DNA of 64,000 bases from a virus. Where the stretch lies: positions 27,888 to 91,887 of the IMG/VR virus record IMGVR_UViG_3300036781_000821; one strand, written 5' to 3'. Under the pieces are notes generated by a model. It was not told the DNA's origin. It did no database searches and saw nothing but the letters and a program-made list of their open reading frames with translations. A program made the translations under genes and the position numbers. Shown piece by piece: positions 1-64,000 of the stretch; position 1 is the first letter of the stretch, and each line of letters opens with the position of its first letter.

Positions 1-746
1 GTGTAGTTCAACTGCGAATTGTAGAGCTGGTTTGTGGCATTCTGCCCAGCGCTATAGAGTCCTCCCTGCGTTCCGTAGGTGCTTTGACCCGCCGAGATTG
101 CGGCTGTGCCGGCCGCGGGGTTAACTGGCGACGTGGGATTGACCACCTGCCCCTGGAATGGCGTGGGAGCTGTTGTTGCCGGAGTCGTGAGCTGTTGACC
201 ATTCGTAAACGCTTGGGCGTTGCCAAGCCGTTGTTGCTGGAGTGCCAATCCCGCGTTGCCGACCGTCATTCCCTCCTCGATTGCCGGAGCCAGTCCGCTG
301 ACATTGCCGTGGGCGGCGGAAATACCGCGAGCCTGTTGCTCGAGCTGGTTAATTGACGTCGGATCCAACGTCGTACCAAGGTCGAGGTCGCTGTTGATCG
401 TCTGGCCGAGCTTTTGGTGGGCAAGGTAGCCCTCGGGATCGAGCTGCTTGAGCGAGTCGAGTTCGACCTGGTTGTAGTCGCTCCCATACTTCTGTTGAAG
501 CGCGAGATTAGCAGCCGCGTTGCGATCCGCGCTCTCGGCGTTTACCTGATCGGTGTACTTGGTCAGATCCGCCGCGCCCGTTCCCGCGAACGCACCTTGC
601 CCGGTCTCCGCATTAAACGCCGTCTGCTGCACTTGGGGAGCGCTTCCGAGCATTGATTGAATGCCCTGGTTGTAGAGGGAGGCGAAATCCGGTGTCTGCG
701 GGTAGGGAACGGGATTTGAGGGAGGTGTTGGCGCGGAGCTGTTCAT
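1..746 (-). CDS. Putative internal virion/DNA ejection protein (runs off window edge)
   Basis: Not in the ORF track. ATG at 746 directly follows the upstream TAA. Translates MNSSAPTPPSNPVPYPQTPDFASLYNQG..., A/Q/G/N-rich and open to base 1. Position after the tail tube genes is typical of ejection proteins. Confidence 0.65.
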   Translation of the reverse strand, partial: MNSSAPTPPSNPVPYPQTPDFASLYNQGIQSMLGSAPQVQQTAFNAETGQGAFAGTGAADLTKYTDQVNAESADRNAAANLALQQKYGSDYNQVELDSLKQLDPEGYLAHQKLGQTINSDLDLGTTLDPTSINQLEQQARGISAAHGNVSGLAPAIEEGMTVGNAGLALQQQRLGNAQAFTNGQQLTTPATTAPTPFQGQVVNPTSPVNPAAGTAAISAGQSTYGTQGGLYSAGQNATNQLYNSQLNY

Positions 747-1145
747 TTAAACTTTCATGTGGCGGTTCATCAGTCCAATATCCTTGAACACGTACCGTTT
801 CCGGTTTCGTTTCAACCGTTCATAACCAATCACGCTCTGGCGTGGGAAATGCGATCGCATCGACCACCAGAGAGTCTTCAAAGCCTCACCCGTTCGCGCG
901 ACTGCGATGTCAATCCACATCACTTCGCCGGCATCATCGCGCACGTGCCAGTCCAGAGCCTGAGAACCGTGCGAAATCGGCCGCCCGATACCCACAGCGA
1001 GGCATCGGCCCGCGCCGTCGACGCAATAGATGAGGCTCTTTCGGTTCAGGGCGAAGCGAACGAAGCCGAAAAGCCGCTTCCAGCCCCACTCGCGGCATCG
1101 CGCCGAGTAGAGCCACAGGAAACGGGCGAAATCCACGGCGATCAC
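747..1145 (-). CDS. Phage protein, GNAT-fold/T7 gp13-like position
   Basis: 132 aa, coupled to the tail tube B gene; lies between tail tube and ejection genes as in podoviruses. Confidence 0.45.
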   Translation of the reverse strand: MIAVDFARFLWLYSARCREWGWKRLFGFVRFALNRKSLIYCVDGAGRCLAVGIGRPISHGSQALDWHVRDDAGEVMWIDIAVARTGEALKTLWWSMRSHFPRQSVIGYERLKRNRKRYVFKDIGLMNRHMKV

Positions 1146-2725
1146 GGCGTCAGCTCCTTTTCCACGGTGTCGAGATAGCCCGCGAGGTTCATCGAGCGCA
1201 TTCCGCAGTTGCCCTTTGTGTTGTGGATCTTGATAGCCATCTCCCGGAAGGGTCCGAATTGCATGAGATCACCCGCGTAGCGGTCGATACCCACCTTCTT
1301 GAGATCAAAAGGCAGGTCAACGGGCAGATCCACGGTCTCTACCTCGAAATCCTCCTTGACCTCGTTCTCGGTGTCCTCATCCAAAATCGCGCTTGCGGAA
1401 GTGTTTTCACCGCTGTCTTCCAAGTTCTCCAGCTCCAGCTCGCAATAATCGCCAGTCTTCGGGTTTTTGAGTTCCCGGAAATTCATCGAGCGGCTCAGAA
1501 CATCGAAATCGTAATCGGCGCCATCGTCCTGGAAGTCGGCCGCCACAAGGTTTTGCTCGCCCTTGTAATCGTTATTGACCAGCAGCTTTCCGGTATCCAT
1601 ACCGAGAACAAGTTTCAGGTCGCTGTTGAACTCAGTAATTTCCGAGCAACGCGCGCCGATGGACCACGGGCCTTCCCACGCCTTGTTTAGGAAGTTGTAG
1701 ACGAGCGTGTAGTTCGGCACCTGACTCGCATCGATCGGCACGCTCAGGCGATAGGTGTTGTTGCGGAAGACTGCGCTGGAGTTTTGCACGAACGCCCAAT
1801 TGATGCGCTCGATCCAATCTTGGATCTTCTTAGAAATCGGGTCGCTCACGCTGAAGCGGCCGTCGTTCGTCAACGTCGGGGTCAGGAGGCGAACGCCCTC
1901 CTTGTACGAGAGGAATGCAATTACGTCGTTGCACTGAACGGCAGTACGGTGCGCGCAACACCCAATCGAATCGCTGGTCTTGTTGATGGTCCAATCCCCC
2001 GCCGAGGTAGCCGTGGGATCTGCGTTGACCACGTAAATCCTGTTGAGCTTGAACACCGCGAGATTGAACTGAAACCACGGACAGGCGCCAGTAATGGGCT
2101 TTCCATCGCCGCCGACGCGGAAAGAAAATTGATTCTGCCAGTGCCCAGCCGTTGGATCGAGCAAGTCGCAGGCGTGGACCTGGTCCAGGACGGCCGAACT
2201 CGCCACAGGATTGTTGTAGTTGAGGACGAAGACGCGCTCTGTATGCGGAACGATGTATTTGTAGCCTGCTCCGGGGGTGTTTACGCCCGTAATTTGCGTA
2301 AACGCCGCCCCATCCCACGAATACACATTTTGAACGCCATCGACCAACAGCATTAAATCTGCAAGCTGCGCCATATGCACCTGGGCACCAGCGGTGGGAA
2401 CGTACGTTCCTATTGCGCCGGACACGACCACGCCGTCGAAGCTTTTCATCTGCGCATTACAGGCGATCAGAAGCTTCTCGACGGTAGGTGTCTTGAAATG
2501 CTTCATCCCCTGAATCGCTTGGGCAGCCGTCACCGTCGCGAGTAGACTGTGACCAATTCTCTTCTTGCACCGCTCATTGCTGAACAGCCGCCCGTTCAAG
2601 ATCAGTTGCGCTTCATTGGGCGCGAGACTGTTCGGACGGTCGTTGGAATTCATGCCACCTCCGAACGAGATTTGCTCGTCGAAGATCAGCGGATCATCCA
2701 GAAGTTCGTTATTGTGGACGGGCAT
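1142..2725 (-). CDS. Tail tubular protein B / nozzle (P22 gp10- or T7 gp12-like)
   Basis: 527 aa, beta-rich; N-terminal SFGGGMNS...L.PNE and internal IGCCAHRT motifs typical of this class. Confidence 0.75.
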   Translation of the reverse strand: MPVHNNELLDDPLIFDEQISFGGGMNSNDRPNSLAPNEAQLILNGRLFSNERCKKRIGHSLLATVTAAQAIQGMKHFKTPTVEKLLIACNAQMKSFDGVVVSGAIGTYVPTAGAQVHMAQLADLMLLVDGVQNVYSWDGAAFTQITGVNTPGAGYKYIVPHTERVFVLNYNNPVASSAVLDQVHACDLLDPTAGHWQNQFSFRVGGDGKPITGACPWFQFNLAVFKLNRIYVVNADPTATSAGDWTINKTSDSIGCCAHRTAVQCNDVIAFLSYKEGVRLLTPTLTNDGRFSVSDPISKKIQDWIERINWAFVQNSSAVFRNNTYRLSVPIDASQVPNYTLVYNFLNKAWEGPWSIGARCSEITEFNSDLKLVLGMDTGKLLVNNDYKGEQNLVAADFQDDGADYDFDVLSRSMNFRELKNPKTGDYCELELENLEDSGENTSASAILDEDTENEVKEDFEVETVDLPVDLPFDLKKVGIDRYAGDLMQFGPFREMAIKIHNTKGNCGMRSMNLAGYLDTVEKELTP

Positions 2726-5250
2726 TAATTCAGGACTTCAATAGTCAGGTTGGTGCAGGTGATGGTGTTGCTCGCGCTGGCCGTTCCCCATGTCACAAAC
2801 AGCCCAACAGTCTGGCTGTTTGCGGAGTTGAACGTCGCAGCCTGGTCGGGAGCATCCAGCGGATTATTCGTAGTGGCCGCACTGAAATAACTGCATGCGC
2901 CCACGGTCTTGCTCGTTGCGCTGCCGCCCGTCGTCCGCAGGGTCAGATCGAAACTGGCTTCCCAGTCTTTCGTTCCGGTGATCGACACCATCGTCTGGGC
3001 GCTGGTGTCGGCCATGACCGTCGTTCCCAGCTTTAATTGGAAGCGGAGTGTCGGGGTTCCCGTGTTTGCTATGATTCCGCGCGCATGAACTCTGATGGTT
3101 TTCCCGGCAACGAGGAAACTGGCTGGAATTGTCGCTGTACCTATGCCGGTTCCGACCAGTGTCGTTCCAGCACCGGAATTGGCTACCGTCACATCGGCGG
3201 TCTGCGTGAACAGCGTTCTCGTCGTGGAAACTGTTGCTCCCGTTTCACGAAATAGAAGCGTAGTCTGCGTCGAATCATTCCAGAGATCGCCGTTGGTCGT
3301 CGTCGCGGCTTTGCTGGCAAGATTGATCCTGCCGCCCAAGAATACATCCTTGGCAATGCCGAGGCCGCCTGCGAATGTCGCGCAACCGCTACCCGTGCTC
3401 GTCGATTGGGTTGCATCATTGAAGGCCCCGTTGCCTCCGAATACAAAAACACCGTTGATGTTCGCATTTTGACCAGATGCCGGAGAAATCGTTACTGAGC
3501 CCGATGTATTCACCGAGATCGGAGCCACGAAAACAAGAGCGTCAGTCCCGATCGTAATCGGACTCGTCGCGCCGCAGACAAATTCCTGCTTGCCGTTGAC
3601 TGTGCCAGCCAGCGCGTATATCTTCTGCGCGATGATCTTGTCCGATGTGTCGTACTGCGTATGCCGCATCAGGATGAACGGGTGCGAGCCATCGCCAGTT
3701 TGAATCAGCACATAAAGTCCATTCTGGAAGGTGCTGGCCTGCCCTGTGACAAGAATTGCCATACCCTGTGTGGTCGCGGTGCCGTTAACCGTACCAAGTG
3801 CGCCGTTGGAATTGCCCGTCAGGGTTGCTCCAACTCCGCTCGTTCCGTTGGCATAGGTACAGGCGGGTAATGCGCTGAAAGCTAACAAGTCCGCTTTTAG
3901 AGGACCGCGAAGGTAGTTTCCGCCGCCCAGCTTAGCAACCGGGTTTCCGGTGAAGTCCGTCGCATTATTGAATTGGGGAACGCAACCGGAAAACGTCGGC
4001 GCTCCCAATGCCGAGTCGATCATAACGTCGTTAAAAATCAGGTTTGAGGCGTTCGCGATGTTGAAGCTCGTTGGCGTTGTCGTGCCAACCACGTCCCGCT
4101 CGCGCAGCTTGAGGTTCGTAAAGATTATGTTGGTGATGTTGCCGGAGCTAGGAGAAGTAATGTGGACCCCGTGCTTAATTGTTCCTCCAGAGAGATCGGC
4201 ATCGTTAACCTCGAAATCGCAATCGTCCCACTCCATGTTTGAATAGGTGTTGCCTCCCTGACCGTTGAGCGAAACGCCCGCATTGCGCAGGTTTTTTCCA
4301 ACGCAGCCAATGGCCTTGTAGTTTGCAATCGGCCCTTCGTAATAGAACATGGTGCTGACGTTTTCCGCGTAACCGGCAATCTGCGTGACTGGCCCAACAC
4401 CCGTTCCGCCGAAGGCACAGGTTGAAAAGTTTGAGGATGCGCCAAGCTTGTTGTAGACGCTGCAATGACTCCAAATCGCTTGGCAGCTCTTGGAACCGCT
4501 GGTCGTGAACGTCAGAAATGTGCCGCCGTAATTGCCCTGGAACGAGTCTTCAGTTAGATCGGCGCCATAGTTCCCGGAAACGTCATGTTCGCCACCGCCA
4601 TCGGTATAGGTGGCAAAGGTAAAGGTGAAGCCCTCGCTTCCACCGGTGTTGCCGTACATGTTGATCGCCTTCACACCGAGCATGAAGCATTTGTTTCCAT
4701 ACAATTTGATTGCATTGATGCTGTTTGAAGTACTCGCGCTCAGCGCGGTCGCATTACCGTCGAGAGTTGCGCCATAACCGATAACGCCCGCGCCCGCGCC
4801 ATCTGCGTTGTAGACGTTTCCGAACATCGTCGGAGTTGCGTTGGTCAACGAATTGAGCTTGAAATAGCATCCGTTGATCACGACGATGCAGCTTTGCGGA
4901 ATCTGCCAGGTGTTATTCGATGTGCCGTCGCCGTTGCCTTCGATCAGGTATGGATTCGCCGAGGAGTTGGGAATGCAGACGACGACCGTGTTCGCAAAGT
5001 TATGATTGAACCAAACCGAAGACCATTTTGCGGGTGTGGAAACATCGTAGGGGTCCCACTGAGCGCCAGTACCCGCAACGCTATCGGTTCGCATCGCCAA
5101 ATAAACGGCGTTGGCGAGGCCGAGTTGCGCGACGGTGCCCAGGCTTGAGCCGCCACTCGTTCCCCCCATCAACCTGGGCGCGGGATCATACTGACCAAAA
5201 CTGGCGGTCAGCCCCAAGACCGCAACAAGAAGGATTCTTAGCCAGCGCAT
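2725..5250 (-). CDS. Tail fibre/tailspike-like protein with N-terminal signal peptide
   Basis: 841 aa, G/T/S/N-rich. Beta-helix-like N-terminal half, and a phage fibre module (GVGATLT...ILVTGQASTFQNGLYV). Starts MRWLRILLVAVLGLTASFG-Q; ATG lies 2 nt after the upstream stop. Confidence 0.75.
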   Translation of the reverse strand: MRWLRILLVAVLGLTASFGQYDPAPRLMGGTSGGSSLGTVAQLGLANAVYLAMRTDSVAGTGAQWDPYDVSTPAKWSSVWFNHNFANTVVVCIPNSSANPYLIEGNGDGTSNNTWQIPQSCIVVINGCYFKLNSLTNATPTMFGNVYNADGAGAGVIGYGATLDGNATALSASTSNSINAIKLYGNKCFMLGVKAINMYGNTGGSEGFTFTFATYTDGGGEHDVSGNYGADLTEDSFQGNYGGTFLTFTTSGSKSCQAIWSHCSVYNKLGASSNFSTCAFGGTGVGPVTQIAGYAENVSTMFYYEGPIANYKAIGCVGKNLRNAGVSLNGQGGNTYSNMEWDDCDFEVNDADLSGGTIKHGVHITSPSSGNITNIIFTNLKLRERDVVGTTTPTSFNIANASNLIFNDVMIDSALGAPTFSGCVPQFNNATDFTGNPVAKLGGGNYLRGPLKADLLAFSALPACTYANGTSGVGATLTGNSNGALGTVNGTATTQGMAILVTGQASTFQNGLYVLIQTGDGSHPFILMRHTQYDTSDKIIAQKIYALAGTVNGKQEFVCGATSPITIGTDALVFVAPISVNTSGSVTISPASGQNANINGVFVFGGNGAFNDATQSTSTGSGCATFAGGLGIAKDVFLGGRINLASKAATTTNGDLWNDSTQTTLLFRETGATVSTTRTLFTQTADVTVANSGAGTTLVGTGIGTATIPASFLVAGKTIRVHARGIIANTGTPTLRFQLKLGTTVMADTSAQTMVSITGTKDWEASFDLTLRTTGGSATSKTVGACSYFSAATTNNPLDAPDQAATFNSANSQTVGLFVTWGTASASNTITCTNLTIEVLN

Positions 5251-5252
5251 CG

Positions 5253-5651
5253 TTAGAACCCTCCAATTTCGGTGCGGATAACTATCGTCACCTGCGTGTT
5301 GGATTCATCCGCGCGCCTGATCCAAAGCTCGTTGCAGTCTCGCGTCTGAAATCCACGGACGGTAACGGCTGCGTTGGCGGGCAGAACCATTCCGAACGTG
5401 TCGGTGCTGCCTTGGCGCACCTCGATGGGAACGCTTGTGCCAGTCTTGACCGACGTTGGAATGATCACGCGATCACAAATGACATCCGGGAGCTGAACCC
5501 ACGTTGAACCCGAAGCCGAGGTCGTGACCTGAAAATTCTTTCCCTTTTCCGGCTGGTAGGACTTCACTACGGGGTCCGCATAAACCAGACCGCACAACAG
5601 CACCAACGCGAGCCACACGCTCGCCATCTTCGTCATCCACTTCGTTCTCAT
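5253..5651 (-). CDS. Small beta-rich phage protein with signal peptide
   Basis: 132 aa; MRTKWMTKMASVWLALVLLCGLVYA-D. Confidence 0.6.
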   Translation of the reverse strand: MRTKWMTKMASVWLALVLLCGLVYADPVVKSYQPEKGKNFQVTTSASGSTWVQLPDVICDRVIIPTSVKTGTSVPIEVRQGSTDTFGMVLPANAAVTVRGFQTRDCNELWIRRADESNTQVTIVIRTEIGGF

Positions 5652-5671
5652 TTCTCTCTTTCGGTTTGGGG

Positions 5672-6625
5672 TTAAGCTTTCAGGAATTGGTCGTATCCGC
5701 CGTCACAGGCGAAATCCACATCATCGGAGGCAATAAATGGAGCGTCGGGAACGAGCCGCACCTGGTTGGCGCGCTGGTATTCGTGGGCATCCTTCAAAAT
5801 CGCGAGCTGCGTGTTGGCCTCTTCGATTTTGGCTTGGGCCTTGGCGTACTGCCGGCTGCGCTCCAGCATGTCCGCCGTGCCGAAGGCGATGAGCGTGTTT
5901 TCCATGAACGACAACTCGGGAGTGTCGTTATCGTCGATCAATTGCCGCGCGCGGATCTTGTAGAGCACGAGCATGGTTTTGTCGGTCGACGGAATCGGGT
6001 GCAATTGAATCTGCTGGCACTTCACGTCGCGGTGTTCCGCCCACACCGTAATCAGCGTCGTGCCGCTGGTGTTGCCCTTGACGACCAGATCCCCGGTCAT
6101 GTCGTCTTTTCCCATCTGCCAGACATCATCGTAGGTGTTCGTCGACAGGACATCGGCACCGGAGCTGAGCGTCACCGTCTCACGGTAGATCACGCCCTCA
6201 TATTCGCCCTCGACGCGGACTTTCTTGCCGTTATCGGCCGCCTGCACCTGAACAAACTTGAGCTTTTCCCCGGCCGGCTTCACTTCGGTGGCAACCGGCC
6301 GTTCAAGCGAGTAATCCCAGGGCTCACCCGACTGCTCAAAGATGTTGGCGTAGGTCAGGTAGAGATATTCCTTTTGGACGGGTAGGATGAAGCGCGTGTC
6401 GTAGCGAATGGCGAGGACCAGCGCCATTGTCTGGGGAAAGATGATGTACTGGTTCGCGGTCGTAACCGCAACCGACTTCAGCCGCAGCAGCTCGCGCCAA
6501 ATTGTGTAGAGGCAGATCATGTCATGGCGCTGGCGCAGGAATTTCTTGCAAGCGGTTTGGCTCACGGCATCGTTCTTACCCACCTTCGTGCCGATCACGT
6601 CGACCATCTGGGAGAGTGACATCAT
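5672..6625 (-). CDS. Tail tubular protein A / head-tail adaptor
   Basis: 317 aa; IQLHPIP...VLY and helical C-terminus typical of podoviral adaptors; consistent synteny. Confidence 0.7.
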   Translation of the reverse strand: MMSLSQMVDVIGTKVGKNDAVSQTACKKFLRQRHDMICLYTIWRELLRLKSVAVTTANQYIIFPQTMALVLAIRYDTRFILPVQKEYLYLTYANIFEQSGEPWDYSLERPVATEVKPAGEKLKFVQVQAADNGKKVRVEGEYEGVIYRETVTLSSGADVLSTNTYDDVWQMGKDDMTGDLVVKGNTSGTTLITVWAEHRDVKCQQIQLHPIPSTDKTMLVLYKIRARQLIDDNDTPELSFMENTLIAFGTADMLERSRQYAKAQAKIEEANTQLAILKDAHEYQRANQVRLVPDAPFIASDDVDFACDGGYDQFLKA

Positions 6626-6867
6626 CGCAGGCCGTCCAGTTTGACATTGATCTTCGCCACGTCAGAGCAAATCATGTCCAACTTGGTTTCAGAGCGAATT
6701 TGGCTCTCGCGGTGATTGACCATCTTGTCCTCAGCCTCATCCAGCCGCCTATCCAAAGCATCCTGACGTTTTTCAACACGGTCAAGGCGGTAGGGAATAA
6801 CAGCCCAGGCCGCCAACGCCCCCAGGACGGAGAAAATCGCCATTACCGTGTTGATGTCGAATTGCAT
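6622..6867 (-). CDS. Small membrane/coiled-coil phage protein (holin- or XhlA-like)
   Basis: 81 aa; one N-terminal TM segment followed by a coiled coil. Confidence 0.5.
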   Translation of the reverse strand: MQFDINTVMAIFSVLGALAAWAVIPYRLDRVEKRQDALDRRLDEAEDKMVNHRESQIRSETKLDMICSDVAKINVKLDGLR

Positions 6868-6869
6868 TT

Positions 6870-7994
6870 TCAGATTTTGATGATCTTGTTCACGATGGCC
6901 GTGGGTTGGGTGATGTTGTGCGGATTTCCACCGCCCGTGTCGCCTGTCACGGGGGAAGCGCCGCTTGTCGTAACTGCTGTACTCGCTCCAGTCGCGGCGA
7001 AAACCGCCTGTGTGCCCATGCCGTGATGGTGAGCGGGCATTTCGGCGATGGAGAGCGTTTCGCTCTCGGAACCACCCACCGCAGCCAGGTTCGTTGCCGT
7101 GCCGCCAAAATACGTTGCCGTCAGGCGATTGGCGGCCGAGCCGCCCATATTGTCTTTACCAGCGCAGACGCGCCCGCGCAGGTCGGGGACGTTGAACGTG
7201 GTCGTGCCATCGCCCACACCCCACGTGGTGCCAATCTGGGCGAACAGCGCGGCGTAGGTCGTGCGGGAGACGGCGGATCCGTCACAGAGGAGGAAACCGG
7301 TCGGAACCGTGCCCCCGCCGAAGTCCAGCATCACGCCCGTCGGTACATATCCGGTTGCGGCCGGGATCTCCGCGAGGATCTGCACATAGGCCGTGGTCGT
7401 ACTCGTGGCGATGAAGATTTGCTTGTCGAATTGGCCCGCAGTTGTGGGCGCCGTCGTCGTGCTCGCGCCGGCAGTCGCGCCGCTCAGGTAATAGATTGAA
7501 CCCGAGGACAGACTGGTAAGCCCCGTAATCACGCCCTCGTTGATGAATGTGAAATTGTTGGCATCGGCCACTGCGCTGACCACGCCAACCGCGTGGACCG
7601 TGCCCGAGGCATCGGCTTTCGCCTTTGAGTAGGCGGAGCCCGTGTAATAAATGATGTCTCCCACGGCGAACCCGTGCGAGGCCTGGTTGATGCTCTGCTG
7701 GAGCCGCGTCAGGTTCGTGGAGGGAACCGCGTCGCTGTAGAGAACTTTCTTGAGCAATCCGCTCGCGTTCTCGTACACCAGCATCAAATCGCCGGGCTGG
7801 GGACTGCCGGAAATCGCGGTCTTCGTCGTGAGGAAACTCGGCTGGACCACCGCACCGTTGACGATCTGGTTCAGCTCGGTGTTGTTGATGTTCTTCTGGT
7901 CGGGAGCAAACGTGTAGCCCGTCAGGATGTCTCCCCCCAAACAGGAGAGACATCCCAACAGAACCAGCGTCAGTATGTAACGCAGGCGGTCCAT
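6870..7994 (-). CDS. Tail fibre with tail-collar domain and N-terminal signal peptide
   Basis: Clear phage tail collar motif PTGVMLDFGGGTVPTGFLLCDGSAVSRTTYAALFAQIGTTWGVGDGTTTFNVPDLRGR. Starts MDRLRYILTLVLLGCLSCLG. ATG overlaps the upstream stop (TAATG). Confidence 0.85.
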   Translation of the reverse strand: MDRLRYILTLVLLGCLSCLGGDILTGYTFAPDQKNINNTELNQIVNGAVVQPSFLTTKTAISGSPQPGDLMLVYENASGLLKKVLYSDAVPSTNLTRLQQSINQASHGFAVGDIIYYTGSAYSKAKADASGTVHAVGVVSAVADANNFTFINEGVITGLTSLSSGSIYYLSGATAGASTTTAPTTAGQFDKQIFIATSTTTAYVQILAEIPAATGYVPTGVMLDFGGGTVPTGFLLCDGSAVSRTTYAALFAQIGTTWGVGDGTTTFNVPDLRGRVCAGKDNMGGSAANRLTATYFGGTATNLAAVGGSESETLSIAEMPAHHHGMGTQAVFAATGASTAVTTSGASPVTGDTGGGNPHNITQPTAIVNKIIKI

Positions 7995-8683
7995 TACTCG
8001 ATGCAGGCTTCCATATGCATCGGATCAACCGACGCGCCTTTGAAGTCACCGCCCCATGTCCAACCCTCGGCCTTGAACAGGTCGATCAGGATTTGCGGAA
8101 CTCCTTTTTCGGGGTTCCACTTGCTTCCCTGCGGATTGTTATCCGGGTCCCAGTCAATCGCCGCACCATACGCGTGGAGCGAGAGACGGCTGCTATTCCG
8201 TTGTTTACGGAACTCGAAACCGCCGCCAAACAAGTGCAGGTCATCGGCCTCGATCTTCTCCTGGTCGCGGCCGTATTCCTGCCACAGCGCGGCCAGAATG
8301 CGGTCGATGCTCGGCTTTACGCGCTCATGGACGCGGAATCGCCGCAGGAGCTTATTTTCCATCTTCCCGGTGTTGGGATTGATCTCCTGCCAGCTCGTCA
8401 CCATCCGAAACGGAGGCTCGACGAACTTGAGGAAATTGCTTTCCCACCAGGGATCGAGGTTGCCGTCGATGCCAACCGGATTACGGAATACGTTAATCGC
8501 CTCATCGCGTGTAGGCCACGAATTTCGCACGAGGCTATCGCGCAGAGGACGCACAACCACAGGCACAATCGCTTTCGGCGCGTCCGCTTCAGGTGCCGGG
8601 TTCGGAGTGTTCTCCGCAGGTGGAGTTTCCGGCGCGTCCGCTTCCGGTGCGCCCTCATCCTTCTTGGTGTCATTCTTAGCCAT
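7994..8683 (-). CDS. Endolysin, peptidase M15 family
   Basis: R...SLHAYGAAID and DPMHME zinc-peptidase motifs; P/A/E-rich disordered N-terminus. Confidence 0.85.
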   Translation of the reverse strand: MAKNDTKKDEGAPEADAPETPPAENTPNPAPEADAPKAIVPVVVRPLRDSLVRNSWPTRDEAINVFRNPVGIDGNLDPWWESNFLKFVEPPFRMVTSWQEINPNTGKMENKLLRRFRVHERVKPSIDRILAALWQEYGRDQEKIEADDLHLFGGGFEFRKQRNSSRLSLHAYGAAIDWDPDNNPQGSKWNPEKGVPQILIDLFKAEGWTWGGDFKGASVDPMHMEACIE

Positions 8684-8690
8684 CGTTTTC

Positions 8691-8951
8691 CTATCCGTTT
8701 TGCCCTTTGAACTGCGAGATCAACTGCGATCTCATGTCATCGAGGCTGGGTTCACTTTGCTGTTGAGCTTGGTCCACGGGCTGCCCGTTAACGGCGCTCG
8801 GCGTGATCGTCACCATCCCGTTCTGGGATTGCGACACCTTGCCGTCGACCGTCACCGAAACGTCGTCACCGACTTGCGGCTCGCTACCGTCAGCGGAAAC
8901 CGCCGAGGCCGGGAGCACCAACTGCGCCTGCGTTTGCGTTTGCATATTCAT
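8691..8951 (-). CDS. Hypothetical phage protein
   Basis: 86 aa, directly downstream of the major capsid gene. Confidence 0.55.
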   Translation of the reverse strand: MNMQTQTQAQLVLPASAVSADGSEPQVGDDVSVTVDGKVSQSQNGMVTITPSAVNGQPVDQAQQQSEPSLDDMRSQLISQFKGQNG

Positions 8952-9004
8952 TTCAGGGTTCAGCGGGCGACCAGCCCATGCCAGCCGCCGCCGAATCCAT
9001 TTCC

Positions 9005-9976
9005 TTACGCGTTAACGTTGGTTTGAGTGCAGAGGGTCGATACCCAAGTCGCATCGAGCGTCTTGGTCGCGAACCAGAGCATGTGTACCGCGATGATCCA
9101 GGCATTTGCGGGGTCGGACTTGTCCGCTTTATCTAGCACGTTGACCTGCGGTGCTTTCGGAGTGCCCTGACCTTCGAGGTCCGCAACACCGAACGCGCCC
9201 TTGCCGAAGAACAGACCCGTGTGGATCGTGCCGGCATCATCGTAGGTGCCTTCGGCGGCCGACTGCTTGAACGGCTGAGTGGCCTCGACGATATTCACGC
9301 CGAACAACGTTCCGACGTATCCCTTGGTCATCCGCATCGGCTCGCTGTAGGTCACAAGCTGCTTCCAGTCGGGGTCCTTGCGGAAATCCCGGCCTTGGCG
9401 AGGCGAAATGACGCCGACGTAGTTTCCGTCGGAGAATTTCGGCGCTCGGGTGTCCTTCAACTGAGTCGCAATGCGGTCGATGTCCGCTACGATTGCGCGA
9501 CCAGCGCTGTAGGTGGACAACGCGGCAAAGTTCGCGCCGTTTTGGGCGTAGAACTTGTTGTTCGTATCCACGTTGCCGACCAGCTCGTCCCGGACCATCT
9601 TGTCCGCGAAAAGCGTTGCCGCCTCGATCATGCGATCGTTTTCTTTGTCCATCGCACGGAAGATCGAGAGCTGCTTTTGACGGCGGCTCACGCGAGCTGC
9701 GTCGTAGTACTCATCGAGCTTCACGTCCACCGGCGTGAGCGTGGTGTTCGTGTATTCAAGATTGGTCTGACCTTCCGCCAGCTTCTTGAAGCTGCCAGCA
9801 GAGGCGGCAGCCCTCTTGTGGAACCGGATCGTGTCCGTGCCCTCTTCCAAAGGCAGATCGCTTTTATCGCCGTACTTTGGAAGCACGACGTCCTGGATAA
9901 CCGTCTCCAGGAATTTCTTGTTTAGGTAGTACGGCAGGTTCGACGTTGCGTGTGTCGCTACTTTGACATCACCCAT
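9005..9976 (-). CDS. Major capsid protein (HK97 fold, N4-gp56-like)
   Basis: 323 aa; KLAEG, YVGVISP, GYVGTLFGVNIVE, FFGKGAFG and DKSDPAN motifs; follows the scaffold gene. Confidence 0.85.
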   Translation of the reverse strand: MGDVKVATHATSNLPYYLNKKFLETVIQDVVLPKYGDKSDLPLEEGTDTIRFHKRAAASAGSFKKLAEGQTNLEYTNTTLTPVDVKLDEYYDAARVSRRQKQLSIFRAMDKENDRMIEAATLFADKMVRDELVGNVDTNNKFYAQNGANFAALSTYSAGRAIVADIDRIATQLKDTRAPKFSDGNYVGVISPRQGRDFRKDPDWKQLVTYSEPMRMTKGYVGTLFGVNIVEATQPFKQSAAEGTYDDAGTIHTGLFFGKGAFGVADLEGQGTPKAPQVNVLDKADKSDPANAWIIAVHMLWFATKTLDATWVSTLCTQTNVNA

Positions 9977-9994
9977 ATATTTGAATTCCTATAG

Positions 9995-11038
9995 TTAGGA
10001 ACGGTGTGCCATGTCCGCCTCTCGTGCCTGACGCAATATATCCGTTTTCATGTCCGAGACTGACTTGGACTTGAACTCGGGTGCTGCGCCGGGCGAGCCG
10101 GGAGCGCTTCCATCAATCCGTCTGGATTGCTGCAACCGTTCATTTTCTTTCGTTAGTTCGTCAACCTTTTTCTGCAAGCCAGCCGCTGAATCCGCTTTCA
10201 AGCGCAGATTTTCGTGCTCGACGATCCAGTAGTGCATGACCGGGGGAACCGGCATATTGAGGGGCGTGAGCGCTTCCTTCACCTTGTCGAAGGCTGCGTT
10301 CGCGTTTTTCGATAGGGGGCTATCGGCGTTGGCGTAGTCGGGGAAATCCTTCTTTGCCGCATCGGTATTACGGGTAATCTCCGATGAGAAGAAGGTGTGG
10401 TATTCCGTCTGCGCTGACTGCCTCATCTCCTTGGCATCATTCCGGGCTAGTTGTGCCAGGCGCAGCTGTTCTTTCCCCGCGTCGGTATCCTTGCCCAACT
10501 TTTCAGCCTCTTTATCGAACGCGCCCGCGATCTCATCCAGCTCCTGAGCCGTGTACTTGCCCTTGGCTTTCGCCGCAGGTTTTCCATCGTCCTTGGGAGC
10601 GGCGTCTTTCTGCTTCAGCGCTTCTTCACGATGCTGAATTTCCGCTTCCCGCTGGTTGAGTTTCTCGTGCCGCTTGGCCGCACGCGCACCCGCGCGCCGC
10701 GCCTTTTCCATGCGTTTCTGGTAGTCGGACATCTGCGCCCCAGCCAGGTCGTCGTCATTTTCGGGAACGTCGTCGGGTGACTTCGCATCCTTTTTGTCGT
10801 CGATCTTGGGTGTGGCCGCAGCGGCCGGCTTGCCGTCAGGTTGACCCTCTGAAGGGGCCTGCTTGTTGTCGGCAGGCTTCTGCGAATCGGGATTTTTGTC
10901 ATCGACGGGCGCGGCAGCACCGGGATCAGCGGGCTGGGCGTCTGTCATAATGCCCGGCCCTCCGCTCTCATGCTCCGCAGCCGATTTAAGTAACTCGGAT
11001 TTCATATCCGCCAGTGATGTCTTGCCTTCTTCGCTCAT
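9995..11038 (-). CDS. Capsid scaffolding protein
   Basis: 347 aa, charged, low-complexity and coiled-coil; immediately upstream of the capsid gene. Confidence 0.7.
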   Translation of the reverse strand: MSEEGKTSLADMKSELLKSAAEHESGGPGIMTDAQPADPGAAAPVDDKNPDSQKPADNKQAPSEGQPDGKPAAAATPKIDDKKDAKSPDDVPENDDDLAGAQMSDYQKRMEKARRAGARAAKRHEKLNQREAEIQHREEALKQKDAAPKDDGKPAAKAKGKYTAQELDEIAGAFDKEAEKLGKDTDAGKEQLRLAQLARNDAKEMRQSAQTEYHTFFSSEITRNTDAAKKDFPDYANADSPLSKNANAAFDKVKEALTPLNMPVPPVMHYWIVEHENLRLKADSAAGLQKKVDELTKENERLQQSRRIDGSAPGSPGAAPEFKSKSVSDMKTDILRQAREADMAHRS

Positions 11039-11062
11039 GGTTTTTCTAGTTTCCTTCTAGAG

Positions 11063-11425
11063 TCAGGGAATGGTTCCCGAGATCCCGTCGTCTCCCTGTT
11101 CAACGTCGGGTTCGGATTCGTGCAGTTGCCGCCGCACGTGCGCGGAAAGTCGTAGTTGTTCGGTAAACATGCCCCGCAAGCCCATCGCATAGCCGCACCA
11201 GAGCTTGTCCCCGGTGCGGACGCTGGCCGCGTCCTGGTCCTGGCAAAGGCGCAGAACCTTGCGCTGGAATTTTTCGCCCGTCTCGGAGATGAGGAACGCA
11301 TTCCAGTTTTCCTCGTCGGCCTCGACCCACTCGGATGGACGATCCGGCCGGATGGGAGCCAGCAGAATGTCCGAAAGACTCATCAGTGCCCAAATCTTGA
11401 GCCGCCATTTCAGCTTCTGGATCAT
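11063..11425 (-). CDS. Hypothetical phage protein (portal-scaffold interval)
   Basis: 120 aa, coupled to the portal stop. Confidence 0.55.
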   Translation of the reverse strand: MIQKLKWRLKIWALMSLSDILLAPIRPDRPSEWVEADEENWNAFLISETGEKFQRKVLRLCQDQDAASVRTGDKLWCGYAMGLRGMFTEQLRLSAHVRRQLHESEPDVEQGDDGISGTIP

Positions 11426-13317
11426 GCCGCCACCGCCATTTCCGATTGCGGCGCGGGCGCGTGACCGTTGCGGATCATGGCGCCGTGTTCCATACCCGCG
11501 AGATGCGCAGCCTCTGCCTTGAGCTGGTTAACGGCGCTCTTCTCCATCTCGGCGAACTGAAACGCCAACTTTTTCGCGAGCTGGGGATTCTGCTTTTGGA
11601 GCAGTTGAATGTGTTGTTCGGTGTTTTGCTTGAGCAGGCCTTCCGCACGCGGGCTGATTGCCTTGCGCTCGGTAAATAGCTTGTGCATCACCTGGAAATT
11701 GGTTGCCACGCGCGTCGCGTGATCCTGGCCCTGTTCGGCATCGACCTGCATTTCGAGAACCGGGTTGGTCATCAGGTCAATGCAATTGGCCTGATCCAAC
11801 TGCTCGCGCTTGGCCGCATCCTGACCCGCCACAAACAGCCGTTTCTTCGTCTCAGCGCCACGCACCTCGTAGTACATGGAATAGAGTTCGTCCTGGTTGC
11901 AGCGCGGATCTCCGCGCAGGTTCTGGAACATATCGTTAACGATCTGGACTTCACCGGCGCGGCCCAGCCCATCGGGGTTTCCACTCGGCTCGATGACGTA
12001 GGCGTCGGAAATGGCTTCCTGCGGCAAAATCTGCGTTTGCCCGTCGAAGATGTAGACCAGCGATTCCCCGTCGAATTGGCACGTGAGGCTCCACGCCTGA
12101 CTGAAGACTTCCGTGAGCGTCTCGCGGATGGAAAAGATGCGTTCCTCGCTGACCAGTGAGCTGTTGTTTTGCGCGGCTCCCACCGCCCGGGCCGTTTGCG
12201 CGTCACCGGACTGGAGCGTTTGCTGCAAAGCGAAATCGGGACTGCCGACCAGCTCCTGTTGGAGACTGCGGGAATTGAGCATTTCCTGGAGCAGCTCTTT
12301 CGGCGGTGGATCGAACGAAACGGCCGACAGCCCGCCCTTGGTCACATCGCCCGGCTTCAGCAATTCGTTGGTGATGTTGACCTGCGTTCCCTGCGTCGTG
12401 AGAATCGGTTTGGCCTTGAACGCCATGTAGTCGGTCCACATGTTGCGGTACTTGGTGGCGTTGACCTCCTCGCCCATGCCCTTCTCGACCACGCCGCGAG
12501 ATCCATTCCAGCTCTTGTCGATGATTTCCTGCTCGAACTTGGCGTAGGGATATTTGTTGTGCTTGTAGGGCAGGGGTTGATCCGCGCGCACGGGAATATC
12601 CTTACGCAGCGGCGACCACCAGACCACGCGCACGTTGCCGGCGTCATCCCGGTAGTAAACCTCCCAGATAATGATCTCTTCGAGATTGTCGGAGTGGGTG
12701 AGACCCTCGCGCTTGTACTTGAGCTTGGAAAACTCGCTCTCTTTGCTGTTTTTGCTGCCATCACCCTTGATGGAGTCAATGAAATCTTCGTGCTGGTTGT
12801 AGAGCTTGTTCTTCTTGTACGCTTCCAGCGACACGCGCTTGATCTCCATGCACCAGTCCGCTTTCTGCAGGTCGGTGGTCCAGGGCGGGACGACGAAGGA
12901 AGAGGAGCGAATATCGTCAAACGCAACCTTGTTCTCGTCAACGTCGCGGTAAATCTTGATCAGGCTTATGCCGCTTTCGAGCATGTAGTCGATGGATCGC
13001 TTCGTCGACTTGTTGAAATTGGTCTTGCGCTTGAGGCGGTAACTGAAGCAGTTCGCGGCGTTCTTCAAATAGGGAGCGAGATTGTCCTGCTCCGTGCCGA
13101 ATGTGCAGATCACATCGTTCTGGAAAATAGTGCGGTTGATCTGACCCTTGATCTTGTCGATCGCGGGGTCTGCGAGCTTAACGGGCGTGTCCGACTGCCA
13201 TTTCTCTTTGCCCAAACGCCTGACACCATCGCGGCGGATTTTATAGAAGGTGCGCTGCCGGTCGTCGTACTTCTCCCGGTTTTTCAGCACCTCTATGATT
13301 TGGTCGTAACGGTCCAT
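11422..13317 (-). CDS. Portal protein (P22/T7-like)
   Basis: 631 aa; WNGSRG and QTARAV motifs; size and synteny fit. Confidence 0.8.
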   Translation of the reverse strand: MDRYDQIIEVLKNREKYDDRQRTFYKIRRDGVRRLGKEKWQSDTPVKLADPAIDKIKGQINRTIFQNDVICTFGTEQDNLAPYLKNAANCFSYRLKRKTNFNKSTKRSIDYMLESGISLIKIYRDVDENKVAFDDIRSSSFVVPPWTTDLQKADWCMEIKRVSLEAYKKNKLYNQHEDFIDSIKGDGSKNSKESEFSKLKYKREGLTHSDNLEEIIIWEVYYRDDAGNVRVVWWSPLRKDIPVRADQPLPYKHNKYPYAKFEQEIIDKSWNGSRGVVEKGMGEEVNATKYRNMWTDYMAFKAKPILTTQGTQVNITNELLKPGDVTKGGLSAVSFDPPPKELLQEMLNSRSLQQELVGSPDFALQQTLQSGDAQTARAVGAAQNNSSLVSEERIFSIRETLTEVFSQAWSLTCQFDGESLVYIFDGQTQILPQEAISDAYVIEPSGNPDGLGRAGEVQIVNDMFQNLRGDPRCNQDELYSMYYEVRGAETKKRLFVAGQDAAKREQLDQANCIDLMTNPVLEMQVDAEQGQDHATRVATNFQVMHKLFTERKAISPRAEGLLKQNTEQHIQLLQKQNPQLAKKLAFQFAEMEKSAVNQLKAEAAHLAGMEHGAMIRNGHAPAPQSEMAVAA

Positions 13318-13700
13318 TACTTCGCGTCTACCTTGGTTTTGTTCTCGTCGATCTGCTGATGGAGCTGGAGTTCAACTTTGTCGCGGGCCACCATGTACGC
13401 CGTGGACGCCAGGCACATCGGCGCGGTGAGAACCACCGTTGTCTTGGTTGGGCCGTCCTTGGTCTCGTTAATCGCCACAGCACGAAAAGCCTGAGCATCC
13501 GCGACTGACGGGAAGACAATCCACGATCCAGCGGGGAGTTGCATCCGGTAGGCGTTTCCATCAACTGTTTGGCTTACCGTCGGGAGTCCAGCCGTGTGAA
13601 ATCCGCAGCTCACTGAGAATATGCTCAGCGCGGACATAATCACCGCGAGCCTCAGCAGCGGCCAACTGCGCCCGGAGGTTTGAGTAGCGGGTTTGCTCAT
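13317..13700 (-). CDS. Lipoprotein, o-spanin (Rz1)-like
   Basis: Hydrophobic leader ending ...ALSIFSVSC; overlaps the TM gene 13561-13812 in another frame. Start uncertain. Confidence 0.5.
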   Translation of the reverse strand: MSKPATQTSGRSWPLLRLAVIMSALSIFSVSCGFHTAGLPTVSQTVDGNAYRMQLPAGSWIVFPSVADAQAFRAVAINETKDGPTKTTVVLTAPMCLASTAYMVARDKVELQLHQQIDENKTKVDAK

Positions 13701-13812
13701 CCTGCAATTGCTCCTGCGTGGTTGGCGCTGCTTTGCGGCGATACCAGAACCACCATGCCGAGAACAAAGTCCCCGCAATTCCGAGTGCGCCAGAAATAAG
13801 TGATAGTGACAT
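13561..13812 (-). CDS. i-spanin (Rz)-like membrane protein
   Basis: 83 aa; N-terminal TM plus coiled coil, following the holin. Confidence 0.5.
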   Translation of the reverse strand: MSLSLISGALGIAGTLFSAWWFWYRRKAAPTTQEQLQDEQTRYSNLRAQLAAAEARGDYVRAEHILSELRISHGWTPDGKPNS

Positions 13813-14028
13813 TCACGGACCCTTTGCTCCCGCTTTTTCGTCGCTTACCTTGTTGTCACGGGCGTGGAATGCGACCCAACCCAAGCTGAAGGCGGTACTG
13901 ATAACACCCCAATCGGTTACTGTCGGCAATGTCCCATGATCGAGGAAGTTCTTGGCCGCATTGCAGACAAGGCCAATGCCGCTGCCAAAGGACAGCACAC
14001 CGCCGAGGGTTGTCCGCCACGACCTCAT
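13813..14028 (-). CDS. Putative holin
   Basis: 71 aa; MRSWRTTLGG start, two TM segments, charged tail ARDNKVSDEK. Confidence 0.6.
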   Translation of the reverse strand: MRSWRTTLGGVLSFGSGIGLVCNAAKNFLDHGTLPTVTDWGVISTAFSLGWVAFHARDNKVSDEKAGAKGP

Positions 14029-14504
14029 TGCGGCCCCTGGGTTACGGTTGAATACGCGGAGGCCGCTTGCTCGCAGCCTTGGGCCAGTGCGCTCAGCACT
14101 TCGATGGCATACTTCGGATTGCCCACAATCTGCGGGTAGTAGGCGCTGTAAATCTCCGCGATTGTCCCGGAGAATTGCGCGTAGATCCCGACGTTGCCAG
14201 TCCAGTGGAATGAGGCAACGGCTTCCGCCACTTGCTCGGGTGTGGGGACCTTGCCGTCCGTCAGCGAATAAACGCCACTGGCTGCGGAATAGATTTGATT
14301 CGCGAGCAGCGTCCGCTCCGCAGCGTCATTAACGCCGAACTGGAGGAACACGCCCGTGGCAATATGGGCGCCAGTGGTGATCGTGCCCAAGTATGGCGCA
14401 ACCGGGTCCGCCGATGCGGGAACCGCGGGAGCCGTTGGAACCGTCGATTTACAGCCGATCAGCGCGACGCAGATCAGCACCAGCAGTATGTTGAACCATT
14501 TCAT
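14025..14504 (-). CDS. Phage lipoprotein
   Basis: MKWFNILLVLICVALIG-C lipobox; start moved to ATG at 14504. Confidence 0.7.
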   Translation of the reverse strand: MKWFNILLVLICVALIGCKSTVPTAPAVPASADPVAPYLGTITTGAHIATGVFLQFGVNDAAERTLLANQIYSAASGVYSLTDGKVPTPEQVAEAVASFHWTGNVGIYAQFSGTIAEIYSAYYPQIVGNPKYAIEVLSALAQGCEQAASAYSTVTQGPQ

Positions 14505-14620
14505 TCCTGTCCTTCTGTTAACTTTCAATTCGAGTGTGGCCGGCCAAGGATGTTTGGATAACGTCGCGCTTGGCGAAGTCGTCCAAACCATCCTTATGGC
14601 CGTTGTGCACAAATCTTTTC

Positions 14621-15343
14621 CTATCGCAGCGTTGTCTGGAAATATTTCACCGACTGGTAATCGACCTGCACAGTCCGCGCGGTCGTTCCCGCAGTCTTCA
14701 AGATGCTGACACCCGCGCCCACCGCCGCAGTCGGGATGTTGGTCTTGTGCGTGGCGACCAGCACGTCGTTGACGTAGAAGTTGACTTCCTTGGCCTTCTC
14801 ATCCACGCGAATCGCCAGCTTCTGGAATGTGCCCGCGACTGGATCATAGGCGCTGCCCAATGTCGTGGTCGTGGCCGTGCCCGCATTGTCCGTCCGGCAG
14901 ATCAAGTGCGTACTCGCGTTCGTGTACTTGAAGCAGATGTCGTTGTTGTTATCGCCGCTGGTCCCCGCCAGGAATCCCTCGCGGATACCGGCGGAATCAG
15001 TTCCATCCGGCAGTGTCGGAATATTAACGGCCGTCTCGTAGAGCAGCACGCCGGATCCCGGAGTCGTGAAGCTCACCGAGTTGGAATCGCCCGTGCCACG
15101 GTAGGAATAGCCGGAGGTGGTCGTACCCGTCGAGAGCTGGACAATGCCGGGGCGCAGCGCGGTGCCTGCAACCTGCGACTGTGCAGCGCCCGTTCCGCTG
15201 TTGACCACGTTAAACCCGTGAATCGCAGCGGGCGTGGTGCATTCGTCGAATAGTTGGACAGGCGGATAGAGCTGTGCGCTCGCGCTGACGATTGATACGA
15301 AGGCGAGCAGGACTACTGCCAGCCAGTGATTTACTTTCTTCAT
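14621..15343 (-). CDS. Beta-rich, virion-like protein with signal peptide
   Basis: MKKVNHWLAVVLLAFVSIVSASA-Q; T/G-rich, RPGIVQLSTGTT and VNFYVNDVLVATH (lectin-like fold). Start moved to ATG at 15343. Confidence 0.65.
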   Translation of the reverse strand: MKKVNHWLAVVLLAFVSIVSASAQLYPPVQLFDECTTPAAIHGFNVVNSGTGAAQSQVAGTALRPGIVQLSTGTTTSGYSYRGTGDSNSVSFTTPGSGVLLYETAVNIPTLPDGTDSAGIREGFLAGTSGDNNNDICFKYTNASTHLICRTDNAGTATTTTLGSAYDPVAGTFQKLAIRVDEKAKEVNFYVNDVLVATHKTNIPTAAVGAGVSILKTAGTTARTVQVDYQSVKYFQTTLR

Positions 15344-15374
15344 CTCTGTTGTTTCCTTGGTTGGTTGTTGTTTG

Positions 15375-16796
15375 TCAGTAGGCGACGCCGCCCACTTCGC
15401 AAACGTCGCGACTGGATTCCGTCTCCTCGTAGATTTCACTTAACGGCTTGAAAATTTGCTCCGATCCCTTCACCCAACTCGTGACCGGGGATTCGCCGGC
15501 CCACCAGACGCCGGCGACGGCATCGGCGCGGTCGGGCGAGGACACGCCGCGATCATGCAGGTCTCGCTTGCTTTCCAGGCGCAACTTGCCAGTAGCTTCG
15601 TTCAGCACACCGTAGCGGTCGGTTAGCTGCGCGCGCAGGATGCCATCGGGATCTGGAGGAAGCCCGACTTCCATGCGCTCGATGGCGCGGCCGAGGCCGT
15701 ACCACTGTTGAGCGGCGACGTTGTCGTAGGCTTCGTCATTCACCTTGGCATTGGCGTTGACCCGGTTGAGCGCCCAGCCAGCCTTGTCGAAAGCGTCGCA
15801 GATGGGAATGTCGATACCATCCGCACCAGCCCAGACTTCTGAGGGCTTGAGCTTGTATTCCTTGAAAAGCTGAATGAAGCGCGCGACTGCCGCCATGCTG
15901 TCCTTCTCGCGCCAGCAGATCAGGGCCTTGATGTAATTTCCTTCGCGGTAGCAGAAAACATTTTCATCGCCGCCGAGCGCGAAATCGAGGTAGGCCGCGC
16001 GGTCATGGCGGTTGATGCGGATCACGCCGCCGTTTGTCCCTCCGCTGTACGCGCGAGCCAGGTACTGAATCTTGACGGGCTTGGCGGCCGCCATCAGGTC
16101 GTCGTCACCCATGAACTCCGCGTAAAGCGCCGAGCGCGTGAGCGGATGATTCTCACCGTACTTTGCGAAGAACTTTTTCTTGTCCTCCTCGCCCATGTGC
16201 GGACAGTCGTCGATGGTGATGGTGATATTGGTAAAGCCCAGTGTCGGATTGTTGAACGAGTCGTAGAAATCTCCCATCATCATGCCCGTGGAGCTGAGCA
16301 AGATCAGGCGCTGGTATTTGCAGCGATCCATCGCCGTGAAGATTGGCTTGGGAATGCTCTTGGCTTCGTCACCCCAGATCCACAGCGACTCTTGAAGATT
16401 GCCGTGGTTTCCCTCGAAGCGACCGGCTTCCTTCGTCGATATGAAACGCGCCCAGGAACCGTTAGGCGCCGTGATCTCATCGTTGGTCATTTTCCAGCGA
16501 GGCAAGCGTTCCTTGTGATTGAAAATGTTCGGCTGGACCTGCGTTTCGAGCTGGGTCCAGGACGCGGATGTGATGATGTGACGCGAGCGCGGGAATTTCG
16601 ACATCGCCCACAACAGACCGGGCGCGAGAATGTTGCTGGTCTTGCCACCGCCATTGTTAGCCTTCACGGAGAGGCGGTCAGTTTCTGTCAACGCATCGAG
16701 AGCGGCGATCTGCTTCGGCGTGGGTGTAAGCCCCAGCTCCTTCTCCGCGAAAACAACGGGGTGCAGCTCGATGTGCTCTTTGAGGAAGCTGTTCAT
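15375..16796 (-). CDS. terL: Terminase large subunit
   Basis: ANNGGGKT Walker A, WGDEAK Walker B, LDFALGGDE nuclease motif, SPDRADA. Confidence 0.92.
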   Translation of the reverse strand: MNSFLKEHIELHPVVFAEKELGLTPTPKQIAALDALTETDRLSVKANNGGGKTSNILAPGLLWAMSKFPRSRHIITSASWTQLETQVQPNIFNHKERLPRWKMTNDEITAPNGSWARFISTKEAGRFEGNHGNLQESLWIWGDEAKSIPKPIFTAMDRCKYQRLILLSSTGMMMGDFYDSFNNPTLGFTNITITIDDCPHMGEEDKKKFFAKYGENHPLTRSALYAEFMGDDDLMAAAKPVKIQYLARAYSGGTNGGVIRINRHDRAAYLDFALGGDENVFCYREGNYIKALICWREKDSMAAVARFIQLFKEYKLKPSEVWAGADGIDIPICDAFDKAGWALNRVNANAKVNDEAYDNVAAQQWYGLGRAIERMEVGLPPDPDGILRAQLTDRYGVLNEATGKLRLESKRDLHDRGVSSPDRADAVAGVWWAGESPVTSWVKGSEQIFKPLSEIYEETESSRDVCEVGGVAY

Positions 16797-16882
16797 TTCT
16801 TGCCCCCGTATCGAATCCAGTCCGCAATCGGCCGGACGATGGTGTTCCCGAACCAGATGATTGCGCGATCGAAGATGTTCAT
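16793..16882 (-). CDS. 29-aa peptide between terS and terL
   Basis: MNIFDRAIIWFGNTIVRPIADWIRYGGKK; ATGA overlaps on both sides. Confidence 0.5.
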   Translation of the reverse strand: MNIFDRAIIWFGNTIVRPIADWIRYGGKK

Positions 16883-17265
16883 TGCCGCGCTGCCAATCTC
16901 CGGGCTTCCTCGATCCGCGTGAAATAATCGTTCTTCTCGGCGGGCGTGACGACCACTGTGGTGACAGAAATGTTCGGTGTCAGGCCTTTCCACTCAGGCA
17001 GCACGGCCGCAGCGAATCCCATCAGGAACTTGTCCGAGACGTTTGGATCCTTCAATCGCGCGGTAACAATCTCGCGCAGTTGTTCCTCGTACCGCTCCTC
17101 GCATTCCTTAACCTCCTGGGCGAACTCAGTGCAGTTTTCGATCCTGCTTTTGAGCGTCGACGGCGAAACGCCAGCCAAGTCGCAGGCTTCGAGTTTATTC
17201 CTCGATTGGGCGTAGTAATGGAGGAAATCAGCCTCCCATTGTTCAGAAAACTCGCCGTGTGGCAC
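16879..17265 (-). CDS. Terminase small subunit (putative)
   Basis: 128 aa; HTH-like ACDLAGVSPST; upstream of terL. Confidence 0.65.
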   Translation of the reverse strand: MPHGEFSEQWEADFLHYYAQSRNKLEACDLAGVSPSTLKSRIENCTEFAQEVKECEERYEEQLREIVTARLKDPNVSDKFLMGFAAAVLPEWKGLTPNISVTTVVVTPAEKNDYFTRIEEARRLAARQ

Positions 17266-17335
17266 GCTGAGAGCAATAACGCACGTCCTAGCGAAGCATC
17301 AACCGGAATCAAGTCGACGGTTTTGGACGAACTGC

Positions 17336-17542
17336 TTAACGTCTCTTACGATTCACGCGCTTTCGCGGTCGAATGCGGAAGTGTGGACGAGCGGCCAGCC
17401 ATGCGCGCGCTTCGTCTTCAGTGGCCTTGCGGTCGGGCATGGGAAAGCCCTGGTGACGCATGGACAGGATGAAATCGCGGCTCTTTGGTTTCTTGCCGCC
17501 GAGCGCAAACGCCAGCTCTTTGATCGAGAGGCGCTCACTCAT
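17336..17542 (-). CDS. Small DNA-binding (excisionase/Nu1-like HTH) protein
   Basis: 68 aa; LSIKELAFALG...QGFPMP...ARAWL. Confidence 0.5.
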   Translation of the reverse strand: MSERLSIKELAFALGGKKPKSRDFILSMRHQGFPMPDRKATEDEARAWLAARPHFRIRPRKRVNRKRR

Positions 17543-17739
17543 TCGTTCGAGTGCGCCAGAATTTTATCGGCTGACCATTGGGCTCAGGGAGCGGCGTCGA
17601 CTGAAAGATGCTGTACGATGCGTACCGCAACAATTCGCGCTGGAGAAACGCGCACATCGCAGTTCGTGGCTGTTGATCTCTGCCCCAGAAATGTAAGCGA
17701 GATACAACCCGCCAGATTCGCCACCATAACCACCATGCG

Positions 17740-18060
17740 TTAGCTCGCACGCTCGCAACCTCGGGCATGAAGCCCTCGGTAGGCGAGTTTTGCAAATCCG
17801 TCAAGAAGATTTGTGCGTTTGTCGCCACAGGCTTCCCGCACGTCGGTGCTCACATTGAACTCGGCGTTCCAATAGTCGAGCGGGACGAACAAAAAGTCCT
17901 CGTAACGCCAAGGTTCACCGAACTCAACAAGGACATATCCGTGAAGGCCCGGAATGAAGGGGCGTTCAACGATGCACTCTACAGTGTAAATCTGGTGAAG
18001 CTGAGGCACTGGTCCAGGCCAAAGCGGTTGCTGACCACGATAAATATAGACCACTTTCAC
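17740..18060 (-). CDS. Hypothetical phage protein
   Basis: 106 aa, coupled to the upstream gene. Confidence 0.5.
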   Translation of the reverse strand: MKVVYIYRGQQPLWPGPVPQLHQIYTVECIVERPFIPGLHGYVLVEFGEPWRYEDFLFVPLDYWNAEFNVSTDVREACGDKRTNLLDGFAKLAYRGLHARGCERAS

Positions 18061-18989
18061 GCTGCCCTCGCTTTCTCCACTGAACTCACCAACTTCACGA
18101 TCCGATTTCGCAGCGTGATGTCCGTCATACCACCTCGATTCGCCACGTCATCGCAATACTGGATCATTCCCTGTTCATCGCGAGAGAGGCCGGCAACTTG
18201 AGCCCTCACAGCGTCTTCACCCTCAGCCAACAGCTTTTCCACGATGCCGTAGAGCCGTTTCCACTGCGCTTGTTCTCTCTTCGTGGTTTCAGTACGCGCC
18301 GCATCCGCACGTTCCTTCGCCTTGGCTTTCGCCGCAGGTTGCGGATCTGGCGCGCCCAGGTTGCCTAGCCAGCTCAGCAAGAACGTTCGCGTCATGGGCT
18401 TGCCCGGATACTTGATCTTGGATTTGTTCTCCGCGAGCTGTGCCTCGCGCTCAACTTCCAAATGGCGATAGGCCGGGCTTGCCTTCAGCTCCTTCAGGTA
18501 TTCGGGAGTGACTTGATCGAAGCCGACGCGCGGCGCAGCCGGTTCCTCTCTTCTTCCATTCCGTTCCATTCCATTCCCTTCCATAGGCACTTCGCCGCAG
18601 CGTGGTGCGGTTTCGCCGCATGAAGGTGCGAGATTGTCGGAAGCTGCTGCCTCCGTGTCGAATAGCTCCAGCCAACCGATCTTAAGAAGCCGCGGAATTG
18701 CCTCCTCAAAGACCGCTTCAGAGCCATGCGTCATGCGCGCTAAAGACCCCGCATCATGGGCCACCGCACCCTCCCGCAGGAGAGTGCCGCGCATGTCGCA
18801 CTTGCTTGCGACCTCCACAATCAGCGCCCAAGCGCCGAAGTGGGACATCCCATTCGCGTGGTGCAGTAATTCAGTGAAGCCGTCGCCATCGTGCTTATTG
18901 GGCATCGGAACCCATTCCATGCGTTTCAACTCACGTGTGCGGTTGTTCTCGAAGAGATTGGCCCACTCTCTGACGCGAAGGACTTTCAT
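18057..18989 (-). CDS. Putative phage replication initiation protein
   Basis: MKVLRVREWANLFEN... with a wHTH-like N-terminal domain, linker and EGNGMERN segment typical of lambda-O-like initiators. ATGA-coupled start at 18989. Confidence 0.6.
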   Translation of the reverse strand: MKVLRVREWANLFENNRTRELKRMEWVPMPNKHDGDGFTELLHHANGMSHFGAWALIVEVASKCDMRGTLLREGAVAHDAGSLARMTHGSEAVFEEAIPRLLKIGWLELFDTEAAASDNLAPSCGETAPRCGEVPMEGNGMERNGRREEPAAPRVGFDQVTPEYLKELKASPAYRHLEVEREAQLAENKSKIKYPGKPMTRTFLLSWLGNLGAPDPQPAAKAKAKERADAARTETTKREQAQWKRLYGIVEKLLAEGEDAVRAQVAGLSRDEQGMIQYCDDVANRGGMTDITLRNRIVKLVSSVEKARAA

Positions 18990-19366
18990 AACCGCGCTGC
19001 TTTTCTCCGGTTGCACGAACCGCATAACGGTTGAAGATTGCGTTCTTCGTCGGTTCCACCTTTCGATACCGGCATAATATGATCAACTTGAAGATCCATC
19101 GAAGTGCTGCAATGAAGGCATCGGCCCGCTGCCAGCACCCGACGCCGAACGTCAGGGGATAACTTACCTCGCTTGAAACGCGGCGCAACTGGCCCGAATC
19201 GGACAGCCCCAATGAATGCAAGACCTTTAAATGGCTCACGAACTCCAAACAGGCATGATTCGCAAAGACGACGAAACAACGCACCTTCCTGCTCCAGACT
19301 CATCATCTGGACGTTCGCATCAGCCAGGTAGTCCCCGGCATAGAACTGGAAGGCGGGGGATTTCAT
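18986..19366 (-). CDS. HNH endonuclease with DUF1376-like N-terminal segment
   Basis: MKSPAFQFYAGDYLAD, then CLHC...VDHIMPVSKGG...NLQPLCGSCNRRK. Confidence 0.8.
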   Translation of the reverse strand: MKSPAFQFYAGDYLADANVQMMSLEQEGALFRRLCESCLFGVREPFKGLAFIGAVRFGPVAPRFKRGKLSPDVRRRVLAAGRCLHCSTSMDLQVDHIMPVSKGGTDEERNLQPLCGSCNRRKAARL

Positions 19367-19944
19367 GCGCCGCGCTCCAATCGCCGCAGACGCGCTATTT
19401 CCGCTGCCAACTTCTCGCCGATGTCGTGAACCTGATCCTCGATGGCGATGTTCTCGCCAAAATAAACTTGATGCCGCAGCCGGCGAACCCGTTCGCTGGT
19501 AAAACAGCCGGACATCAGCAGCGCTTGAATATTGATCTGATCCCAGGCATCGGCCACGCGCACACGCGGTGCCTTCGCCACGGACCAGCCGTTGTCCCCG
19601 CGAACGATCAAACCCGCTTCATCCGGTAGTTCCTTTTTCGAGACCAGTCCGGGCAAACACGCGAAATAGAATCGGGCGCAGAAAGGCAGATACTTTTTCC
19701 ATTTGTTGGTCGAGACATCCTTCAGGTAGTCGTTGCGCGACACCTTCACGTCGTAAATCGCGGGATTGAACCGCGTGTACGATCGTTCAAGCGTCAACAC
19801 ATCGGGAATGGGAATGCGGCCACCGCTCAACCAGATGGAATCAATTCTTGGCTCCGCAAACACAATGCGCATGCCGTAGAAGAACTTTGCCAGATCCTCT
19901 ACGACCGCGCCGTGCGGCGTTTCCCCCAGTGGACGCCGACGCAT
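19363..19944 (-). CDS. MmcB-like PD-(D/E)xK nuclease
   Basis: PDV...YDVKVSRNDYLKD...KWKKYLPFCARFYFA. Confidence 0.7.
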   Translation of the reverse strand: MRRRPLGETPHGAVVEDLAKFFYGMRIVFAEPRIDSIWLSGGRIPIPDVLTLERSYTRFNPAIYDVKVSRNDYLKDVSTNKWKKYLPFCARFYFACLPGLVSKKELPDEAGLIVRGDNGWSVAKAPRVRVADAWDQINIQALLMSGCFTSERVRRLRHQVYFGENIAIEDQVHDIGEKLAAEIARLRRLERGA

Positions 19945-19947
19945 AGA

Positions 19948-20739
19948 CTACGATGCTTCCGCCAGCCGCTTCATATCGTCCAACGCCTCTTTGTTGGAGC
20001 AATAGAAGTTTGGGATTTTCTCAATCTTCGGATCGCTCTTGAGGTAGATCAACGCAGCAGCAGCCGGAGTTCCCATGCAAAACTCCATCGCCCGACCCGC
20101 ATCACCAGCAAGATGAACAACCCATCCCGCCTGGCAATGCGTCGTGTCGCAGGAGTGCCAGTTGTTCATGTCCAGCGCGTCGGGTTTGCACGCGGCCTCA
20201 TATACCGCTTTGTGAATGTCTTTAATGAACGGCACGCCATTGAGGTCGGCACCGCTCAGGACGGCATCGCGCAGGTCGGCACCGCGCAGGACGGCATCGC
20301 GCAGGACGGCACCGCTCAGGACGGCATCGCGCAGGTCGGCACCGCGCAGGACGGCATCGCGCAGGTCGGCACCGCGCAGGTCGGCACCGCGCAGGACGGC
20401 ATCGCGCAGGACGGCATCGCGCAGGTCGGCACCGCGCAGGTCGGCACCGCGCAGGACGGCATCGCGCAGGACGGCATCGCTCAGGACGGCACCGCGCAGG
20501 TCGGCATCGCTCAGGACGGCATCGCGCAGGACGGCATCGCGCAGGTCGGCACCGCGCAGGTCGGCACCGCGCAGGACGGCATCGCGCAGGTCGGCACCGC
20601 GCAGGACGGCATCGCGCAGGACGGCACCGCTCAGGACGGCATCGCTCTTAACAGCAGCTTCCAACGCCAGTTTCCAACTATCCGTTTCAATGGAGAAAAG
20701 CACGCTCCCCGTCCAACGACTCTTGATTTCAAACTTCAT
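19948..20739 (-). CDS. Pentapeptide repeat protein
   Basis: 27 x (G/D)A(V/D)L(R/S/N) repeats; C-terminal CDTTHCQAGW domain. Confidence 0.92.
   Translation of the reverse strand: MKFEIKSRWTGSVLFSIETDSWKLALEAAVKSDAVLSGAVLRDAVLRGADLRDAVLRGADLRGADLRDAVLRDAVLSDADLRGAVLSDAVLRDAVLRGADLRGADLRDAVLRDAVLRGADLRGADLRDAVLRGADLRDAVLSGAVLRDAVLRGADLRDAVLSGADLNGVPFIKDIHKAVYEAACKPDALDMNNWHSCDTTHCQAGWVVHLAGDAGRAMEFCMGTPAAAALIYLKSDPKIEKIPNFYCSNKEALDDMKRLAEAS
20239..20643 (-). repeat. 15-bp coding tandem repeat, 27 units
   Basis: Near-identical units such as gcgcaggtcggcacc and gcgcaggacggcatc. Confidence 0.95.
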
Positions 20740-20927
20740 TTTTTCCTTGGGTTTGTGACCCTCGAAGCCAAGGCACAGGCGAACGCTCGATGACTGATGA
20801 TTGTGAAGGCAGCAGAAGAAAGAACGCTGCCCATGCCTTGGCCGCGAGAGTCTGGATTAACTGCCTTCACGAGGCCGACCATAAAGGCCAGCGTGAGCGT
20901 GTCAACACAATTTTTCGGATTCGGCAT
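20736..20927 (-). CDS. Hypothetical protein
   Basis: 63 aa, coupled to the downstream gene. Confidence 0.35.
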   Translation of the reverse strand: MPNPKNCVDTLTLAFMVGLVKAVNPDSRGQGMGSVLSSAAFTIISHRAFACALASRVTNPRKK

Positions 20928-21144
20928 CCATTCGAAACCCGAACAGGAGCAGATTCTGTAGTCGCTGTGGTGAGAGCGTAGCCATCTTGAACGGCGGCTC
21001 CAGTTGGGTCTCAGCGCAGGGATCTTCGTTCCAGCTCAGAACCCCAGCCGCGAAATCGTTCCAACGCCTCATCCAGTCCAGCCGCGCTTGGAGCATGGAG
21101 GGGAGATGTGGGTGTTTTAGTCGCCGAAGATTCTTGTTGCGCAT
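20902..21144 (-). CDS. Hypothetical protein
   Basis: 80 aa, same orientation as the phage early genes. Confidence 0.35.
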   Translation of the reverse strand: MRNKNLRRLKHPHLPSMLQARLDWMRRWNDFAAGVLSWNEDPCAETQLEPPFKMATLSPQRLQNLLLFGFRMDAESEKLC

Positions 21145-21360
21145 TTGTAGCGGGGTTGGCGACGACGGGACCGGAATAGGTAGAAGAGAATGGCGAACGG
21201 GCCGAACATGATCACGTGCCCGAGCCTGACCAGGCGACCGAAATGGTCAAGAACAAAAGTGCGTTAGAATGTATGGTTTGACAAGCAACTCAGGCTAACC
21301 CGGCGCAAGGTTTTCGATGGCGCTGACGATTGATGGAAAGGCTCGTTTCGCACCTATCGA

Positions 21361-22512
21361 ATGGCGACTGTCACAAATCCGCTGCCCTCCGGCTTCCAGC
21401 CGCCGCCCGCTGTTCTCGCGCCGAATTGGGCGGGAAGCGCGTTAAAGGCCGAAAGCACGTTCCACCAGCTCTCGCCATACATCGGAAAACTCAAGTCCTC
21501 CATCGCCGGATCGTTGATTGAACAGTTCACGCAACCGTCAGATGTGGTATACGATCCGTTCTCGGGAAGTGGCACGGTTGCGCTCGAAGCGTGGATTGCC
21601 GGCCGCCACATCATCGCCAACGATCTAAGCCCATACGCGGCGATCCTCACGCGCGCAAAACTTTTTCCCTACGATTCGCTTGAAGACGCGCTCGACGACA
21701 TGGAGGATCTTGAGGACTTCGCCGCAGCCGTGGCCGATAGCCTCGACCTTCGCACCGTTCCCCGATGGGTGCGCGAGTTTTTCCATACCCGAACCCTTCG
21801 CGAAACTCTCGGGTGGACTTACGTACTCAGGCAACGGCGCCGCTGGTTTCTGTTGGCATCCCTCATGGGCATCTTGCACCACCAGAGACCGGGCTTTCTA
21901 TCATTCCCGAGCAGCCACACCGTGCCCTATTTGCGGAAGAAGGCTTTCCCGCCCGCGAAGTTTCCCGATCTCTACGAATACCGCTCGCTGGCAGACCGCT
22001 TCGAGGCCAAGATTGAACGTGCCTTTTCCCGTGTTCCCGATCTGGACAGCGGAATTAACCGCGCATGCTTCCAGACATCGGCGCATCTCCTTACGCCCGC
22101 GCAGAAGGTGGATGCCATTATCACGAGCCCGCCGTACATGCGGCAGCTCGATTACGGCCGCGACAACCGCCTCCGACTTTGGTTCCTGGGTGTTCCCGAC
22201 TCCCGCGCGCTCGATCACGAGATTTCGCCGCGCAAGGACGCTTTCCTGAAGCTCATGGCGCGTTGCTTCAAGAAGTGGAAGTCGATCTTGAAGCCCGATC
22301 GCTATTGCATCCTCGTCGTGGGCGACGGCAGCAGCGAGTTAAAAGATGCCAATCTTCCCGTACTCATCTCCCAGATCGCGCAGAAGGAAGGGTTCGTCCA
22401 CGTCCTCGACCACACTGAAGCCATACCGAACGAGCGCCGGGTCCGCCGCGGACTGACGGGCAGCACGTCGGAAACAATCGTCATCCTTCGCAACGCATCG
22501 CGCAGTACATAG
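21361..22512 (+). CDS. Amino-DNA methyltransferase (motif I before motif IV; SPPY suggests N4-cytosine)
   Basis: YDPFSGSGT (SAM binding) and ITSPPY (catalytic). Confidence 0.88.
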   Translation: MATVTNPLPSGFQPPPAVLAPNWAGSALKAESTFHQLSPYIGKLKSSIAGSLIEQFTQPSDVVYDPFSGSGTVALEAWIAGRHIIANDLSPYAAILTRAKLFPYDSLEDALDDMEDLEDFAAAVADSLDLRTVPRWVREFFHTRTLRETLGWTYVLRQRRRWFLLASLMGILHHQRPGFLSFPSSHTVPYLRKKAFPPAKFPDLYEYRSLADRFEAKIERAFSRVPDLDSGINRACFQTSAHLLTPAQKVDAIITSPPYMRQLDYGRDNRLRLWFLGVPDSRALDHEISPRKDAFLKLMARCFKKWKSILKPDRYCILVVGDGSSELKDANLPVLISQIAQKEGFVHVLDHTEAIPNERRVRRGLTGSTSETIVILRNASRST

Positions 22513-22522
22513 GAGCGACACA

Positions 22523-23605
22523 ATGCAGCAGGTTTTCAACACGCGTAACTATAGCGTTCGAGATTTTGAAGAATGGCAGCAACGCGACGAGCTTGTACTA
22601 CAGCCCAAATTCCAACGCCGCGAGGTATGGAGCGAAAAGGCTCGCTCCTATTTGATCGACACGATCATCCGAGGAAAGCCCATACCCAAGGTCTATATGC
22701 GGCAGGATGTCAATCCCAAGACCCGCCGCGTATTGCGCGAAATCGTCGATGGGCAACAGCGACTTCATTCCGTTCTCAACTTCTTGAAGGATGGATTTAA
22801 GATCAGCCGCGCCCACAACGAAGAGTTTGGCGGAAAAACATTCAGCCAACTGAACGAGGACGCGCAACGCGACATCCTCAAATACGAGTTCGCCGTTGAC
22901 CTCCTTCAGGACATGCCGGACAACGAGATTTACAATATCTTTGCGCGGATCAACACCTATTCCGAGAAGCTGAAGGATCAAGAATTACGCAATTCAAAGT
23001 GGTACGGCTTCTTCAAGTCTTCCGTTTATTTGCTCGCCGAAGAGTTCACCACATTCTTTGTAGAAAACAAGCTCTTCACCGCGAAAACGATCCTCCGCAT
23101 GGCCGAGGCCGAATTCATATCGGATCTTCTCCTGTCGATGCACGAGGGAATCGTCGCGCGGTCCAAGATGGTGCTCGACAACGCATACAAAAAATACGAT
23201 GATGATTTCCCGTCTCGCAAAACCTACGAAAAAAGGTTCCGTGAGACCATTGACATCATCAAGGCCATCCACGGTGATGACCTCGGGGAATCCGAATTTC
23301 GAGCGCAGCGGCTTTTCTATCCGATGTTCTGCTCGATTTACCACCTCAAGTACGGCCTTCCCAATTTCACGCTTCCCCGAAAGACGATCAAGGTATCGGA
23401 CTACCCCAAGATGAAGACCGCCCTTGAGTCGGTCGATACGCTACTGGAAGAGATCAAAGAATCTCACACCAACCCGGCTGCGCTCGCTCTTTCGGATGTT
23501 GACAGCAAGTTCTACGACTCAATAACAGTGCACTTCGTCCACGCGGACAAGCGCGTAATTTCCACGACCTACATTTGCCGAAAACTCGCCAAGGTATTGA
23601 GCTAA
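22523..23605 (+). CDS. DUF262 (GmrS/ParB-Srx fold) protein
   Basis: PKFQRREVW, IVDGQQR and IFARIN motifs. Confidence 0.9.
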   Translation: MQQVFNTRNYSVRDFEEWQQRDELVLQPKFQRREVWSEKARSYLIDTIIRGKPIPKVYMRQDVNPKTRRVLREIVDGQQRLHSVLNFLKDGFKISRAHNEEFGGKTFSQLNEDAQRDILKYEFAVDLLQDMPDNEIYNIFARINTYSEKLKDQELRNSKWYGFFKSSVYLLAEEFTTFFVENKLFTAKTILRMAEAEFISDLLLSMHEGIVARSKMVLDNAYKKYDDDFPSRKTYEKRFRETIDIIKAIHGDDLGESEFRAQRLFYPMFCSIYHLKYGLPNFTLPRKTIKVSDYPKMKTALESVDTLLEEIKESHTNPAALALSDVDSKFYDSITVHFVHADKRVISTTYICRKLAKVLS

Positions 23606-23611
23606 AAGTTT

Positions 23612-24253
23612 ATGCCTGCACCCCGCCTTCACTCAGCGCTAGTTTCGTTTTCCCGCTCCGTAGAAGAAGCACGGGACTTGGCTGATGACGCTCACCGATG
23701 GTCCACGCCCCCGCGCCCAGGCGCACGCTCCCAAATCACAATCCAACGGCGCAACACACTTACCGAGATGGCCTTTTTGAGAGCCTTCACAAGTTGGGAA
23801 AGCTTTTTAGAAGATACATTCCTTCTTTATTTGTTGGGTCATAAACCACCAAAGGGAGCGCCTCCCCGCCGTTATGGGTTTCCTCAAACCCCGGATGCGG
23901 CGGCAGAATGGTGTACCGATGGTAAGCCATATGCCAAATGGCACGTGAACGACGTGCAGCGCAGGGCGAACCGATGGTTCAAAGATGGAAAGCCGTTCAC
24001 TCCCGCGCTCCAAAGCCAGCAATCCCGACTGATGCAGCTCGTTAGCATTCGCAACGCGATTGCCCATGAATCCGACAGCGCCAAAGGTAAATTTGAAAAC
24101 GTCGTTCGCACTGAACTTGGGGCCGTGCCGCCGAACACGACGGTGGGTTCATTCTTGATGACGACCAAACCGAACACAACGCCTCCGATTTCGTTTCTGG
24201 AATTTTATGTCAGCGAGATTCTCCGGGCCGCTCAGAACATTGTCCCGAGATGA
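23612..24253 (+). CDS. HEPN-domain putative RNase
   Basis: WESFLED helix and RNAIAH (RxxxxH) motif. Confidence 0.8.
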   Translation: MPAPRLHSALVSFSRSVEEARDLADDAHRWSTPPRPGARSQITIQRRNTLTEMAFLRAFTSWESFLEDTFLLYLLGHKPPKGAPPRRYGFPQTPDAAAEWCTDGKPYAKWHVNDVQRRANRWFKDGKPFTPALQSQQSRLMQLVSIRNAIAHESDSAKGKFENVVRTELGAVPPNTTVGSFLMTTKPNTTPPISFLEFYVSEILRAAQNIVPR

Positions 24254-24327
24254 CGGAGGAAGGATTCGAACCTTCCTTACTGCGGGATTCGCACCCCATG
24301 TCAGCTTCCCTCGCCAGAGGCACCGTC
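24251..24327 (-). ncRNA. tRNA-like element / pseudo-tRNA
   Basis: 77 nt: acceptor GACGGtG/CtCCGTC plus A, T-arm GAAGG-TTCGAAT-CCTTC; D and anticodon arms non-canonical. Confidence 0.55.
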
Positions 24328-24391
24328 AAAACTGTTTCGTCCGCACCTTCAAAGGCGTAATCCACGTCGTAAGGGAAGGCAGACGCTTCGT

Positions 24392-24565
24392 TCATGGAAG
24401 GACACGCCATTCCAATCTTTGAACACGAGAATCGAGCGTTATTACCCAACCGACTCCCGCATACAGCCAGCAGCCAATTTGAAACGCGCCAATCATAGCC
24501 AGCGCGAAGAAGCACGCCAGAGCCACATCGACCCACACACTTTCCTTCTCAGACTTCCTACTCAT
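24392..24565 (-). CDS. Small membrane protein
   Basis: MSRKSEKESVWVDVALACFFALAMIGAF... Confidence 0.45.
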   Translation of the reverse strand: MSRKSEKESVWVDVALACFFALAMIGAFQIGCWLYAGVGWVITLDSRVQRLEWRVLP

Positions 24566-24588
24566 TCCATTCCTTCTGTTTTGGTCGA

Positions 24589-24780
24589 CTAACACATATC
24601 CGCCACGCGCACCCGTTTGTGCGCTGGCGGTTCCGGCATCTTCAACCGTAGATGCGGAAAGCTGGGGTTAAGGCTTGGCGTTGCTGGAATGCGCCTCATC
24701 AAAATGTGAAAGCTGCAAATCGCCGTCACCAGCCCGAAGATCAGCAGCCAGTACACCATTGCCCAATGTCGGAGCGTCAT
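24589..24780 (-). CDS. Small membrane protein
   Basis: 63 aa, one TM, coupled start. Confidence 0.45.
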   Translation of the reverse strand: MTLRHWAMVYWLLIFGLVTAICSFHILMRRIPATPSLNPSFPHLRLKMPEPPAHKRVRVADMC

Positions 24781-25193
24781 TTCAACATCTCCTCCACAGC
24801 GCCTAATGCTTTCACGGTTTCTTTAAGCGCGTGTCCACATGTGATGCACTCACTGAGCTTCGTTTTTCCCTCGTGTTCCGCGACCCGAGCGAGCAGATAA
24901 CGCACTTCTTCTACTAACTTCTCCACCAATGGCCGCATGTTAACGCTGGAGACGATCAGGGCTGCATTTGCTTCGGCGGTGACTGCATCATCATCGTCCG
25001 CATCGGGTATGCACCTGGCGACGAAAACTTCATTCGCGCTCTTGATCGTGTCGCTATGCTGAGTCCACGGAAGTGGGCTAGGCTTTTCTTTTTTCTTTGC
25101 CTGTTGCTTCCTCGCACGCGCTTTGTCCGCCGCGTCCTTCAGTTGATCGATCACATCGTAGATGTCCTCGACACATGGTTTTCCCTCATTCAT
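24777..25193 (-). CDS. Hypothetical phage protein
   Basis: PLPW...EANAALIVSSVN segment resembling the common phage TPGPW...ANA.LIAAAP family. Confidence 0.55.
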   Translation of the reverse strand: MNEGKPCVEDIYDVIDQLKDAADKARARKQQAKKKEKPSPLPWTQHSDTIKSANEVFVARCIPDADDDDAVTAEANAALIVSSVNMRPLVEKLVEEVRYLLARVAEHEGKTKLSECITCGHALKETVKALGAVEEMLK

Positions 25194-25492
25194 GCCTCTA
25201 CCTTTCGTACAGTTTTGCCCGTCACCGGGCATTTGATGTTTTCCACTTCCCGCAACAGCCCCGCTTCCACCAGCTCGCTGATTCTTGGTTGAACCGCGCT
25301 ACGGTGCTGAAAGCCCATGGCCTTCGCTATTTCCCGATCAGTGCCGCCTCCGTATCGCCGCACGTGCGCTAGGACTGCCATCGCCTTCTTGCCCAGCTTC
25401 GGCTTTTCCTCGCGGTAAGCATGTGCGCTGTTCTCATGCGTCCGGCGCACGTAGTCGTCAAACGTGAATTGCTCTGCGGCGTACACGCTCAT
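25190..25492 (-). CDS. Winged-HTH DNA-binding protein
   Basis: TDREIAKAMG...VQPRISELVEAGLL; coupled start at 25492. Confidence 0.7.
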   Translation of the reverse strand: MSVYAAEQFTFDDYVRRTHENSAHAYREEKPKLGKKAMAVLAHVRRYGGGTDREIAKAMGFQHRSAVQPRISELVEAGLLREVENIKCPVTGKTVRKVEA

Positions 25493-25665
25493 TCCTCCTG
25501 CTCGCTTTCCCCCAAATGAATGCTTATGACGACCGCGAACCCAGCGCACAAGCCGCCCACAAAGAAAGCTGCGCAAGCCAAGGGATAGAGGCCGCAGTGA
25601 TACGAATACACGCCCACGAGGACCATTTGCAGGGTAAGTCCCAGCTCCAAAAGTAGGTGTTTCAT
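25489..25665 (-). CDS. Small two-TM membrane protein
   Basis: MKHLLLELGLTLQMVLVG...; coupled on both sides. Confidence 0.5.
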   Translation of the reverse strand: MKHLLLELGLTLQMVLVGVYSYHCGLYPLACAAFFVGGLCAGFAVVISIHLGESEQEE

Positions 25666-25886
25666 CGTTTCGTCTTCCGGTCGACGATAAATCTGACCTT
25701 GCTCGGATCGTTCCAGTCCCGTTGACCCTTGACGACAAACTTCAGGTGACGAAGCGCGAACAACCGCGCCGCCATTGCGTCTTTGGCGGCCACGGTGAAC
25801 TCGCTCTTTAGCTGAAGATTGAGCGCGAGCAGCGCGAGCCCGACACGCGAGCGAACCTTCCGTTTGCGGGACACGCGCGTGGACAT
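25662..25886 (-). CDS. Basic hypothetical protein
   Basis: 74 aa, coupled. Confidence 0.45.
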   Translation of the reverse strand: MSTRVSRKRKVRSRVGLALLALNLQLKSEFTVAAKDAMAARLFALRHLKFVVKGQRDWNDPSKVRFIVDRKTKR

Positions 25887-26239
25887 TATTTGCCGCCTTT
25901 GGTTTGTTGTTGATCCTTCGGCCCATCGAGGAGAATCACGCGATCCACCACGACCGCTAGACGGCTATGACGCACCTGGTCTTGGCCGTCCCACACCTTC
26001 TTGACGAGATGGCCCTCGATGAACACACCCTTGCCCTTCTTCACGTACTTCTCGAAGATGTCGGAGGTCTTGCCCCACGCCTCGAAGTCGATGAAGTTCA
26101 CGCCACGCTCGCGGGTATCCCCTTGACCCACGGTGTAGTTCACGCCGAGCGAACCCGTCGTGACCTTGCTGCTCTTGGTTGTTCTCGTTTCGGGATCGGC
26201 GGCCACGTGGCCGGCCAACTGCACTTTGTTGTAGTCCAC
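25886..26239 (-). CDS. ssb: Single-stranded DNA-binding protein (second copy, no acidic tail)
   Basis: NKVQLAGHVAADPE...WGK...KGKGVFIEGHL; GTG start at 26239. Confidence 0.85.
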   Translation of the reverse strand: MDYNKVQLAGHVAADPETRTTKSSKVTTGSLGVNYTVGQGDTRERGVNFIDFEAWGKTSDIFEKYVKKGKGVFIEGHLVKKVWDGQDQVRHSRLAVVVDRVILLDGPKDQQQTKGGK

Positions 26240-26252
26240 TTGCTTCCTTCGG

Positions 26253-26747
26253 TTAGAGGTTGATGCCGAGTATGTACATGCCGATGAAGGCCACAATCCC
26301 GCCCACGACCTTGGCGGCTCTCACGATGCCGGGAATGAGCGCGATGGGAACGCACTCTTCGAGTGCGGGAACTTCATCCGGGCAGTACTTGGCGATTACG
26401 TAGTCGATTTGGCGAATGGCGGCATCTGCCGTCTTGCGCGAACCCATATCCCACGCATCCACTTCATTTTCTGGTTGCCAACTTAGGGAGTACCAGATTT
26501 CCTGTAGAGCATTAAGCTGCTCTGCGTCACGCAACGCAATACTAGCCTCATGTCCGTTTACATTCAAATAGAGCGCCTCTCCTATGTGGGACACTCCCTT
26601 AAGTTCGCGCATCCAACCAACGATGCAACATGAGTGAATTTGCATATGAGGAATTGGGCGCGGATTTGTCATCCATAAACACGCAGGATTCGCGTCGATC
26701 ATCCCGCGCACCTGCAACAACGTTTTCTTATCAATTACTGGATTCAT
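26253..26747 (-). CDS. Hypothetical protein with C-terminal TM
   Basis: MNPVIDKK...; lower GC than neighbours; lies between the two ssb genes. Confidence 0.5.
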   Translation of the reverse strand: MNPVIDKKTLLQVRGMIDANPACLWMTNPRPIPHMQIHSCCIVGWMRELKGVSHIGEALYLNVNGHEASIALRDAEQLNALQEIWYSLSWQPENEVDAWDMGSRKTADAAIRQIDYVIAKYCPDEVPALEECVPIALIPGIVRAAKVVGGIVAFIGMYILGINL

Positions 26748-26769
26748 TGTTTTTCTTTCTGTTGGTTGT

Positions 26770-27186
26770 TTAAAACGGAATGTCATCGCCGCTTTCGTCT
26801 ACGGCTCGACCTTCCTCTGGCGGCGCTTCCTCTCGCCTTGGCTCGCGTTTCTGCGAATCAGGCGACGAGAGAAATTGAACCCGATCAGCGCGAATGCGTG
26901 TGCGGCTTTTCTTTTCACCACCGGATTCCCATTGCTCGGTTTTCAGCCGCCCTTCTACCAACACGGCCCGGCCCTTGGCGAGATATTCCTTGCAAGCTTC
27001 GGCTTGACTGCCCCAGACCTCCACCTCGCCCCAATAGACCTCTTCCTTCACCCCGCCGGAATCGGTTTTATATTTGTGGTTCACTGCCAGCCCAAAATTG
27101 GACACGGCAGTTCCTTTCGGCGTGTACTTGCATTCGGGGTCGCGGGTGAGATGCCCAACGAGAATGACGCGATTGTAATTAGGCAT
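26770..27186 (-). CDS. ssb: Single-stranded DNA-binding protein
   Basis: NRVILVGHLTRDPE...KGRAVLVEGRL...DDIPF. Confidence 0.95.
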   Translation of the reverse strand: MPNYNRVILVGHLTRDPECKYTPKGTAVSNFGLAVNHKYKTDSGGVKEEVYWGEVEVWGSQAEACKEYLAKGRAVLVEGRLKTEQWESGGEKKSRTRIRADRVQFLSSPDSQKREPRREEAPPEEGRAVDESGDDIPF

Positions 27187-27796
27187 TTTTGGCCGCGCCT
27201 TTCTTCTTGGGTTCCACACCAAGCCGTTTGGCGGTCGCGGCGTAGAGCGACGCGAAGTGGTTGAGTTCTTGCTGGCTCAGTTTGTCCTTTATCGCCGTCA
27301 CCATCTTGCTGGTGTTTTCCAAGTCACCCGCGCTTTCGGAGGCAAGGAACTTCGATTCGATGTCCTCTAGCTTGTCTTTCGACACCAAGCTTGGGACTGC
27401 TCGCTTCATCGCGCCCTCAGCATCGTCGTCTTCAGTCACAACCCCGACAATCGCAGCCAGTGAATAGCGCCGTGCGTAGGTAATTGCGGAACCGACAGCT
27501 TGCGGATCAGTCTTAACCGCCGTCATCGTCAGCGTCCCGCTAATAAACTGCCCGGATTTGTGCATGAGCACCGTCTCGACGCTCACCGTACCCGGCACAT
27601 CTTCGGGCGCGAATACCTGAGACACGGCCAGATCGTTTGCCGTCAACGCTTCCCGGCAAGCATCCGTGACGCTTTCCAAATCCGCATACTTCGACTTGAA
27701 GTAGGGATTGTCCGCATCCTTCAGGGCTTTCTTCACTGCTTTCTGCGTGAGCACCAACGCCGCAGCCAACTCTCCAATGGAATCGCTTCTATTCAT
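27179..27796 (-). CDS. ERF-family single-strand annealing protein
   Basis: NPYFKSKYADL and GSAITYARRYSLAAIVGV..EDDDAE. Confidence 0.92.
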   Translation of the reverse strand: MNRSDSIGELAAALVLTQKAVKKALKDADNPYFKSKYADLESVTDACREALTANDLAVSQVFAPEDVPGTVSVETVLMHKSGQFISGTLTMTAVKTDPQAVGSAITYARRYSLAAIVGVVTEDDDAEGAMKRAVPSLVSKDKLEDIESKFLASESAGDLENTSKMVTAIKDKLSQQELNHFASLYAATAKRLGVEPKKKGAAKNA

Positions 27797-28554
27797 TACC
27801 GCGCTCCGATTGCGAGTTTGATGTCCTCTTCGAAGAACATTCCCGGCGTTTTCAGCGTCCCTGCCTCATCCAGCTTCAGCGCGGCTTGCACCTTCGACGC
27901 GCTCAGCGTGATGTCAAACAAATCGGGACGTGCAGCGAAGGCCAGCTTCGCGTCGACAACTTGGGCCTTGTACCGCTTCCGCAATTGAGTGCCCTTGGTC
28001 TGATTGGCTTGCGCTTCCAGTTCGCGTTGCTGGCTGGCTTGAATCTCCACAGCCGCACGGACGTTCACCTTGTCGAGCTTCTTTTCCAACTTCCCGCGCT
28101 CGGCTTCCGTGATTTGCTCGCTTTCCAGTTTCTTGCGGAGCTTTTCTTCCTCTGCGCGCGCGGCGGCGAGTGCTTCCTCACGCTTGCGCCGTTCTTCGGC
28201 CTCGACGCGCTCTTGTTCCTCGCGCTTTTGGCGCAGGAAACTCCCACAAGCATTCTGGAGGCGATTGACTTCCGCATCCACGTCCGCGGTGAAGGTTTTT
28301 GCCACGTTGTCGATTTCCTTGCCCAGCGCGAGCAAAGGTTCCTTAAGTTCCTTCCTCGTCGCTTCCACGCTGTTGCTCAGGGCTTTTAGGTCACGCACGA
28401 CTTCGACTGCGCTCTGTTGGGTTTCATCGTTGGTTACGGTCGTGATACTCGCGGCCCGAGTGGTCAACGCTTTTTTCTGGTCATCAGCTTCCTGCGTTAT
28501 GGCGATTGCAGGTGCTTTGAACCCCGGCTTCATTAACATCAGTTCCTTGCTCAT
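27796..28554 (-). CDS. Coiled-coil phage protein of the recombination module
   Basis: 252 aa; VEATRKELKEPLL; coupled to ERF. Confidence 0.6.
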   Translation of the reverse strand: MSKELMLMKPGFKAPAIAITQEADDQKKALTTRAASITTVTNDETQQSAVEVVRDLKALSNSVEATRKELKEPLLALGKEIDNVAKTFTADVDAEVNRLQNACGSFLRQKREEQERVEAEERRKREEALAAARAEEEKLRKKLESEQITEAERGKLEKKLDKVNVRAAVEIQASQQRELEAQANQTKGTQLRKRYKAQVVDAKLAFAARPDLFDITLSASKVQAALKLDEAGTLKTPGMFFEEDIKLAIGAR

Positions 28555-28564
28555 TTCGGTCTTT

Positions 28565-28648
28565 CTAGTTGAGTGCTGCCAATGCGATCAATGCGCCGAG
28601 GCACACGCCTAGCAGCACCGCATTGGTGAATTTGTTTATCGTTTGCAT
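28565..28648 (-). CDS. 27-aa membrane peptide, first gene of leftward operon
   Basis: MQTINKFTNAVLLGVCLGALIALAALN. Confidence 0.35.
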   Translation of the reverse strand: MQTINKFTNAVLLGVCLGALIALAALN

Positions 28649-28748
28649 GGCGCGACCCTACCAGCCAGCAGCTCGGGGTCAAGTCTTTTTGAAAACTTTC
28701 TTTTCAAAAAGTTCTTGCCTTCTGGTCTACGCTCTGCAAACTGAGCGC

Positions 28749-29039
28749 ATGAACGTACTCGATCAATTCGCCAACATCGCCAAGACTCACGGCGCAATCG
28801 CCGCATACAACGCTCGCAAGAGCCAACCCGAAAGAATGCCGCTTATGCTGTGCTGGCCCGTGGAGCAATGGCATTGCCAAGATTGCGGCCATAAATGGAC
28901 TACGCCGCCGAACGATCGCGCACAGGGCGAACCCGAGTGTCCCAAGTGTGCCAATCCCGAGGAACGCGACGAAGTACCCGCATCCGGCCCACGCTGGAAT
29001 GATCCACTGGCCCAGAACTGGCTTGGGGAGCGCGGTTAA
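28749..29039 (+). CDS. Small zinc-ribbon protein
   Basis: CQDC...CPKC; start moved to ATG at 28749. Confidence 0.55.
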   Translation: MNVLDQFANIAKTHGAIAAYNARKSQPERMPLMLCWPVEQWHCQDCGHKWTTPPNDRAQGEPECPKCANPEERDEVPASGPRWNDPLAQNWLGERG

Positions 29040-29061
29040 ACCATAAAACGGAAGGCACAGC

Positions 29062-29961
29062 ATGACCAAGGAAGCGCTCAGCCAGATCACGGACGTTCTT
29101 TTCGAGCGTCTTTGCGAGGCGATGGAATCCGGCGCGAACGACGATGTGAAAGCCGTTCTCAAGTCAATGAGCGCGTTTCACGACTACAGCTTTGCGAATG
29201 TCTGCCTCATCCTGAGCCAGTTCCCGAAGGCTACGAAGGTCGCGGGTTTCCGCACGTGGGAGAAATTCGACCGCCACGTGGTGAAAGGATCAAAGGGAAT
29301 CGGTATCCGGGTTCCCATGCGCTACAAGAAAGGCGAGGCGACCGAGGAGGAGCAAGCGACCGGAATCTTTTTCGGCGTTGGGCATGTGTTCGACATTTCC
29401 CAGACCGAGGGCGCACCACTCCCCGACTTTCACAGTGATCCGGTTAGGGGCGAACCCGCCGCATTGTTGGAGAAGTTGCGCGAGAACATCACCGCGAGCG
29501 GGATCAAGCTTGACTACGTTGAACACCTTGCTGGAGCCGAAGGTGTTTCCAAGGGCGGCGCGATTGCGATCAAAGACGGCCACGAACGCCCGAAAGACTT
29601 CGCCGTTCTTTGCCACGAATGGGCGCACGAACTCTTGCATAGGGATGGCAACCGCCACGCGCTGACCAAGACGCAAAAGGAAACGGAGGCCGAAGCGACT
29701 GCCTACATCGTCTCCACCGCAATCGGCCTCGATCTTGGCAACAGTTCCGCGAACTACATCGCGCTTTACAACGGCGACAAAGCCACGCTCAAAGCCAGCA
29801 TGGACAGGATTCAAAAAACCGCGCAGTTCATTTTGAAGGGGCTGGGTTACGGACGGCAGGAAGAACCCTACCACAGCACACGCCCCTCTTTAGCCCTCAG
29901 CCAAATAACCCCGGCGAGTTACGCCAACCCGCCACCAAAACAGAAAGAACCAGCAATATGA
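29062..29961 (+). CDS. ArdC-like ssDNA-binding/metallopeptidase antirestriction protein
   Basis: FHDYSFANVCLI, VAGFRTW...VVKGSKGI, VFDISQT, HEWAH zincin motif and ETEAE. Confidence 0.85.
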   Translation: MTKEALSQITDVLFERLCEAMESGANDDVKAVLKSMSAFHDYSFANVCLILSQFPKATKVAGFRTWEKFDRHVVKGSKGIGIRVPMRYKKGEATEEEQATGIFFGVGHVFDISQTEGAPLPDFHSDPVRGEPAALLEKLRENITASGIKLDYVEHLAGAEGVSKGGAIAIKDGHERPKDFAVLCHEWAHELLHRDGNRHALTKTQKETEAEATAYIVSTAIGLDLGNSSANYIALYNGDKATLKASMDRIQKTAQFILKGLGYGRQEEPYHSTRPSLALSQITPASYANPPPKQKEPAI

Positions 29962-31493
29962 CGACAGAACTACCCGTAAAGTCCCTCGAACCGTCCCCGA
30001 CGAACCCGAGGAAAACTATCGACAAAACCACAATCGCGGAACTGGCCGAGTCCATAAAGACAAACGGCCTCCTGCAGCCGCTTCTCGTCCGGCCCCTAGG
30101 CAAGAGCAAAGACCGCTATGAAGTAGTTTGCGGTAATCGCCGCTTGCTGGCCTTGCGGCAAACTGGCCTCGAAAAATGTCCGGTAACAGTCCGTGAGCTG
30201 ACCGACGAGGAAGCCGTCGACGCGCAGCAGGTCGAGAACTTGCAGCGCGAGGACGTGCCACCGCTCGAAGAGGGAGAGGCTTTCGCCGCACTGGTGAAAA
30301 AGTACAACGTGGAAATGGTCGCGTTCAAGGTGGGCAAGACTCCGGCGTTCATTCGCCGCCGCATCATGTTGACCAGACTAACGGGCGATGCCCGGACGCT
30401 CCTGCAAAAAGGCGAGTTGCCGATCAAGTCGGCAGAGATGATCGCCGGGATCGAGGACGAGAAAGCGCGAAAGGCATTGGTCGACGGTCTCCGATGGGCT
30501 GGGAAGTCGCCCGAGGATATAGCGGGAGCTATTCGCCAGACGATTCTTCAGAAGATCAGTAAGGCCCCGTTCGACACGCGCAAGGTTTACGGATGCGCCG
30601 ATGAGCAGCCGACAACCTGCGACGTTTGCCCGTTTAACACCGCAGCCAAGAGCGGTAGTCTGTTCCCCGAATTGGCGAAGGACGCGCAATGCACAAATGG
30701 CAAATGCTTCCGGGCAAAGACCGACGCGCATTACCAGATCAAGGTTGACGAACATTTGCAGAAAGGTGGGAGCAAGTTGGGCGAGCAGGATGCGAAGAAG
30801 TGCTGGCCGCGCAATTACTATAGCGGCGGGGACATGCCTGTCAGCGATCGCGCACCGTTCATCGAATTGAGTGTTGTGCAGCCGCTCTTCAAAAAGGCGA
30901 AGGTGGATTTGCCGAAGGATAAAGTGTTTATCGTTCGCAATCCGAGCACCCAGAAGGTTCACTACGTCGTCGCGCGGGATTTCGCTAGCAAGGTAATGCC
31001 CAAACCAAAGAAAGAGGAACCGACACGCAGCAGGGGAGAGTCTGCCGCCGCGAAGCTCAAGTACGAAATCGAAACCGCCGTGCGCGAGCAAGCGCAAGTG
31101 GCTTACGCGACGGAATTCGCAAAGCTGAAGGCGATTGACGGTAGAATCCACCGCGCACTCGCGAACATTCTTGGCGACGAAATCCATGGAAGCGATTGGG
31201 AATTGTTTGCCAAAGCTTTCGCAACCGAGACCCCTCCACAGGGCAAGGGCTACGATGCGGCGCAGAAGTGGGGCAAGAAATTCTTGGCAGGACTGGACAA
31301 GAATCAACTCCCGGCTTTCATCGTGTTGGCCATCGCCATGAAGGACTGCTATGGCGCGACACCGGAAATACGTGCATTGGCTACAGCCGCAGGAGTGGAT
31401 TGCAAGAAACTCGAAGCAAACGTAACCAAACAGGTCAAGGCTCAGCTTGCGGAGCGAAAGAATGCGGAACCCGCGACCAAGGCGGCAGCATGA
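29958..31493 (+). CDS. ParB/Spo0J-domain protein with long C-terminal extension
   Basis: ELAESIKTNGLLQPLLVRP, CGNRR, ENLQRED; Cys cluster CDVCP...CTNGKC. Confidence 0.9.
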   Translation: MTTELPVKSLEPSPTNPRKTIDKTTIAELAESIKTNGLLQPLLVRPLGKSKDRYEVVCGNRRLLALRQTGLEKCPVTVRELTDEEAVDAQQVENLQREDVPPLEEGEAFAALVKKYNVEMVAFKVGKTPAFIRRRIMLTRLTGDARTLLQKGELPIKSAEMIAGIEDEKARKALVDGLRWAGKSPEDIAGAIRQTILQKISKAPFDTRKVYGCADEQPTTCDVCPFNTAAKSGSLFPELAKDAQCTNGKCFRAKTDAHYQIKVDEHLQKGGSKLGEQDAKKCWPRNYYSGGDMPVSDRAPFIELSVVQPLFKKAKVDLPKDKVFIVRNPSTQKVHYVVARDFASKVMPKPKKEEPTRSRGESAAAKLKYEIETAVREQAQVAYATEFAKLKAIDGRIHRALANILGDEIHGSDWELFAKAFATETPPQGKGYDAAQKWGKKFLAGLDKNQLPAFIVLAIAMKDCYGATPEIRALATAAGVDCKKLEANVTKQVKAQLAERKNAEPATKAAA

Positions 31494-31693
31494 CCACGCC
31501 GCACCTTACCAGATGCCGTGTTTGCCGCTGCACAGAGGAACGTGCATGTAATCCACCATGTGCATGGGAGCGCGGAGAAGAAGACCTTTGCGACTCATGC
31601 GCGAAGGTTGTTCGAGCCGTAGCAGAGTGGCTTAACACAGGCCGCAGGCCGAGCTTCGCGGCCCTAAAACGAGAGGCTCAGAAGGCCGCATAG
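31490..31693 (+). CDS. Small Cys-rich phage protein
   Basis: CRVCRCTEERACNPPCAW...DLCDSC; ATGA-coupled to parB. Confidence 0.65.
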   Translation: MTTPHLTRCRVCRCTEERACNPPCAWERGEEDLCDSCAKVVRAVAEWLNTGRRPSFAALKREAQKAA

Positions 31694-31699
31694 AAATTT

Positions 31700-31815
31700 G
31701 CAGGTGCAGCAAGGTGGGTTACTGCCGCGACCGCGCTCCGAAGGCGCGGCGCGAAGTTCGGCAGGGGTTTGCGGTTTTTTTTCCCTGCTAGTCGGTTCAA
31801 ATCCGGCCACCTGCA
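31700..31815 (+). ncRNA. tRNA-like structured RNA (116 nt)
   Basis: Perfect 7-bp acceptor GCAGGTG/CACCTGC plus A; T-arm GTCGG-TTCAAAT-CCGGC; 3-bp D stem; extended anticodon-like stem CCGCGC-TCCGAAG-GCGCGG; long variable arm GCAGGGG/TCCCTGC. Confidence 0.7.
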
Positions 31816-31913
31816 TTTTCCGATTCGCGTTATTTCCGGCCTCTCACTTTTCGTTCTCGCTCCGGGCTGCTACGCAGTCCTCGCGCCGTTCGAGGCGCAG
31901 AATAACCACCGAA

Positions 31914-32258
31914 CTATTGCACAAGACACCGAGCTTCAATCTTTGCGATCTGCCATTTGTGCTTTGGCGTTTCGGCAAACTGGTCCATGCGCTGCCCCTC
32001 TTCGAGAACGTCCTGAACACGGCGTTCAAAAACGGTGTGAAGCGCGAGCAGGTTTTTGCCTGTGATCTTCACCAGCCAGTACGAGAATACGACCAAAACC
32101 ACATCGTCCTTGATTTCGCAGCCGCCGAATTGAAGCCACGGGAAAATCCAGCCCTCAGCCTTGTTAGCCTTTTTGAGCGTCAACGTCTCGCTCATCGTCG
32201 GAGCAGGCAACGCCTTGGGCATTACCCGGTCTGTCACTTTTGTTTCTAACGTATTCAT
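31914..32258 (-). CDS. Relaxase-associated hypothetical protein
   Basis: 114 aa, ATGA-coupled to the relaxase. Confidence 0.6.
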   Translation of the reverse strand: MNTLETKVTDRVMPKALPAPTMSETLTLKKANKAEGWIFPWLQFGGCEIKDDVVLVVFSYWLVKITGKNLLALHTVFERRVQDVLEEGQRMDQFAETPKHKWQIAKIEARCLVQ

Positions 32259-35005
32259 CTGCTTACCTCCTGTGCCATGCTGACCCCTTGAGTTTGGGCG
32301 GCGGCGACGCTAGCACGCCCAGAGTTACCGTACGACCGTCCCGCTTGCTGCGTATGGGCGTGAGCCACGTTAACCGCTTGCGCCTTCGCCGCAAGCTCCA
32401 TTGCCGTCTGACGCGCCCCCGAGCGATTGACGCTGTCCCGCAGACCTTCCAAGTTACTCGTGAACACCTGGCACGTCTCCCGCGCCCGAGACACCGACAC
32501 GTAAAACGCGTCGTGGCGCATGTGGTCGCCGGAGACGATGACGTTATCGACCGTCTTGGACTGTGCAATGTAGCTGGTGGATGCCCAACCGTGTTTCATG
32601 TGCCCGAAGTCGTGATTGATTGAACGACCATCCTTCAGCCGCATCGCCGTCCCGTCCTGCGCCTTCTCCACCTGCACGCGCTCGCCGTTGGTCAGATCCA
32701 AGTCCCGGTCGTTTTTCTTCAGGATCAGGAAATCGCCATCGCAGACTTCGATTGAAGACTGTTTGTACACCGAGAAATTCTTGGCCTGTTTTGCAAGGTC
32801 CACTTCTTTCCCGCCGCGCAACACGCCGTCTTTCCGCACTTCGCCGCCGACGTAGGCAACGCCGTTCTTTGCCGCTGTAACCTCTAAATTCTTTCCCGCA
32901 TTCGCGCCCTTGAAAAATGCCAGTACCAGCCCCGGCTGGTAGAACTCCGCTTTCTGCTTTTCCTCATTCGACCAATTCAACGCTTCCAGTTTTGGAATCG
33001 TCACGCCCTCTTTGGCGAGATCGCCCATTTCCTTTCGCTTTGCGCGGATGGCGGCCGTCAGCTCCTCGACCTCGGCATTGGACGGCGTGACCACCACGGT
33101 ACTGCCGTGCAATTGGGAATGAGCTTCGGCCACCAACGTTGCACGCTCGCGTCGATCCACTTCCTTGATCGTTCCCATTTCTTGCAGCTTGGCGAAGGCC
33201 CGCTCCGGTTCTTTCCACGCATCCTTGACCGCCTCGTGATATGCCGGGAATTGTTCGGGATCTTGCCGCACGTTCAAGTCGAGCATTTTGGACGCGAGAC
33301 GGCTTTCCTTCTCCATCATCCGCAGCGCATCGCACGCGGTTACCGGGCCATGTTGTTCGGTGTCACCAGAGAACATCATCCGCGCACCATAGCGATGGCA
33401 TACGTCCATCAGTTTTTTCATGTCCTCGCCGCCGACCATTCCCGCCTCGTCGACGATCAGCACGCGCCCTTTCATCAGGGCTTGCTCCTCGCGGCAGCCC
33501 AGGAAGCTGGCTATGGTCATGGGATTCTCGACACCTTCCTCGGCCAGCGACTTCACCGCCGAATGCGTTTGCGCCACCACCGTGCAAACCTTTCCGTTTT
33601 GTCCAAGACCGCGCACCATTTCCGCGATCAGGTGAGTTTTGCCCGCGCCGGCGATGCCCTGGACGTTCACCGCCCAATCCGTCGATTGGAACGCCCAGTC
33701 CAAGACTTCCTGCTGTTTTTCGTTCAGGCCCTTGCCCGTGTACGGAATTGTGCCGAGCTTGCCGTGGGCGCCAACGCCCTCATTGACTATCGCGACCATG
33801 TCTTCCTCCCGCTGATACGCTTCCTTGGTCGTGCATTCGCCGTCAACGGCCAACACCGCCTTCGACTCTTTCAGCACGTTCCACACGGTTTGAACGTCCG
33901 AGAAATTGACATGGCCGCGATTAAACCGGAGCGCAGCGGCTAGCACATCGACTTCCTTGGCGACTGAGACTTGCGAGAAGGTGTGTTTAATCGCCGACTG
34001 CACAGCTTCGTGCGCGGACTGGTAGGTGATGTCCTCGCCGCGACCGGAAAGCTCGATGGCGTGATCCCGCGCCGCCCGAAGCCGTTCGCTCATGCCGGGA
34101 AACTTGGCTTCAGCTCGCGCCTTTTGCATGGCAATGACATCGGCGGTGCTAATCTCGATTAAGTTGTCGGGCCGCGTTTCGCGGTACAAGTGCGAGATCA
34201 GGTTGTCCGACGGGTGAATGCCGTGGGGATTTTTGGCCTTGTCGTTCTTGAACGCCTCGACCGCGGCGGCCACAGCCTTCGATCCCTGGCTAAACTCCTC
34301 GCTCTCCTCCTGCCGCACACAGGCCAGACCGAACCCCATTTCCTTGTCGTTCTTGTACGGCATTGTCCGTAGAACATAGCCGCCGTCTATGCACAGCCCG
34401 GCCAGAATGTTGCGGTAGACCTCGGTCGCGAGCGCCTTGGCCTCATACATCTTTTCGGTTTGGAGGGCTTTCCAACGTCCCTCCTCCACATCCTGGGTCA
34501 GGTTCCCGCAGGTCAGATGGCTGTGAAGGTGTGGATCTAGCGCGCGGGAGCAGTCATGTTCAAACCGCGCATAGATCAAATTCCCGGTCAGCCTGGTCTC
34601 GTCTTTTTTCCCGAACAGCCGTACTCGCGTCCCGGCCTGTTTCTCGACGAACTCCATCGCCTCGCTGACGGCCTGCTTGTGCCACTCGGGAATGCGTTCA
34701 TCCCCGCCGATCCGCCACTGGATTGATAGATCCTTCGGGCAGGCGAACACCCAATCGTAAAACGTCCGACCGTTCTCCCGCTCGTGGCTGAATCGTTGGC
34801 GAAGCTTCGCGCCTGTTAAGGGATCAAGACCTTGCCGCATCCTCTCGAAAGCTTGCTCCGTGACCTCACCTTCAAGTCCCAGCAATCGCGCTCCGCGACC
34901 TTTCCACGTGCCAACCGATTGATCGTTTTTGTCGAGGTAATCCTTATAGGAAAGGTGGCTTACGAAGTACGTGTCACCTCGATAGAGGGGCATTCCGTTG
35001 AGCAC
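32255..35005 (-). CDS. MOBF (TrwC/TraI-type) relaxase-helicase
   Basis: N-terminal DY...W.G.GA..LGL.G, YDWVFACPKDLS, HDCSRALDPHLHSH (HUH); helicase motifs GIAGAGKT, IVDEAGM, GDTEQH, FYVSVSRAR. Confidence 0.95.
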   Translation of the reverse strand: MLNGMPLYRGDTYFVSHLSYKDYLDKNDQSVGTWKGRGARLLGLEGEVTEQAFERMRQGLDPLTGAKLRQRFSHERENGRTFYDWVFACPKDLSIQWRIGGDERIPEWHKQAVSEAMEFVEKQAGTRVRLFGKKDETRLTGNLIYARFEHDCSRALDPHLHSHLTCGNLTQDVEEGRWKALQTEKMYEAKALATEVYRNILAGLCIDGGYVLRTMPYKNDKEMGFGLACVRQEESEEFSQGSKAVAAAVEAFKNDKAKNPHGIHPSDNLISHLYRETRPDNLIEISTADVIAMQKARAEAKFPGMSERLRAARDHAIELSGRGEDITYQSAHEAVQSAIKHTFSQVSVAKEVDVLAAALRFNRGHVNFSDVQTVWNVLKESKAVLAVDGECTTKEAYQREEDMVAIVNEGVGAHGKLGTIPYTGKGLNEKQQEVLDWAFQSTDWAVNVQGIAGAGKTHLIAEMVRGLGQNGKVCTVVAQTHSAVKSLAEEGVENPMTIASFLGCREEQALMKGRVLIVDEAGMVGGEDMKKLMDVCHRYGARMMFSGDTEQHGPVTACDALRMMEKESRLASKMLDLNVRQDPEQFPAYHEAVKDAWKEPERAFAKLQEMGTIKEVDRRERATLVAEAHSQLHGSTVVVTPSNAEVEELTAAIRAKRKEMGDLAKEGVTIPKLEALNWSNEEKQKAEFYQPGLVLAFFKGANAGKNLEVTAAKNGVAYVGGEVRKDGVLRGGKEVDLAKQAKNFSVYKQSSIEVCDGDFLILKKNDRDLDLTNGERVQVEKAQDGTAMRLKDGRSINHDFGHMKHGWASTSYIAQSKTVDNVIVSGDHMRHDAFYVSVSRARETCQVFTSNLEGLRDSVNRSGARQTAMELAAKAQAVNVAHAHTQQAGRSYGNSGRASVAAAQTQGVSMAQEVSR

Positions 35006-35345
35006 GTGACCAGCATGAGGCAGCTTGGAAAGAGCGTCAAATTTGGGCTTTTAGGGGATCTGGAGGTAAATCCAGGATAGTGGGCCTCCCCCTATCAGAC
35101 GAGCTACTGAGAAGAGAAACATCTACCCCTAAGCGCTTCGCGCTTGGGAAAACCGCGTTTGCAGGGGCGCGCCAGGACCAGGCTACTCCAGAGGCGCATG
35201 GTATACTGGACTTGAGCTTAGGCTCACGAAAAAAAAACTTCAAAACACAAACTCAAAACCTACACACTTCACAAACTTAAAAACTACACACAAAATTAAA
35301 CTCCAAAAAAAACTTACTCTTTAAAAAACTTCTTCTGCTTTTGCT
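35006..35345. promoter_or_regulatory. Putative oriT / relaxase promoter region
   Basis: Non-coding region upstream of the relaxase with hairpins AAGCGC-TTC-GCGCTT (35131-35145) and TGAGC-TTAG-GCTCA (35213-35226). The nic site cannot be placed. Confidence 0.4.
35229..35336 (+). other. 108-nt G-free tract
   Basis: Hand count: 58 A, 27 C, 23 T, 0 G. Confidence 0.95.
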
Positions 35346-35445
35346 TTTTGCTGATTTTGGGCTCACCGGCTGGAGCCACCGTTTGAAGAGATGCACCTTG
35401 GAGTAGTGTAGGGACAATCTTCCTGACGGCCGGGTAGGAGATTGT

Positions 35446-35631
35446 GTGCGTAGACCGCGTTTCGACCCCCATCGGGTCATCAACCAGATTAAGTATTGGG
35501 CCATCGAGATCACGATCCTGGTCCTGTTTTTGAAGTGGCTCGGCGGTTCTCTTTGGCACGAGCTGGGCTTCGATCACTCGGCGGAAGCCAAAGCCGCGCA
35601 GAGCTGTGTTGTGGAACAGCCACGGAGGTAG
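35446..35631 (+). CDS. Small membrane protein
   Basis: 61 aa, one TM. Confidence 0.4.
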   Translation: MRRPRFDPHRVINQIKYWAIEITILVLFLKWLGGSLWHELGFDHSAEAKAAQSCVVEQPRR

Positions 35632-35640
35632 AATCAGGCC

Positions 35641-35961
35641 ATGACCGTAGCCGAACTCCGCGAGGCCCTTGCCGGGTATCCCGACGACGCGCCGCTTCAG
35701 ATCCACATGGAGCGATTGCCGGACGACAACGAAGAAGCGTTCGTCGTGAACGTCCAACCGAATTATGCGGGCTGGAGCGAGCGCGAGCATAAGCCCCACG
35801 TCGTGCTGTACGGCGAGCAATTCCCAAAGGACTTCATCGAGACGACCCGCGACCGGGTTGTGGAACGTGCAAAACAGTTCAGCAAATGGGATTGGCCTTA
35901 CGGGATGTGGAACTGGTGGGAAGCGAAACAGTGGAAGCGGACGTTTGGGCGAGGACGTTAA
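35641..35961 (+). CDS. Hypothetical phage protein
   Basis: MTVAELREALAGYPDDAP start, common in small phage proteins. Confidence 0.6.
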   Translation: MTVAELREALAGYPDDAPLQIHMERLPDDNEEAFVVNVQPNYAGWSEREHKPHVVLYGEQFPKDFIETTRDRVVERAKQFSKWDWPYGMWNWWEAKQWKRTFGRGR

Positions 35962-36085
35962 GGCGTGCTCGATTTGTGCTCGAAGTAATCCGCGCCGAAC
36001 GGCACGGGGCTGACTTGCGGGATTCGCAATTGCTAGAACGATGCCACTGGAAACGCTAAATTCTGTGTTTCCAATTTACCGTCGT

Positions 36086-36131
36086 CTTCCCAAGCTGGAC
36101 GTCGCCGGTTCGACCCCGGTCTCCCGCTCCA
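36086..36131 (+). repeat. 3' half of tRNA-Gly(CCC); probable attR
   Basis: CTTCCCAAGCTGGACGTCGCCGGTTCGACCCCGGTCTCCCGCTCCA: anticodon loop, T-arm and CCA are present, but the 5' half is missing. Confidence 0.85.
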
Positions 36132-36228
36132 ACATCTTCTTTTGCTAGTTGTTGTTAGGCGCAATCTTCGCGCCGCTCTTTTTCCCTCGTGACTCCGCAA
36201 GACTCCAATCGCGCGGTACCCTCGAATT

Positions 36229-37047
36229 GTGGACGCTGCGAAGCCGGTCTCGGAGGTCTTGTTCGAGTCGTACCTTTCCTCGCTCGGTTTGCCGTGGGAG
36301 TACGAGCCAGAGTTCGACGGGAAGCGCCCGGACTACTTGCTCTCGTCGGCTGCTGGTCCGTTCGTCGTGGAGGTTGAGGAGCTTGTCGATCCCGACCCGT
36401 TGCCGAGCGGCGGGTATTCTCCGACGGACGCGGTGCGTGAAGCATTGCGTCGTGGCAAGAAGCAGCTGCGCGGGTGCAAGCACTTGCCGACCGGGATTGT
36501 GGTGTTCAGCGAGTCGTTCTACCGTGGCGTGACGCCCGAGACTGCTGCGTCGGCGGCATTCGGTCCGGGGTTCCAGGATGCGCGACGGCATGACCTCATC
36601 GATCCTTCCGCTCCCGCGTTCCGTTTCCCGTCGCGATACGCTTGCCCGCCGAGCGTGCCCAAGCTTGCGAACCCATTTCTCTCGCGCACAGACAACAAGT
36701 CATTGAGCGCCGTCATCGTTTTGGCCCGGTATGCGCTCAACGACTTCCACCTCGCCGTGTGGCGAGAGCTTGCGGCACGACAGGCACGCGGTGAGCAGAT
36801 AGCGCCGGGTGCGAGCCTCGCGGTTGCTGCCGAGCTCCAGCACTCCGTCCCCTTGACGTACCGGTACGAGAACACGATCCGTGTCGTCGTCTTGGAGAAC
36901 CCGCACGCGAACCTCGCGTTTCCCGACGTGTTCCGTGGTCCGTTCGACCAGCGCTGGACGTGGGAGGATGGCTGGTGCACGCCGACCTGGATCGGCGCGA
37001 CGGCGCACGAATGCTATGCGAGCGGCGTCCCCTTCCACCTGCTCTAA
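36229..37047 (+). CDS. Hypothetical protein, restriction-endonuclease-like N-terminus
   Basis: 272 aa; YEPE...RPDY...VVEVEE. Confidence 0.55.
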   Translation: MDAAKPVSEVLFESYLSSLGLPWEYEPEFDGKRPDYLLSSAAGPFVVEVEELVDPDPLPSGGYSPTDAVREALRRGKKQLRGCKHLPTGIVVFSESFYRGVTPETAASAAFGPGFQDARRHDLIDPSAPAFRFPSRYACPPSVPKLANPFLSRTDNKSLSAVIVLARYALNDFHLAVWRELAARQARGEQIAPGASLAVAAELQHSVPLTYRYENTIRVVVLENPHANLAFPDVFRGPFDQRWTWEDGWCTPTWIGATAHECYASGVPFHLL

Positions 37048-37076
37048 CCTGCGACCAGCGCGCCGAGGTGTTCCGC

Positions 37077-37112
37077 GATCTCGCCCAGGGTCCTGATGCT
37101 GCCGGGTGTTCG
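37077..37112 (+). repeat. Direct repeat copy 1 (pairs with 39869-39904)
   Basis: GATCTCGCccAGgGTCCTGATGCTGCCGGGTGTTCG; 33/36 identical. Confidence 0.85.
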
Positions 37113-37251
37113 CCCGGTCCGGTCGAGGTGGAGGGTCTTGATGCCGAGCGCTCGTGGAATGTCGTGGTCGTGGCGCTAATCGTTCTCGACGTTGAGGAGT
37201 TGTGCAGGCGGGAGGAAAAGTTTTTAACTGCGGTTCGGGCCGTGCGTGGGG

Positions 37252-38088
37252 ATGACGCGCGCTTGGCTTTCTATCACGACCCTCGAGAATTGGCGCGCGT
37301 GCCAAGCGAGTATGACTTGGGGCGTCAGGGAGAGTGGCGTCTACATGGCCCAGCAGGTCTGGCAGGCTAGCGTAGGCGATAGGCTTTTCGTGTATGTGAC
37401 AAAGAATGGACTGGTTGGCTACGTTGATATCGAATCGGATGTCTTCACGAGCAATGACAGAATTTGGAATGACGACATCTATCCTGTTCGTATCAGATTT
37501 CAAGTCGGTAAGGTCCTTGATTCCCGTAGCGTGATTCCTTTCTCGGAGTTGAAGGGGAAGATCCGCAACGGCGAATCCCACAGTATCATTGCCGATGGAG
37601 CACACTTGTATGGAAAGTCGATGATCCCAATCTCGACAGCCGATGCCGAGCTGCTCTTCAATCTGGTGGAGCGAGGTTTGCCCGCGCCGGGTTGGGAACC
37701 TCCCGAGCAGGTTCCCGCGAAACCACGCGGCGGTGGGCCGATACTCGAAGCGAATCTGGCGAACATCCTTGAGGCGCGTCCGGATGATCTGGAACCAGGG
37801 CTGACCTTGGTGGGGAGAGAGTTTGTTACAGATGTTGGACGGATTGATCTTCTCTACACGGACCGTCAAGGAAACCTTGTCGTCGTGGAACTCAAACGCG
37901 GAAAGCCCACGAATAGCGTGATTGACCAGATCGCGCGGTACATGGGCTGGGTGAAGACGCGATATGCAAAAGAAGATCAAGTCGTCAGGGGTATCATCGT
38001 GGTCGCGAAGAAAGACTTGGCGATTGAATACGCTGCCCACGCGATCCCAAACCTGAGCGTCAGGGAATTTTCTCTCGATATCAAGTAG
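37252..38088 (+). CDS. EVE (PUA-like) domain fused to NucS-like PD-(D/E)xK endonuclease
   Basis: ENW...WGV...VGDRLFVY...IW.DDIYPVR; C-terminal GRIDLL...LVVVELKR...QIARYMG. Confidence 0.8.
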   Translation: MTRAWLSITTLENWRACQASMTWGVRESGVYMAQQVWQASVGDRLFVYVTKNGLVGYVDIESDVFTSNDRIWNDDIYPVRIRFQVGKVLDSRSVIPFSELKGKIRNGESHSIIADGAHLYGKSMIPISTADAELLFNLVERGLPAPGWEPPEQVPAKPRGGGPILEANLANILEARPDDLEPGLTLVGREFVTDVGRIDLLYTDRQGNLVVVELKRGKPTNSVIDQIARYMGWVKTRYAKEDQVVRGIIVVAKKDLAIEYAAHAIPNLSVREFSLDIK

Positions 38089-38095
38089 CAGCTTG

Positions 38096-38200
38096 CCGCT
38101 GTGTTGTACCCGCTTTGTGCGGCCGCGATGCTCGCGCGTGCGGCGTGTTCGTTCATGATGGTGATAGCGTTGCGGCGTAGGGCTTGGAAAGTGACGCCAT
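38096..38200 (-). pseudogene. Remnant of tyrosine integrase C-terminus
   Basis: Translates GVTFQALRRNAITIMNEHAARASIAAAQSGYN, versus GVTFQALRRTAVTLLNANGADATIVAAQCGHT in the integrase at 39905. Confidence 0.8.
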
Positions 38201-38263
38201 CATCTTAAGCTGGTCCTGTGTTGGCTTGAGATAGCATCGCAGTTGGTCCCGTGCGTGCGCGGC

Positions 38264-39370
38264 TTAGTACAGGTATTCGACGGTTGTGAACAGGGTGCGG
38301 AAGAGCGCTCGCTGCACGTCATCGAAGCGATTGTAGATTGTCGGTGCCGTCCCGGTGTTGTGTGCGCCATAGTTGCGGATGCCGTACGCGAGGGCGATGT
38401 CGCATTGCAGCCGGTTGAGGGCTTTCCCCGGTATCGTGAGCGCGCCGTCGAGCGCCTCGCGCAGGGTCGTGTCGAAGTCCTGCTGGAAGGCGTCGTTGAC
38501 AGCTCGGAGCTCCTGGTTCGTGAGCGGTGCGCCTGCCGCGTTGAGGAGGTGTTCCGCATGGTGGATGAACTTCCAGCGCGCAGGATTCTTGAAATGGATT
38601 GATGCGTCGATGACGAGGGCGATGTCGAAGAGGAGGTTGAGTTCGACCTGTCCCGCGAACGCGTTGCTTCTCGTGTGCGCTGGTGCGTCCGTGACGTTCA
38701 TGATTCTGGCGAGGGTGTACGTGAAGAGGAAGAGGGTGTCGATGCTCGGTGGGTTGGTCAAGAATTTCTGTCGGAGATCCGCGAGCGTGAGGTTCCTCGC
38801 GTGCGTGTTGTTGTAGTTGTTGAGGAGTTGCTCGACGTACTGTGCTTGGTGGACGACCCATGCCCGGAATGCTTGGTCGAGGTTGGTGTCGTCAAGGCTG
38901 ACGAGGGCGTATCCAGGCGTGGCTGGGTTCTGTTGGCCTGAGGTGTCGACGTCTTCTTGGAGTGCTTTGTGGCTGATGAGGTAGCCGCGGTCCATGTCGC
39001 GTCGCATGATCGCGGTCATCGCCCAGAAGTAGTACGGTGTGCCTTTGTGGAGGCGCTGGCCGGGATGCGTTTGCTCCCAGGCGAGTGCGGGCTGGAGCGC
39101 TTGTTCCCAGACGCGCTCTCCGTCGACGTAGAGCTGTCCGGCCATCATGCGCTGCCAGAGCGAGATGAAATTGTTGAAGTAATCGTTATGCGCTGCGGGA
39201 TCAGCGGGGTGCTGGTCAAAGTAGTCGCGTGCGGCCGTGTCGAGCTCCGCCCACGGGAGCGCTTGGCCAGTGAAGTACGCGTGGTAGAACTGCTCGAAGA
39301 GGGGCTCGACGGGCGGACCGAGCACGGTCAGGACAACCTGTTCTCCGGCGATGATCGCGAGACGCTGCAA
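38264..39370 (-). CDS. Helical protein with C-terminal HEPN-like motif
   Basis: 368 aa; RNYGAH near the C-terminus; start uncertain. Confidence 0.6.
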   Translation of the reverse strand: MQRLAIIAGEQVVLTVLGPPVEPLFEQFYHAYFTGQALPWAELDTAARDYFDQHPADPAAHNDYFNNFISLWQRMMAGQLYVDGERVWEQALQPALAWEQTHPGQRLHKGTPYYFWAMTAIMRRDMDRGYLISHKALQEDVDTSGQQNPATPGYALVSLDDTNLDQAFRAWVVHQAQYVEQLLNNYNNTHARNLTLADLRQKFLTNPPSIDTLFLFTYTLARIMNVTDAPAHTRSNAFAGQVELNLLFDIALVIDASIHFKNPARWKFIHHAEHLLNAAGAPLTNQELRAVNDAFQQDFDTTLREALDGALTIPGKALNRLQCDIALAYGIRNYGAHNTGTAPTIYNRFDDVQRALFRTLFTTVEYLY

Positions 39371-39504
39371 CTGACGGTTCCTCCGGTGGCTGAGGTCTTT
39401 CAGCTCCCCCGCTATTGTAACGATTGGTCACGCTTAAATCTGTTTTGCAAGTGGCGGTCCTCGTCTCGGGGTTGAGAAACCATATAAAGCCGTACTCGTA
39501 AGCT

Positions 39505-39783
39505 ATGGTGATGGTGAAGAGCGATGCTTCGCGTTCGTACCGTGGAGATCGTATCGACTTGCTCACGGCCACCAATTACTGGGAAGTCTTGTTGTCGATT
39601 GTTGTGATTGTGGGTCTGATTTATGGCGCTGGGTATCTTGCCCTGGCGGCAATGGGTCCGTGCTACGCGATCATGTGCGATACGGGTCCGCTTATCTCTG
39701 GTGAAGCTCTTGCGATCTTGCTCATTTGGCTCTTCCGGCGTTGGAGAAGCAAGAACGGCAATGGATTGTTGAAAAAACAATAG
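39505..39783 (+). CDS. Small membrane protein
   Basis: 92 aa, two TMs. Confidence 0.4.
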   Translation: MVMVKSDASRSYRGDRIDLLTATNYWEVLLSIVVIVGLIYGAGYLALAAMGPCYAIMCDTGPLISGEALAILLIWLFRRWRSKNGNGLLKKQ

Positions 39784-39868
39784 CCTCCACGACTGCTCAT
39801 GGTCGGTCGGGAACGACTGGGGCCAGGGTAACAGTCCGCTCTACGCAACTAGTTTCGAGAAAAAGTGT

Positions 39869-39904
39869 GATCTCGCGTAGCGTCCTGATGCTGCCGGGTG
39901 TTCG
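39869..39904 (+). repeat. Direct repeat copy 2, abutting the integrase stop
   Basis: GATCTCGCgtAGcGTCCTGATGCTGCCGGGTGTTCG. Confidence 0.85.
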
Positions 39905-41011
39905 TTATTGGAGTGGTTCCTGTTTGGCGAGTGCGGTGGTGAGGTGGTCGATGGCTTCCTGTTGCCGTTTGATGCCGACTTTGTTGTAGACGTTTGTGCT
40001 GACGTCGACGGTGTGCCCGCATTGTGCTGCGACGATGGTTGCGTCCGCGCCGTTCGCGTTTAGCAGTGTGACGGCGGTGCGCCGGAGTGCTTGGAAGGTG
40101 ACGCCGTTGAGCTTGAGTTTGTCGAGTGTTGGTTTGAGGTAGCGTCGCCAGTAGTTCCCGTGCGATACGGGCTTGTTGCCGGGTTCGTTCGGGAAGACCC
40201 AGTTGTCCTCTTTGGCGTCGGGCGTTGTCTCGCGCCAGGCGGTGAAGTCTTCGCGGATGCTCGTGCTGATGGCGGCGGTGCGTACGCTGTGATGCGTCTT
40301 TGGGGTTTGGATGATGCCGCGGTAGATGCCGCGCGTGATGTGCAGCCCGTCGGGTTGGAGGTCGTGCCATTGGAGGCCGAGGATCTCGCCGGGGCGTAGC
40401 CCGCTGATGCCTGCGAGGCTGATGACTAGCTTCTCCCGGAGGGGGAGGGCTGCGAGGAGGGTGCGGAGTTCATCGAGGGACAAGACGCGTTTGTCTCGTT
40501 GATGGTTGCGTGTTGGCGCGTGCAGGAGTTCCGCAGGGTTGCGTTGCAGGAGTCCGTCGTTGACCGCCATGCGAAATATTTGTCGTAGGTCCCACCGGAG
40601 GTGTCCGACCGTGCTCGTGCTAAGCCCGGCGCTGGCTTTCCGGTCGAGGAAGTCCTGGAGGATGGTCCGGTTGAACGACGAGAGCGGTCGGTTCCCCTGC
40701 TCCTTGAGGAGGTGGTGGTCCACGCGGTCCTTCGTGGTCATCGCGGTGCTCGGTTTCCATTTGCGCTCGTACCAGGGGAAGACGACGTGTCGCGTGAACC
40801 CTTGGAGGCTGTACTCGACGAGGCCACGCGCTTCGTTCACGGGCTGTACAAGTTTGGTGAGCTCGGCTTCTGCGTCGGCCTTGGTCATCGTGGCGCAGTT
40901 CCCGAGTTTCTTCGAGCGGTGGTGACCGTCCTCCCACCATGCCCCGAGCCATGTCCAGACGCCCCCGCTCTTGCGCTTCCGTAGGCTCCCGTGTTGTGCT
41001 CTCGCGCTCAT
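39905..41011 (-). CDS. Tyrosine integrase
   Basis: SGLRPGE, TPKT, QALRRT, CGHT, NVY; real start MSARAQHGSL at 41011. Confidence 0.92.
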   Translation of the reverse strand: MSARAQHGSLRKRKSGGVWTWLGAWWEDGHHRSKKLGNCATMTKADAEAELTKLVQPVNEARGLVEYSLQGFTRHVVFPWYERKWKPSTAMTTKDRVDHHLLKEQGNRPLSSFNRTILQDFLDRKASAGLSTSTVGHLRWDLRQIFRMAVNDGLLQRNPAELLHAPTRNHQRDKRVLSLDELRTLLAALPLREKLVISLAGISGLRPGEILGLQWHDLQPDGLHITRGIYRGIIQTPKTHHSVRTAAISTSIREDFTAWRETTPDAKEDNWVFPNEPGNKPVSHGNYWRRYLKPTLDKLKLNGVTFQALRRTAVTLLNANGADATIVAAQCGHTVDVSTNVYNKVGIKRQQEAIDHLTTALAKQEPLQ

Positions 41012-41226
41012 GTGTGTGCTGCACGAACAACAATGCCTTGATCCTGTCGGGAAAGCCAATCGAAAAGCGTCTCGCGACGCACTAACACGCGTCGTCCGAG
41101 ACGTACTGCTGGGAGTCGTTCTGCGCTTGTGATGTGACCGTTGATGAGTTTGCTCACGTGGGCTTTGGAGACGCGCAGGAGTGTTGCGACTTCGTGGAGC
41201 GTGAGGAGGTTTGGCGTTTCGTTCAT
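41008..41226 (-). CDS. Excisionase-like HTH protein
   Basis: LLTLHEVATLLRVS...LPAVRLGRRVLV; coupled to the integrase. Confidence 0.85.
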   Translation of the reverse strand: MNETPNLLTLHEVATLLRVSKAHVSKLINGHITSAERLPAVRLGRRVLVRRETLFDWLSRQDQGIVVRAAHT

Positions 41227-43367
41227 TTGGTTGTGGTGAGTTCTTCGATGAGGTCGAGGACGTCGACGAGGATGAGGTGGTGTCGTGCGTCGTCGTCGAG
41301 GCTGTCGCCGAGGTCGATGATGAGGTCGCTGTTGCCTTCGAAGATGGCAAGGATCGTGCACGGGATGCCTGCGCTGGCATTCTTGTTCGCGTTGTTTGCG
41401 CCGGTGCGTGCGGGGTCGCTGACTTCGACTTCGAGGGCGACGACGCTGCCGACCGGGATGTCTTCGGTGGGGTGGCTGCGTGCGGCCTCACGTAGCGCCG
41501 TGAAGAACTGGTCGTTCTTCTCCGTTCGCGTGAAGAGGAGGTCGACGCTCTTGGTCCCGACCGTGACTTCGATGTCGCTTTCGGGGATGAGCTGGTGGAG
41601 TCGCTTGACGAGGTACCGGTGTTGTGCGCCATCACCGCCGCGCGTGCCCGGCGGTCGTTTGCTGCCGACTCGTTCGTATCCTGCGTCGGTCGCTTGGAGC
41701 GCGATGGCGCGACCGCCGGTCCGTCGGTGCGCGGTGATCGGCGTGGCCGTGAGGAGCTTGAGGCGGAGGAGCTGTCGTTTGGCGCGGTCGCCGATTTGTG
41801 CTTTGAGGTTGCAGGCTTCGTAGGATTTCTTGACGGTGGCGATGCTTGCGTTACAGACGTGCCGTAAAAGCGCTTCTTGAGCCGCGTTGAGCGCAATCTT
41901 TCGCGACGCGCTGGTCTCCGTCTCGCTCGGTGCTTCCTCCGTCGTCACGCTTGGCGAGAGCGGCGCTGGTGGGAGGAGGGCTTCGGCGCGGTCGCGTGCT
42001 GCCGCGAGTTCTTCCGTGGCCACTTCTTTGTTGCTTGTCGGTGCTGGGTACGTTGCGAGGAGTGGTTCGGGGTAGCGGTTCCCGAGTCGGAGGATGACCT
42101 GGCCGCGTTGGAGCTGGTGGTCGAGGCACTCGTGCTGTGCGGGCGTGAGGCGAAGTGTCCTGCGGAGTTCTTCGCTTTCTGTCCCGTCCGTTACGCGCAG
42201 GACTGCTTGGAGGTTGGTGTTTGCTCTGATGATCTGGTTTGCGCTGCGCCAGCTGGTGAGTGTGATGCCCCATCCGATGCCTGCTTCTCTGGTTGCGCCG
42301 TACGTGTGCGACAGGAGTGGTTCGCCGGTGATGTGGCGGGTGTTCGCGTCGAAGAGTTGGAGTGTTTCGTCGCCGACGACGAACGTGTGGAGCTCGTCCC
42401 TGATTCCTTGGCTTTGGTGGTACGTGTGGCGGAGTTCGGTCCAGAACGTGAAGAGAAATTCGTATGCGTGGAGTCGGCTCTTGCTGCCGAAGTATGCGGG
42501 TCGTGTCATGAGTGTTTGCATCGTGTGGCAGCGTGGCGTGGCGGCGGTTGCGATGCCGGGGAAGGTCGTGCAGAGGTCTCGGATTCGGGTGAGGGCGTTG
42601 AGTTGTGCGTCTCGGAATTGGTACGTGCTGCTTTTGCCGCCGAGCGCTTGGATTGCCTCGATGAGGTGATGCATGTTGGGGCCGTCGGGGTGTTTCGTGA
42701 CCGCGTCGTTGAGGGCGGCGGTGAGGATGTGGTGCATATGGAATCCGCCGTAGTACGCGTCGCAGAATTTGCGGACGAGGAGCGCGTGGTACGCTTCGCG
42801 GGAGAGAAACGCGGGGTGGATGAGGATGTTGAGCGGAATCGTGTCGTCGACGATGATCGTGTCTTGTTGTCGCGTGGCGCGCGCGAGCCAGTCGCGTTTT
42901 GGGTCGTAGTAGCAGACCTGTGTTTCCGGTGATGTGGTGTTGAGGTTGTTGAGGACGTGTTCGAGGAACGCGGTTTTTCCGCTGCCGGTGCTGCCGATGA
43001 CGGCGAGGTTGCTGCAGAGCTCGACGGGAGTGATGCCGACGGGTGCGTTATCGCGTTCTTGGTGGGCGAGGAGGACTGGTCCGTTGATGCGTTCGCGTGG
43101 CGCGATGTGGAATGGGTTGTCGACGAGTTCCTCCTCGTATTGTTTGAGCGCTCCGAGGACGCGTTGCATGCTGAGGTCGCGGAGTCGGCTGGGCCAGGAC
43201 GGTACTTGTTGGAGGAGTCGGTCGAGTCCGGGCACGCGGTGCACGAGGCGGTCTTTGGTGATGCGCGTGAGTGCGGTTTGGTATTGCTCCTCTAGAGTCG
43301 GAGGGTCCAGGCGATGGCGCGTTTGACGAGCGTGATGCGGTTCTTTCGTTGTTCGTTCTTCTTGCAT
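41223..43367 (-). CDS. HerA/VirD4-like ATPase with C-terminal wHTH and nuclease-like domain
   Basis: GSTGSGKT, YYDPKRD, VVGDE; C-terminal QHRYLV...SVDLLF...ALEVEVS. Start uncertain. Confidence 0.75.
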   Translation of the reverse strand: MQEERTTKEPHHARQTRHRLDPPTLEEQYQTALTRITKDRLVHRVPGLDRLLQQVPSWPSRLRDLSMQRVLGALKQYEEELVDNPFHIAPRERINGPVLLAHQERDNAPVGITPVELCSNLAVIGSTGSGKTAFLEHVLNNLNTTSPETQVCYYDPKRDWLARATRQQDTIIVDDTIPLNILIHPAFLSREAYHALLVRKFCDAYYGGFHMHHILTAALNDAVTKHPDGPNMHHLIEAIQALGGKSSTYQFRDAQLNALTRIRDLCTTFPGIATAATPRCHTMQTLMTRPAYFGSKSRLHAYEFLFTFWTELRHTYHQSQGIRDELHTFVVGDETLQLFDANTRHITGEPLLSHTYGATREAGIGWGITLTSWRSANQIIRANTNLQAVLRVTDGTESEELRRTLRLTPAQHECLDHQLQRGQVILRLGNRYPEPLLATYPAPTSNKEVATEELAAARDRAEALLPPAPLSPSVTTEEAPSETETSASRKIALNAAQEALLRHVCNASIATVKKSYEACNLKAQIGDRAKRQLLRLKLLTATPITAHRRTGGRAIALQATDAGYERVGSKRPPGTRGGDGAQHRYLVKRLHQLIPESDIEVTVGTKSVDLLFTRTEKNDQFFTALREAARSHPTEDIPVGSVVALEVEVSDPARTGANNANKNASAGIPCTILAIFEGNSDLIIDLGDSLDDDARHHLILVDVLDLIEELTTTK

Positions 43368-43675
43368 GGTTTGCACCTCGGTGGGGTTCCTGCGCAGTCC
43401 CGGCACAGGACGGTTTGGCAGGGTTCGCAGAAACTCGTTGCTTGCGGCGCGATGAGCGCGTGGCATTGCGTGCAGGTCGCGAGCTCGTGTGGTTTCACCC
43501 TGCGGCCGTCTGCGGTCTGGTACTGGTGTTCGCTGACGATGAGCGCGCGCTCGCCGGTCGCTGGGTCGACCGTCGTGGTTTCTGTTGCAACCGGCAGGAC
43601 GAGCACCGTCCCGTCGGGCCGGTGGATGTCCAGGCGTGTCCGGTGCTCTTGCTCGACGATCAGGTCGCGGCTCAT
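43292..43675 (-). CDS. Zinc-finger protein
   Basis: Four CxxC pairs. Confidence 0.6.
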   Translation of the reverse strand: MSRDLIVEQEHRTRLDIHRPDGTVLVLPVATETTTVDPATGERALIVSEHQYQTADGRRVKPHELATCTQCHALIAPQATSFCEPCQTVLCRDCAGTPPRCKPCKKNEQRKNRITLVKRAIAWTLRL

Positions 43676-44007
43676 GCTCCTCCCTTCGGTGTGGTCGTTC
43701 CGTTGGCTGTTTCTTCCGTGACGAGCCGTCGCGCGAGCGATCCGGTGATGATCCCGAGTCCTTCCGGGATGAGGAAGCGCGCGAAGCTCTCGGCGTTGCT
43801 CGGTGTCCCGAGGAGGATGATGCCGCCCACGATCAGGAGCACCAGCGCTTTCCGGTCGTTCAGCGCTGCTGCGGTGCTCGCCGCGAAGATGCTAAACGCG
43901 CCGGGTTGGAGGAGACGCATCGTGAAGTCCACGCCCGCCGGTCTCGGGAGGAGATTGGCGGCGTTCATGAGTGCGGTGAAGATGATGGCGTGCGCGAGCG
44001 GCTTCAT
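43672..44007 (-). CDS. Small multi-TM membrane protein
   Basis: 111 aa, hydrophobic, coupled on both sides. Confidence 0.6.
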   Translation of the reverse strand: MKPLAHAIIFTALMNAANLLPRPAGVDFTMRLLQPGAFSIFAASTAAALNDRKALVLLIVGGIILLGTPSNAESFARFLIPEGLGIITGSLARRLVTEETANGTTTPKGGA

Positions 44008-44816
44008 GCTGCTTCGCCGCCGCTCGGGAGTTGTGGCTGCTGTTGTTGGTAGATCGCGCGGAGTTGTTCGCGTTGGTCGATGAGGCGGAAGTCCTCGTGG
44101 CTTTTCGCGTCGATGCCTTCCCGGAGCGCGGCGATCCGGAGTTGGACGTCGTGGTGCTCGACCGTGAGCGTGGACGTGGTCTGTTCGAGCTCGTGCGTCT
44201 TCGTGAGCTGTTCGTCATACTTCGCAGCAGGCCAGCCGGGCAATAAGGTGACGAAGGCGAGAATGAGCGCTCCGGCGATGTCAATGGCGAGGTTGTTCGC
44301 TTCCGTCGTCCGGTTCGCGAGGCGTAGCACGATGAGGCTCGCCCCCGTCAGCAGGAAAATAGCGAGCAGAACGGGTGTGTGCCAGTCCCACTCGCTCCGT
44401 GGTTTGCGGAGGTTCTTGTACAAGCTGTCGATGATGTAGAACGATCCCGTCGTGTACAGGACCGCCGTGCTGAGAGCCGTGAAGAGCGGATAGCCAAGCT
44501 CCGTCGTGAAGATGTACGTGATCGTCCCGACCTCAAAACCGTAGAGTGCCGCGCGCTTCGCCTGCAAGAACAGCTTGCGCGGCTGCAACGCGAGGTCGCG
44601 CTGATACGTCGTGACCTGGATGCGCAACGAGCTCTCCATGCTCTCGGTCACGTAGAGTTCGCTCTGCGCTTTGTCGTCGGGAACGCGGAGGCGGTCCGGG
44701 AGACCCAGACCCACGCTCGTCAAGAAACTCTCCGGGTCGGGTGCGGTCGCGTTCTTGCCGGCGTCCGCGGCCTGTCGACGAAGACGCCAATCCTGTACGG
44801 GCTGTAAGAAACTCAT
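44004..44816 (-). CDS. Four-TM membrane protein with C-terminal coiled coil
   Basis: Start MSFLQPV at 44816 is coupled. Confidence 0.65.
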   Translation of the reverse strand: MSFLQPVQDWRLRRQAADAGKNATAPDPESFLTSVGLGLPDRLRVPDDKAQSELYVTESMESSLRIQVTTYQRDLALQPRKLFLQAKRAALYGFEVGTITYIFTTELGYPLFTALSTAVLYTTGSFYIIDSLYKNLRKPRSEWDWHTPVLLAIFLLTGASLIVLRLANRTTEANNLAIDIAGALILAFVTLLPGWPAAKYDEQLTKTHELEQTTSTLTVEHHDVQLRIAALREGIDAKSHEDFRLIDQREQLRAIYQQQQPQLPSGGEAA

Positions 44817-45655
44817 TTCGCTTGCTCCTTGTTGAGAAGTGCTGTTGCTTGCTCGCTCGTGAGAGTTCCCGTGGCGCTGGTGAACGTCGCGCCACTTTCC
44901 CTCACGGTCCTTGTCCAGAGGTCGAAGACTCTGTCGTGATGCGCAATCGTCGCCGGGCAACGCCGGTTGGCGACGGGGCGCAGTCCGGTTTGGATCGCGA
45001 TGATGGTGACGCTGCGCAACGATGCCGGGAGGAAGAGGCGAGCGCTCGTCAGGCGGGCCTTCCACGACGACGGGACGGGGTCGTCGCATTCGAGATCGCC
45101 GAGCTCAGCATGTTCGAGCAGGTCCGAGACGAGCATGATGACGCGACGCGATTCACCCGGTGCTGACTCTTGCGCAACGCGGACGACGCTGCTGAAGATC
45201 GGCGAGCGTTTGGGTGTGACGATGGCGAGGCTGTCGAAGGCCGCGAGGATGCGCCGCACTTCATTAGCTTCGTGGGCTTGGACTGCCGAGCGGCCCGACG
45301 CTTTCGGCGAAGTGATGACGATAGTTGCAGCGATGCTCGTACGGCTCGCGTCATCACCGACCAACCAGAACCGGACGATGCTTCCCGAATGCCCGCTGAC
45401 GACGGACGCGATGGCCGCAACGCTCGGACGGACCAGCGTCTTATCACTGCCGGGGCTGCCGGGACTCGCGTCGAGGAGGATATCGAGAACCTCAATGGAT
45501 GGCGGTGGCGTAGCAGTGAAGACTTGGATCTCTCGTCGGACAGCGGTCATGCTAGCGATGACGTGTTCTTTGCCTGCTTGCTCGGCGTCGGTCGGCGAAC
45601 ACGCGGTGAGCGACAGGGAGAGCGCGACGAGTACAGATGGGACTGCGTGCGTCAT
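44813..45655 (-). CDS. Lipoprotein, vWA-like
   Basis: LSLSLTA-C lipobox; ILLDAS and LVSDLLE MIDAS-like motifs; start at 45655. Confidence 0.65.
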   Translation of the reverse strand: MTHAVPSVLVALSLSLTACSPTDAEQAGKEHVIASMTAVRREIQVFTATPPPSIEVLDILLDASPGSPGSDKTLVRPSVAAIASVVSGHSGSIVRFWLVGDDASRTSIAATIVITSPKASGRSAVQAHEANEVRRILAAFDSLAIVTPKRSPIFSSVVRVAQESAPGESRRVIMLVSDLLEHAELGDLECDDPVPSSWKARLTSARLFLPASLRSVTIIAIQTGLRPVANRRCPATIAHHDRVFDLWTRTVRESGATFTSATGTLTSEQATALLNKEQAK

Positions 45656-46038
45656 CGCGCCCGTCCCTTGGCCCACGTCGCTTCTCGCACTTCCGCGAAG
45701 ACGATCTCGTCGGGCGGGAGTTCCGCGATGTACGCGGCGAGCGCGTAGGCCGTTTCGTCGAGACAGTGTTGGATGAGTGTGGGCAGCCCGACCTGTGTGG
45801 CGGCGGCGCTGCACGCCCGGACCTCTTGGCACAATTCAGTGACCGTGCAGTGGAAGCGTCGCCCCTCCACGCCGAACGTCGCACGCCACCGAGACCCAAC
45901 GGTGATGGTCAGGTGCGCTTCATCGGCTTGGACGCACCGATGGACGGTGATTCGCAGCCGGTTCTGGTCGTCGCTGAGCGTCAGGACCTTGCCGACGGAC
46001 ACCTTCCGCTCGGGAAAATCAACGATACGAAAACGCAT
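45652..46038 (-). CDS. Hypothetical protein
   Basis: MRFRIVDFPERK; TAATG-coupled. Confidence 0.55.
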   Translation of the reverse strand: MRFRIVDFPERKVSVGKVLTLSDDQNRLRITVHRCVQADEAHLTITVGSRWRATFGVEGRRFHCTVTELCQEVRACSAAATQVGLPTLIQHCLDETAYALAAYIAELPPDEIVFAEVREATWAKGRAR

Positions 46039-46682
46039 TAATGATTCCTCCTGGTGAATACTTGTTCGCAGCGTAGGCAGCGCGCGTTGAAGATGTCGCT
46101 TGCGACGCGGACTCGAACGGGACACGCGCAGACGTACAGGCGTAGGCGCGAGCCTGATCCTGTGCCGCGCGAGGTTCCACCCCGCGCGCCCCGCCCGCCG
46201 GGACACGAGCGAGTTGCGGCCTGTGGAAACGCTGGTTCGAAGTTTGGTCTCCCATCTTGGGGCGGTGGAATCGTTTGGACCTCACTCCAGAAGTGGTTGT
46301 CGAAATCCAGTGGATGGTATTGTTGGCCGGATGCAAGGGTGCGTCTTAGGCCCAACGACCGTGCAGCTCGCTTCCAACGCGATCCGTGACCGGCCAGCGG
46401 CCCCGCCAGGCAATGACCGAGTTCATGGAGTGTCGTCCCGATAAGTTGCACGAACGACTCCTCGCCTGCGGCACAGATCTCAATGAAGTCCAGGGATGCC
46501 TCCTGCTGCCAGGCTGCATAAAAGCAGGTGCCCCGCAAACCGGGCTGCCCTGAGCCGTAGGTCAACTTCGCCGCCAAGAGTCGCCGAGCGTCGTCTGCGT
46601 TTAAACGCAAAACACTCAATTCACGAACCGCTTTCAAGAACGTTTCATGGGTTAAATCGGAAACAAGATTGGTGGCTGCCAT
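46038..46682 (-). CDS. SprT-like zinc metallopeptidase with zinc ribbon
   Basis: TLHELGH...GHG..WK..A..LGL; CAC...CLRC. Confidence 0.75.
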   Translation of the reverse strand: MAATNLVSDLTHETFLKAVRELSVLRLNADDARRLLAAKLTYGSGQPGLRGTCFYAAWQQEASLDFIEICAAGEESFVQLIGTTLHELGHCLAGPLAGHGSRWKRAARSLGLRRTLASGQQYHPLDFDNHFWSEVQTIPPPQDGRPNFEPAFPQAATRSCPGGRGARGGTSRGTGSGSRLRLYVCACPVRVRVASDIFNARCLRCEQVFTRRNH

Positions 46683-46823
46683 AACGGCAGCATACGGGCG
46701 AAAGACGAGCGCGGGAGACGTAACAGAATTCTTTTACGAGCGCGCACAGCGTATCGCGCTGCAACAGCATGAGTTGTCGACGTGTCCTTGTTGGCAGAAG
46801 CTTTTGTCTGTGGTGCGATTCTT

Positions 46824-47444
46824 TTACGGGTCGTACGTGACGATGAGCTTGGGGCCGCCGTTTGTGACGCCGTGGAATTGGGCTCGTTTCATCAGGATAG
46901 CGACGAGATCCGGGAGCGGACGTTCGGTCTGGACGCGTCGCTCGGCACGGATGCTCCAGTCATCGCCGCTGGTTGGAGGGACGAATGTCCATAGCCCTTC
47001 TGGAGTGTAAGGCGAGAGCGGCCACTTGGGGAGTGTCGCGCGGATTTCTCGCGACGAGAGTCCTTGGATGTCGTACGCGAACGCGTGGTTGAGGCGTCTG
47101 AGGTTCGAGGGGAAATAGTGGTGCCGATACAGACCTGCCACTTCCGCTAGGGGGAAGTACTGCTTACTCTTGAGATGGAGAATCTGGCGCGCCGAGTAGC
47201 GCGGCCTTGCCCAGAACTCCAACAGGACATCCGTACCATCGGGGCTCGCGGCGAGGTGCTGCTCGTACTCATGCTTATACGGCTGCACGACTTCCGCCCG
47301 AAGAATATTGCCGCCGCGCACGCGACGCGGCAGGACGACCTCGTCAAGCAACGGACGACCGCGATCCGATCGGCGGAGCGGAAGATGCGATTCACTGACG
47401 TGACGGTAAACACGTTCTAACGGGACACGGTAGGTTTCGGTCAT
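46824..47444 (-). CDS. Hypothetical protein
   Basis: Open frame of about 206 aa starting MTETYRVP. Confidence 0.5.
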   Translation of the reverse strand: MTETYRVPLERVYRHVSESHLPLRRSDRGRPLLDEVVLPRRVRGGNILRAEVVQPYKHEYEQHLAASPDGTDVLLEFWARPRYSARQILHLKSKQYFPLAEVAGLYRHHYFPSNLRRLNHAFAYDIQGLSSREIRATLPKWPLSPYTPEGLWTFVPPTSGDDWSIRAERRVQTERPLPDLVAILMKRAQFHGVTNGGPKLIVTYDP

Positions 47445-47501
47445 CGTCCCTTGGGAGTGCAATACTCGTTAATAAAACGCACTGGACGACCGCCCCGAAA
47501 C

Positions 47502-49715
47502 ATGTACGAACGACAACGCGACGACATCCTCCGGACATTCAGCACAGGGCTCGCTCTTACCGCCGTCCAACACGGACGATGGGGAAAGCACGAGGACAAC
47601 GACTGGGTGCCGCAGGAATTTGAGTTATTGGCGGCGATCTGGCTCAAGAAAGAGCTGATGGTGTGCGGAGAACCGGACCAGCATCCAAAGGCTGCATTTG
47701 GATTTCTGCCGGACCGTCAAGCGATGTGGTTTCGTCGTGCGGAGCTAGCAGAAACGCTCACGCGCGACTCGGCAGACTTGGACCTGTTCTACGACTCAGG
47801 ATCGGTCGTCAAGCGCTTGCGCAAGTCCTGGACAACACTCCCCGATGGATCAGATATCGTCAGGCACCAACCGCTCGCCGAGCTCGTCGAACACACGAAA
47901 GTGTTGGTCTGGCTGAAGCTCTTGGGAGTCGACAGCAGTCTGTTATGGAATTCGCGGCGTGCGGTCATCGTCGGGAACCATGCGGGGGTGACCTGGCTCG
48001 GGTACCGTGAGAATCCGGGCATCGGCACGGAGCTCCAAAAAAATGACGAGGCGTCCTGGCGCGCGAACCGGCTCCAGACCGCACTCCAAGAATTGATCCT
48101 CAGCCCTTTCGCGCCGCATTCGGTGCCGTTCGCGGCGTGGCAGCAACCAGCAGTCGAAACAGCTGCGCTGAATGCCGGTGTGGGAGTATGTCGTGACCTT
48201 CTCAACAGCCTGGGGAGGTGCGCGGTGGACGGCAGCGTTGACGTGTTCCACGCGAAGGACGATCCCACGCCTGCGGTTGTCGGGTACCTGGAATCCCTGA
48301 CGCCGGAGCACGTGACGTCGGTTCTCGACGCGGCCTCGGTCGTGCTGGAACGGGTCGGCACGCATCGTCTCATCCTTTGTTCGGTCGAGCGGTTCGAGGA
48401 CGTTGCCGGTGCTTTGCGTGGTGGCCGGGTGATCGCGCCGGGCTTGTGGGCGCGGAGTGTCGCGCTCGTCGCGCGGGAGCAAGTGCTTGCGTTGTTGCCG
48501 TCGTGTCCGTGGGTGTGGAGCAAGTATTTCGGGACTGAGCTTGGGTTTCATGTTGTGCGTCAGGATGCTGAGCACTTGGGTGATGCGCTGGGGCTTACGC
48601 TTGCGGAGCGCTTGGTCGTTGGTGGTCCGCGCGCTGCGGAACGTGAGGCGGTGGCCGCGTTTGGGGCGTTGTACGTCACGCACGTCGTGGGTCATCCGGG
48701 GACCGGGAAGACGGTGTTCGTGTTCCAGCAGCTCAGGCGCGCATGGCGGCGGCTGGTCGTGATCGTGATTCGAACGTCCGAGATGGTCCGTTGGGACCTC
48801 CTAGACAATATTGCTCGCTCGTCATTGGTGGGTTTGCTGCGGGCTGGTGAGGAAGTCGTGTTCGTGCTTGATGACGCGTTTCATGCTTTGTCGGGGCGGA
48901 GTGACGTGATGGAGCGGACGCGTCAGGTGATGGGGGCGCTGTCGCGGTCGCATGGTGACCGCCCTGGTCTCGTGTTGACGTATCGGACGGCGGACTTGGA
49001 GTTGATGCGCTCGGCGTTTGGTCAGGTGTTCGCGAGTGATGTGCTCGTGGAGTGGGCCTTCCTTGACCACCCGCCTCGTGAGTTCTTGCGTGCGGTTATT
49101 CGGTCGCGGTTGCTCGATGGTGAGCAGCTCTCGGACGCTAGTATCGAGGCGTTCTTGGACCGCTTGGAGGTGGTCGACGGAACTGTCCGCGCGTTGCGGT
49201 GGGTGCTCTGGCGGTTCGGCACGGACTGGGAGCGAGCGTTTCGCGATAGCAAGTTGCCAGAGTTCATGTACCCCGAGATATCCTACGACGACGATTTCAT
49301 CCCGCGCCTCTCTGACGCGTATTGGGCGCGGGCGATCAAGCAACTGTCGGTTCCCGAACTCGTGATCATGCGGTTGCTGCGCTGTTGTCGCGAGTACTGG
49401 GCACCAAGGATTCCCGAGAAGGTTGCGCGTGAATACTTCACGACCGTTCTCGCGAGCGATCCAGCAGCGGGTGTTCGTGCCGAGGATTTCGACAGCGCAG
49501 TGCGGGGGCTCGTGCGCAAGGCATGGATGAACCGACGAGAAGATGACGGTAGCCCCTTGCTTTTTAGTGACGATGTGCGACTCCGTCCCGTGTTCGCATC
49601 CAAAGCACTCGTTGGCGACTTCGCCCGATGGATCGCTGCACACTATCCCGAACAGCTCGGACGCGTCACACTTACTGGAGCCCTCTACGCAGCAGGATAC
49701 GGCTGGCAAGACTGA
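47502..49715 (+). CDS. P-loop NTPase (STAND-like) with unknown N-terminal domain
   Basis: VVGHPGTGKT, FVLDDA, LVLTYR; helical/wHTH-like C-terminus. Confidence 0.7.
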   Translation: MYERQRDDILRTFSTGLALTAVQHGRWGKHEDNDWVPQEFELLAAIWLKKELMVCGEPDQHPKAAFGFLPDRQAMWFRRAELAETLTRDSADLDLFYDSGSVVKRLRKSWTTLPDGSDIVRHQPLAELVEHTKVLVWLKLLGVDSSLLWNSRRAVIVGNHAGVTWLGYRENPGIGTELQKNDEASWRANRLQTALQELILSPFAPHSVPFAAWQQPAVETAALNAGVGVCRDLLNSLGRCAVDGSVDVFHAKDDPTPAVVGYLESLTPEHVTSVLDAASVVLERVGTHRLILCSVERFEDVAGALRGGRVIAPGLWARSVALVAREQVLALLPSCPWVWSKYFGTELGFHVVRQDAEHLGDALGLTLAERLVVGGPRAAEREAVAAFGALYVTHVVGHPGTGKTVFVFQQLRRAWRRLVVIVIRTSEMVRWDLLDNIARSSLVGLLRAGEEVVFVLDDAFHALSGRSDVMERTRQVMGALSRSHGDRPGLVLTYRTADLELMRSAFGQVFASDVLVEWAFLDHPPREFLRAVIRSRLLDGEQLSDASIEAFLDRLEVVDGTVRALRWVLWRFGTDWERAFRDSKLPEFMYPEISYDDDFIPRLSDAYWARAIKQLSVPELVIMRLLRCCREYWAPRIPEKVAREYFTTVLASDPAAGVRAEDFDSAVRGLVRKAWMNRREDDGSPLLFSDDVRLRPVFASKALVGDFARWIAAHYPEQLGRVTLTGALYAAGYGWQD

Positions 49716-49874
49716 CTATCCTCTTATGGAGAGAATCACGACGACGATGATGGCGAGGACGATGAGTGCGAGTATCGCGCGGAGGAACCAGTAGCCGAAC
49801 CAGATGCGCCCGGGAAGGTAACCGTCCGGTACAGGGGTGCGGTTTTTTGGGAGCAGCTTCGCGCGGCGTGCCAT
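49716..49874 (-). CDS. Small membrane peptide
   Basis: 52 aa, C-terminal TM. Confidence 0.35.
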   Translation of the reverse strand: MARRAKLLPKNRTPVPDGYLPGRIWFGYWFLRAILALIVLAIIVVVILSIRG

Positions 49875-49948
49875 TTTCCGATGTGACAGTTTGGCGTGCT
49901 TAAAAATGTTGTCGCTGGCTAACCGAGCGCACGCTTAGGTGATAGGGT

Positions 49949-50761
49949 TCATTTCGTACGGGCTGGTCGTGGACGGTAGGTTCTGAAGATGAGATACAAC
50001 AGCCCGAAATACACGAGGATTGATGCTGCGCTCAGGATGACTGCTTCGATGCTCGGTGGGGCTGCTGTTTCCGCGTATGTGCGGACGACCCCGCTGGTAA
50101 CTTGGAGGAGCGCCATGATGCCGCCGAACCATGCGAACGCTGTCAGTCCGTCGATTCCCTGGTTTGTGAGCGTCCATTCCTGAATTGTGTACCAGTAGAG
50201 GACGGCTGTCATGCCTGCCATGAGGTGCACGAGATAGGTATCTTGTAGCGGCGTGAGGCTCCAACGATACACGACGTCGATGGTTGATAGCACGCTGGCG
50301 ACGATGCCGAACAGGAAGATGACGGCGACGTCCCGGATCACGATTCGCTTTTGGTACAGCAGCGCGATGCACCCGGCGATCAACACTGCCGACAGGAGGA
50401 AGTAGTACGGGGCCTGCAGCGCAGCGGCGAAGAGGGCCAGGACGGGGCTTGGCGCAAGGTGTGCGACGAGGAAGGTCGATGCGAAGGTGAGAATCGCTAT
50501 GAGGGCGGCGGCTTGGATTGCGATACGCATCAGGGTGGGCTGCGCGGTTTTCAGCAGGTAACGATGGCCGCAGAGCAGTGCTATGCCGTACAGCACGTAC
50601 GCGATTGGGAACCAGCGCGCAAATGTTCGCACAAATACTGGGACCGTCAGTACTGCGAGGATCAAGCCGATGATTGGCAGTACAAGGGCAAGCGCGAACA
50701 GTGCCGATTGAGAATCGACACGAAGGAGTGAGTTCTCCTTACCGAACAGCGGCTTGGGCAT
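49949..50761 (-). CDS. Polytopic membrane protein
   Basis: 270 aa, about 8 TMs. Confidence 0.7.
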   Translation of the reverse strand: MPKPLFGKENSLLRVDSQSALFALALVLPIIGLILAVLTVPVFVRTFARWFPIAYVLYGIALLCGHRYLLKTAQPTLMRIAIQAAALIAILTFASTFLVAHLAPSPVLALFAAALQAPYYFLLSAVLIAGCIALLYQKRIVIRDVAVIFLFGIVASVLSTIDVVYRWSLTPLQDTYLVHLMAGMTAVLYWYTIQEWTLTNQGIDGLTAFAWFGGIMALLQVTSGVVRTYAETAAPPSIEAVILSAASILVYFGLLYLIFRTYRPRPARTK

Positions 50762-50864
50762 TATCCAGCATTGGCGCTGCCCGGTTTATAGCTTTTTTGC
50801 CATCAACGAATGTGCAGCTGCCTTAACGGTGAAGGAAACGCGCTGCTCATGGTAGTTCGCATGC

Positions 50865-51047
50865 CTACAAAGCGTGTTGTTTTCTGTCGCGCCAGATTGC
50901 CACGCCGACGCCAACAACGAGCGCCCACACGAGCCAGACCGCTCCCGGATCACTGATGTGCCTCGTATTGAGGTACAGCAGAAGCGCAACCATTCCTCCG
51001 ACGAACGCGACCGCGATCAGGGCAGACTGCAGATGAATGTTCATTCG
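50865..51047 (-). CDS. Small two-TM protein
   Basis: MNIHLQSALIAVAFVGG... Confidence 0.45.
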   Translation of the reverse strand, partial: RMNIHLQSALIAVAFVGGMVALLLYLNTRHISDPGAVWLVWALVVGVGVAIWRDRKQHAL

Positions 51048-51206
51048 TGTCCGAATACGAACGGTAGGCCGCTGCAATCCCGCTCGTCTTCTTGCGGTCC
51101 TCGCTGGCTCTTCGATGGCGGATCGGCGTACGCGCCCCTTCTGCCCTTTGTCATGCTGCTGCCTTGGGAAGTGGCCGTTTAAAATTGTTTCTGCCGTACG
51201 GGGTTC

Positions 51207-51983
51207 TTATCCTTGGTTGGTGTTGATGACGACGATGTGCCGTGGTCTCCCGCCGAGTCTGCTCGCGTAGAGGTCGGCGGGTAGTCCGATGACGGCGATT
51301 GGTCCGTCGGTTCCTCGGAGGAAGGCCGGTAGCTCGGGGAGGATGTCGGGTTCGTAGCCGTCGGGCGCGAACGGGTCGGGCATGGTGTTGTCGTGCTGGG
51401 GGCAGAGGATGCAGTGCCAGGGTAAAGCTCTTGGGTCTTGGTGGATGAGCTCGAACGTGCGTTTGATGTACAGCGTGTCGTGGATTGGCTTGATGACTTG
51501 GAGTGGTGCGAGGCTGCACCCGAGCTGCTTGTGCGCGAAGGGCCGGTTGCAGTGCCAATGCTGCTGTTCTTGTGCTGCGCTTGCAGCGTTGTAGAAGCAG
51601 TAGAGCGGCGTGGACCGTTGTGAGCGCGCGAAGTCGTCGAGGACGTCGATTTGGAAGACGCCGTTCACGGGGTGTCGGAGGTGGTCGTACTTGTTCGTCT
51701 TGAGGTTGAGTTTTTTTGCTTGGACGGCATATCTTCGCCATCCCGTGTTGTCGTTGCCGATGTACCATTCCCAGTCGAATCCCTTGGTTGGCTCGTCGTC
51801 GCCGCGTGCCTTGTAGATCACGAGGTTTGGGAATTGTTGTCGCATGAGTTCGATGAGATTGTTGTCCGTGAGCGTCTCCTCGCCGGTCGGGCAGTCGAGC
51901 TGGTTAGCGAGGACGAGATACTCATGGGTCGCGACAGCGCGATATTGCAGATGGGCGATAGCGGGGAATGGGCCTGTGCTCAT
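51207..51983 (-). CDS. DUF6615-like nuclease-fold protein
   Basis: EETLTD...E...GFDWEW...VQAKKL...PLYCFYN. Confidence 0.7.
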   Translation of the reverse strand: MSTGPFPAIAHLQYRAVATHEYLVLANQLDCPTGEETLTDNNLIELMRQQFPNLVIYKARGDDEPTKGFDWEWYIGNDNTGWRRYAVQAKKLNLKTNKYDHLRHPVNGVFQIDVLDDFARSQRSTPLYCFYNAASAAQEQQHWHCNRPFAHKQLGCSLAPLQVIKPIHDTLYIKRTFELIHQDPRALPWHCILCPQHDNTMPDPFAPDGYEPDILPELPAFLRGTDGPIAVIGLPADLYASRLGGRPRHIVVINTNQG

Positions 51984-52242
51984 GCGTTTGGTGGAGCGTC
52001 TTTTGCTTGTTCTGTGGGTAGCTTGTTTGTAGTTTATGTGTTTTCCGTCAGCGACGGTTGTTTGATGTGATTGGTGTAGCCCCCTGTTCGGGGGCTTGAT
52101 GGTCTGCCCGGCCCCCTGCGGGTGGCCGGGGGTTACTGGCTGCCTGCGGGCAGGATTCTTGTTTCACGCTGTGGGTTGAATGAGAAAGGGGGGAATGAGG
52201 CGTGAAACAAAACCCCGCGTGAATCAAGAGACTGGTCAGCGA

Positions 52243-52790
52243 GGCGCTGTGAAACAAGAGCACCGCCATTGGTCGCCGCGTCGGGTGCCGTCGTGTGCAT
52301 ATTACTGCTTGTGGAAGCGTTCGCCTTCTTTTACCTGCTGGAGATTGTGGAGCGCGCCGTCGAGTTGCTTCTTTGCCTCCTTGCTGTGGCAGATAACGGA
52401 GAGGAAGACTTCGTTCGCTTTGTCGGCGAAAAACAAGCTCAGGTCATATTTTTCATTTGTTGCGAACTTTGCATAGTCTGCCCCTCGATATGTACTGTCG
52501 AATTGCGTAGTATCCAAGCCCAAGGACCAGGCGAACGTCATAATATCGAATGCATCGAATTCATCAGCTTGGTTGGCAAGGGTCCAGTAGACAAGGACTG
52601 CCGTCTTGTCGCTGGCAGACGAGCCTCGTTTAGCTGGGTGCTCGATTGTCATTAACTCGAACTTCTTCATGAGCTGTGTAGAAAAGGTGCGTTGATATAA
52701 AGCTGCTGCTACTTGCTGTGGACGTAACTGTCTAAGTTGTCGGTTGGCGCGTGTGAAACAAGAGCTTGAGCACTGGTCGCTGCCTCGGGT
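52243..52790 (+). repeat. Degenerate ~45-bp direct repeats (52243-52286, 52746-52790) flanking one ORF
   Basis: GGCGC..GTGAAACAAGAGC....CA.TGGTCGC.GC.TCGGGT in both; extra GTGAA(A/T)CAA at 52202 and 52219. Confidence 0.7.
52302..52670 (-). CDS. Hypothetical protein
   Basis: Lower-GC ORF between the repeats; start uncertain. Confidence 0.5.
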   Translation of the reverse strand: MKKFELMTIEHPAKRGSSASDKTAVLVYWTLANQADEFDAFDIMTFAWSLGLDTTQFDSTYRGADYAKFATNEKYDLSLFFADKANEVFLSVICHSKEAKKQLDGALHNLQQVKEGERFHKQ

Positions 52791-52824
52791 AAGGTACATA
52801 AGAGAATGGCCGTAGAGCGCGCCC

Positions 52825-53130
52825 GTGGACGCTGATCTCTTACCGTTGTCGTTACGCCTTTCCCTGCCGCGCTTGGGCTCGCAGCGGTCCGTCGACGAGC
52901 CGATGGTATACGCGCACTACTGCGTCCCGGACCGGGACTGGGCGTACTACGTCACCGAAGGAGAACCTGTCGGGAAGGAGTACGCGTTCTTCGGGTTTCT
53001 CCTTGGTTCCGAACAGGAGAAGGACTGGAATTGGCGGTCGCTGCGTCTCTCCGACTTGGAACGGACTGTTGTACGCAATGCGGCGTTCCAGCCGGGGCGG
53101 CTCACGGATGTCGTCGTGCTGCCGTACTGA
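52825..53130 (+). CDS. DUF2958-like protein
   Basis: LPRLGSQ...WAYYVTEG...FFGFLLG. Confidence 0.65.
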   Translation: MDADLLPLSLRLSLPRLGSQRSVDEPMVYAHYCVPDRDWAYYVTEGEPVGKEYAFFGFLLGSEQEKDWNWRSLRLSDLERTVVRNAAFQPGRLTDVVVLPY

Positions 53131-53311
53131 CTGATATGAAGAGATGATCGCTAGCTGCGCGAGGTGCGGCGCTATCCAGTGCGCCAGATTTCGATGGTCC
53201 GATGGTGATGCAGTCTCCCTACGAGCACCACCCGAAACTCAGGAGGCCGGAGATCAAAACAGTCCGTCGTGGACGACTAATGTCGTCGTGGTGTTCATCT
53301 TGATGTGCCTC

Positions 53312-53812
53312 TCAAGCAATTGGGCCGATTCCACCTATCCACAGGACCCAAATGAGTAGTAGCTGCACGATAAATATTCCCAGCGCCCAAGCCCACACTG
53401 CTAGAACGGAACGCGCAGTCTTCGTCGGCAACGAGTAGGTCAGCCCCACGCCGGTTACGACTGCTCCGATCCCTACCAATGGATTTATCAACGATCCATT
53501 CACATCAATCATTCGGAAATAATCTCCGTTAGTGACAAGATTGTATTTTGTGTATGCCAGCAGGGCGAGTGTGCAGAGAACGATAAACGCCGCCCCGATG
53601 AGTGCCTGTTTCTTCTTGAAAGCTGCTTTGACGTCTTCCGAGATCGGGATGAAGACGATGAGTGCCGGAAGTACGGATTCTGCCGCATCAATCGCGAAAT
53701 CGATGCCATGGTATTCGTGGCCGATAAATGATGGGATTGCTAGCAGATAGCAGCTGAACGCCCAGAACGCGAAGAAGAACAACGTCCGATTCTTCATTGC
53801 AGTACCTGACAT
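53312..53812 (-). CDS. Membrane protein
   Basis: 166 aa, about 5 TMs. Confidence 0.6.
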   Translation of the reverse strand: MSGTAMKNRTLFFFAFWAFSCYLLAIPSFIGHEYHGIDFAIDAAESVLPALIVFIPISEDVKAAFKKKQALIGAAFIVLCTLALLAYTKYNLVTNGDYFRMIDVNGSLINPLVGIGAVVTGVGLTYSLPTKTARSVLAVWAWALGIFIVQLLLIWVLWIGGIGPIA

Positions 53813-54084
53813 GTGCGTCTTAGCTGTGGCGCTTGACGTTCGGTTGACGTAAAGCCTGTCATGAAGTCACACCCGTAGATAGCCTCGCCCTCAAACCTCG
53901 TCAGACCTAATCTTTAAAAATGTTCTCGTCACGGCGGTCAGGACAACGGCCTGATCTGCCCCGACCGATGAGTGTGTCTTGGATTCGCTGCCGCCCTGAC
54001 GGGCTTGTCGCGAATCCTGCGCCGAACAGAAGGCATGAATCTGGGGAAGTGCAGAGGATGTGGGAGAGACAATCGAGGGACAGG

Positions 54085-55353
54085 CTACTTGGTCGTGGCG
54101 AGGACTCGGAGCGCTTCGCCGAGTCCGGCGTCATGGATTTGGGTGGCTGCTTCGTCGAGGAGTCCTTTTTCCGCAAGGAGTTTGCAGAGTTGCAAGATGA
54201 CGGCGTTGTTCGTGCTGCGTCCTGCGAGGTCTTGTCGGAGCTTGGCTTCATCGAGGACGGTGTTGCATCGCACGCAGTACGGTGTCGTCGGCTGATTGAG
54301 CATCGTGCATGACGGGCAGGTTCGCGGTGCGAGATCGTCGCGGCGCTGCTCTTGCGGTGCGAGGTGGTTCTCGCGAAGGATGGCGTTGTTTCCGTCGTCG
54401 GCGGTGAGGTGCGCGTAGATCGCGAGCATTCTGCTAGACGGTGCCCAGCCGAAGTACATCTTCGCTTGCTGCTCGTTCATGATGCCGCTCGCGACGCAGT
54501 ACGTTGCCCTGCTGTGACGAAAGAGGTGGGGATAAATGCGTTTTTTGATGCCCGCTGCCTGCACGGTTCTGATGAGCATGGTTCTGAGCGCCTGGTAGCC
54601 GACGTGGCGTGGTTCTGCAGTCCGCTGGTTGTACACCCACAACGGACTATCGGGATCGTCGCGAAAGGGATGCACGGCAAGCCATTGGGTCAGATACGGA
54701 GCGCTACTAATCACGAGCACGTTGCGGTGTCCGGTTTTCCCACACAAGTCAAGGAGATAACCGAATTGGTGCTTCGTCAGGTGCCGGACCTGCATATTGC
54801 CGGGCTCGCCAATTCGTCCGCCTGATTCCCAGAGCGTCGCGATGAGCGCCTTATCCCGCGGATTGTCCGCAGTCTCGATGAGGTGTCCGATCTCTGCTGG
54901 CGTGTAGAGCTCGTGGCGTTCGAGTCGCCGTCGATCTTTCGTCTTCACGCTCGCATTGAGCCAAGACACCATTGCTGGCGGATGCTTCGTGGGAAACTCG
55001 GCGGGCACGAGTACCCACGTCATGAACGTGCGCAAAATGGCGCGATACGTTCCGAGCGTTTCAGCACTATATGCGGGCTGTCGCGCCAAGAGACGCGCGA
55101 TCAACTCCTCCAAGTCTTGTCGAGTCAGCGTGTCAAAGTCTTTTGCGATAACGCGTGCAAAGAGCGTCAGCGCTCCCATGACCCGAATCAACCGCACCTT
55201 GCCGCAGATGCTCTTGACCAGGCACGCGTCGCGATACCCGAAGATGAGATGCCTATTGCGATCGCTGATCTCAGCACGCTCAACAGCGGCTGCTGCCTGG
55301 AGATATTTCCGTCCAAAACCGTGGATATCAATACTACGCTCGGACCGTGCCAT
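54085..55353 (-). CDS. Tyrosine integrase with C-terminal zinc ribbon
   Basis: SGGRIGE, GKTG, HLFRHSRAT, YFGW, IYAHL; CPSC...CVRC; start MARSERSIDIH at 55353. Confidence 0.92.
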   Translation of the reverse strand: MARSERSIDIHGFGRKYLQAAAAVERAEISDRNRHLIFGYRDACLVKSICGKVRLIRVMGALTLFARVIAKDFDTLTRQDLEELIARLLARQPAYSAETLGTYRAILRTFMTWVLVPAEFPTKHPPAMVSWLNASVKTKDRRRLERHELYTPAEIGHLIETADNPRDKALIATLWESGGRIGEPGNMQVRHLTKHQFGYLLDLCGKTGHRNVLVISSAPYLTQWLAVHPFRDDPDSPLWVYNQRTAEPRHVGYQALRTMLIRTVQAAGIKKRIYPHLFRHSRATYCVASGIMNEQQAKMYFGWAPSSRMLAIYAHLTADDGNNAILRENHLAPQEQRRDDLAPRTCPSCTMLNQPTTPYCVRCNTVLDEAKLRQDLAGRSTNNAVILQLCKLLAEKGLLDEAATQIHDAGLGEALRVLATTK

Positions 55354-55628
55354 ATGAACCAGCCTCCCGGACAACCAAAGGTCGTCTACGGAACTTTCAA
55401 AGGCCGCCTGACACCCGCACTGCCACAAACGACAGTATCGGCTCTGCACAAGTTGCTAAACGCCCAAGCCCGGGTTTCAGCAAGATGTGTAGAGCCGCTT
55501 TTGCTGTGCTTGGTTGTGAGCGGCCTTCTTTGCTGAGGATAGATTGCTTAGTATTTATGTTTTTCGTCGGAATGGACAGTGGGGAGAAATGCAAGAAAAG
55601 GAAAAAAGAATTTCATGTGCTGTTGTGT

Positions 55629-55709
55629 TTACGGTTCTTCGTCGTCGGTCTGCGTCTCGTAGAGTTCTTGGTAGCGCTCGTAGAGTCGCTTGATCCATTC
55701 GTCTGTCAT
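55629..55709 (-). CDS. 26-aa acidic peptide coupled to the methyltransferase
   Basis: MTDEWIKRLYERYQELYETQTDDEEP; ATGA overlap. Confidence 0.35.
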   Translation of the reverse strand: MTDEWIKRLYERYQELYETQTDDEEP

Positions 55710-56446
55710 CGTTTGTTCTTCCCTGGTGTTTGTTTCGGTGGTATTGCTTTCGGTGGGTGTTCCGTCTCAGGTTTTTGGTTCGATGGGTGTTCCAGTTCAG
55801 GTGGTGCCTCTTTGGGCACTTCCGTCGTCGCCGGGTCGTTGGGTGCGTTTTCGGCTGGGTGCTTGGGTGCCAGTCGCGCCACTGCGAAGTCGGCATACTC
55901 CTTGTTGCTTTCGATGAGCAGGTAGTGGCGCTTGAGCTGCTGTGCGGCTACTCCCGTGGTGCCGGTTCCGGCGAAGGGGTCGAGGATGGTATCTCCCTCC
56001 TGGGTGTAGTCCTCAATGAGGTACCGCAGCAGACGCACGGGTTTCTGCGTCGGGTGCTGCTTGTAGTCTTTCAGCGTCCGGTAGTCCAGGATGGGGACGG
56101 TCCAGACTCGGTGCGCTCTGCGTCGGTAGTCTCTGCTCCAGCAGATCACGAGCTCGTACGCGTGCGCGCTCCTCGCGTCTGGCTTGGCCCAAACGCTTCT
56201 GCTGACTTCGAACCAACCCGGCGGCGGCAGCGGCGGCGATGCGAGTGGCGTCCAGAAAAAGACGATGTGCTTGCGCGCTTTCTTCGCTGCCAAGTACAGC
56301 CCGGCGATCCCGTCAATCAGGGAATCACTGAAGAGGCCGCTCCCGTTCGGATACGGCGGGTCCGTGATCACGGCGTCCACGCTCAAGTCGGGCATGGCGG
56401 CGAGCATCGGCAGGCTATCGTGGTGCAGTACGGTATCGAGTTCCAT
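55706..56446 (-). CDS. Orphan beta-class amino-DNA methyltransferase
   Basis: ITDPPY...HPTQKP...LDPFAGTGTT; start MELDTVL at 56446. Confidence 0.9.
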   Translation of the reverse strand: MELDTVLHHDSLPMLAAMPDLSVDAVITDPPYPNGSGLFSDSLIDGIAGLYLAAKKARKHIVFFWTPLASPPLPPPGWFEVSRSVWAKPDARSAHAYELVICWSRDYRRRAHRVWTVPILDYRTLKDYKQHPTQKPVRLLRYLIEDYTQEGDTILDPFAGTGTTGVAAQQLKRHYLLIESNKEYADFAVARLAPKHPAENAPNDPATTEVPKEAPPELEHPSNQKPETEHPPKAIPPKQTPGKNKR

Positions 56447-56580
56447 AATGTCCTCCGTTTTGGGGCGTTCTCCCAAACGAAGGACACGGCGTCTCTGGCG
56501 GCTCTTGGAGGGCGCGCGACACGCCCGCACTGGACATTGTCGGCGGCGCGATATAAGCCAGCGTTGGCCTCTGGGGGACT

Positions 56581-57579
56581 ATGAAGTCGCCCCTGCACCC
56601 GCTGGTTTTCAAGCACCTCCGGTCCGTCCAAGCCAGCGATAAAGTTGGCTTGCATGGGTTCTTCCGGCGCAACCACGACGCGCCGCGCTCGTCGCGGACG
56701 GTGTATCGCTGGCAGCGCAGCCTTGGGGACCAGTTGCTCGTTGTGCCGAACGTGCTTGTCGAGCGCTTGGGCTTGCGGCACGCGCACGTCTTTGTCGTGA
56801 ACCCTGATCCGTCCTGGCTCTCCTTGCCGTATGCGGTGGAGTCCGCATGGGTGACGCCGGACTTTTGTCAAGAGGTCTTGTACTTGCACTGCCTCGTGCC
56901 GGTCAGTACGGTGTTCGCGGACGTGCTCGCGCGGTATCCGTGCGCTCGTGTCGAGGTCGTATGGTCCGGGAGCGGCTGGCAGAGTTTCTTACAGGATGAC
57001 TATGCGCTGGGCGTCACGAAGCCGGTCCCGCCGGGGACGAGTGATCTGGCGCGCCGGTTGCCGTTCGTGATTCCGGCGATGCTGGAGCTCTGGACGTACC
57101 CGAATAGTTTGCCGCTCGGGTGGGCACGCATCCGACTCCGGCTCGGGACGAGCGTGCGGCAGTACTTGCCGCGTACGCGCATCCAGTACGTGAACGGCAA
57201 GACGCATCTCACGGCGGCGTTTCGCGCGCTCAAAGAGGAAGCGCTCTTGCAGCAGCAGCTCATCCGGTATCATCCTTTACTTGCGCAGAGCGTTGAGGTC
57301 TTCTTGACGGCGCGCATGGACCACGACGAGGTGCTCGTCTTTTTGCAGCGTTTGCGCCCGTGCCTGCACGCGATCGAGACGTACCCGATGGAAGGCGGTT
57401 ACTGGTGTCGTTTGCTCGGGCCGCACCGCTTGTTAGACGCCATCATCAATGTCCCGACAATTGAACGCGAGCGCTTGTCCGGCGTGCACTTCCACACCAA
57501 GCGCCACCCCACGCCCGTCGTGCGCTTCCACTACGAAACGCTCTTCGATCCAACGAAGGGAAACTGGAGGACCGCATGA
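56581..57579 (+). CDS. Hypothetical protein, possible HTH regulator
   Basis: 332 aa; SSRTVYRW HTH-like segment; first gene of a three-gene operon. Confidence 0.55.
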   Translation: MKSPLHPLVFKHLRSVQASDKVGLHGFFRRNHDAPRSSRTVYRWQRSLGDQLLVVPNVLVERLGLRHAHVFVVNPDPSWLSLPYAVESAWVTPDFCQEVLYLHCLVPVSTVFADVLARYPCARVEVVWSGSGWQSFLQDDYALGVTKPVPPGTSDLARRLPFVIPAMLELWTYPNSLPLGWARIRLRLGTSVRQYLPRTRIQYVNGKTHLTAAFRALKEEALLQQQLIRYHPLLAQSVEVFLTARMDHDEVLVFLQRLRPCLHAIETYPMEGGYWCRLLGPHRLLDAIINVPTIERERLSGVHFHTKRHPTPVVRFHYETLFDPTKGNWRTA

Positions 57580-57959
57580 GCATCGACGACCTCCTCGGAA
57601 AACTGCACGAGGACCGCGCGGGCACCATCGAAGACCAGCTCACCGCGCTCGAACGCGAAATCGCCAAGCGACGACTCGTGAGCGCGGAGACCGTCGTGAC
57701 GCTCTTTGGACAGATCGGCGAATTGCGCGCGCAAATCCTCAAGCTCCTCCCGGAGCACGAGTTCGCACCCGACCCCAACCGCGCCATCCGCGAGCCACTC
57801 GAGCGCGAGCGACGCGAGCTCGAACGTGAACTCCAAGAAGAATTGCGGGACCGTTGGCGCGACCAGCAAGAGCTCCGTCGCGAGCACCGCCAGCTCACGC
57901 GCGAACACACGGAGGAAGCGCAGCGGTACGAACGACACACGAGCAGCTACGACGGGTGA
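57576..57959 (+). CDS. Coiled-coil protein
   Basis: 127 aa, E/R-rich. Confidence 0.65.
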   Translation: MSIDDLLGKLHEDRAGTIEDQLTALEREIAKRRLVSAETVVTLFGQIGELRAQILKLLPEHEFAPDPNRAIREPLERERRELERELQEELRDRWRDQQELRREHRQLTREHTEEAQRYERHTSSYDG

Positions 57960-57964
57960 CGTGA

Positions 57965-59917
57965 TTGCTGCCGGACGTCTTCAAGCGCCTCAAACCGTTA
58001 TACGGAAAACGCATCGATGACCTGTGGATCGCGTACAACGTCGGCACGCCCGAAGACAAGATCGCCATCGACGAGGTCCTCACCATCCTCGCCGTCCGGC
58101 GACTCGGGATCGCCGTTGGCGACGAAAAGATCACGCTCGAACCGCCAACCGCGTCCGTGATTGGCGGCGGCGAGTACACGCTCGGCACCGTCAACTATCC
58201 TGGCCTTCCGCCGTATCCGTTCACGTTGTACCGTCGGGAGCTCTTGCGGCACCTCTTCCTCCTCGGTCCTTCCGGCACGGGGAAGAGCACGCTCATCCTC
58301 GGGCTCTTGCGGCAGCTCTTGCGTGATGGGCTCGATTTCTGGAGCGTGGACTTCAAAAGAAACTATCGTTGCCTGCTCGGCGATCCCCACGCGCGACGAC
58401 TCGTCGTGCTCACCGTCGGACGAGGCACGGCACCGCTCCGGCTCAACATGTTGCAAGCGCCGCACGGCGTCGAGCCAGCGGAGTGGGCGGAGGCGCTCAC
58501 GGACATCATCAGCACCGCGTACCTCCTCATGCAGGGAGCAAGGAACGTCCTCAAGGAATCCCTGTTAAACGCAATCACTACGCATGGTGCTCGGGGGACG
58601 CTGCGTGACGCGCTCGACCACCTGCGTCTCCAGCTCGGGACGTCGCGCGGCGGAAGCCGACGATACGGGTGGCTCGAAAGCAGCTACCGTTCGATTGAGG
58701 AATTGACGAAGGGAGCGCTGGGGAACGCGCTCAACGCGCCCGGCGAGATGACGCTGGGCGACTTGCTGGACGTGCCGGTCGTGTTCGAGCTCCAAGGACT
58801 CGGCGAGGATCAAAAGCGGTGCTTCTGCCTGTATCTCCTCCAGGCCGTGCTGCTCTTGCGTAAGCACCAGAGCGATCAGCGCGAAGTCCTCCGTCACGTC
58901 CTCGTGTTTGACGAAGCGCATAACGTCTTCCCGAAGGAACAGTGGGGACAGCTCGGCGTGCCATCAAAGCTCGCGCGCGAAGTGCGTGAGTACGGTGAGG
59001 CGCTCATTGCTGCGACCCAGCAAGCGGATGTCGCGGACTCGCTCATCGCGAATAGCGGAACAAAACTCATCCTGCGCACTGACTACCCGAAGGATGTGGA
59101 CTTCGCAAGCAAACTCCTGCAAGTCGATGCGCGCTGGCTTGCGAAGATCCCGCTCGGCCAAGGCATCGCGCGTCTGCCCACGCGGTACTACCAGCCGTTT
59201 CTCTTCAACTTCCCCGAGCAACCGTTAAAAAACCAAATCGTGACCGACGAGCGCGTACAAGTGCGTTATGCGCAATGGACGCGGACCGAGCACGCGATGC
59301 CGCCGGTCGTCATTCCAACGCAGAAGGAAGTTAGCGAGGGATTGCGTCCGCGCGAGCACGAACTGCTGCTTGACGTGGCAGCGCACCCGATTAGTGCGGT
59401 GACGGAGCGCTATGCGCGCCTCGGCTGGAATCCGAAGACGGGGAATGGGATTAAGGATGCGGTCCTCCAAGCGGGACTCGTGGAGTTCGTGGTCATCGAT
59501 GCTGGGCGCACGCGCGTCAAGCTCCTCACGCTCACGAGTGCCGGAGAACGGCTCGTCGTGGACAACGGCGGCACCATCCAGCGGTCAGGTCGAGCGGGGA
59601 TGGAACACGAGTTCTGGCGCGCACGACTTAAGGAACGCTGCGAAGCACGGGGCTACACGGTCACCGAGGAGTACCACCTCGGGAACGGCAAGCGCGTCGA
59701 CCTGCGCGCCGTCCGCGACGGACGGATGTACCTCATCGAGATCGAGACGGGTAAATCCGACGTCAAAGCGAACGTCGAGAAGTGCGCGGGTCACGGTGCG
59801 CTCGTCGTCTTCTTCTCCAGCGCTGCGGCGCGGGATGCCGCCGTCGACGCGATCCCCGCGACGTGTACGGTCATCACGCCGGAGACACTCAACATGTTGC
59901 ACCGGCTTCTCCTGTGA
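57965..59917 (+). CDS. HerA/VirD4-like ATPase with C-terminal wHTH and nuclease-like domain
   Basis: RHLFLLGPSGTGKST, VFDEAHN, REVREYG...AATQ; C-terminal EHEFW...RVDL...LIEIETGKS. Confidence 0.85.
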   Translation: MLPDVFKRLKPLYGKRIDDLWIAYNVGTPEDKIAIDEVLTILAVRRLGIAVGDEKITLEPPTASVIGGGEYTLGTVNYPGLPPYPFTLYRRELLRHLFLLGPSGTGKSTLILGLLRQLLRDGLDFWSVDFKRNYRCLLGDPHARRLVVLTVGRGTAPLRLNMLQAPHGVEPAEWAEALTDIISTAYLLMQGARNVLKESLLNAITTHGARGTLRDALDHLRLQLGTSRGGSRRYGWLESSYRSIEELTKGALGNALNAPGEMTLGDLLDVPVVFELQGLGEDQKRCFCLYLLQAVLLLRKHQSDQREVLRHVLVFDEAHNVFPKEQWGQLGVPSKLAREVREYGEALIAATQQADVADSLIANSGTKLILRTDYPKDVDFASKLLQVDARWLAKIPLGQGIARLPTRYYQPFLFNFPEQPLKNQIVTDERVQVRYAQWTRTEHAMPPVVIPTQKEVSEGLRPREHELLLDVAAHPISAVTERYARLGWNPKTGNGIKDAVLQAGLVEFVVIDAGRTRVKLLTLTSAGERLVVDNGGTIQRSGRAGMEHEFWRARLKERCEARGYTVTEEYHLGNGKRVDLRAVRDGRMYLIEIETGKSDVKANVEKCAGHGALVVFFSSAAARDAAVDAIPATCTVITPETLNMLHRLLL

Positions 59918-60213
59918 CGGTTTTCGGATTTACCGGCTACGCGGCGTCCTGGCGCGGTTTCTGCGGGATTTACCCGGATTTACCAGGACTACAAGAGCGT
60001 TGTTTCCGTCGGAGGGCGTTTGAGTTCTTGCCATTCTCCCGTGGCGAGTTTGTGCGCCTTGAGCGCTTGGAGCGTGTCCCATTCTTGGCGCGTGGCTTGT
60101 ATCCATACTTCCATGTCGTTCGTGTCGGTGTGATGTTTATCGTGGTTCCTCGTGCGTTCTCGTGGTTGTTCCGTTCGGTAGCGTAATAAACCCGGCGTGC
60201 TTTGTGTCGGGGT

Positions 60214-60864
60214 ATGTGTGGTCGATTTGGGTCGTTTGCTGAGTGGAGCGAGCTGCAGGACAAGTTCGCGGTGACGGAGCTTGATGACGCGGTGCGCCCA
60301 AGCTACAACATTGCGCCGACGCAGCGTGCGCCCGTGATTCTCGATGCGGCACCGTCGCGCGTGTCCGCGGTGCAGTGGGGTCTCGTGCCGTCCTGGTCGA
60401 AGGAGCCCAAGATGGCGTTTAGCATGATCAACGCTCGGGCGGAGACGCTCGGTGAGAAACCAGCGTACAAGCACCTCGTCCAGCGTCGTCGCTGCGTCAT
60501 TATTGCGAGCGGGTTCTACGAGTGGCACACCAAGGGCAAGGTGAAGCAGCCGTACTTTCTCCAGTACCGGGACGGAGTGTTCGGCATGGCGGGCTTGTGG
60601 GACGAGTGGCACAGCCCTGATGGGAAGACCGTGCTGCGGACGTTCACGATCATCACCACCTCGCCCAACGAGCTCATGCAGCCCATCCATGACCGGATGC
60701 CCGTCATGCTCACGCCAGCGCAGTGCAAGGCGTGGCTCGTCACCGGCGACACCGGGTTGCTCCACGCATTCCCTGCATCGCTGATGACTGCGACGCGTGT
60801 CAGTCCGCTCGTCAATAACGTCAGGAACAACAACCCCGACGTGCTCCGTCCCCTCAACGCGTGA
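60214..60864 (+). CDS. SRAP/YedK-family (abasic-site protecting) protein
   Basis: MCGRF, YNIAPTQ, WGLVP, INARAET, GFYEW and HDRMPV motifs. Confidence 0.95.
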   Translation: MCGRFGSFAEWSELQDKFAVTELDDAVRPSYNIAPTQRAPVILDAAPSRVSAVQWGLVPSWSKEPKMAFSMINARAETLGEKPAYKHLVQRRRCVIIASGFYEWHTKGKVKQPYFLQYRDGVFGMAGLWDEWHSPDGKTVLRTFTIITTSPNELMQPIHDRMPVMLTPAQCKAWLVTGDTGLLHAFPASLMTATRVSPLVNNVRNNNPDVLRPLNA

Positions 60865-61930
60865 AATGCCCGCACTGGTCAGGGCGGCGACCCAAGGAAG
60901 GGAAGAGTTCTTAAATTACTATTGCCTATCGAAGAGAAGAAAAGAACAGGGGGCCGGACTTGCACCGGCGGCCTATTGGGAACTCGCCACACTGGACATG
61001 TCGAACGAAGCATTCCCTTCGGGTCTCTACCACTATTACCCCTGCCAGCTCGCGCTGAATGTGATTATTTGAACGCATCAAGGAGCCGCTTCACCTTCTC
61101 GATCTCCTCAGGCGTCACATCTTCTGGCAGAATCAAGCGCGCCAGTCTACCCTCTGAGAGTACGCGCTCGATAACGTGAACTCGTGATGCCGCGGCCTTG
61201 GATGGCTGCCCGACGTATGAGCGCTCGGGCTCCGTACTCGTCGCGCTATCGAGGACGGTTGGGTCGAGATCTGAGAGTGAACATAGCGCTCGAAATGTTT
61301 CCGCGGTTGCCTTTGCTGCGCGCTGGCCTAAGCCCGTGTGCGTGCTGAAGAAGTTCAGCAGTGTCTGGTGGTCTTGCTGTCCAGCGTTCGGGTAGACCTT
61401 GAATACTTCTTGATAGCCTTCGCGCACCGCCGCCCCGAGTACGCCGCGAGCCTGGGTTCTATCTCTGTACCGTTTATACCGTTCTGTGGGCGACCCCGCC
61501 TCATCAATGAATTTGAGGAACCGCAAGATGGGTATGATGTTCCTGTCGTTGCTGCTCCTGAAGTCAATCGCCGCAAGGTGCTTTTGGCTGACCTTGTCAG
61601 GTGTTCCCATCGTCGGGATTTTCTCGAAGAACTTCTTCAGGCTGCCTGTCTTGAGGGTATAGGGGTAGTTGGCCATACAATCCGCGTATAGCTTTCTATA
61701 TATAAATGTTCGCAAAGCGCCAAACTTCGTCAGTTGTCGTCTCAGAAACTTGGTAACCAACTTGGTTGGTCGCCTAAAGATGAGAATGATGACGAAATAT
61801 GTCGGTCCGTTAGACGATCCTCGACGCGCACGCGCAGCAGCATGCTCGTAAATAGCGTCAAGCACAACACCCGCGATGTCCTCCGTCCCCTCAGCGCGTG
61901 AACGACTGCACTGGTCACGGCGGCGACCCA
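60807..61930 (+). repeat. ~88-bp degenerate direct repeats (60807-60894, 61844-61930): duplicated SRAP 3' end
   Basis: CTCCGTCCCCTCA(A/G)CGCGTGAA...GCACTGGTCA.GGCGGCGACCCA in both copies. Confidence 0.85.
61065..61676 (-). CDS. DUF5343-like protein
   Basis: MANYPY...PDKVSQKHL...IIPILRFLKFIDEAGSPTERY; start at 61676. Confidence 0.7.
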   Translation of the reverse strand: MANYPYTLKTGSLKKFFEKIPTMGTPDKVSQKHLAAIDFRSSNDRNIIPILRFLKFIDEAGSPTERYKRYRDRTQARGVLGAAVREGYQEVFKVYPNAGQQDHQTLLNFFSTHTGLGQRAAKATAETFRALCSLSDLDPTVLDSATSTEPERSYVGQPSKAAASRVHVIERVLSEGRLARLILPEDVTPEEIEKVKRLLDAFK

Positions 61931-62088
61931 CCTATAAGCGCACGAGGACTCCGCACTTGCTATGGCACGCTGTCCGAACTGCAAGAACCATACCCTCGTC
62001 ACCGTCGTCTCGATCTTCGGGAGCGCGCGAGACCGTTTAGCGTGCCAGAACTGCGATTACCGCGAGTACCATCGCGCGCTCGATGACC

Positions 62089-62730
62089 TTATTCCGCGAG
62101 GGCTGTGTTGATGCGCGCGAGCAGGCTGGTCGTGGTCGCGGCGTAGGCGTTGGCCTGGGTCTTGGCGTCCTTGAGCTGGGTGTCCAGGTCGTTGCCAGTC
62201 GTGTGGAGGTCATTGGCGATGAGGACGCATTGTGCGGCGTGCTGGAGGTCCGCTCCTTGCGCCAGCACGCGGTCGAGCGTGTCGAGTGTGCCGGTCGCGT
62301 TTTGGAGTCGTTCGTTCATGTCGTCTTCGGTGTGGCGTCGGAGCGTGTTGATGCTGCGTTGCGTTGCCGGGTTCGTGATCTGTGCTCGTTCTTGGTCGAA
62401 CGTTGCGAGCTTGGCGGTGTACGTGGTTTTGTAGTCTTCGATGTCGTTGCCTAGTCGTTCGCGGAGCGTCTTGAGTCGCTCGGTCGTGCGGTCGAACGCT
62501 TGCAACTCCGTGGGGAGCGCGGCGTTCTTGTCGGGGTTCTCGACGTCGCGCGAGAGCTGTGAGGCCTGGGCGCGGGTCATGGTTGCGGTCTCGCGCAGGT
62601 CGTTCTGGTCGCGCTTGAGATTATTCGTTGCTGCCTCGACGGTTTGCGCGCGGACGGTCGAGGGGTTCGTGAATTGGGTGATCGCGACGAGCCCGATGCC
62701 GATCGCCAATAATGCGCCGATGAGTTTCAT
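62089..62730 (-). CDS. Exported or membrane-anchored coiled-coil protein
   Basis: MKLIGALLAIGIGLVAITQF followed by a long helical region. Confidence 0.6.
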   Translation of the reverse strand: MKLIGALLAIGIGLVAITQFTNPSTVRAQTVEAATNNLKRDQNDLRETATMTRAQASQLSRDVENPDKNAALPTELQAFDRTTERLKTLRERLGNDIEDYKTTYTAKLATFDQERAQITNPATQRSINTLRRHTEDDMNERLQNATGTLDTLDRVLAQGADLQHAAQCVLIANDLHTTGNDLDTQLKDAKTQANAYAATTTSLLARINTALAE

Positions 62731-62776
62731 GATGGTGTCCTTTCGTGGTGCCGCTTCGTTCTGGTGCGGCTCCTTT

Positions 62777-64000
62777 TCAAGGAACAACAATGCGCGAACG
62801 TCGGGGCGAAGTCCAGTCGGAAGAACGGTCATCGGTAGTGGTCGCCATCCACTCCCGCATGGCTTTCCAAATGTGGTTGGGGACGCGCTTGTTGTTCCTG
62901 CCGCGCAGGTCCGAGATCACGAGTCCCTTCTTTGTTCGTTTGATGGAGAGTGTGGCGCGGAGGCCGGGTGCGTGGATGGCGTAGAAGAAGCGCTTGCCGA
63001 GTCGTGCTTCTTGTTCGTGCGTGATCGCGCAGTGCTGGAGGAGGAGCGTTTCGCGCAGGAGTTCGCCCGTCGTGCGGAGCGGCATGATGCGGAGTTCGGG
63101 CGTCTCGATGCCGGGCACGAGCGGCGGCGCGAGGAGCGTTGTGGTCGAGAGCGTGATCCGTCGGGCCGCGCAATCGTCCGTGTATGCGAGGAACCAGTGG
63201 AGTGCGGCAACCGAGCGGAGCGGTATCGGGGGCTCCGTCGCGAAGTGCGTGAGTCGCTCGTGGAGGTCTTGGACGTCGGGTAGCGTGAGCGCACTCGCCG
63301 CGTCGATGAGGCAATCGGGCGTAAGCCACGCGCGCACCAGCGGGTCCATGAGGAGCGCAAGGCCCGGTCGCGTGATACGCGGGAGGTCGGCTAACGCGTC
63401 GATGACGGACTCCTGGTGACACGCGCTGCTGAGCGCGCGCAGGAGTCGGACGGTGAGCGCGCTCGGTGGGAGTCGCTGCAAAACCCGAGCGCACCGTGGC
63501 GTCGAGGGAAAGCCGAAGAGGCCGAGGACATGGTGGCGCTTGCGCTCCACGAGATCGCGCACCGGCGTCCTGATGCCGAACCTCCGGCGCTCCGCAATAA
63601 GCAACGCGAGGACGGGATGGTCCTCTAGGAGTTGCAGGAAGTACGCTCCGCCCCTCGCCGCGGCCCAGACGAAGCGGAGGTGGTTGCTTGGGAACCGCGC
63701 GACCAACGCTCGGACAACGTCGGGAATGATCGCGAGTGTTCGTGCGAAGGCGTCGGCTCGCTCTTGCTTCGCCATGCTCGGGAACGGGAGGGCGTGGATG
63801 CGGTCGATCTCGCGCTGCATCGTGCCGAGGTGAAACCAGGTCGGCACGAACGGACGCCATCCCTTCCCGTGTTCCCAGCGGCGCGCGCCTGGCTGCGTCC
63901 ACGGACGGATGACTTCGAGCCACGTCCCGTCCGCCACGACGAGACGACCGTCGCTGAATTTCGCGTGCGGCCACACAAGCAACCCGTTTCTGACCGTCAT
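62777..64000 (-). CDS. PcfJ-like domain protein
   Basis: C-terminal ELLRET..LQHCA...RATLSI...DLRGRNN; start at the window edge, may extend. Confidence 0.7.
   Translation of the reverse strand: MTVRNGLLVWPHAKFSDGRLVVADGTWLEVIRPWTQPGARRWEHGKGWRPFVPTWFHLGTMQREIDRIHALPFPSMAKQERADAFARTLAIIPDVVRALVARFPSNHLRFVWAAARGGAYFLQLLEDHPVLALLIAERRRFGIRTPVRDLVERKRHHVLGLFGFPSTPRCARVLQRLPPSALTVRLLRALSSACHQESVIDALADLPRITRPGLALLMDPLVRAWLTPDCLIDAASALTLPDVQDLHERLTHFATEPPIPLRSVAALHWFLAYTDDCAARRITLSTTTLLAPPLVPGIETPELRIMPLRTTGELLRETLLLQHCAITHEQEARLGKRFFYAIHAPGLRATLSIKRTKKGLVISDLRGRNNKRVPNHIWKAMREWMATTTDDRSSDWTSPRRSRIVVP

Follow-up and report, generated by a model that had tools for sequence, protein, structure and literature searches.

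Sec-type leaders on the tail fibres of a soil prophage suggest passage through the periplasm before joining the virus particle

Four proteins encoded in the late operon of a soil prophage, all on the minus strand of the 64,000-nucleotide stretch of DNA analysed here (the window), are headed by Sec-type leaders, i.e., an 841-aa fibre, a 132-aa protein, a 374-aa Collar fibre and a 240-aa lectin-like protein. The leaders on the two fibres suggest that these proteins may pass through the periplasm before joining the virus particle. By the textbook account, tailed phages are assembled entirely in the cytoplasm, and a two-compartment assembly using Sec, signal peptidase I and periplasmic folding, in a patchy minority of one phage family, would be undescribed for tailed phages; we advance it tentatively, giving it somewhat less than an even chance. 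The leader-bearing proteins and the parts of the Collar fibre are as follows.

2725..5250, minus strand: 841-aa fibre or tailspike-like protein, with the leader at residues 1-19 (nt 5194-5250)
5253..5651, minus strand: 132-aa protein, with the leader at residues 1-25 (nt 5577-5651)
6870..7994, minus strand: 374-aa Collar-domain tail fibre, precursor (Pfam Collar, 4.6e-22; PHROG tail proteins)
7935-7994, minus strand: leader of the Collar fibre, residues 1-20 (from the sequence)
7710-7934, minus strand: N-terminal anchor module of the Collar fibre, residues 21-95 (anchor HMM, E 2.7e-31)
Collar fibre, about residues 100-210, minus strand: middle domain, well modelled (AF2)
14621..15343, minus strand: 240-aa protein, with the leader at residues 1-23 (nt 15275-15343)

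As the original prediction held, all four signal-peptide-like leaders are present, and each displays the full n/h/c anatomy, with a positive n-region (net charge +1 to +3), an uncharged hydrophobic core of 13-17 residues and small residues at -3/-1; the signal peptidase I pattern is also found in L001, a syntenic sister contig whose portal is 74% identical. The predicted cleavage sites, with the cut marked by a slash, are SFG/Q in the 841-aa fibre, VYA/D in the 132-aa protein, CLG/G in the 374-aa fibre and ASA/Q in the 240-aa protein. The leader of the 841-aa fibre reads MRWLRILLVAVLGLTASFG/Q and that of the Collar fibre MDRLRYILTLVLLGCLSCLG/G, and those of the 132-aa and 240-aa proteins end in LLCGLVYA/D and VSIVSASA/Q, respectively. 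The mean Kyte-Doolittle value of the hydrophobic cores is 2.9-3.3, strong as in efficient signals, and with their 13-17 residues these h-regions are too short for stable membrane anchors. None of the four leaders contains RR, the core of the twin-arginine motif (S/T-R-R-x-F-L-K), and hence none carries a Tat signal; no match to an NCBIfam type IX sorting domain (TIGR04183 or TIGR04131) was found at E ≤ 0.1. Leaders were called by a heuristic of our own, calibrated on 146 capsid-family proteins only, one of which it flags (a false-positive rate of about 0.7% among these cytoplasmic proteins). In the late region, it calls only the four leader proteins, two lipobox-bearing lipoproteins (13317-13700 and 14025-14507) and two membrane proteins, and it finds no leader on the portal, capsid, scaffold, 317-aa tail-core protein or hub. 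The earlier statement that the core parts are leaderless is thus confirmed, but for its 'adaptor' and 'tail tube' the names 317-aa tail-core protein and P22 gp10-like hub are more apt.

1142..2725, minus strand: 527-aa tail hub (P22 gp10-like 'stabilization protein'), without leader (phrog_3287)
5672..6625, minus strand: 317-aa tail-core protein, without leader (BLAST matches in 27 related contigs, 0 with leader; synteny)
6622..6867, minus strand: 81-aa XhlA-like membrane protein, between the Collar fibre and the 317-aa protein (Pfam XhlA, weak; phrog_1193)
7994..8683, minus strand: 229-aa M15 peptidase (endolysin-like), without leader (Peptidase_M15_4, 1.6e-14; PHROG endolysin)
9005..9976, minus strand: major capsid protein, without leader (phrog_1357, 8e-27; 715 representatives at E ≤ 1e-3)
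11422..13317, minus strand: portal, without leader (weak SU10_portal; annotated ctKR88 portal; 66 related contigs)
13317..14507, minus strand: lysis-like cassette between terL and portal (sequence features)
13561-13812, minus strand: 83-aa N-terminally anchored protein of this cassette, overlapped by the lipoprotein at 13317-13700 (spanin-like pair)
13813-14028, minus strand: two-helix holin-like protein of this cassette
14025-14507, minus strand: lipoprotein of this cassette, lipobox LIG-C
15375..16796, minus strand: probable large terminase (P-loop), without leader, after terS 16879-17265 (phrog_4044)

GGAGG-like or AGGA-like sites precede the leader-bearing ORFs, the start of the 841-aa fibre lies 2 nt past the upstream stop, and the ATG of the Collar fibre and the stop codon of the M15 peptidase gene overlap. 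The starts are thus well supported, in line with the claim that those of the two fibres are fixed by coupling. An internal leaderless start was considered and rejected, as L001 has TTC in place of the TTG at codon 19, and no internal start is conserved. A lipobox had also been offered as an alternative reading of the Collar fibre leader. However, the LLG-C of the window is LLV-C in L001, i.e., the lipobox is not conserved, which favours a type I site. All four leaders are kept in L001 despite saturated synonymous change. In the 841-aa fibre, synonymous differences within the first 30 codons number 16.5 over 23.5 sites and non-synonymous ones 9.5 over 66.5 sites, and whole-gene dN/dS against L001 is 0.13-0.22; this predominance of synonymous change in the leader codons indicates that the leaders are translated and that selection maintains them. 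The leader of the 132-aa protein has diverged in sequence in L001 with its hydrophobicity retained, and the two phages share 81% identity in the N-terminal anchor of the Collar fibre. The four leaders are predicted to be genuine Sec-type export signals of the signal-peptidase-I type.

Sequence and gene position both identify the 374-aa fibre as orthologous to the core virion fibre found in an uncultured family of short-tailed phages (podoviruses). Its Collar domain (PF07484) lies at residues 221-276 and scores 78.2 bits, with a Pfam gathering cut-off of 24. The AF2 model is confident only for residues about 100-210, and a Foldseek search of this model against the PDB gave no match at E ≤ 0.001; a distant similarity relates the fibre to the solved virion long tail fibre 8kec. 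The nearest orthologue, from the IMG/VR contig L171 (10244-11329), is 54% identical over its full length (E 2e-108), with its residues 3-361 aligned to residues 22-374 of the window fibre, and it begins MSDINRGFTF, compared with GDILTGYTF for the predicted mature window fibre. Among the 27 hits of the anchor HMM, the match begins at residue 2-5 in the leaderless fibres, which include both fibres of Podoviridae sp. ctKR88 (MW202524). The L171 alignment and the HMM thus agree with the expectation that the fibres of other phages start at the mature domain, and the position of the anchor in these leaderless fibres suggests that the N-terminus has to be free and would not tolerate 20 additional hydrophobic residues. 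The anchor is N-terminal, without a leader, in 17 of the 18 relatives that have an anchor fibre, and a leader is present in one; the leader, also found on the window and L001 fibres, is a patchy trait in the family. The fibre L184_19304 likewise carries a Sec-type leader of 20-30 residues ahead of the anchor, as do the fibres of the window and L001. A tblastn search with the anchor alone against cultured phages gave no match.

Within the window phage, the 374-aa fibre is the only anchor-bearing protein; we found no second anchor-bearing or other fibre-like leaderless protein, nor any paralogy between leader-bearing and leaderless proteins. The gene order of fibre, 317-aa protein and hub is shared with L171 and L170, and the window has additional genes within it, namely the 81-aa gene between the fibre and the 317-aa protein and two leader-bearing genes between the 317-aa protein and the hub. 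The L171 and ctKR88 fibres are like the window fibre in their N-terminal anchor of ~75 residues and in their placement ahead of the 317-aa protein and the gp10-like hub, and L171 has the same Collar-domain body; in contrast to the window fibre, they have the anchor directly after Met, without a leader. A conserved, seemingly cleavable leader on a core-fibre orthologue, combined with leaderless orthologues that start at the predicted cut, provides a clean case on which two-compartment assembly can be tested.

The proximal 400 aa of the 841-aa fibre are, as judged from comparison with L001, conserved and its distal half swapped, with an identity of 76-96% over the first 350 aa, 60% at residues 351-400 and 14-58% beyond. 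Residues 450-590 gave tblastn matches to cyanophage and other tail fibres, and the protein shows a distant similarity to the solved virion protein 9efk orf22 (E 5.5e-13); no homologue of its N-terminal 440 aa besides that in L001 was found. The Atlas offers pectate-lyase-like phage proteins as a lead for this protein, with the AmsF cluster among the weak look-alikes. The 132-aa gene is translationally coupled to the 841-aa fibre gene, and its product, which has no family match above noise in Pfam, PHROG or NCBIfam, is a candidate periplasmic fibre chaperone or accessory protein. The 240-aa protein has a ConA-like / SO2946-like_C domain at residues 64-228 (PF22237, 7.9e-11), so that its leader is followed only by a lectin domain like that of a fibre tip, and a fibre shaft and anchor are both absent. 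Its family in the Atlas is about 95% viral, and 50 of its 54 homologues lack a leader, many of them having fibre-like N-termini. Both the 240-aa and the 132-aa protein may be exported accessory proteins.

In relatives, the 317-aa protein, whose AF2 model has a pLDDT of 32, always adjoins the hub. The hub gave tblastn matches annotated 'phage stabilization protein' and 'head closure', and its matches in 24 related contigs are all leaderless. The large terminase gave no Pfam or PDB match, and its matches lie beside portals in 49 related contigs. No family matches were found for the proteins of the lysis-like cassette; in L001, the 83-aa protein is retained, as is a lipoprotein whose lipobox, LTS-C, is canonical. 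The combination of a leaderless endolysin with holin-like and spanin-like proteins is consistent with lysis in which the inner membrane is the first barrier to open. The leader genes are translationally coupled within the late operon, and a search of the coding strand with the sigma-70 consensus, which may not fit the host, found no promoter-like sites around them, nor were there convincing terminators, so there is no sign of autonomous expression as a moron. The cysteines reveal no pairing pattern that would call for oxidative folding: their counts are odd, no paired changes are seen and the leaderless hub is also Cys-rich. In L013 and L014, the leader-bearing fibre-like genes are followed by small membrane proteins built like the 81-aa protein, from an N-terminal hydrophobic segment and then a charged helical tail; no PHROG family matched either of them.

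The reading that we favour, at somewhat less than an even chance, is that the fibres are exported and cleaved and then join the tail when the holin breaches the inner membrane. In the late phase, both fibres and the 132-aa and 240-aa proteins would cross the inner membrane via Sec and be trimmed. A cut after Gly20 would leave the 374-aa fibre with an N-terminus like that of its leaderless orthologues after removal of the start methionine, and the fibres would fold in the periplasm after cleavage by signal peptidase I, where the 132-aa protein might serve as a helper. The head, portal, 317-aa tail-core protein and hub would be built in the cytoplasm. Fibre-less particles might then meet the periplasmic fibres only at the holin breach, shortly before lysis is completed by the endolysin and the spanin-like pair, and the fibres might dock through the N-terminal anchor. 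P22 tailspikes can attach to finished heads. Sec export of phage-fibre-like trimers is feasible, judging by the MAT fibres of Bdellovibrio (PMC10769870). However, fibres freed into a bursting cell could be diluted, and the unrelated L013 has leader-bearing fibre-like proteins beside a leaderless fibre, being paralogues of the tip of the latter (E 1e-16), an arrangement that looks more like an accessory role. In the literature on exported tail fibres or tail parts, we found no direct report, nor any tailed phage for which export of a virion component is known. If the proposed assembly is true, late steps of morphogenesis and the timing of lysis would be linked differently than thought, a class of 'secreted' virome proteins that pipelines annotate as host-interaction genes would be explained, and the production of engineered fibres would be affected.

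Several known systems resemble the window proteins in part. The mosaic adhesive trimer (MAT) fibres of Bdellovibrio bacteriovorus are phage-fibre-like trimers with a signal peptide (Caulton et al. 2024, PMC10769870), in which a conserved ~130-aa beta-rich domain right after the leader is combined with variable distal tips (PMC10769870). They are like the window fibres in having a signal peptide on a phage-fibre-like protein, and they work outside the cytoplasm. However, MATs are chromosomal adhesins on the predator's own surface, whereas the window proteins belong to a phage late operon and one is a virion-fibre orthologue; in the present comparison with MAT fibres, no S74 domain was found in the window proteins. 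Pantoea stewartii WceF and Erwinia AmsF are exported tailspike-like exopolysaccharide hydrolases (PMC7949094). WceF shares with the 841-aa protein an N-terminal export signal, here on a tailspike-fold trimer, and AmsF is the weak Atlas lead mentioned above, but WceF has a Tat signal and belongs to a polysaccharide biosynthesis cluster, whereas the window leaders lack a twin arginine and sit on phage late genes. Llp and Cor are periplasmic or outer-membrane exclusion proteins, being small lipoproteins. The secreted and SAR endolysins, e.g., Lys44 of fOg44 and Lyz of P1, are phage proteins that use the host Sec (review PMC6116005). Endolysins, spanins, Llp and Cor are, like the window proteins, late or early phage proteins on Sec, and the window also has spanin-like and lipoprotein genes; however, none of them is a virion component or fibre-like, whereas the window leaders are of type I and two are on large fibres. 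Prophage genes with Sec signals, some exposing an N-terminal Gln, have been described in Porphyromonas gingivalis (Matrishin et al. 2023, PMC10367356); they encode capsid proteins (as prohead-protease substrates), spanins and unknowns, and were read as envelope modifiers (PMC10367356). The predicted mature 841-aa and 240-aa proteins also start with Gln, but that paper names no tail fibres (PMC10367356), whereas the window leaders sit on fibres.

It is rather unlikely, in our estimate, that the exported proteins are accessory rather than virion parts, acting in the periplasm or on the surface of the infected or lysing cell (in receptor masking or destruction, which would spare progeny from being lost to debris, in superinfection exclusion, in exopolysaccharide cutting for release, or as adhesins) while another protein binds the receptor on the particle. 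Such a role would suit the shaftless, anchorless lectin-like tip of the 240-aa protein, the insertion of the 132-aa and 841-aa genes into the family core order, the L013 paralogues of a leaderless fibre tip, and L014, where leader-bearing proteins adjoin leaderless fibres next to lysis genes; the exclusion proteins Llp and Cor, Tat-exported WceF (PMC7949094) and the MAT adhesins are precedents. However, the 374-aa protein is the sole core-fibre orthologue, with its anchor under selection, in a phage that has no leaderless fibre-like protein; there is no sign of separate lysogen expression, and Sec alone would leave the proteins in the periplasm, away from surface receptors. An accessory role is easier to reconcile with the 240-aa and 132-aa proteins than with the fibres, and likewise the surface blockers or adhesins of the original prediction may be found in these two, whereas the 374-aa fibre, as the only anchor-bearing protein and in the family's core-fibre position, is hardly a mere decoy. 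If accessory, the proteins would be phage-encoded periplasmic factors of a new type that bind receptors or glycans; either way, a signal peptide is no ground for excluding a protein from the virion. We consider it unlikely that the leaders are partly effective, with a cytoplasmic fraction building virions, with or without the leader, and an exported fraction in an accessory role. Virions would then be assembled by the usual route and the selection on the leaders would still be accounted for, and large, fast-folding trimers are poor Sec substrates; however, the anchor at residue 2-5 in leaderless relatives, the lack of a conserved internal start codon and the strength of the hydrophobic cores all speak against it.

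It appears very unlikely that the element is a prophage, or perhaps a phage-conjugative hybrid, that has become domesticated or defective, with fibre genes co-opted for exported cell-surface proteins whose products need no longer reach a particle. A MOBF relaxase and a TraG-like protein do lie inside the same attL-attR span, and the lineage is rare, with two members found and none in 400 Bryobacterales genomes. However, none of the head, tail-core, ejection-like and lysis genes is broken, and at dS 1-2 between the two diverged copies (the window and L001) they show strong purifying selection, as expected of a working phage. The chance is remote that the hydrophobic segments are not export signals, representing buried fibre parts or mis-called starts: fibres do have hydrophobic trimer cores, and the leader calls come from our own heuristic, but ribosome-binding sites and coupling pin down the starts, the synonymous changes in the leader codons are those expected if they are translated, a positive n-region and the -3/-1 rule recur four times, the segment is wholly absent from leaderless orthologues, and the heuristic rarely flags cytoplasmic proteins.

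The host is probably an acidobacterium (Bryobacterales), as indicated by the tRNA-Gly attachment site. Portal and capsid scans of genome and metagenome contigs found nothing, and a portal search of the 400 Bryobacterales genomes gave no match. With the capsid profile, six of these 400 genomes yielded hits, all to small, differently organised elements.

The late genes of this short-tailed prophage, which cover packaging, head, tail and lysis, lie on the minus strand at window 1–17300, as follows.

16879–17265, minus strand: terS (phrog_4044)
15375–16796, minus strand: probable terL
Between terL and the lysis-like cassette, minus strand: 240-aa protein
13317–14507, minus strand, between the 240-aa gene and portal: lysis-like cassette
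11422–13317, minus strand: portal
Between the portal and major capsid genes, minus strand: scaffold
9005–9976, minus strand: major capsid protein (phrog_1357)
Between the capsid and M15 peptidase genes, minus strand: 86-aa protein
7994–8683, minus strand: M15 peptidase
6870–7994, minus strand: 374-aa Collar-domain fibre (Pfam Collar, 4.6e-22)
6622–6867, minus strand: XhlA-like 81-aa membrane protein (weak XhlA match)
Between the 81-aa and 132-aa genes, minus strand: 317-aa protein
Between the 317-aa and 841-aa genes, minus strand: 132-aa protein
2725–5250, minus strand: 841-aa fibre-like protein
Next after the 841-aa gene, minus strand: 527-aa hub, resembling the P22 gp10 "stabilization protein"
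After the hub and extending past the window start, minus strand: ejection-protein-like low-complexity proteins

The lysis-like cassette (window 13317–14612), sited between the terL and portal genes, encodes a lipoprotein (lipobox LIG-C) and a 71-aa two-helix holin-like protein. Two further genes overlap in different reading frames and encode a spanin-like pair: an N-terminally anchored protein of 83 aa and a second lipoprotein. The syntenic sister phage L001 (IMG/VR; portal 74% identical) keeps only the 83-aa protein and the second lipoprotein; instead of the others it has a membrane protein of 135 aa, encoded upstream of the Collar fibre.

Four of the late proteins (841, 132, 374 and 240 aa) were originally predicted to begin with signal-peptide leaders, and as an observation these leaders are confirmed as conserved and real in their predicted anatomy: each has a positive n-region, an uncharged hydrophobic core of 13–17 residues and small residues at −3/−1, the start codons are fixed by Shine–Dalgarno-like sites and coupling to upstream stops, and all four leaders are present in L001. 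Between the window and L001, dS is saturated (0.9–2.5) and dN/dS is 0.13–0.22 for the four genes; codons 1–30 of the 841-aa gene contain 23.5 synonymous and 66.5 non-synonymous sites, with 16.5 and 9.5 changes, respectively. This excess of synonymous change shows that the leaders are translated and selected. The calls come from our own heuristic, not a trained predictor; it flagged 1 of 146 cytoplasmic capsid-family proteins and, in the late region, the four leader proteins, two lipoproteins, two membrane proteins and nothing else. We consider it very improbable that the N-terminal segments are not signals at all.

The 374-aa Collar fibre, whose central and distal parts resemble real virion fibres (matches include a solved long tail fibre and many phage tail fibres), was compared with leaderless relatives using a capsid alignment (A7) that yielded 79 viral contigs of the same capsid family. 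Homologues of the portal, hub and 317-aa protein were found in 66, 24 and 27 of these contigs, respectively, none with a leader. The closest homologue of the fibre, in the relative L171 (10244–11329; 54% identical, E 2e-108), aligns through its residues 3–361 to window fibre residues 22–374 and starts, leaderless, with MSDINRGFTF. In L171 and another relative, L170, the fibre is followed by the 317-aa protein, the hub and further genes homologous to those downstream in the window; by this order and the L171 similarity, the 374-aa protein is orthologous, in both sequence and position, to the core virion fibre of the family. An HMM of the anchor, built from ~75 N-terminal residues, matched 27 distinct fibres of 177–802 aa, and ctKR88, an annotated podovirus, has two matching fibres (MGTLGRGYTF...). 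The anchor begins at residue 2–5 of leaderless fibres, bar a few evidently mis-called starts, and is preceded by a leader only in the window fibre (module from 21), in L001 (from 30) and in L184_19304, from a further relative. The predicted cut after Gly20 would yield GDILTGYTF..., in register with the leaderless N-termini. The original prediction, that exported fibres join the particle once cleavage exposes an N-terminal attachment domain, is thus partly supported, by homologues that begin at the predicted mature domain and by core-fibre orthology; export and attachment themselves stay a proposal. In ctKR88 (L016, 3147–11978), a distant relative, glycosyltransferase and methyltransferase genes form a block that separates the capsid gene from that of the tail hub.

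Like those of the Collar fibre, the central and distal parts of the 841-aa protein look like genuine virion fibres, with matches to cyanophage fibres and to a solved virion protein that occurs in 18 chains. Identity of the 841-aa protein to L001 is 76–96% over the first 350 residues, 60% over residues 351–400 and 14–58% beyond, as is usual where the proximal part stays fixed and the receptor-binding part is swapped. The 240-aa protein consists of a ConA-like/SO2946-like_C domain from a family that is ~95% viral. Among its homologues, 50 of 54 are leaderless, and many either carry a fibre-like N-terminus or stand alone as domains of about the same size; as judged from these matches, the leader precedes a domain that elsewhere forms a fibre tip.

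The leader trait is patchy across the capsid family. In 32 relatives the contig extends at least 4 kb beyond the capsid gene on the downstream side; an anchor fibre is present in 18 of them, leaderless in 17 and leader-bearing in one, and four contigs encode at least two late proteins of 150 aa or more with leaders. Two to five leader-bearing late proteins occur in L184 (11015–20569), L198 (15282–19253), L227 (11777–14144) and L170 (1332–4335), where many predicted cuts expose Gln; L184_19304 represents a second, independent leader ahead of the anchor. Leader-bearing fibre-like proteins recur elsewhere, as seen in L013, L014 and several homologues of the fibre middle domain. L013, an unrelated Mu-like myovirus contig (7424–12753), encodes a 466-aa leaderless fibre and directly after it four leader-bearing fibre-like proteins in a row. 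Two of these are paralogues of fibre parts (E 1e-16 and 7e-10), with 44% identity over the fibre's final 101 residues; next come a small membrane protein and lysis genes. L014 has two leader-bearing proteins of ~610–630 aa between fibre and lysis genes, and seven other fibre-containing contigs have leaders on lysis-type proteins only. Some phages thus carry leader-bearing fibre-like proteins alongside a leaderless fibre, whereas the window phage has only leader-bearing fibres. Small membrane proteins directly follow leader-bearing fibre-like genes in these three unrelated phages (window 6622–6867, L013 12511–12753, L014 7791–8066), each with an N-terminal hydrophobic segment and then a charged helical tail; the weak XhlA match is confined to the window copy.

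P22 tailspikes attach to finished heads. For the window phage we tentatively favour a route in which the fibres would be exported across the inner membrane and cut by signal peptidase, fibre-less particles would be built in the cytoplasm, and the two would join after holin action opens the inner membrane. What argues for it is that a fibre indispensable-looking in relatives is encoded here solely as a precursor with a leader: the 374-aa fibre is the sole anchor-bearing protein, and no other fibre-like or paralogous protein was found in the window phage. The conserved anchor (81% identity with L001, recognisable family-wide) stands at the extreme N-terminus in relatives, so a free N-terminus appears to matter and would be restorable only by cleavage. 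The coupling of the leader genes within the late operon, the leaderless endolysin and the presence of holin-like and spanin-like proteins point the same way.

Against export followed by attachment, a precedent was not found in published work, and the L013 pattern looks accessory. That the exported proteins are accessory rather than virion parts is on the whole unlikely given the precursor-only core fibre, and fits best the 240-aa and 132-aa proteins. Dual localisation is rather unlikely; no conserved internal start codon for a leaderless form was found, which also favours export. The cysteines offer no oxidative-folding rationale. Conjugation-type genes in the same element likewise count against export and attachment; a domesticated element is nonetheless improbable. 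Inside the prophage, L002 3930–5483 (genome 22929–24482) encodes a protein of 517 aa that carries a coupling-protein domain (TraG-D_C), with the integrase on one side and tail genes on the other, after a gap of ~450 bp from the ejection-like genes.

The literature searched contained no description of a tailed phage that exports a tail fibre. The closest in print are the Bdellovibrio MAT fibres, which show that phage-type fibres can be exported (PMC10769870); WceF, a Tat-exported tailspike-like enzyme (PMC7949094); secreted or SAR endolysins and spanins as exported phage proteins (PMC6116005); Porphyromonas phage genes, with signal peptides noted and tail parts not mentioned (PMC10367356); and a comment that signal peptides are absent from the DGR targets of phages, in contrast to those on bacterial surfaces (PMC6199706).

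One boundary of the element is a tRNA-Gly(CCC) gene (L002 1295–1369) and the other a repeat of its 3′ half (window ~36088–36135); lying ~43.7 kb apart, they mark the attL and attR ends of the element as a whole. Most genomes matched by a 42-mer from the tRNA belong to Bryobacterales/Solibacteraceae (Acidobacteriota), and the sole sequencing run containing this DNA is a soil metagenome, so the host is probably a diderm soil acidobacterium, as far as a tRNA can indicate and short of proof. Capsid-family relatives in Bryobacterales (L146, L148 and L149, in genomes G130 and G148) number two or three per genome and lie on small high-GC elements of different organisation in which fibre genes are not obvious; these may be satellites or defective elements.

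Follow-up and report, generated by a model that had tools for sequence, protein, structure and literature searches.

A MOBF relaxase, a candidate oriT and a coupling-like protein in a prophage of a soil acidobacterium: a possible phage-IME hybrid

What does an intact MOBF relaxase do inside a prophage? The question is raised by a 64,000-nucleotide stretch of viral DNA (IMGVR_UViG_3300036781_000821:27888-91887; hereafter the window), which belongs to a 92-kb record and whose coordinates are used below unless a contig position is given. We favour, at a probability of roughly 0.55, the reading that the element is a phage-IME hybrid, that is, a temperate podovirus-like phage with its integration module set within a complete MOBF mobilisation module, and transferred through a borrowed pore. 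Conjugative transfer, or relaxase-driven replication, of the element is what we infer.

The prophage is a 43.7-kb tailed-phage element of a soil acidobacterium (contig 20323-64020), and both its borders are formed by a perfect 48-bp repeat (48/48) of the 3' end of tRNA-Gly(CCC), as identified with ARAGORN and blastn. The integration functions are the following:

Window 36086-36133, plus strand: attR, a perfect 48-bp copy of the tRNA-Gly(CCC) 3' end (ARAGORN, blastn)
Window 35965..35983: two GTGCTCGA repeats (repeat family D7), likely arm-type integrase sites
Contig 20294-20368: attL, the intact tRNA-Gly(CCC) gene, 7.5 kb left of the window
Contig 20424-21509, at the attL end and outside the window: tyrosine integrase

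The tRNA-Gly fragment that the preliminary description had taken for an att site is therefore real, and the attL sought to the left of the window was found there as the intact tRNA gene with its integrase. The GTGCTCGA motif also occurs beside attL (contig 20404-20423; flank sequence, blastn), and the arm repeats are thus common to both ends. A third att copy was absent from the 92-kb record by blastn, leaving a total of two and no internal one; this single pair encloses both the phage genes and the relaxase, bearing out the proposal that the relaxase module lies inside one prophage. Contiguity was likewise confirmed: a Logan contig assembled independently from the source run covers window positions 22000-36115 with zero differences, so that a second assembler reproduces the junction, and synteny is also seen in a provirus from another sample. 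Read depth was 16.3 inside and 16.0 outside attR. Other mobile elements lie on both flanks within the 92-kb record.

These data bear on the possibility that the relaxase module is a separate adjacent element, acquired by accretion as in a phage-ICE tandem, or the product of a chimeric assembly. tRNA genes are hot spots of accretion and mobile elements flank the record on both sides; however, an internal att copy is absent, the second assembler gives the same junction, and the same synteny was recovered from an independent sample. Moreover, the relaxase and oriT lie at one end of the phage genes and the T4CP and integrase at the other, an arrangement beyond what a tandem can give. We regard this explanation as very improbable indeed. 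The described phage-ICE tandems consist of two neighbouring elements joined at att sites, one of them a full ICE; the authors' own phrase is "rather than a hybrid element" (Huang et al. 2026, PMC13651849). The present element resembles them in that a prophage is physically tied to conjugation functions and the unit might move by conjugation, but it has one att pair without an internal copy, its mobilisation genes are split between both phage flanks and no VirB4 or T4SS was found on the 92-kb record; assignment to this class was rejected.

The phage portion, of about 30 kb, comprises podovirus-like head, tail and lysis genes together with early recombination genes:

1142..16796, minus strand: late (virion) operon, running on past the left edge of the window to contig 24936
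1142-2725, minus strand: virion or amidase-like protein, 527 aa (PHROG amidase, 5e-11)
2725-5250, minus strand: fibre, 841 aa
6870-7994, minus strand: tail-collar fibre (Pfam Collar, 4.6e-22)
9005-9976, minus strand: major capsid protein (PHROG major head protein, 8e-27; weak Pfam capsid match)
11422-13317, minus strand: portal (weak SU10_portal match, 1e-4, below the cut-off)
15375-16796, minus strand: TerL, assigned by Walker A and B motifs (by eye) and position only
18986..19366, minus strand: HNH endonuclease (PHROG HNH families, best 3.3e-14)
21361..24253, plus strand: moron of three genes, for a DNA methyltransferase, a DUF262/GmrSD_N protein and a HEPN protein (Pfam)
25886..28554, minus strand: early recombination genes (Pfam SSB, 1.4e-32, and PHROG SSB, 9.6e-26, among the matches)
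25886-26296, minus strand: SSB-like protein
26770-27222, minus strand: SSB
27179-27796, minus strand: ERF recombinase (Pfam ERF, 3e-24)
27796-28554, minus strand: exonuclease-like protein, 252 aa (PHROG exonuclease, 6e-12)

The only close relative found is the syntenic IMG/VR provirus from another sample (G406), so that the evidence of conservation comes from two genomes. The phage cores share 53-97% protein identity (late proteins 58-91%, with TerL at 91% and the portal at 74%), have diverged to a dS of about 1 or more, and show dN/dS values of 0.06-0.25 for the six late proteins tested. The moron is 81-97% identical, with dN/dS of 0.01-0.02 for its DUF262 and HEPN genes. The right edge of the conserved core lies at about 28754, where the blastn alignment with G406 stops. 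Among more distant TerL relatives in Terriglobia a linked relaxase was not found.

At the other side of this edge, the relaxase and its coupled gene are arranged as follows:

32255..35005, minus strand: 916-aa fusion of a MOBF (TrwC/TraI-type) relaxase and an SF1B helicase
31914..32258, minus strand: 114-aa ORF coupled to the relaxase, with a 4-nt overlap with the relaxase stop codon

Every gene named in the preliminary description was found in its place, and its view of the relaxase-helicase as intact held. The relaxase domain matches Pfam TrwC (PF08751; 5e-61, residues 10-299) and the C-terminal helicase AAA_30 (1.3e-33), the latter with GAGKT (Walker A), VDEAGM (Walker B DEAG) and SGDTEQ motifs; PDB sequences matched were TraI (2e-46) and TrwC (3e-27). 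In an alignment of 20 sequences the columns of Tyr13 and Tyr23, which we take to be the counterparts of TrwC Y18 and Y26, are nearly invariant, and the His motif (H150/H161/H163) is invariant. The protein thus resembles R388 TrwC and F TraI (PDB 1omh, 5n8o) in joining a Tyr plus three-His relaxase domain to an SF1B helicase, differing from them in its low identity. The "coupled partner" gene recognised earlier corresponds to the 114-aa ORF, for which Pfam returned zero family matches; in G406 its position is taken by a weak homologue of 27% identity (E 2e-6). A 183-aa ORF at 31698-32249 looks spurious.

Upstream of the relaxase, a candidate origin of transfer and a small plus-strand operon were identified:

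35114..35148, minus strand: candidate oriT, a hairpin CCCAAGCGC-GAA-GCGCTTAGG followed by GGTAGATGTTTC (putative nic region)
35235..35327, no strand assigned: A+C-rich, G-free tract of iteron-like direct repeats, each about 24 nt (families D1-D3)
35446..35961, plus strand: small operon of two genes, read from the sequence
35446-35631, plus strand: 61-aa membrane protein, 47% identical to the G406 ORF in the same position
35641-35961, plus strand: 106-aa protein, strong ribosome-binding site

The hairpin (inverted repeat I3) sits 125 nt upstream of the relaxase start and is followed by a GGTGT-like stretch, the nic position being presumed from its likeness to MOBF nic sites; the R388 oriT is built likewise, with a nic region after an inverted repeat, and in the element this region is putative. 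The pattern was observed once in the window against 0.13 expected. It recurs next to the relaxase of G406 and at about 20 acidobacterial loci, in nearly all of them followed by GATGGTGTCT, whereas about 3 matches over all loci would be expected by chance. The iteron-like tract is positioned between the hairpin and the small operon, which gave a weak DUF6225 match below the cut-off.

The preliminary description had reported neither a coupling protein nor an integrase in the module. This holds within the window, whereas the element as a whole has both, at the attL end:

Contig 22929-24482, at the attL end and outside the window: T4CP-like ATPase, 517 aa (Pfam TraG-D_C)

Its TraG-D_C match, at 30.6 bits, clears the cut-off of 22. 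The AlphaFold2 model (pLDDT 89.9) found TrwB-deltaN70 as its top Foldseek match (E 3e-11, TM 0.55-0.66), at 13-16% identity to TrwB, with Cag-beta and DotL as the next PDB matches, and the protein is predicted to share the fold of the cytoplasmic domain of R388 TrwB (PDB 1e9s). Walker A (GAGKT) is present and the Walker B Glu is invariant, but in place of the Walker B Asp the protein has Gly, and its two nearest relatives have Ser or Gln. No hydrophobic 20-residue window occurs over the 517 aa, that is, the protein lacks an N-terminal transmembrane anchor; the best-scoring members of the family are mostly about 500 aa too. The protein lacks both the membrane segment and the Asp, which sets it apart from its R388 counterpart, and its docking or its ATP hydrolysis may be altered or absent altogether. 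A member of this family lies within 10 kb of the relaxase in 17 of 80 related relaxase loci and adjoins it in two (L081 and G404).

On the excised circle these pieces come together, the order being late genes, soluble T4CP, HTH protein, integrase, attP, small membrane protein, oriT hairpin, relaxase-helicase and coupled small gene; T4CP, integrase, attP, oriT and relaxase thus form a single block. In G406 the relaxase, coupled ORF, membrane ORF, hairpin and T4CP occupy the same positions at 27-47% identity, the block being only about 30% identical; the outcome that would have refuted the proposal, close relatives lacking the module, was thus not observed. The block was also recognised in an acidobacterial island at tRNA-Gly(CCC) (G049), with an integrase 53% identical, a T4CP-like protein paired with a relaxase, and the hairpin, where the cargo is RHS-type and non-phage.

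It could be argued that an IME backbone and a phage were fused by chance and that the mobilisation genes are decaying, functionless passengers. The loss of the Walker B Asp, the branches of both phage relaxases, 3-5 times longer in the tree than those of chromosomal relatives, and a helper not seen on the 92-kb record would agree with such a relic. Nevertheless, both phages have full-length ORFs with intact catalytic motifs despite the divergence of their cores. Also retained are the hairpin, which changes in step with the relaxase, the coupled small ORF and the membrane ORF. We consider a relic quite improbable.

The zinc ribbon-ArdC-ParB-Cys-rich operon described earlier behaves differently from this block:

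28749..31693, plus strand: variable accessory operon (Pfam; PHROG anti-restriction and ParB families)
28749-29039, plus strand: DUF4379 zinc-finger protein (Pfam)
29062-29961, plus strand: ArdC (ArdcN, 4.9e-9; PHROG anti-restriction, 2e-10), with the metalloprotease motif HEWAH at residues 185-189
29958-31493, plus strand: ParB-like protein (ParB_N, 4.9e-24)
31490-31693, plus strand: Cys-rich protein, 67 aa, its ORF coupled to parB

All its genes are present, but conservation of the module does not extend to ArdC and ParB: G406 has at this position a Dcm-type C5 DNA methylase and three unknown ORFs, with no ArdC or ParB, which suggests that these genes are replaceable anti-restriction or establishment cargo. 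ArdC- and ParB-like genes are found in ordinary phages too (PHROG matches), and their presence is therefore no specific sign of conjugation.

A different account would confine the system to replication: by analogy, the relaxase-helicase and the hairpin would be a phage rolling-circle initiator and its origin, the T4CP-like ATPase would have been repurposed, and the element would never conjugate. Consistent with this, Pfam and PHROG recognised no other replication initiator, helicase, primase or polymerase among the early genes or elsewhere in the element, although several early ORFs are unannotated and could conceal a conventional initiator. The iteron-like tract adjoining the hairpin, the state of the T4CP-like protein, the long relaxase branches, as if constraints had changed, and the 92-kb record without a T4SS fit it as well. 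In ICEBs1, the relaxase NicK drives rolling-circle replication of the excised ICE, and phage P2 gpA is an HUH initiator; by analogy, a site-specific nickase acting on the excised or injected circle could start replication. However, both systems rely on a helicase of the host and are not known to involve a T4CP. No role in rolling-circle replication is known for a T4CP, but both phages have kept one, and in non-phage islands, too, members of its family are linked to this family of relaxases; in G049 the cargo on this backbone is not a phage, and a function in phage replication would make no sense there. Replication as the sole function seems to us unlikely.

IMEs are among the known elements closest to the phage-IME hybrid that we favour; they carry an integrase, an oriT, a relaxase and their own coupling protein without a mating-pair apparatus (PMC5704250, PMC11389934). 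The element shares with them the tyrosine integrase and tRNA att site, the MOBF relaxase near an oriT-like hairpin, a T4CP of its own and the lack of VirB4 on the 92-kb record, but its cargo is a complete tailed-phage genome under purifying selection, whereas IMEs are defined as non-viral. Phage-plasmids, which also combine phage with plasmid-type genes (here ParB, ArdC and relaxase), are extrachromosomal (Pfeifer et al. 2021, PMC7969092), and in one study only 6 of 222 from E. coli carried any conjugation-related element (PMC10123127); this class was rejected because the element is integrated at a tRNA gene with even depth across attR. In addition, the identical T4CP protein is recorded on a 383-kb contig. 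A published description of such a phage-IME hybrid was not found in the literature.

If the hybrid reading holds, the relaxase would, after excision, bind the hairpin and nick just 3' of it, its helicase would unwind the DNA, and the T4CP would pass the relaxase-ssDNA complex to the T4SS of a co-resident conjugative element. ArdC and SSB might shield the incoming strand, and the integrase would insert the circle into the tRNA-Gly of the recipient. On the 92-kb record, a search for VirB4 (PF03135) and Pfam scans of the large ORFs brought up no T4SS gene, and the helper is thus hypothetical; compared with R388 and F, a TrwA-type accessory protein was not recognised either. The nick and the helicase may also power rolling-circle replication of the excised circle, a role suggested by the fact that no other initiator or helicase was recognised.

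In summary, two routes of spread would result, virions and mobilisation: the same circle would leave the cell packed in virions or as relaxase-led ssDNA through a borrowed pore. Since the same kit is present in one related phage, such phages may also spread via the mating pore of another element. We tentatively suggest, at somewhat less than even odds, that a lineage of temperate tailed phages of Acidobacteriota, and perhaps a wider class given the unrelated 49-kb phage genome G409, are simultaneously IMEs, and that their relaxase is also a replication initiator.

The window, the final 64 kb of a 91,887-bp IMG/VR record classed as a provirus, contained no tRNA genes (ARAGORN). The preliminary description had left the source of the tRNA-Gly att fragment and the opposite attachment site to be located; both lay left of the window, where ARAGORN identified an intact tRNA-Gly(CCC) at contig 20294-20368 (coordinates of the whole record), 7.5 kb from the window edge, and a tyrosine integrase was also found. 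The att repeat comprised the final 46 nt of the tRNA and the 2 nt that follow, with a perfect 48/48 copy at window 36086-36133 and no third copy in the 91,887-bp record. Two copies of the octamer GTGCTCGA lay at 35965-35983, immediately within attR, and its motif appeared again just inside attL; these repeats look like integrase arm sites. As the perfect 48-nt repeat had no third copy and arm-like repeats were present at both ends, contig 20323-64020 is one element of 43.7 kb with a single att pair.

Gene content of the element from attL to attR, assigned by Pfam and PHROG
attL end, left of the window: tyrosine integrase, HTH protein and 517-aa ATPase resembling type IV coupling proteins (T4CP; contig 22929-24482)
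phage late region: tail and fibre genes, including a tail-collar fibre
after the tail-collar fibre: major capsid protein (PHROG 8e-27)
after the major capsid protein: portal
after the portal: TerL, 473 aa, with Walker A and B motifs
after TerL: HNH endonuclease
window 21361-24253: methyltransferase/DUF262(GmrSD_N)/HEPN moron (accessory phage gene cassette)
after the moron: two SSB-type proteins, ERF recombinase and a 252-aa exonuclease-like protein
opposite strand: zinc-finger protein, ArdC (ArdcN domain and HEWAH), ParB-like protein and 67-aa Cys-rich protein
after the ArdC/ParB operon: 114-aa ORF, then the 916-aa relaxase-helicase (window 32255-35005, minus strand)
right end of the element: non-coding DNA, two small genes (plus strand) and attR

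The contiguity of this arrangement, which had remained to be confirmed, was borne out by a Logan contig from the source run that spanned window 22000-36115 with zero differences and ended in the tRNA repeat. This contig, together with the synteny of a related provirus from another sample (G406, described below), ruled out a chimeric assembly. The next Logan contig continued at equal depth (16.3 vs 16.0), and this continuity across attR shows that in that sample the element was present in integrated form and had not been induced. At the att site, the loose ends of the source run corresponded to tRNA-Gly genes of other organisms and were uninformative on excision. A tandem of a prophage and an integrative mobilisable element (IME) would have an att site in its interior and all the mobilisation genes on one side, neither of which was seen, and a phage-plasmid was rejected on account of the integration at the tRNA.

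Portal and TerL scans of IMG/VR recovered one related record, the 43,097-bp provirus G406 (identity 91% for TerL, 74% for the portal). The two were syntenic over ~30 kb (window -560 to 28754), at 53-97% protein and 65-91% nucleotide identity. Their structural genes showed dS values of ~0.8-2 and dN/dS of 0.06-0.25, which argues that both are maintained phages that split long ago. Outside this core, G406 kept genes in the same positions but far more diverged: the relaxase (33% identical), the small ORF coupled to it (27%) and a small membrane ORF (47%); likewise collinear were the hairpin considered below, the T4CP-like protein (29%) and the HTH protein (31%). The preliminary description had considered the case of close relatives lacking the module, which does not hold for G406, where relaxase, hairpin and T4CP occupy the same places. 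Its integrase is unrelated to that of the element and adjoins the relaxase, not the T4CP, and its accessory operon has a C5 methylase and three unknown ORFs where the element has ArdC/ParB. The circular order common to both is T4CP, HTH, integrase, small genes, oriT, relaxase. Metagenome-contig scans with the 252-aa protein and TerL gave no close relative. In the 9 of 401 Terriglobia genomes that had a TerL relative (26-36% identity), no relaxase was linked to it; these tallies include an unpublished genome (G102 or G111), and no conclusion is built on them.

Two further features were shared with G406. The moron was more conserved than the capsid genes (81-97% identical), with dN/dS of 0.01-0.02 for its DUF262 and HEPN genes, and tandem repeats of ~60 nt at window 20243-20656, within the ORF at 19912-20793, were also present there, giving multiple offset blastn matches.

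The relaxase matched Pfam TrwC (5e-61) and AAA_30 (1.3e-33), and its top PDB sequence matches were F TraI and R388 TrwC. Aligned with 19 relatives (33-41% identical), it retained Y13, Y23, H150/H161/H163, Walker A, Walker B and helicase motif III. The nearest relative, P0002, was 41% identical, and the two phage relaxases clustered with it (SH-aLRT 97) on branches 3-5x longer than the rest, so that long-branch attraction is possible. As a single-protein query the relaxase found no close relatives in genome or viral contigs, and a viral-contig scan with P0002 found nothing. No PHROG family matched the relaxase domain, and no full homologue occurred among 50,697 phage records, a limited collection whose lack of one does not amount to absence in phages; two short fragments from uncultured faecal contigs were the only matches.

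In the MOBF plasmids R388 and F, the oriT consists of an inverted repeat closely followed by a GGTGT-type nic region. At window 35114-35148 (minus strand), 125 nt upstream of the relaxase start and in the relaxase sense, we identified the hairpin CCCAAGCGC-GAA-GCGCTTAGG, followed by GGTAGATGTTTC. The G406 counterpart, ~115 nt upstream of the relaxase there, reads CCTAAGC-GAA-GCTTAGG and then GAGTGGTGTCG. The pattern AAGC-N(1-9)-GCTTAGG occurred once in the window, where 0.13 matches were expected, and in 22 of the relaxase loci drawn from genomes, with ~3 matches expected by chance over the full set of these loci. In ~20 of the 22 it was followed by GATGGTGTCT, 0.1-2.9 kb from the relaxase gene. 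Across acidobacterial genomes (loci L003-L048 around MOBF relaxase genes, e.g. L017:9772-9800) the motif read CCTAAGCC-N4-GGCTTAGG, then GATGGTGTCT; the stem was conserved and the loop variable, and the stem-to-TGT spacing was 6 nt in the window and G406 and 5 nt in the other loci. By its conservation and its likeness to known MOBF origins, this hairpin motif is taken as the candidate oriT of the entire relaxase family, of which the prophage would have its own diverged copy.

The 517-aa ATPase cleared the Pfam TraG-D_C cut-off, and a profile search of 1.84 billion representatives returned 2668 relatives, the top-scoring of which were mostly ~500 aa; the nearest include P0122 and P0131-P0135. 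An AlphaFold2 model built with 60 relatives (pLDDT 89.9) gave, by Foldseek, the TrwB cytoplasmic domain first (E 3e-11, TM 0.55-0.66), followed by Cag-beta and DotL, with HerA and VirB4 lower. PDB sequence searches with this protein or TerL gave no match, and viral-contig scans with P0122 and P0131 found nothing; two T4CP alignments had diverged too far to serve in pattern scanning. Of 80 genome loci with related relaxases, 17, mostly of Verrucomicrobiota, had an ORF matched by the family HMM no more than 10 kb from the relaxase, and members were paired with relaxases in two Terriglobia genomes. The TrwB-type fold of the model and the linkage to relaxases led us to count the protein as a T4CP, although an atypical one: it has no membrane segment and its Walker B motif (residues 329-335; gene at L002:4929-6482), for which the family consensus is DE with an invariant Glu, has Gly in place of Asp, as against Ser in G406 and Gln in P0122.

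A similar set of genes was found in bacterial genomes. In the Terriglobia genome G049 (contig 14, L117:16629 to L118:18801), an island at tRNA-Gly(CCC), known without its right end, carries an integrase 53% identical to that of the element, a T4CP-like protein, the hairpin and a relaxase, with 1719-aa RHS-repeat, TIG, PA14 and PAP2 proteins as cargo. In G404, another Terriglobia genome, the hairpin lies between the relaxase and the T4CP-like gene, which are adjacent and divergently oriented. By these arrangements the backbone belongs to an IME family, whose cargo place is occupied by a phage genome in the element and G406.

Only one sequencing run, labelled soil metagenome, contains the window, and no RNA run is among those listed as containing it. 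Acidobacteriota (Acidobacteriaceae, Bryobacteraceae) account for most of the relaxase relatives, a remoter group being in Verrucomicrobiota, and a protein identical to the T4CP of the element is recorded on a 383-kb contig; taken together, these data make a soil acidobacterium the most likely host and place the element on the chromosome. Two genes left of the tRNA-Gly (L001:1774-3648 and 15514-18621) belong to another mobile element or defence island beside the prophage: one encodes a replication initiator of plasmid type (Pfam RPA 2.7e-12), the other a soluble TrwB-like ATPase of 1035 aa with HTH_17 at its C terminus. Other mobile-looking DNA lies right of attR (window 39849-46682 and 54085-55449), including a 747-aa ATPase (41223-43466) with weak FtsK, HerA and AAA_10 matches and no PDB sequence match, and a second tyrosine integrase (54085-55449).

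Our results show that a maintained tailed phage and a complete MOBF mobilisation module form one hybrid element within a single pair of att sites, and that one related phage carries the same module in the same places. We estimate a probability of roughly 55% that, after excision, this module mobilises the circle by way of a borrowed type IV secretion system (T4SS). The weak points of this reading are that the T4CP is soluble, with a changed Walker B motif, and that the helper is missing: VirB4 family matches were absent from the record of the element and from three further IMG/VR records with TrwC-type domains recovered by a pattern scan. Some acidobacterial genomes have VirB4-like genes, so helpers may exist in the phylum. 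The module could also, or instead, start rolling-circle replication. Apart from the relaxase-helicase, we recognised no replication initiator, replicative helicase, primase or polymerase in the element. A G-free A+C-rich tract of iteron-like direct repeats of ~24 nt (window 35235-35327), which lies between the candidate oriT and the small operon, could be a binding array or unwinding element, with no obvious equivalent in G406. That the module serves replication only, we regard as rather unlikely.

Among the three further records, G409 (49,288 bp, direct terminal repeats, HK97 capsid gene) is a complete-looking, unrelated phage genome with a canonical VirD4-type T4CP (PF02534 1.7e-37) beside a 1048-aa TrwC relaxase-helicase (L087:7230-13051). 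Our searches of the literature on phage-encoded relaxases turned up no report of an integrated phage that carries an oriT, relaxase and T4CP of its own. Closest among published cases are phage-ICE tandems (PMC13651849) and the small number of phage-plasmids that have conjugation genes (PMC10123127), and Phi1207.3 has been described as a 'conjugative prophage' (PMC4260502).

The conserved hairpin and nic motif give a large and so far unstudied family of relaxases from soil Acidobacteriota a concrete, testable oriT. Phages and conjugative elements are regarded as separate transfer routes, with host range set by receptors in the former and by mating-pair formation in the latter. If a phage keeps a working oriT, relaxase and T4CP, its range could extend to hosts without its receptor, and it could spread without death of the donor, while an IME with a phage genome would gain a contact-free exit from the cell.
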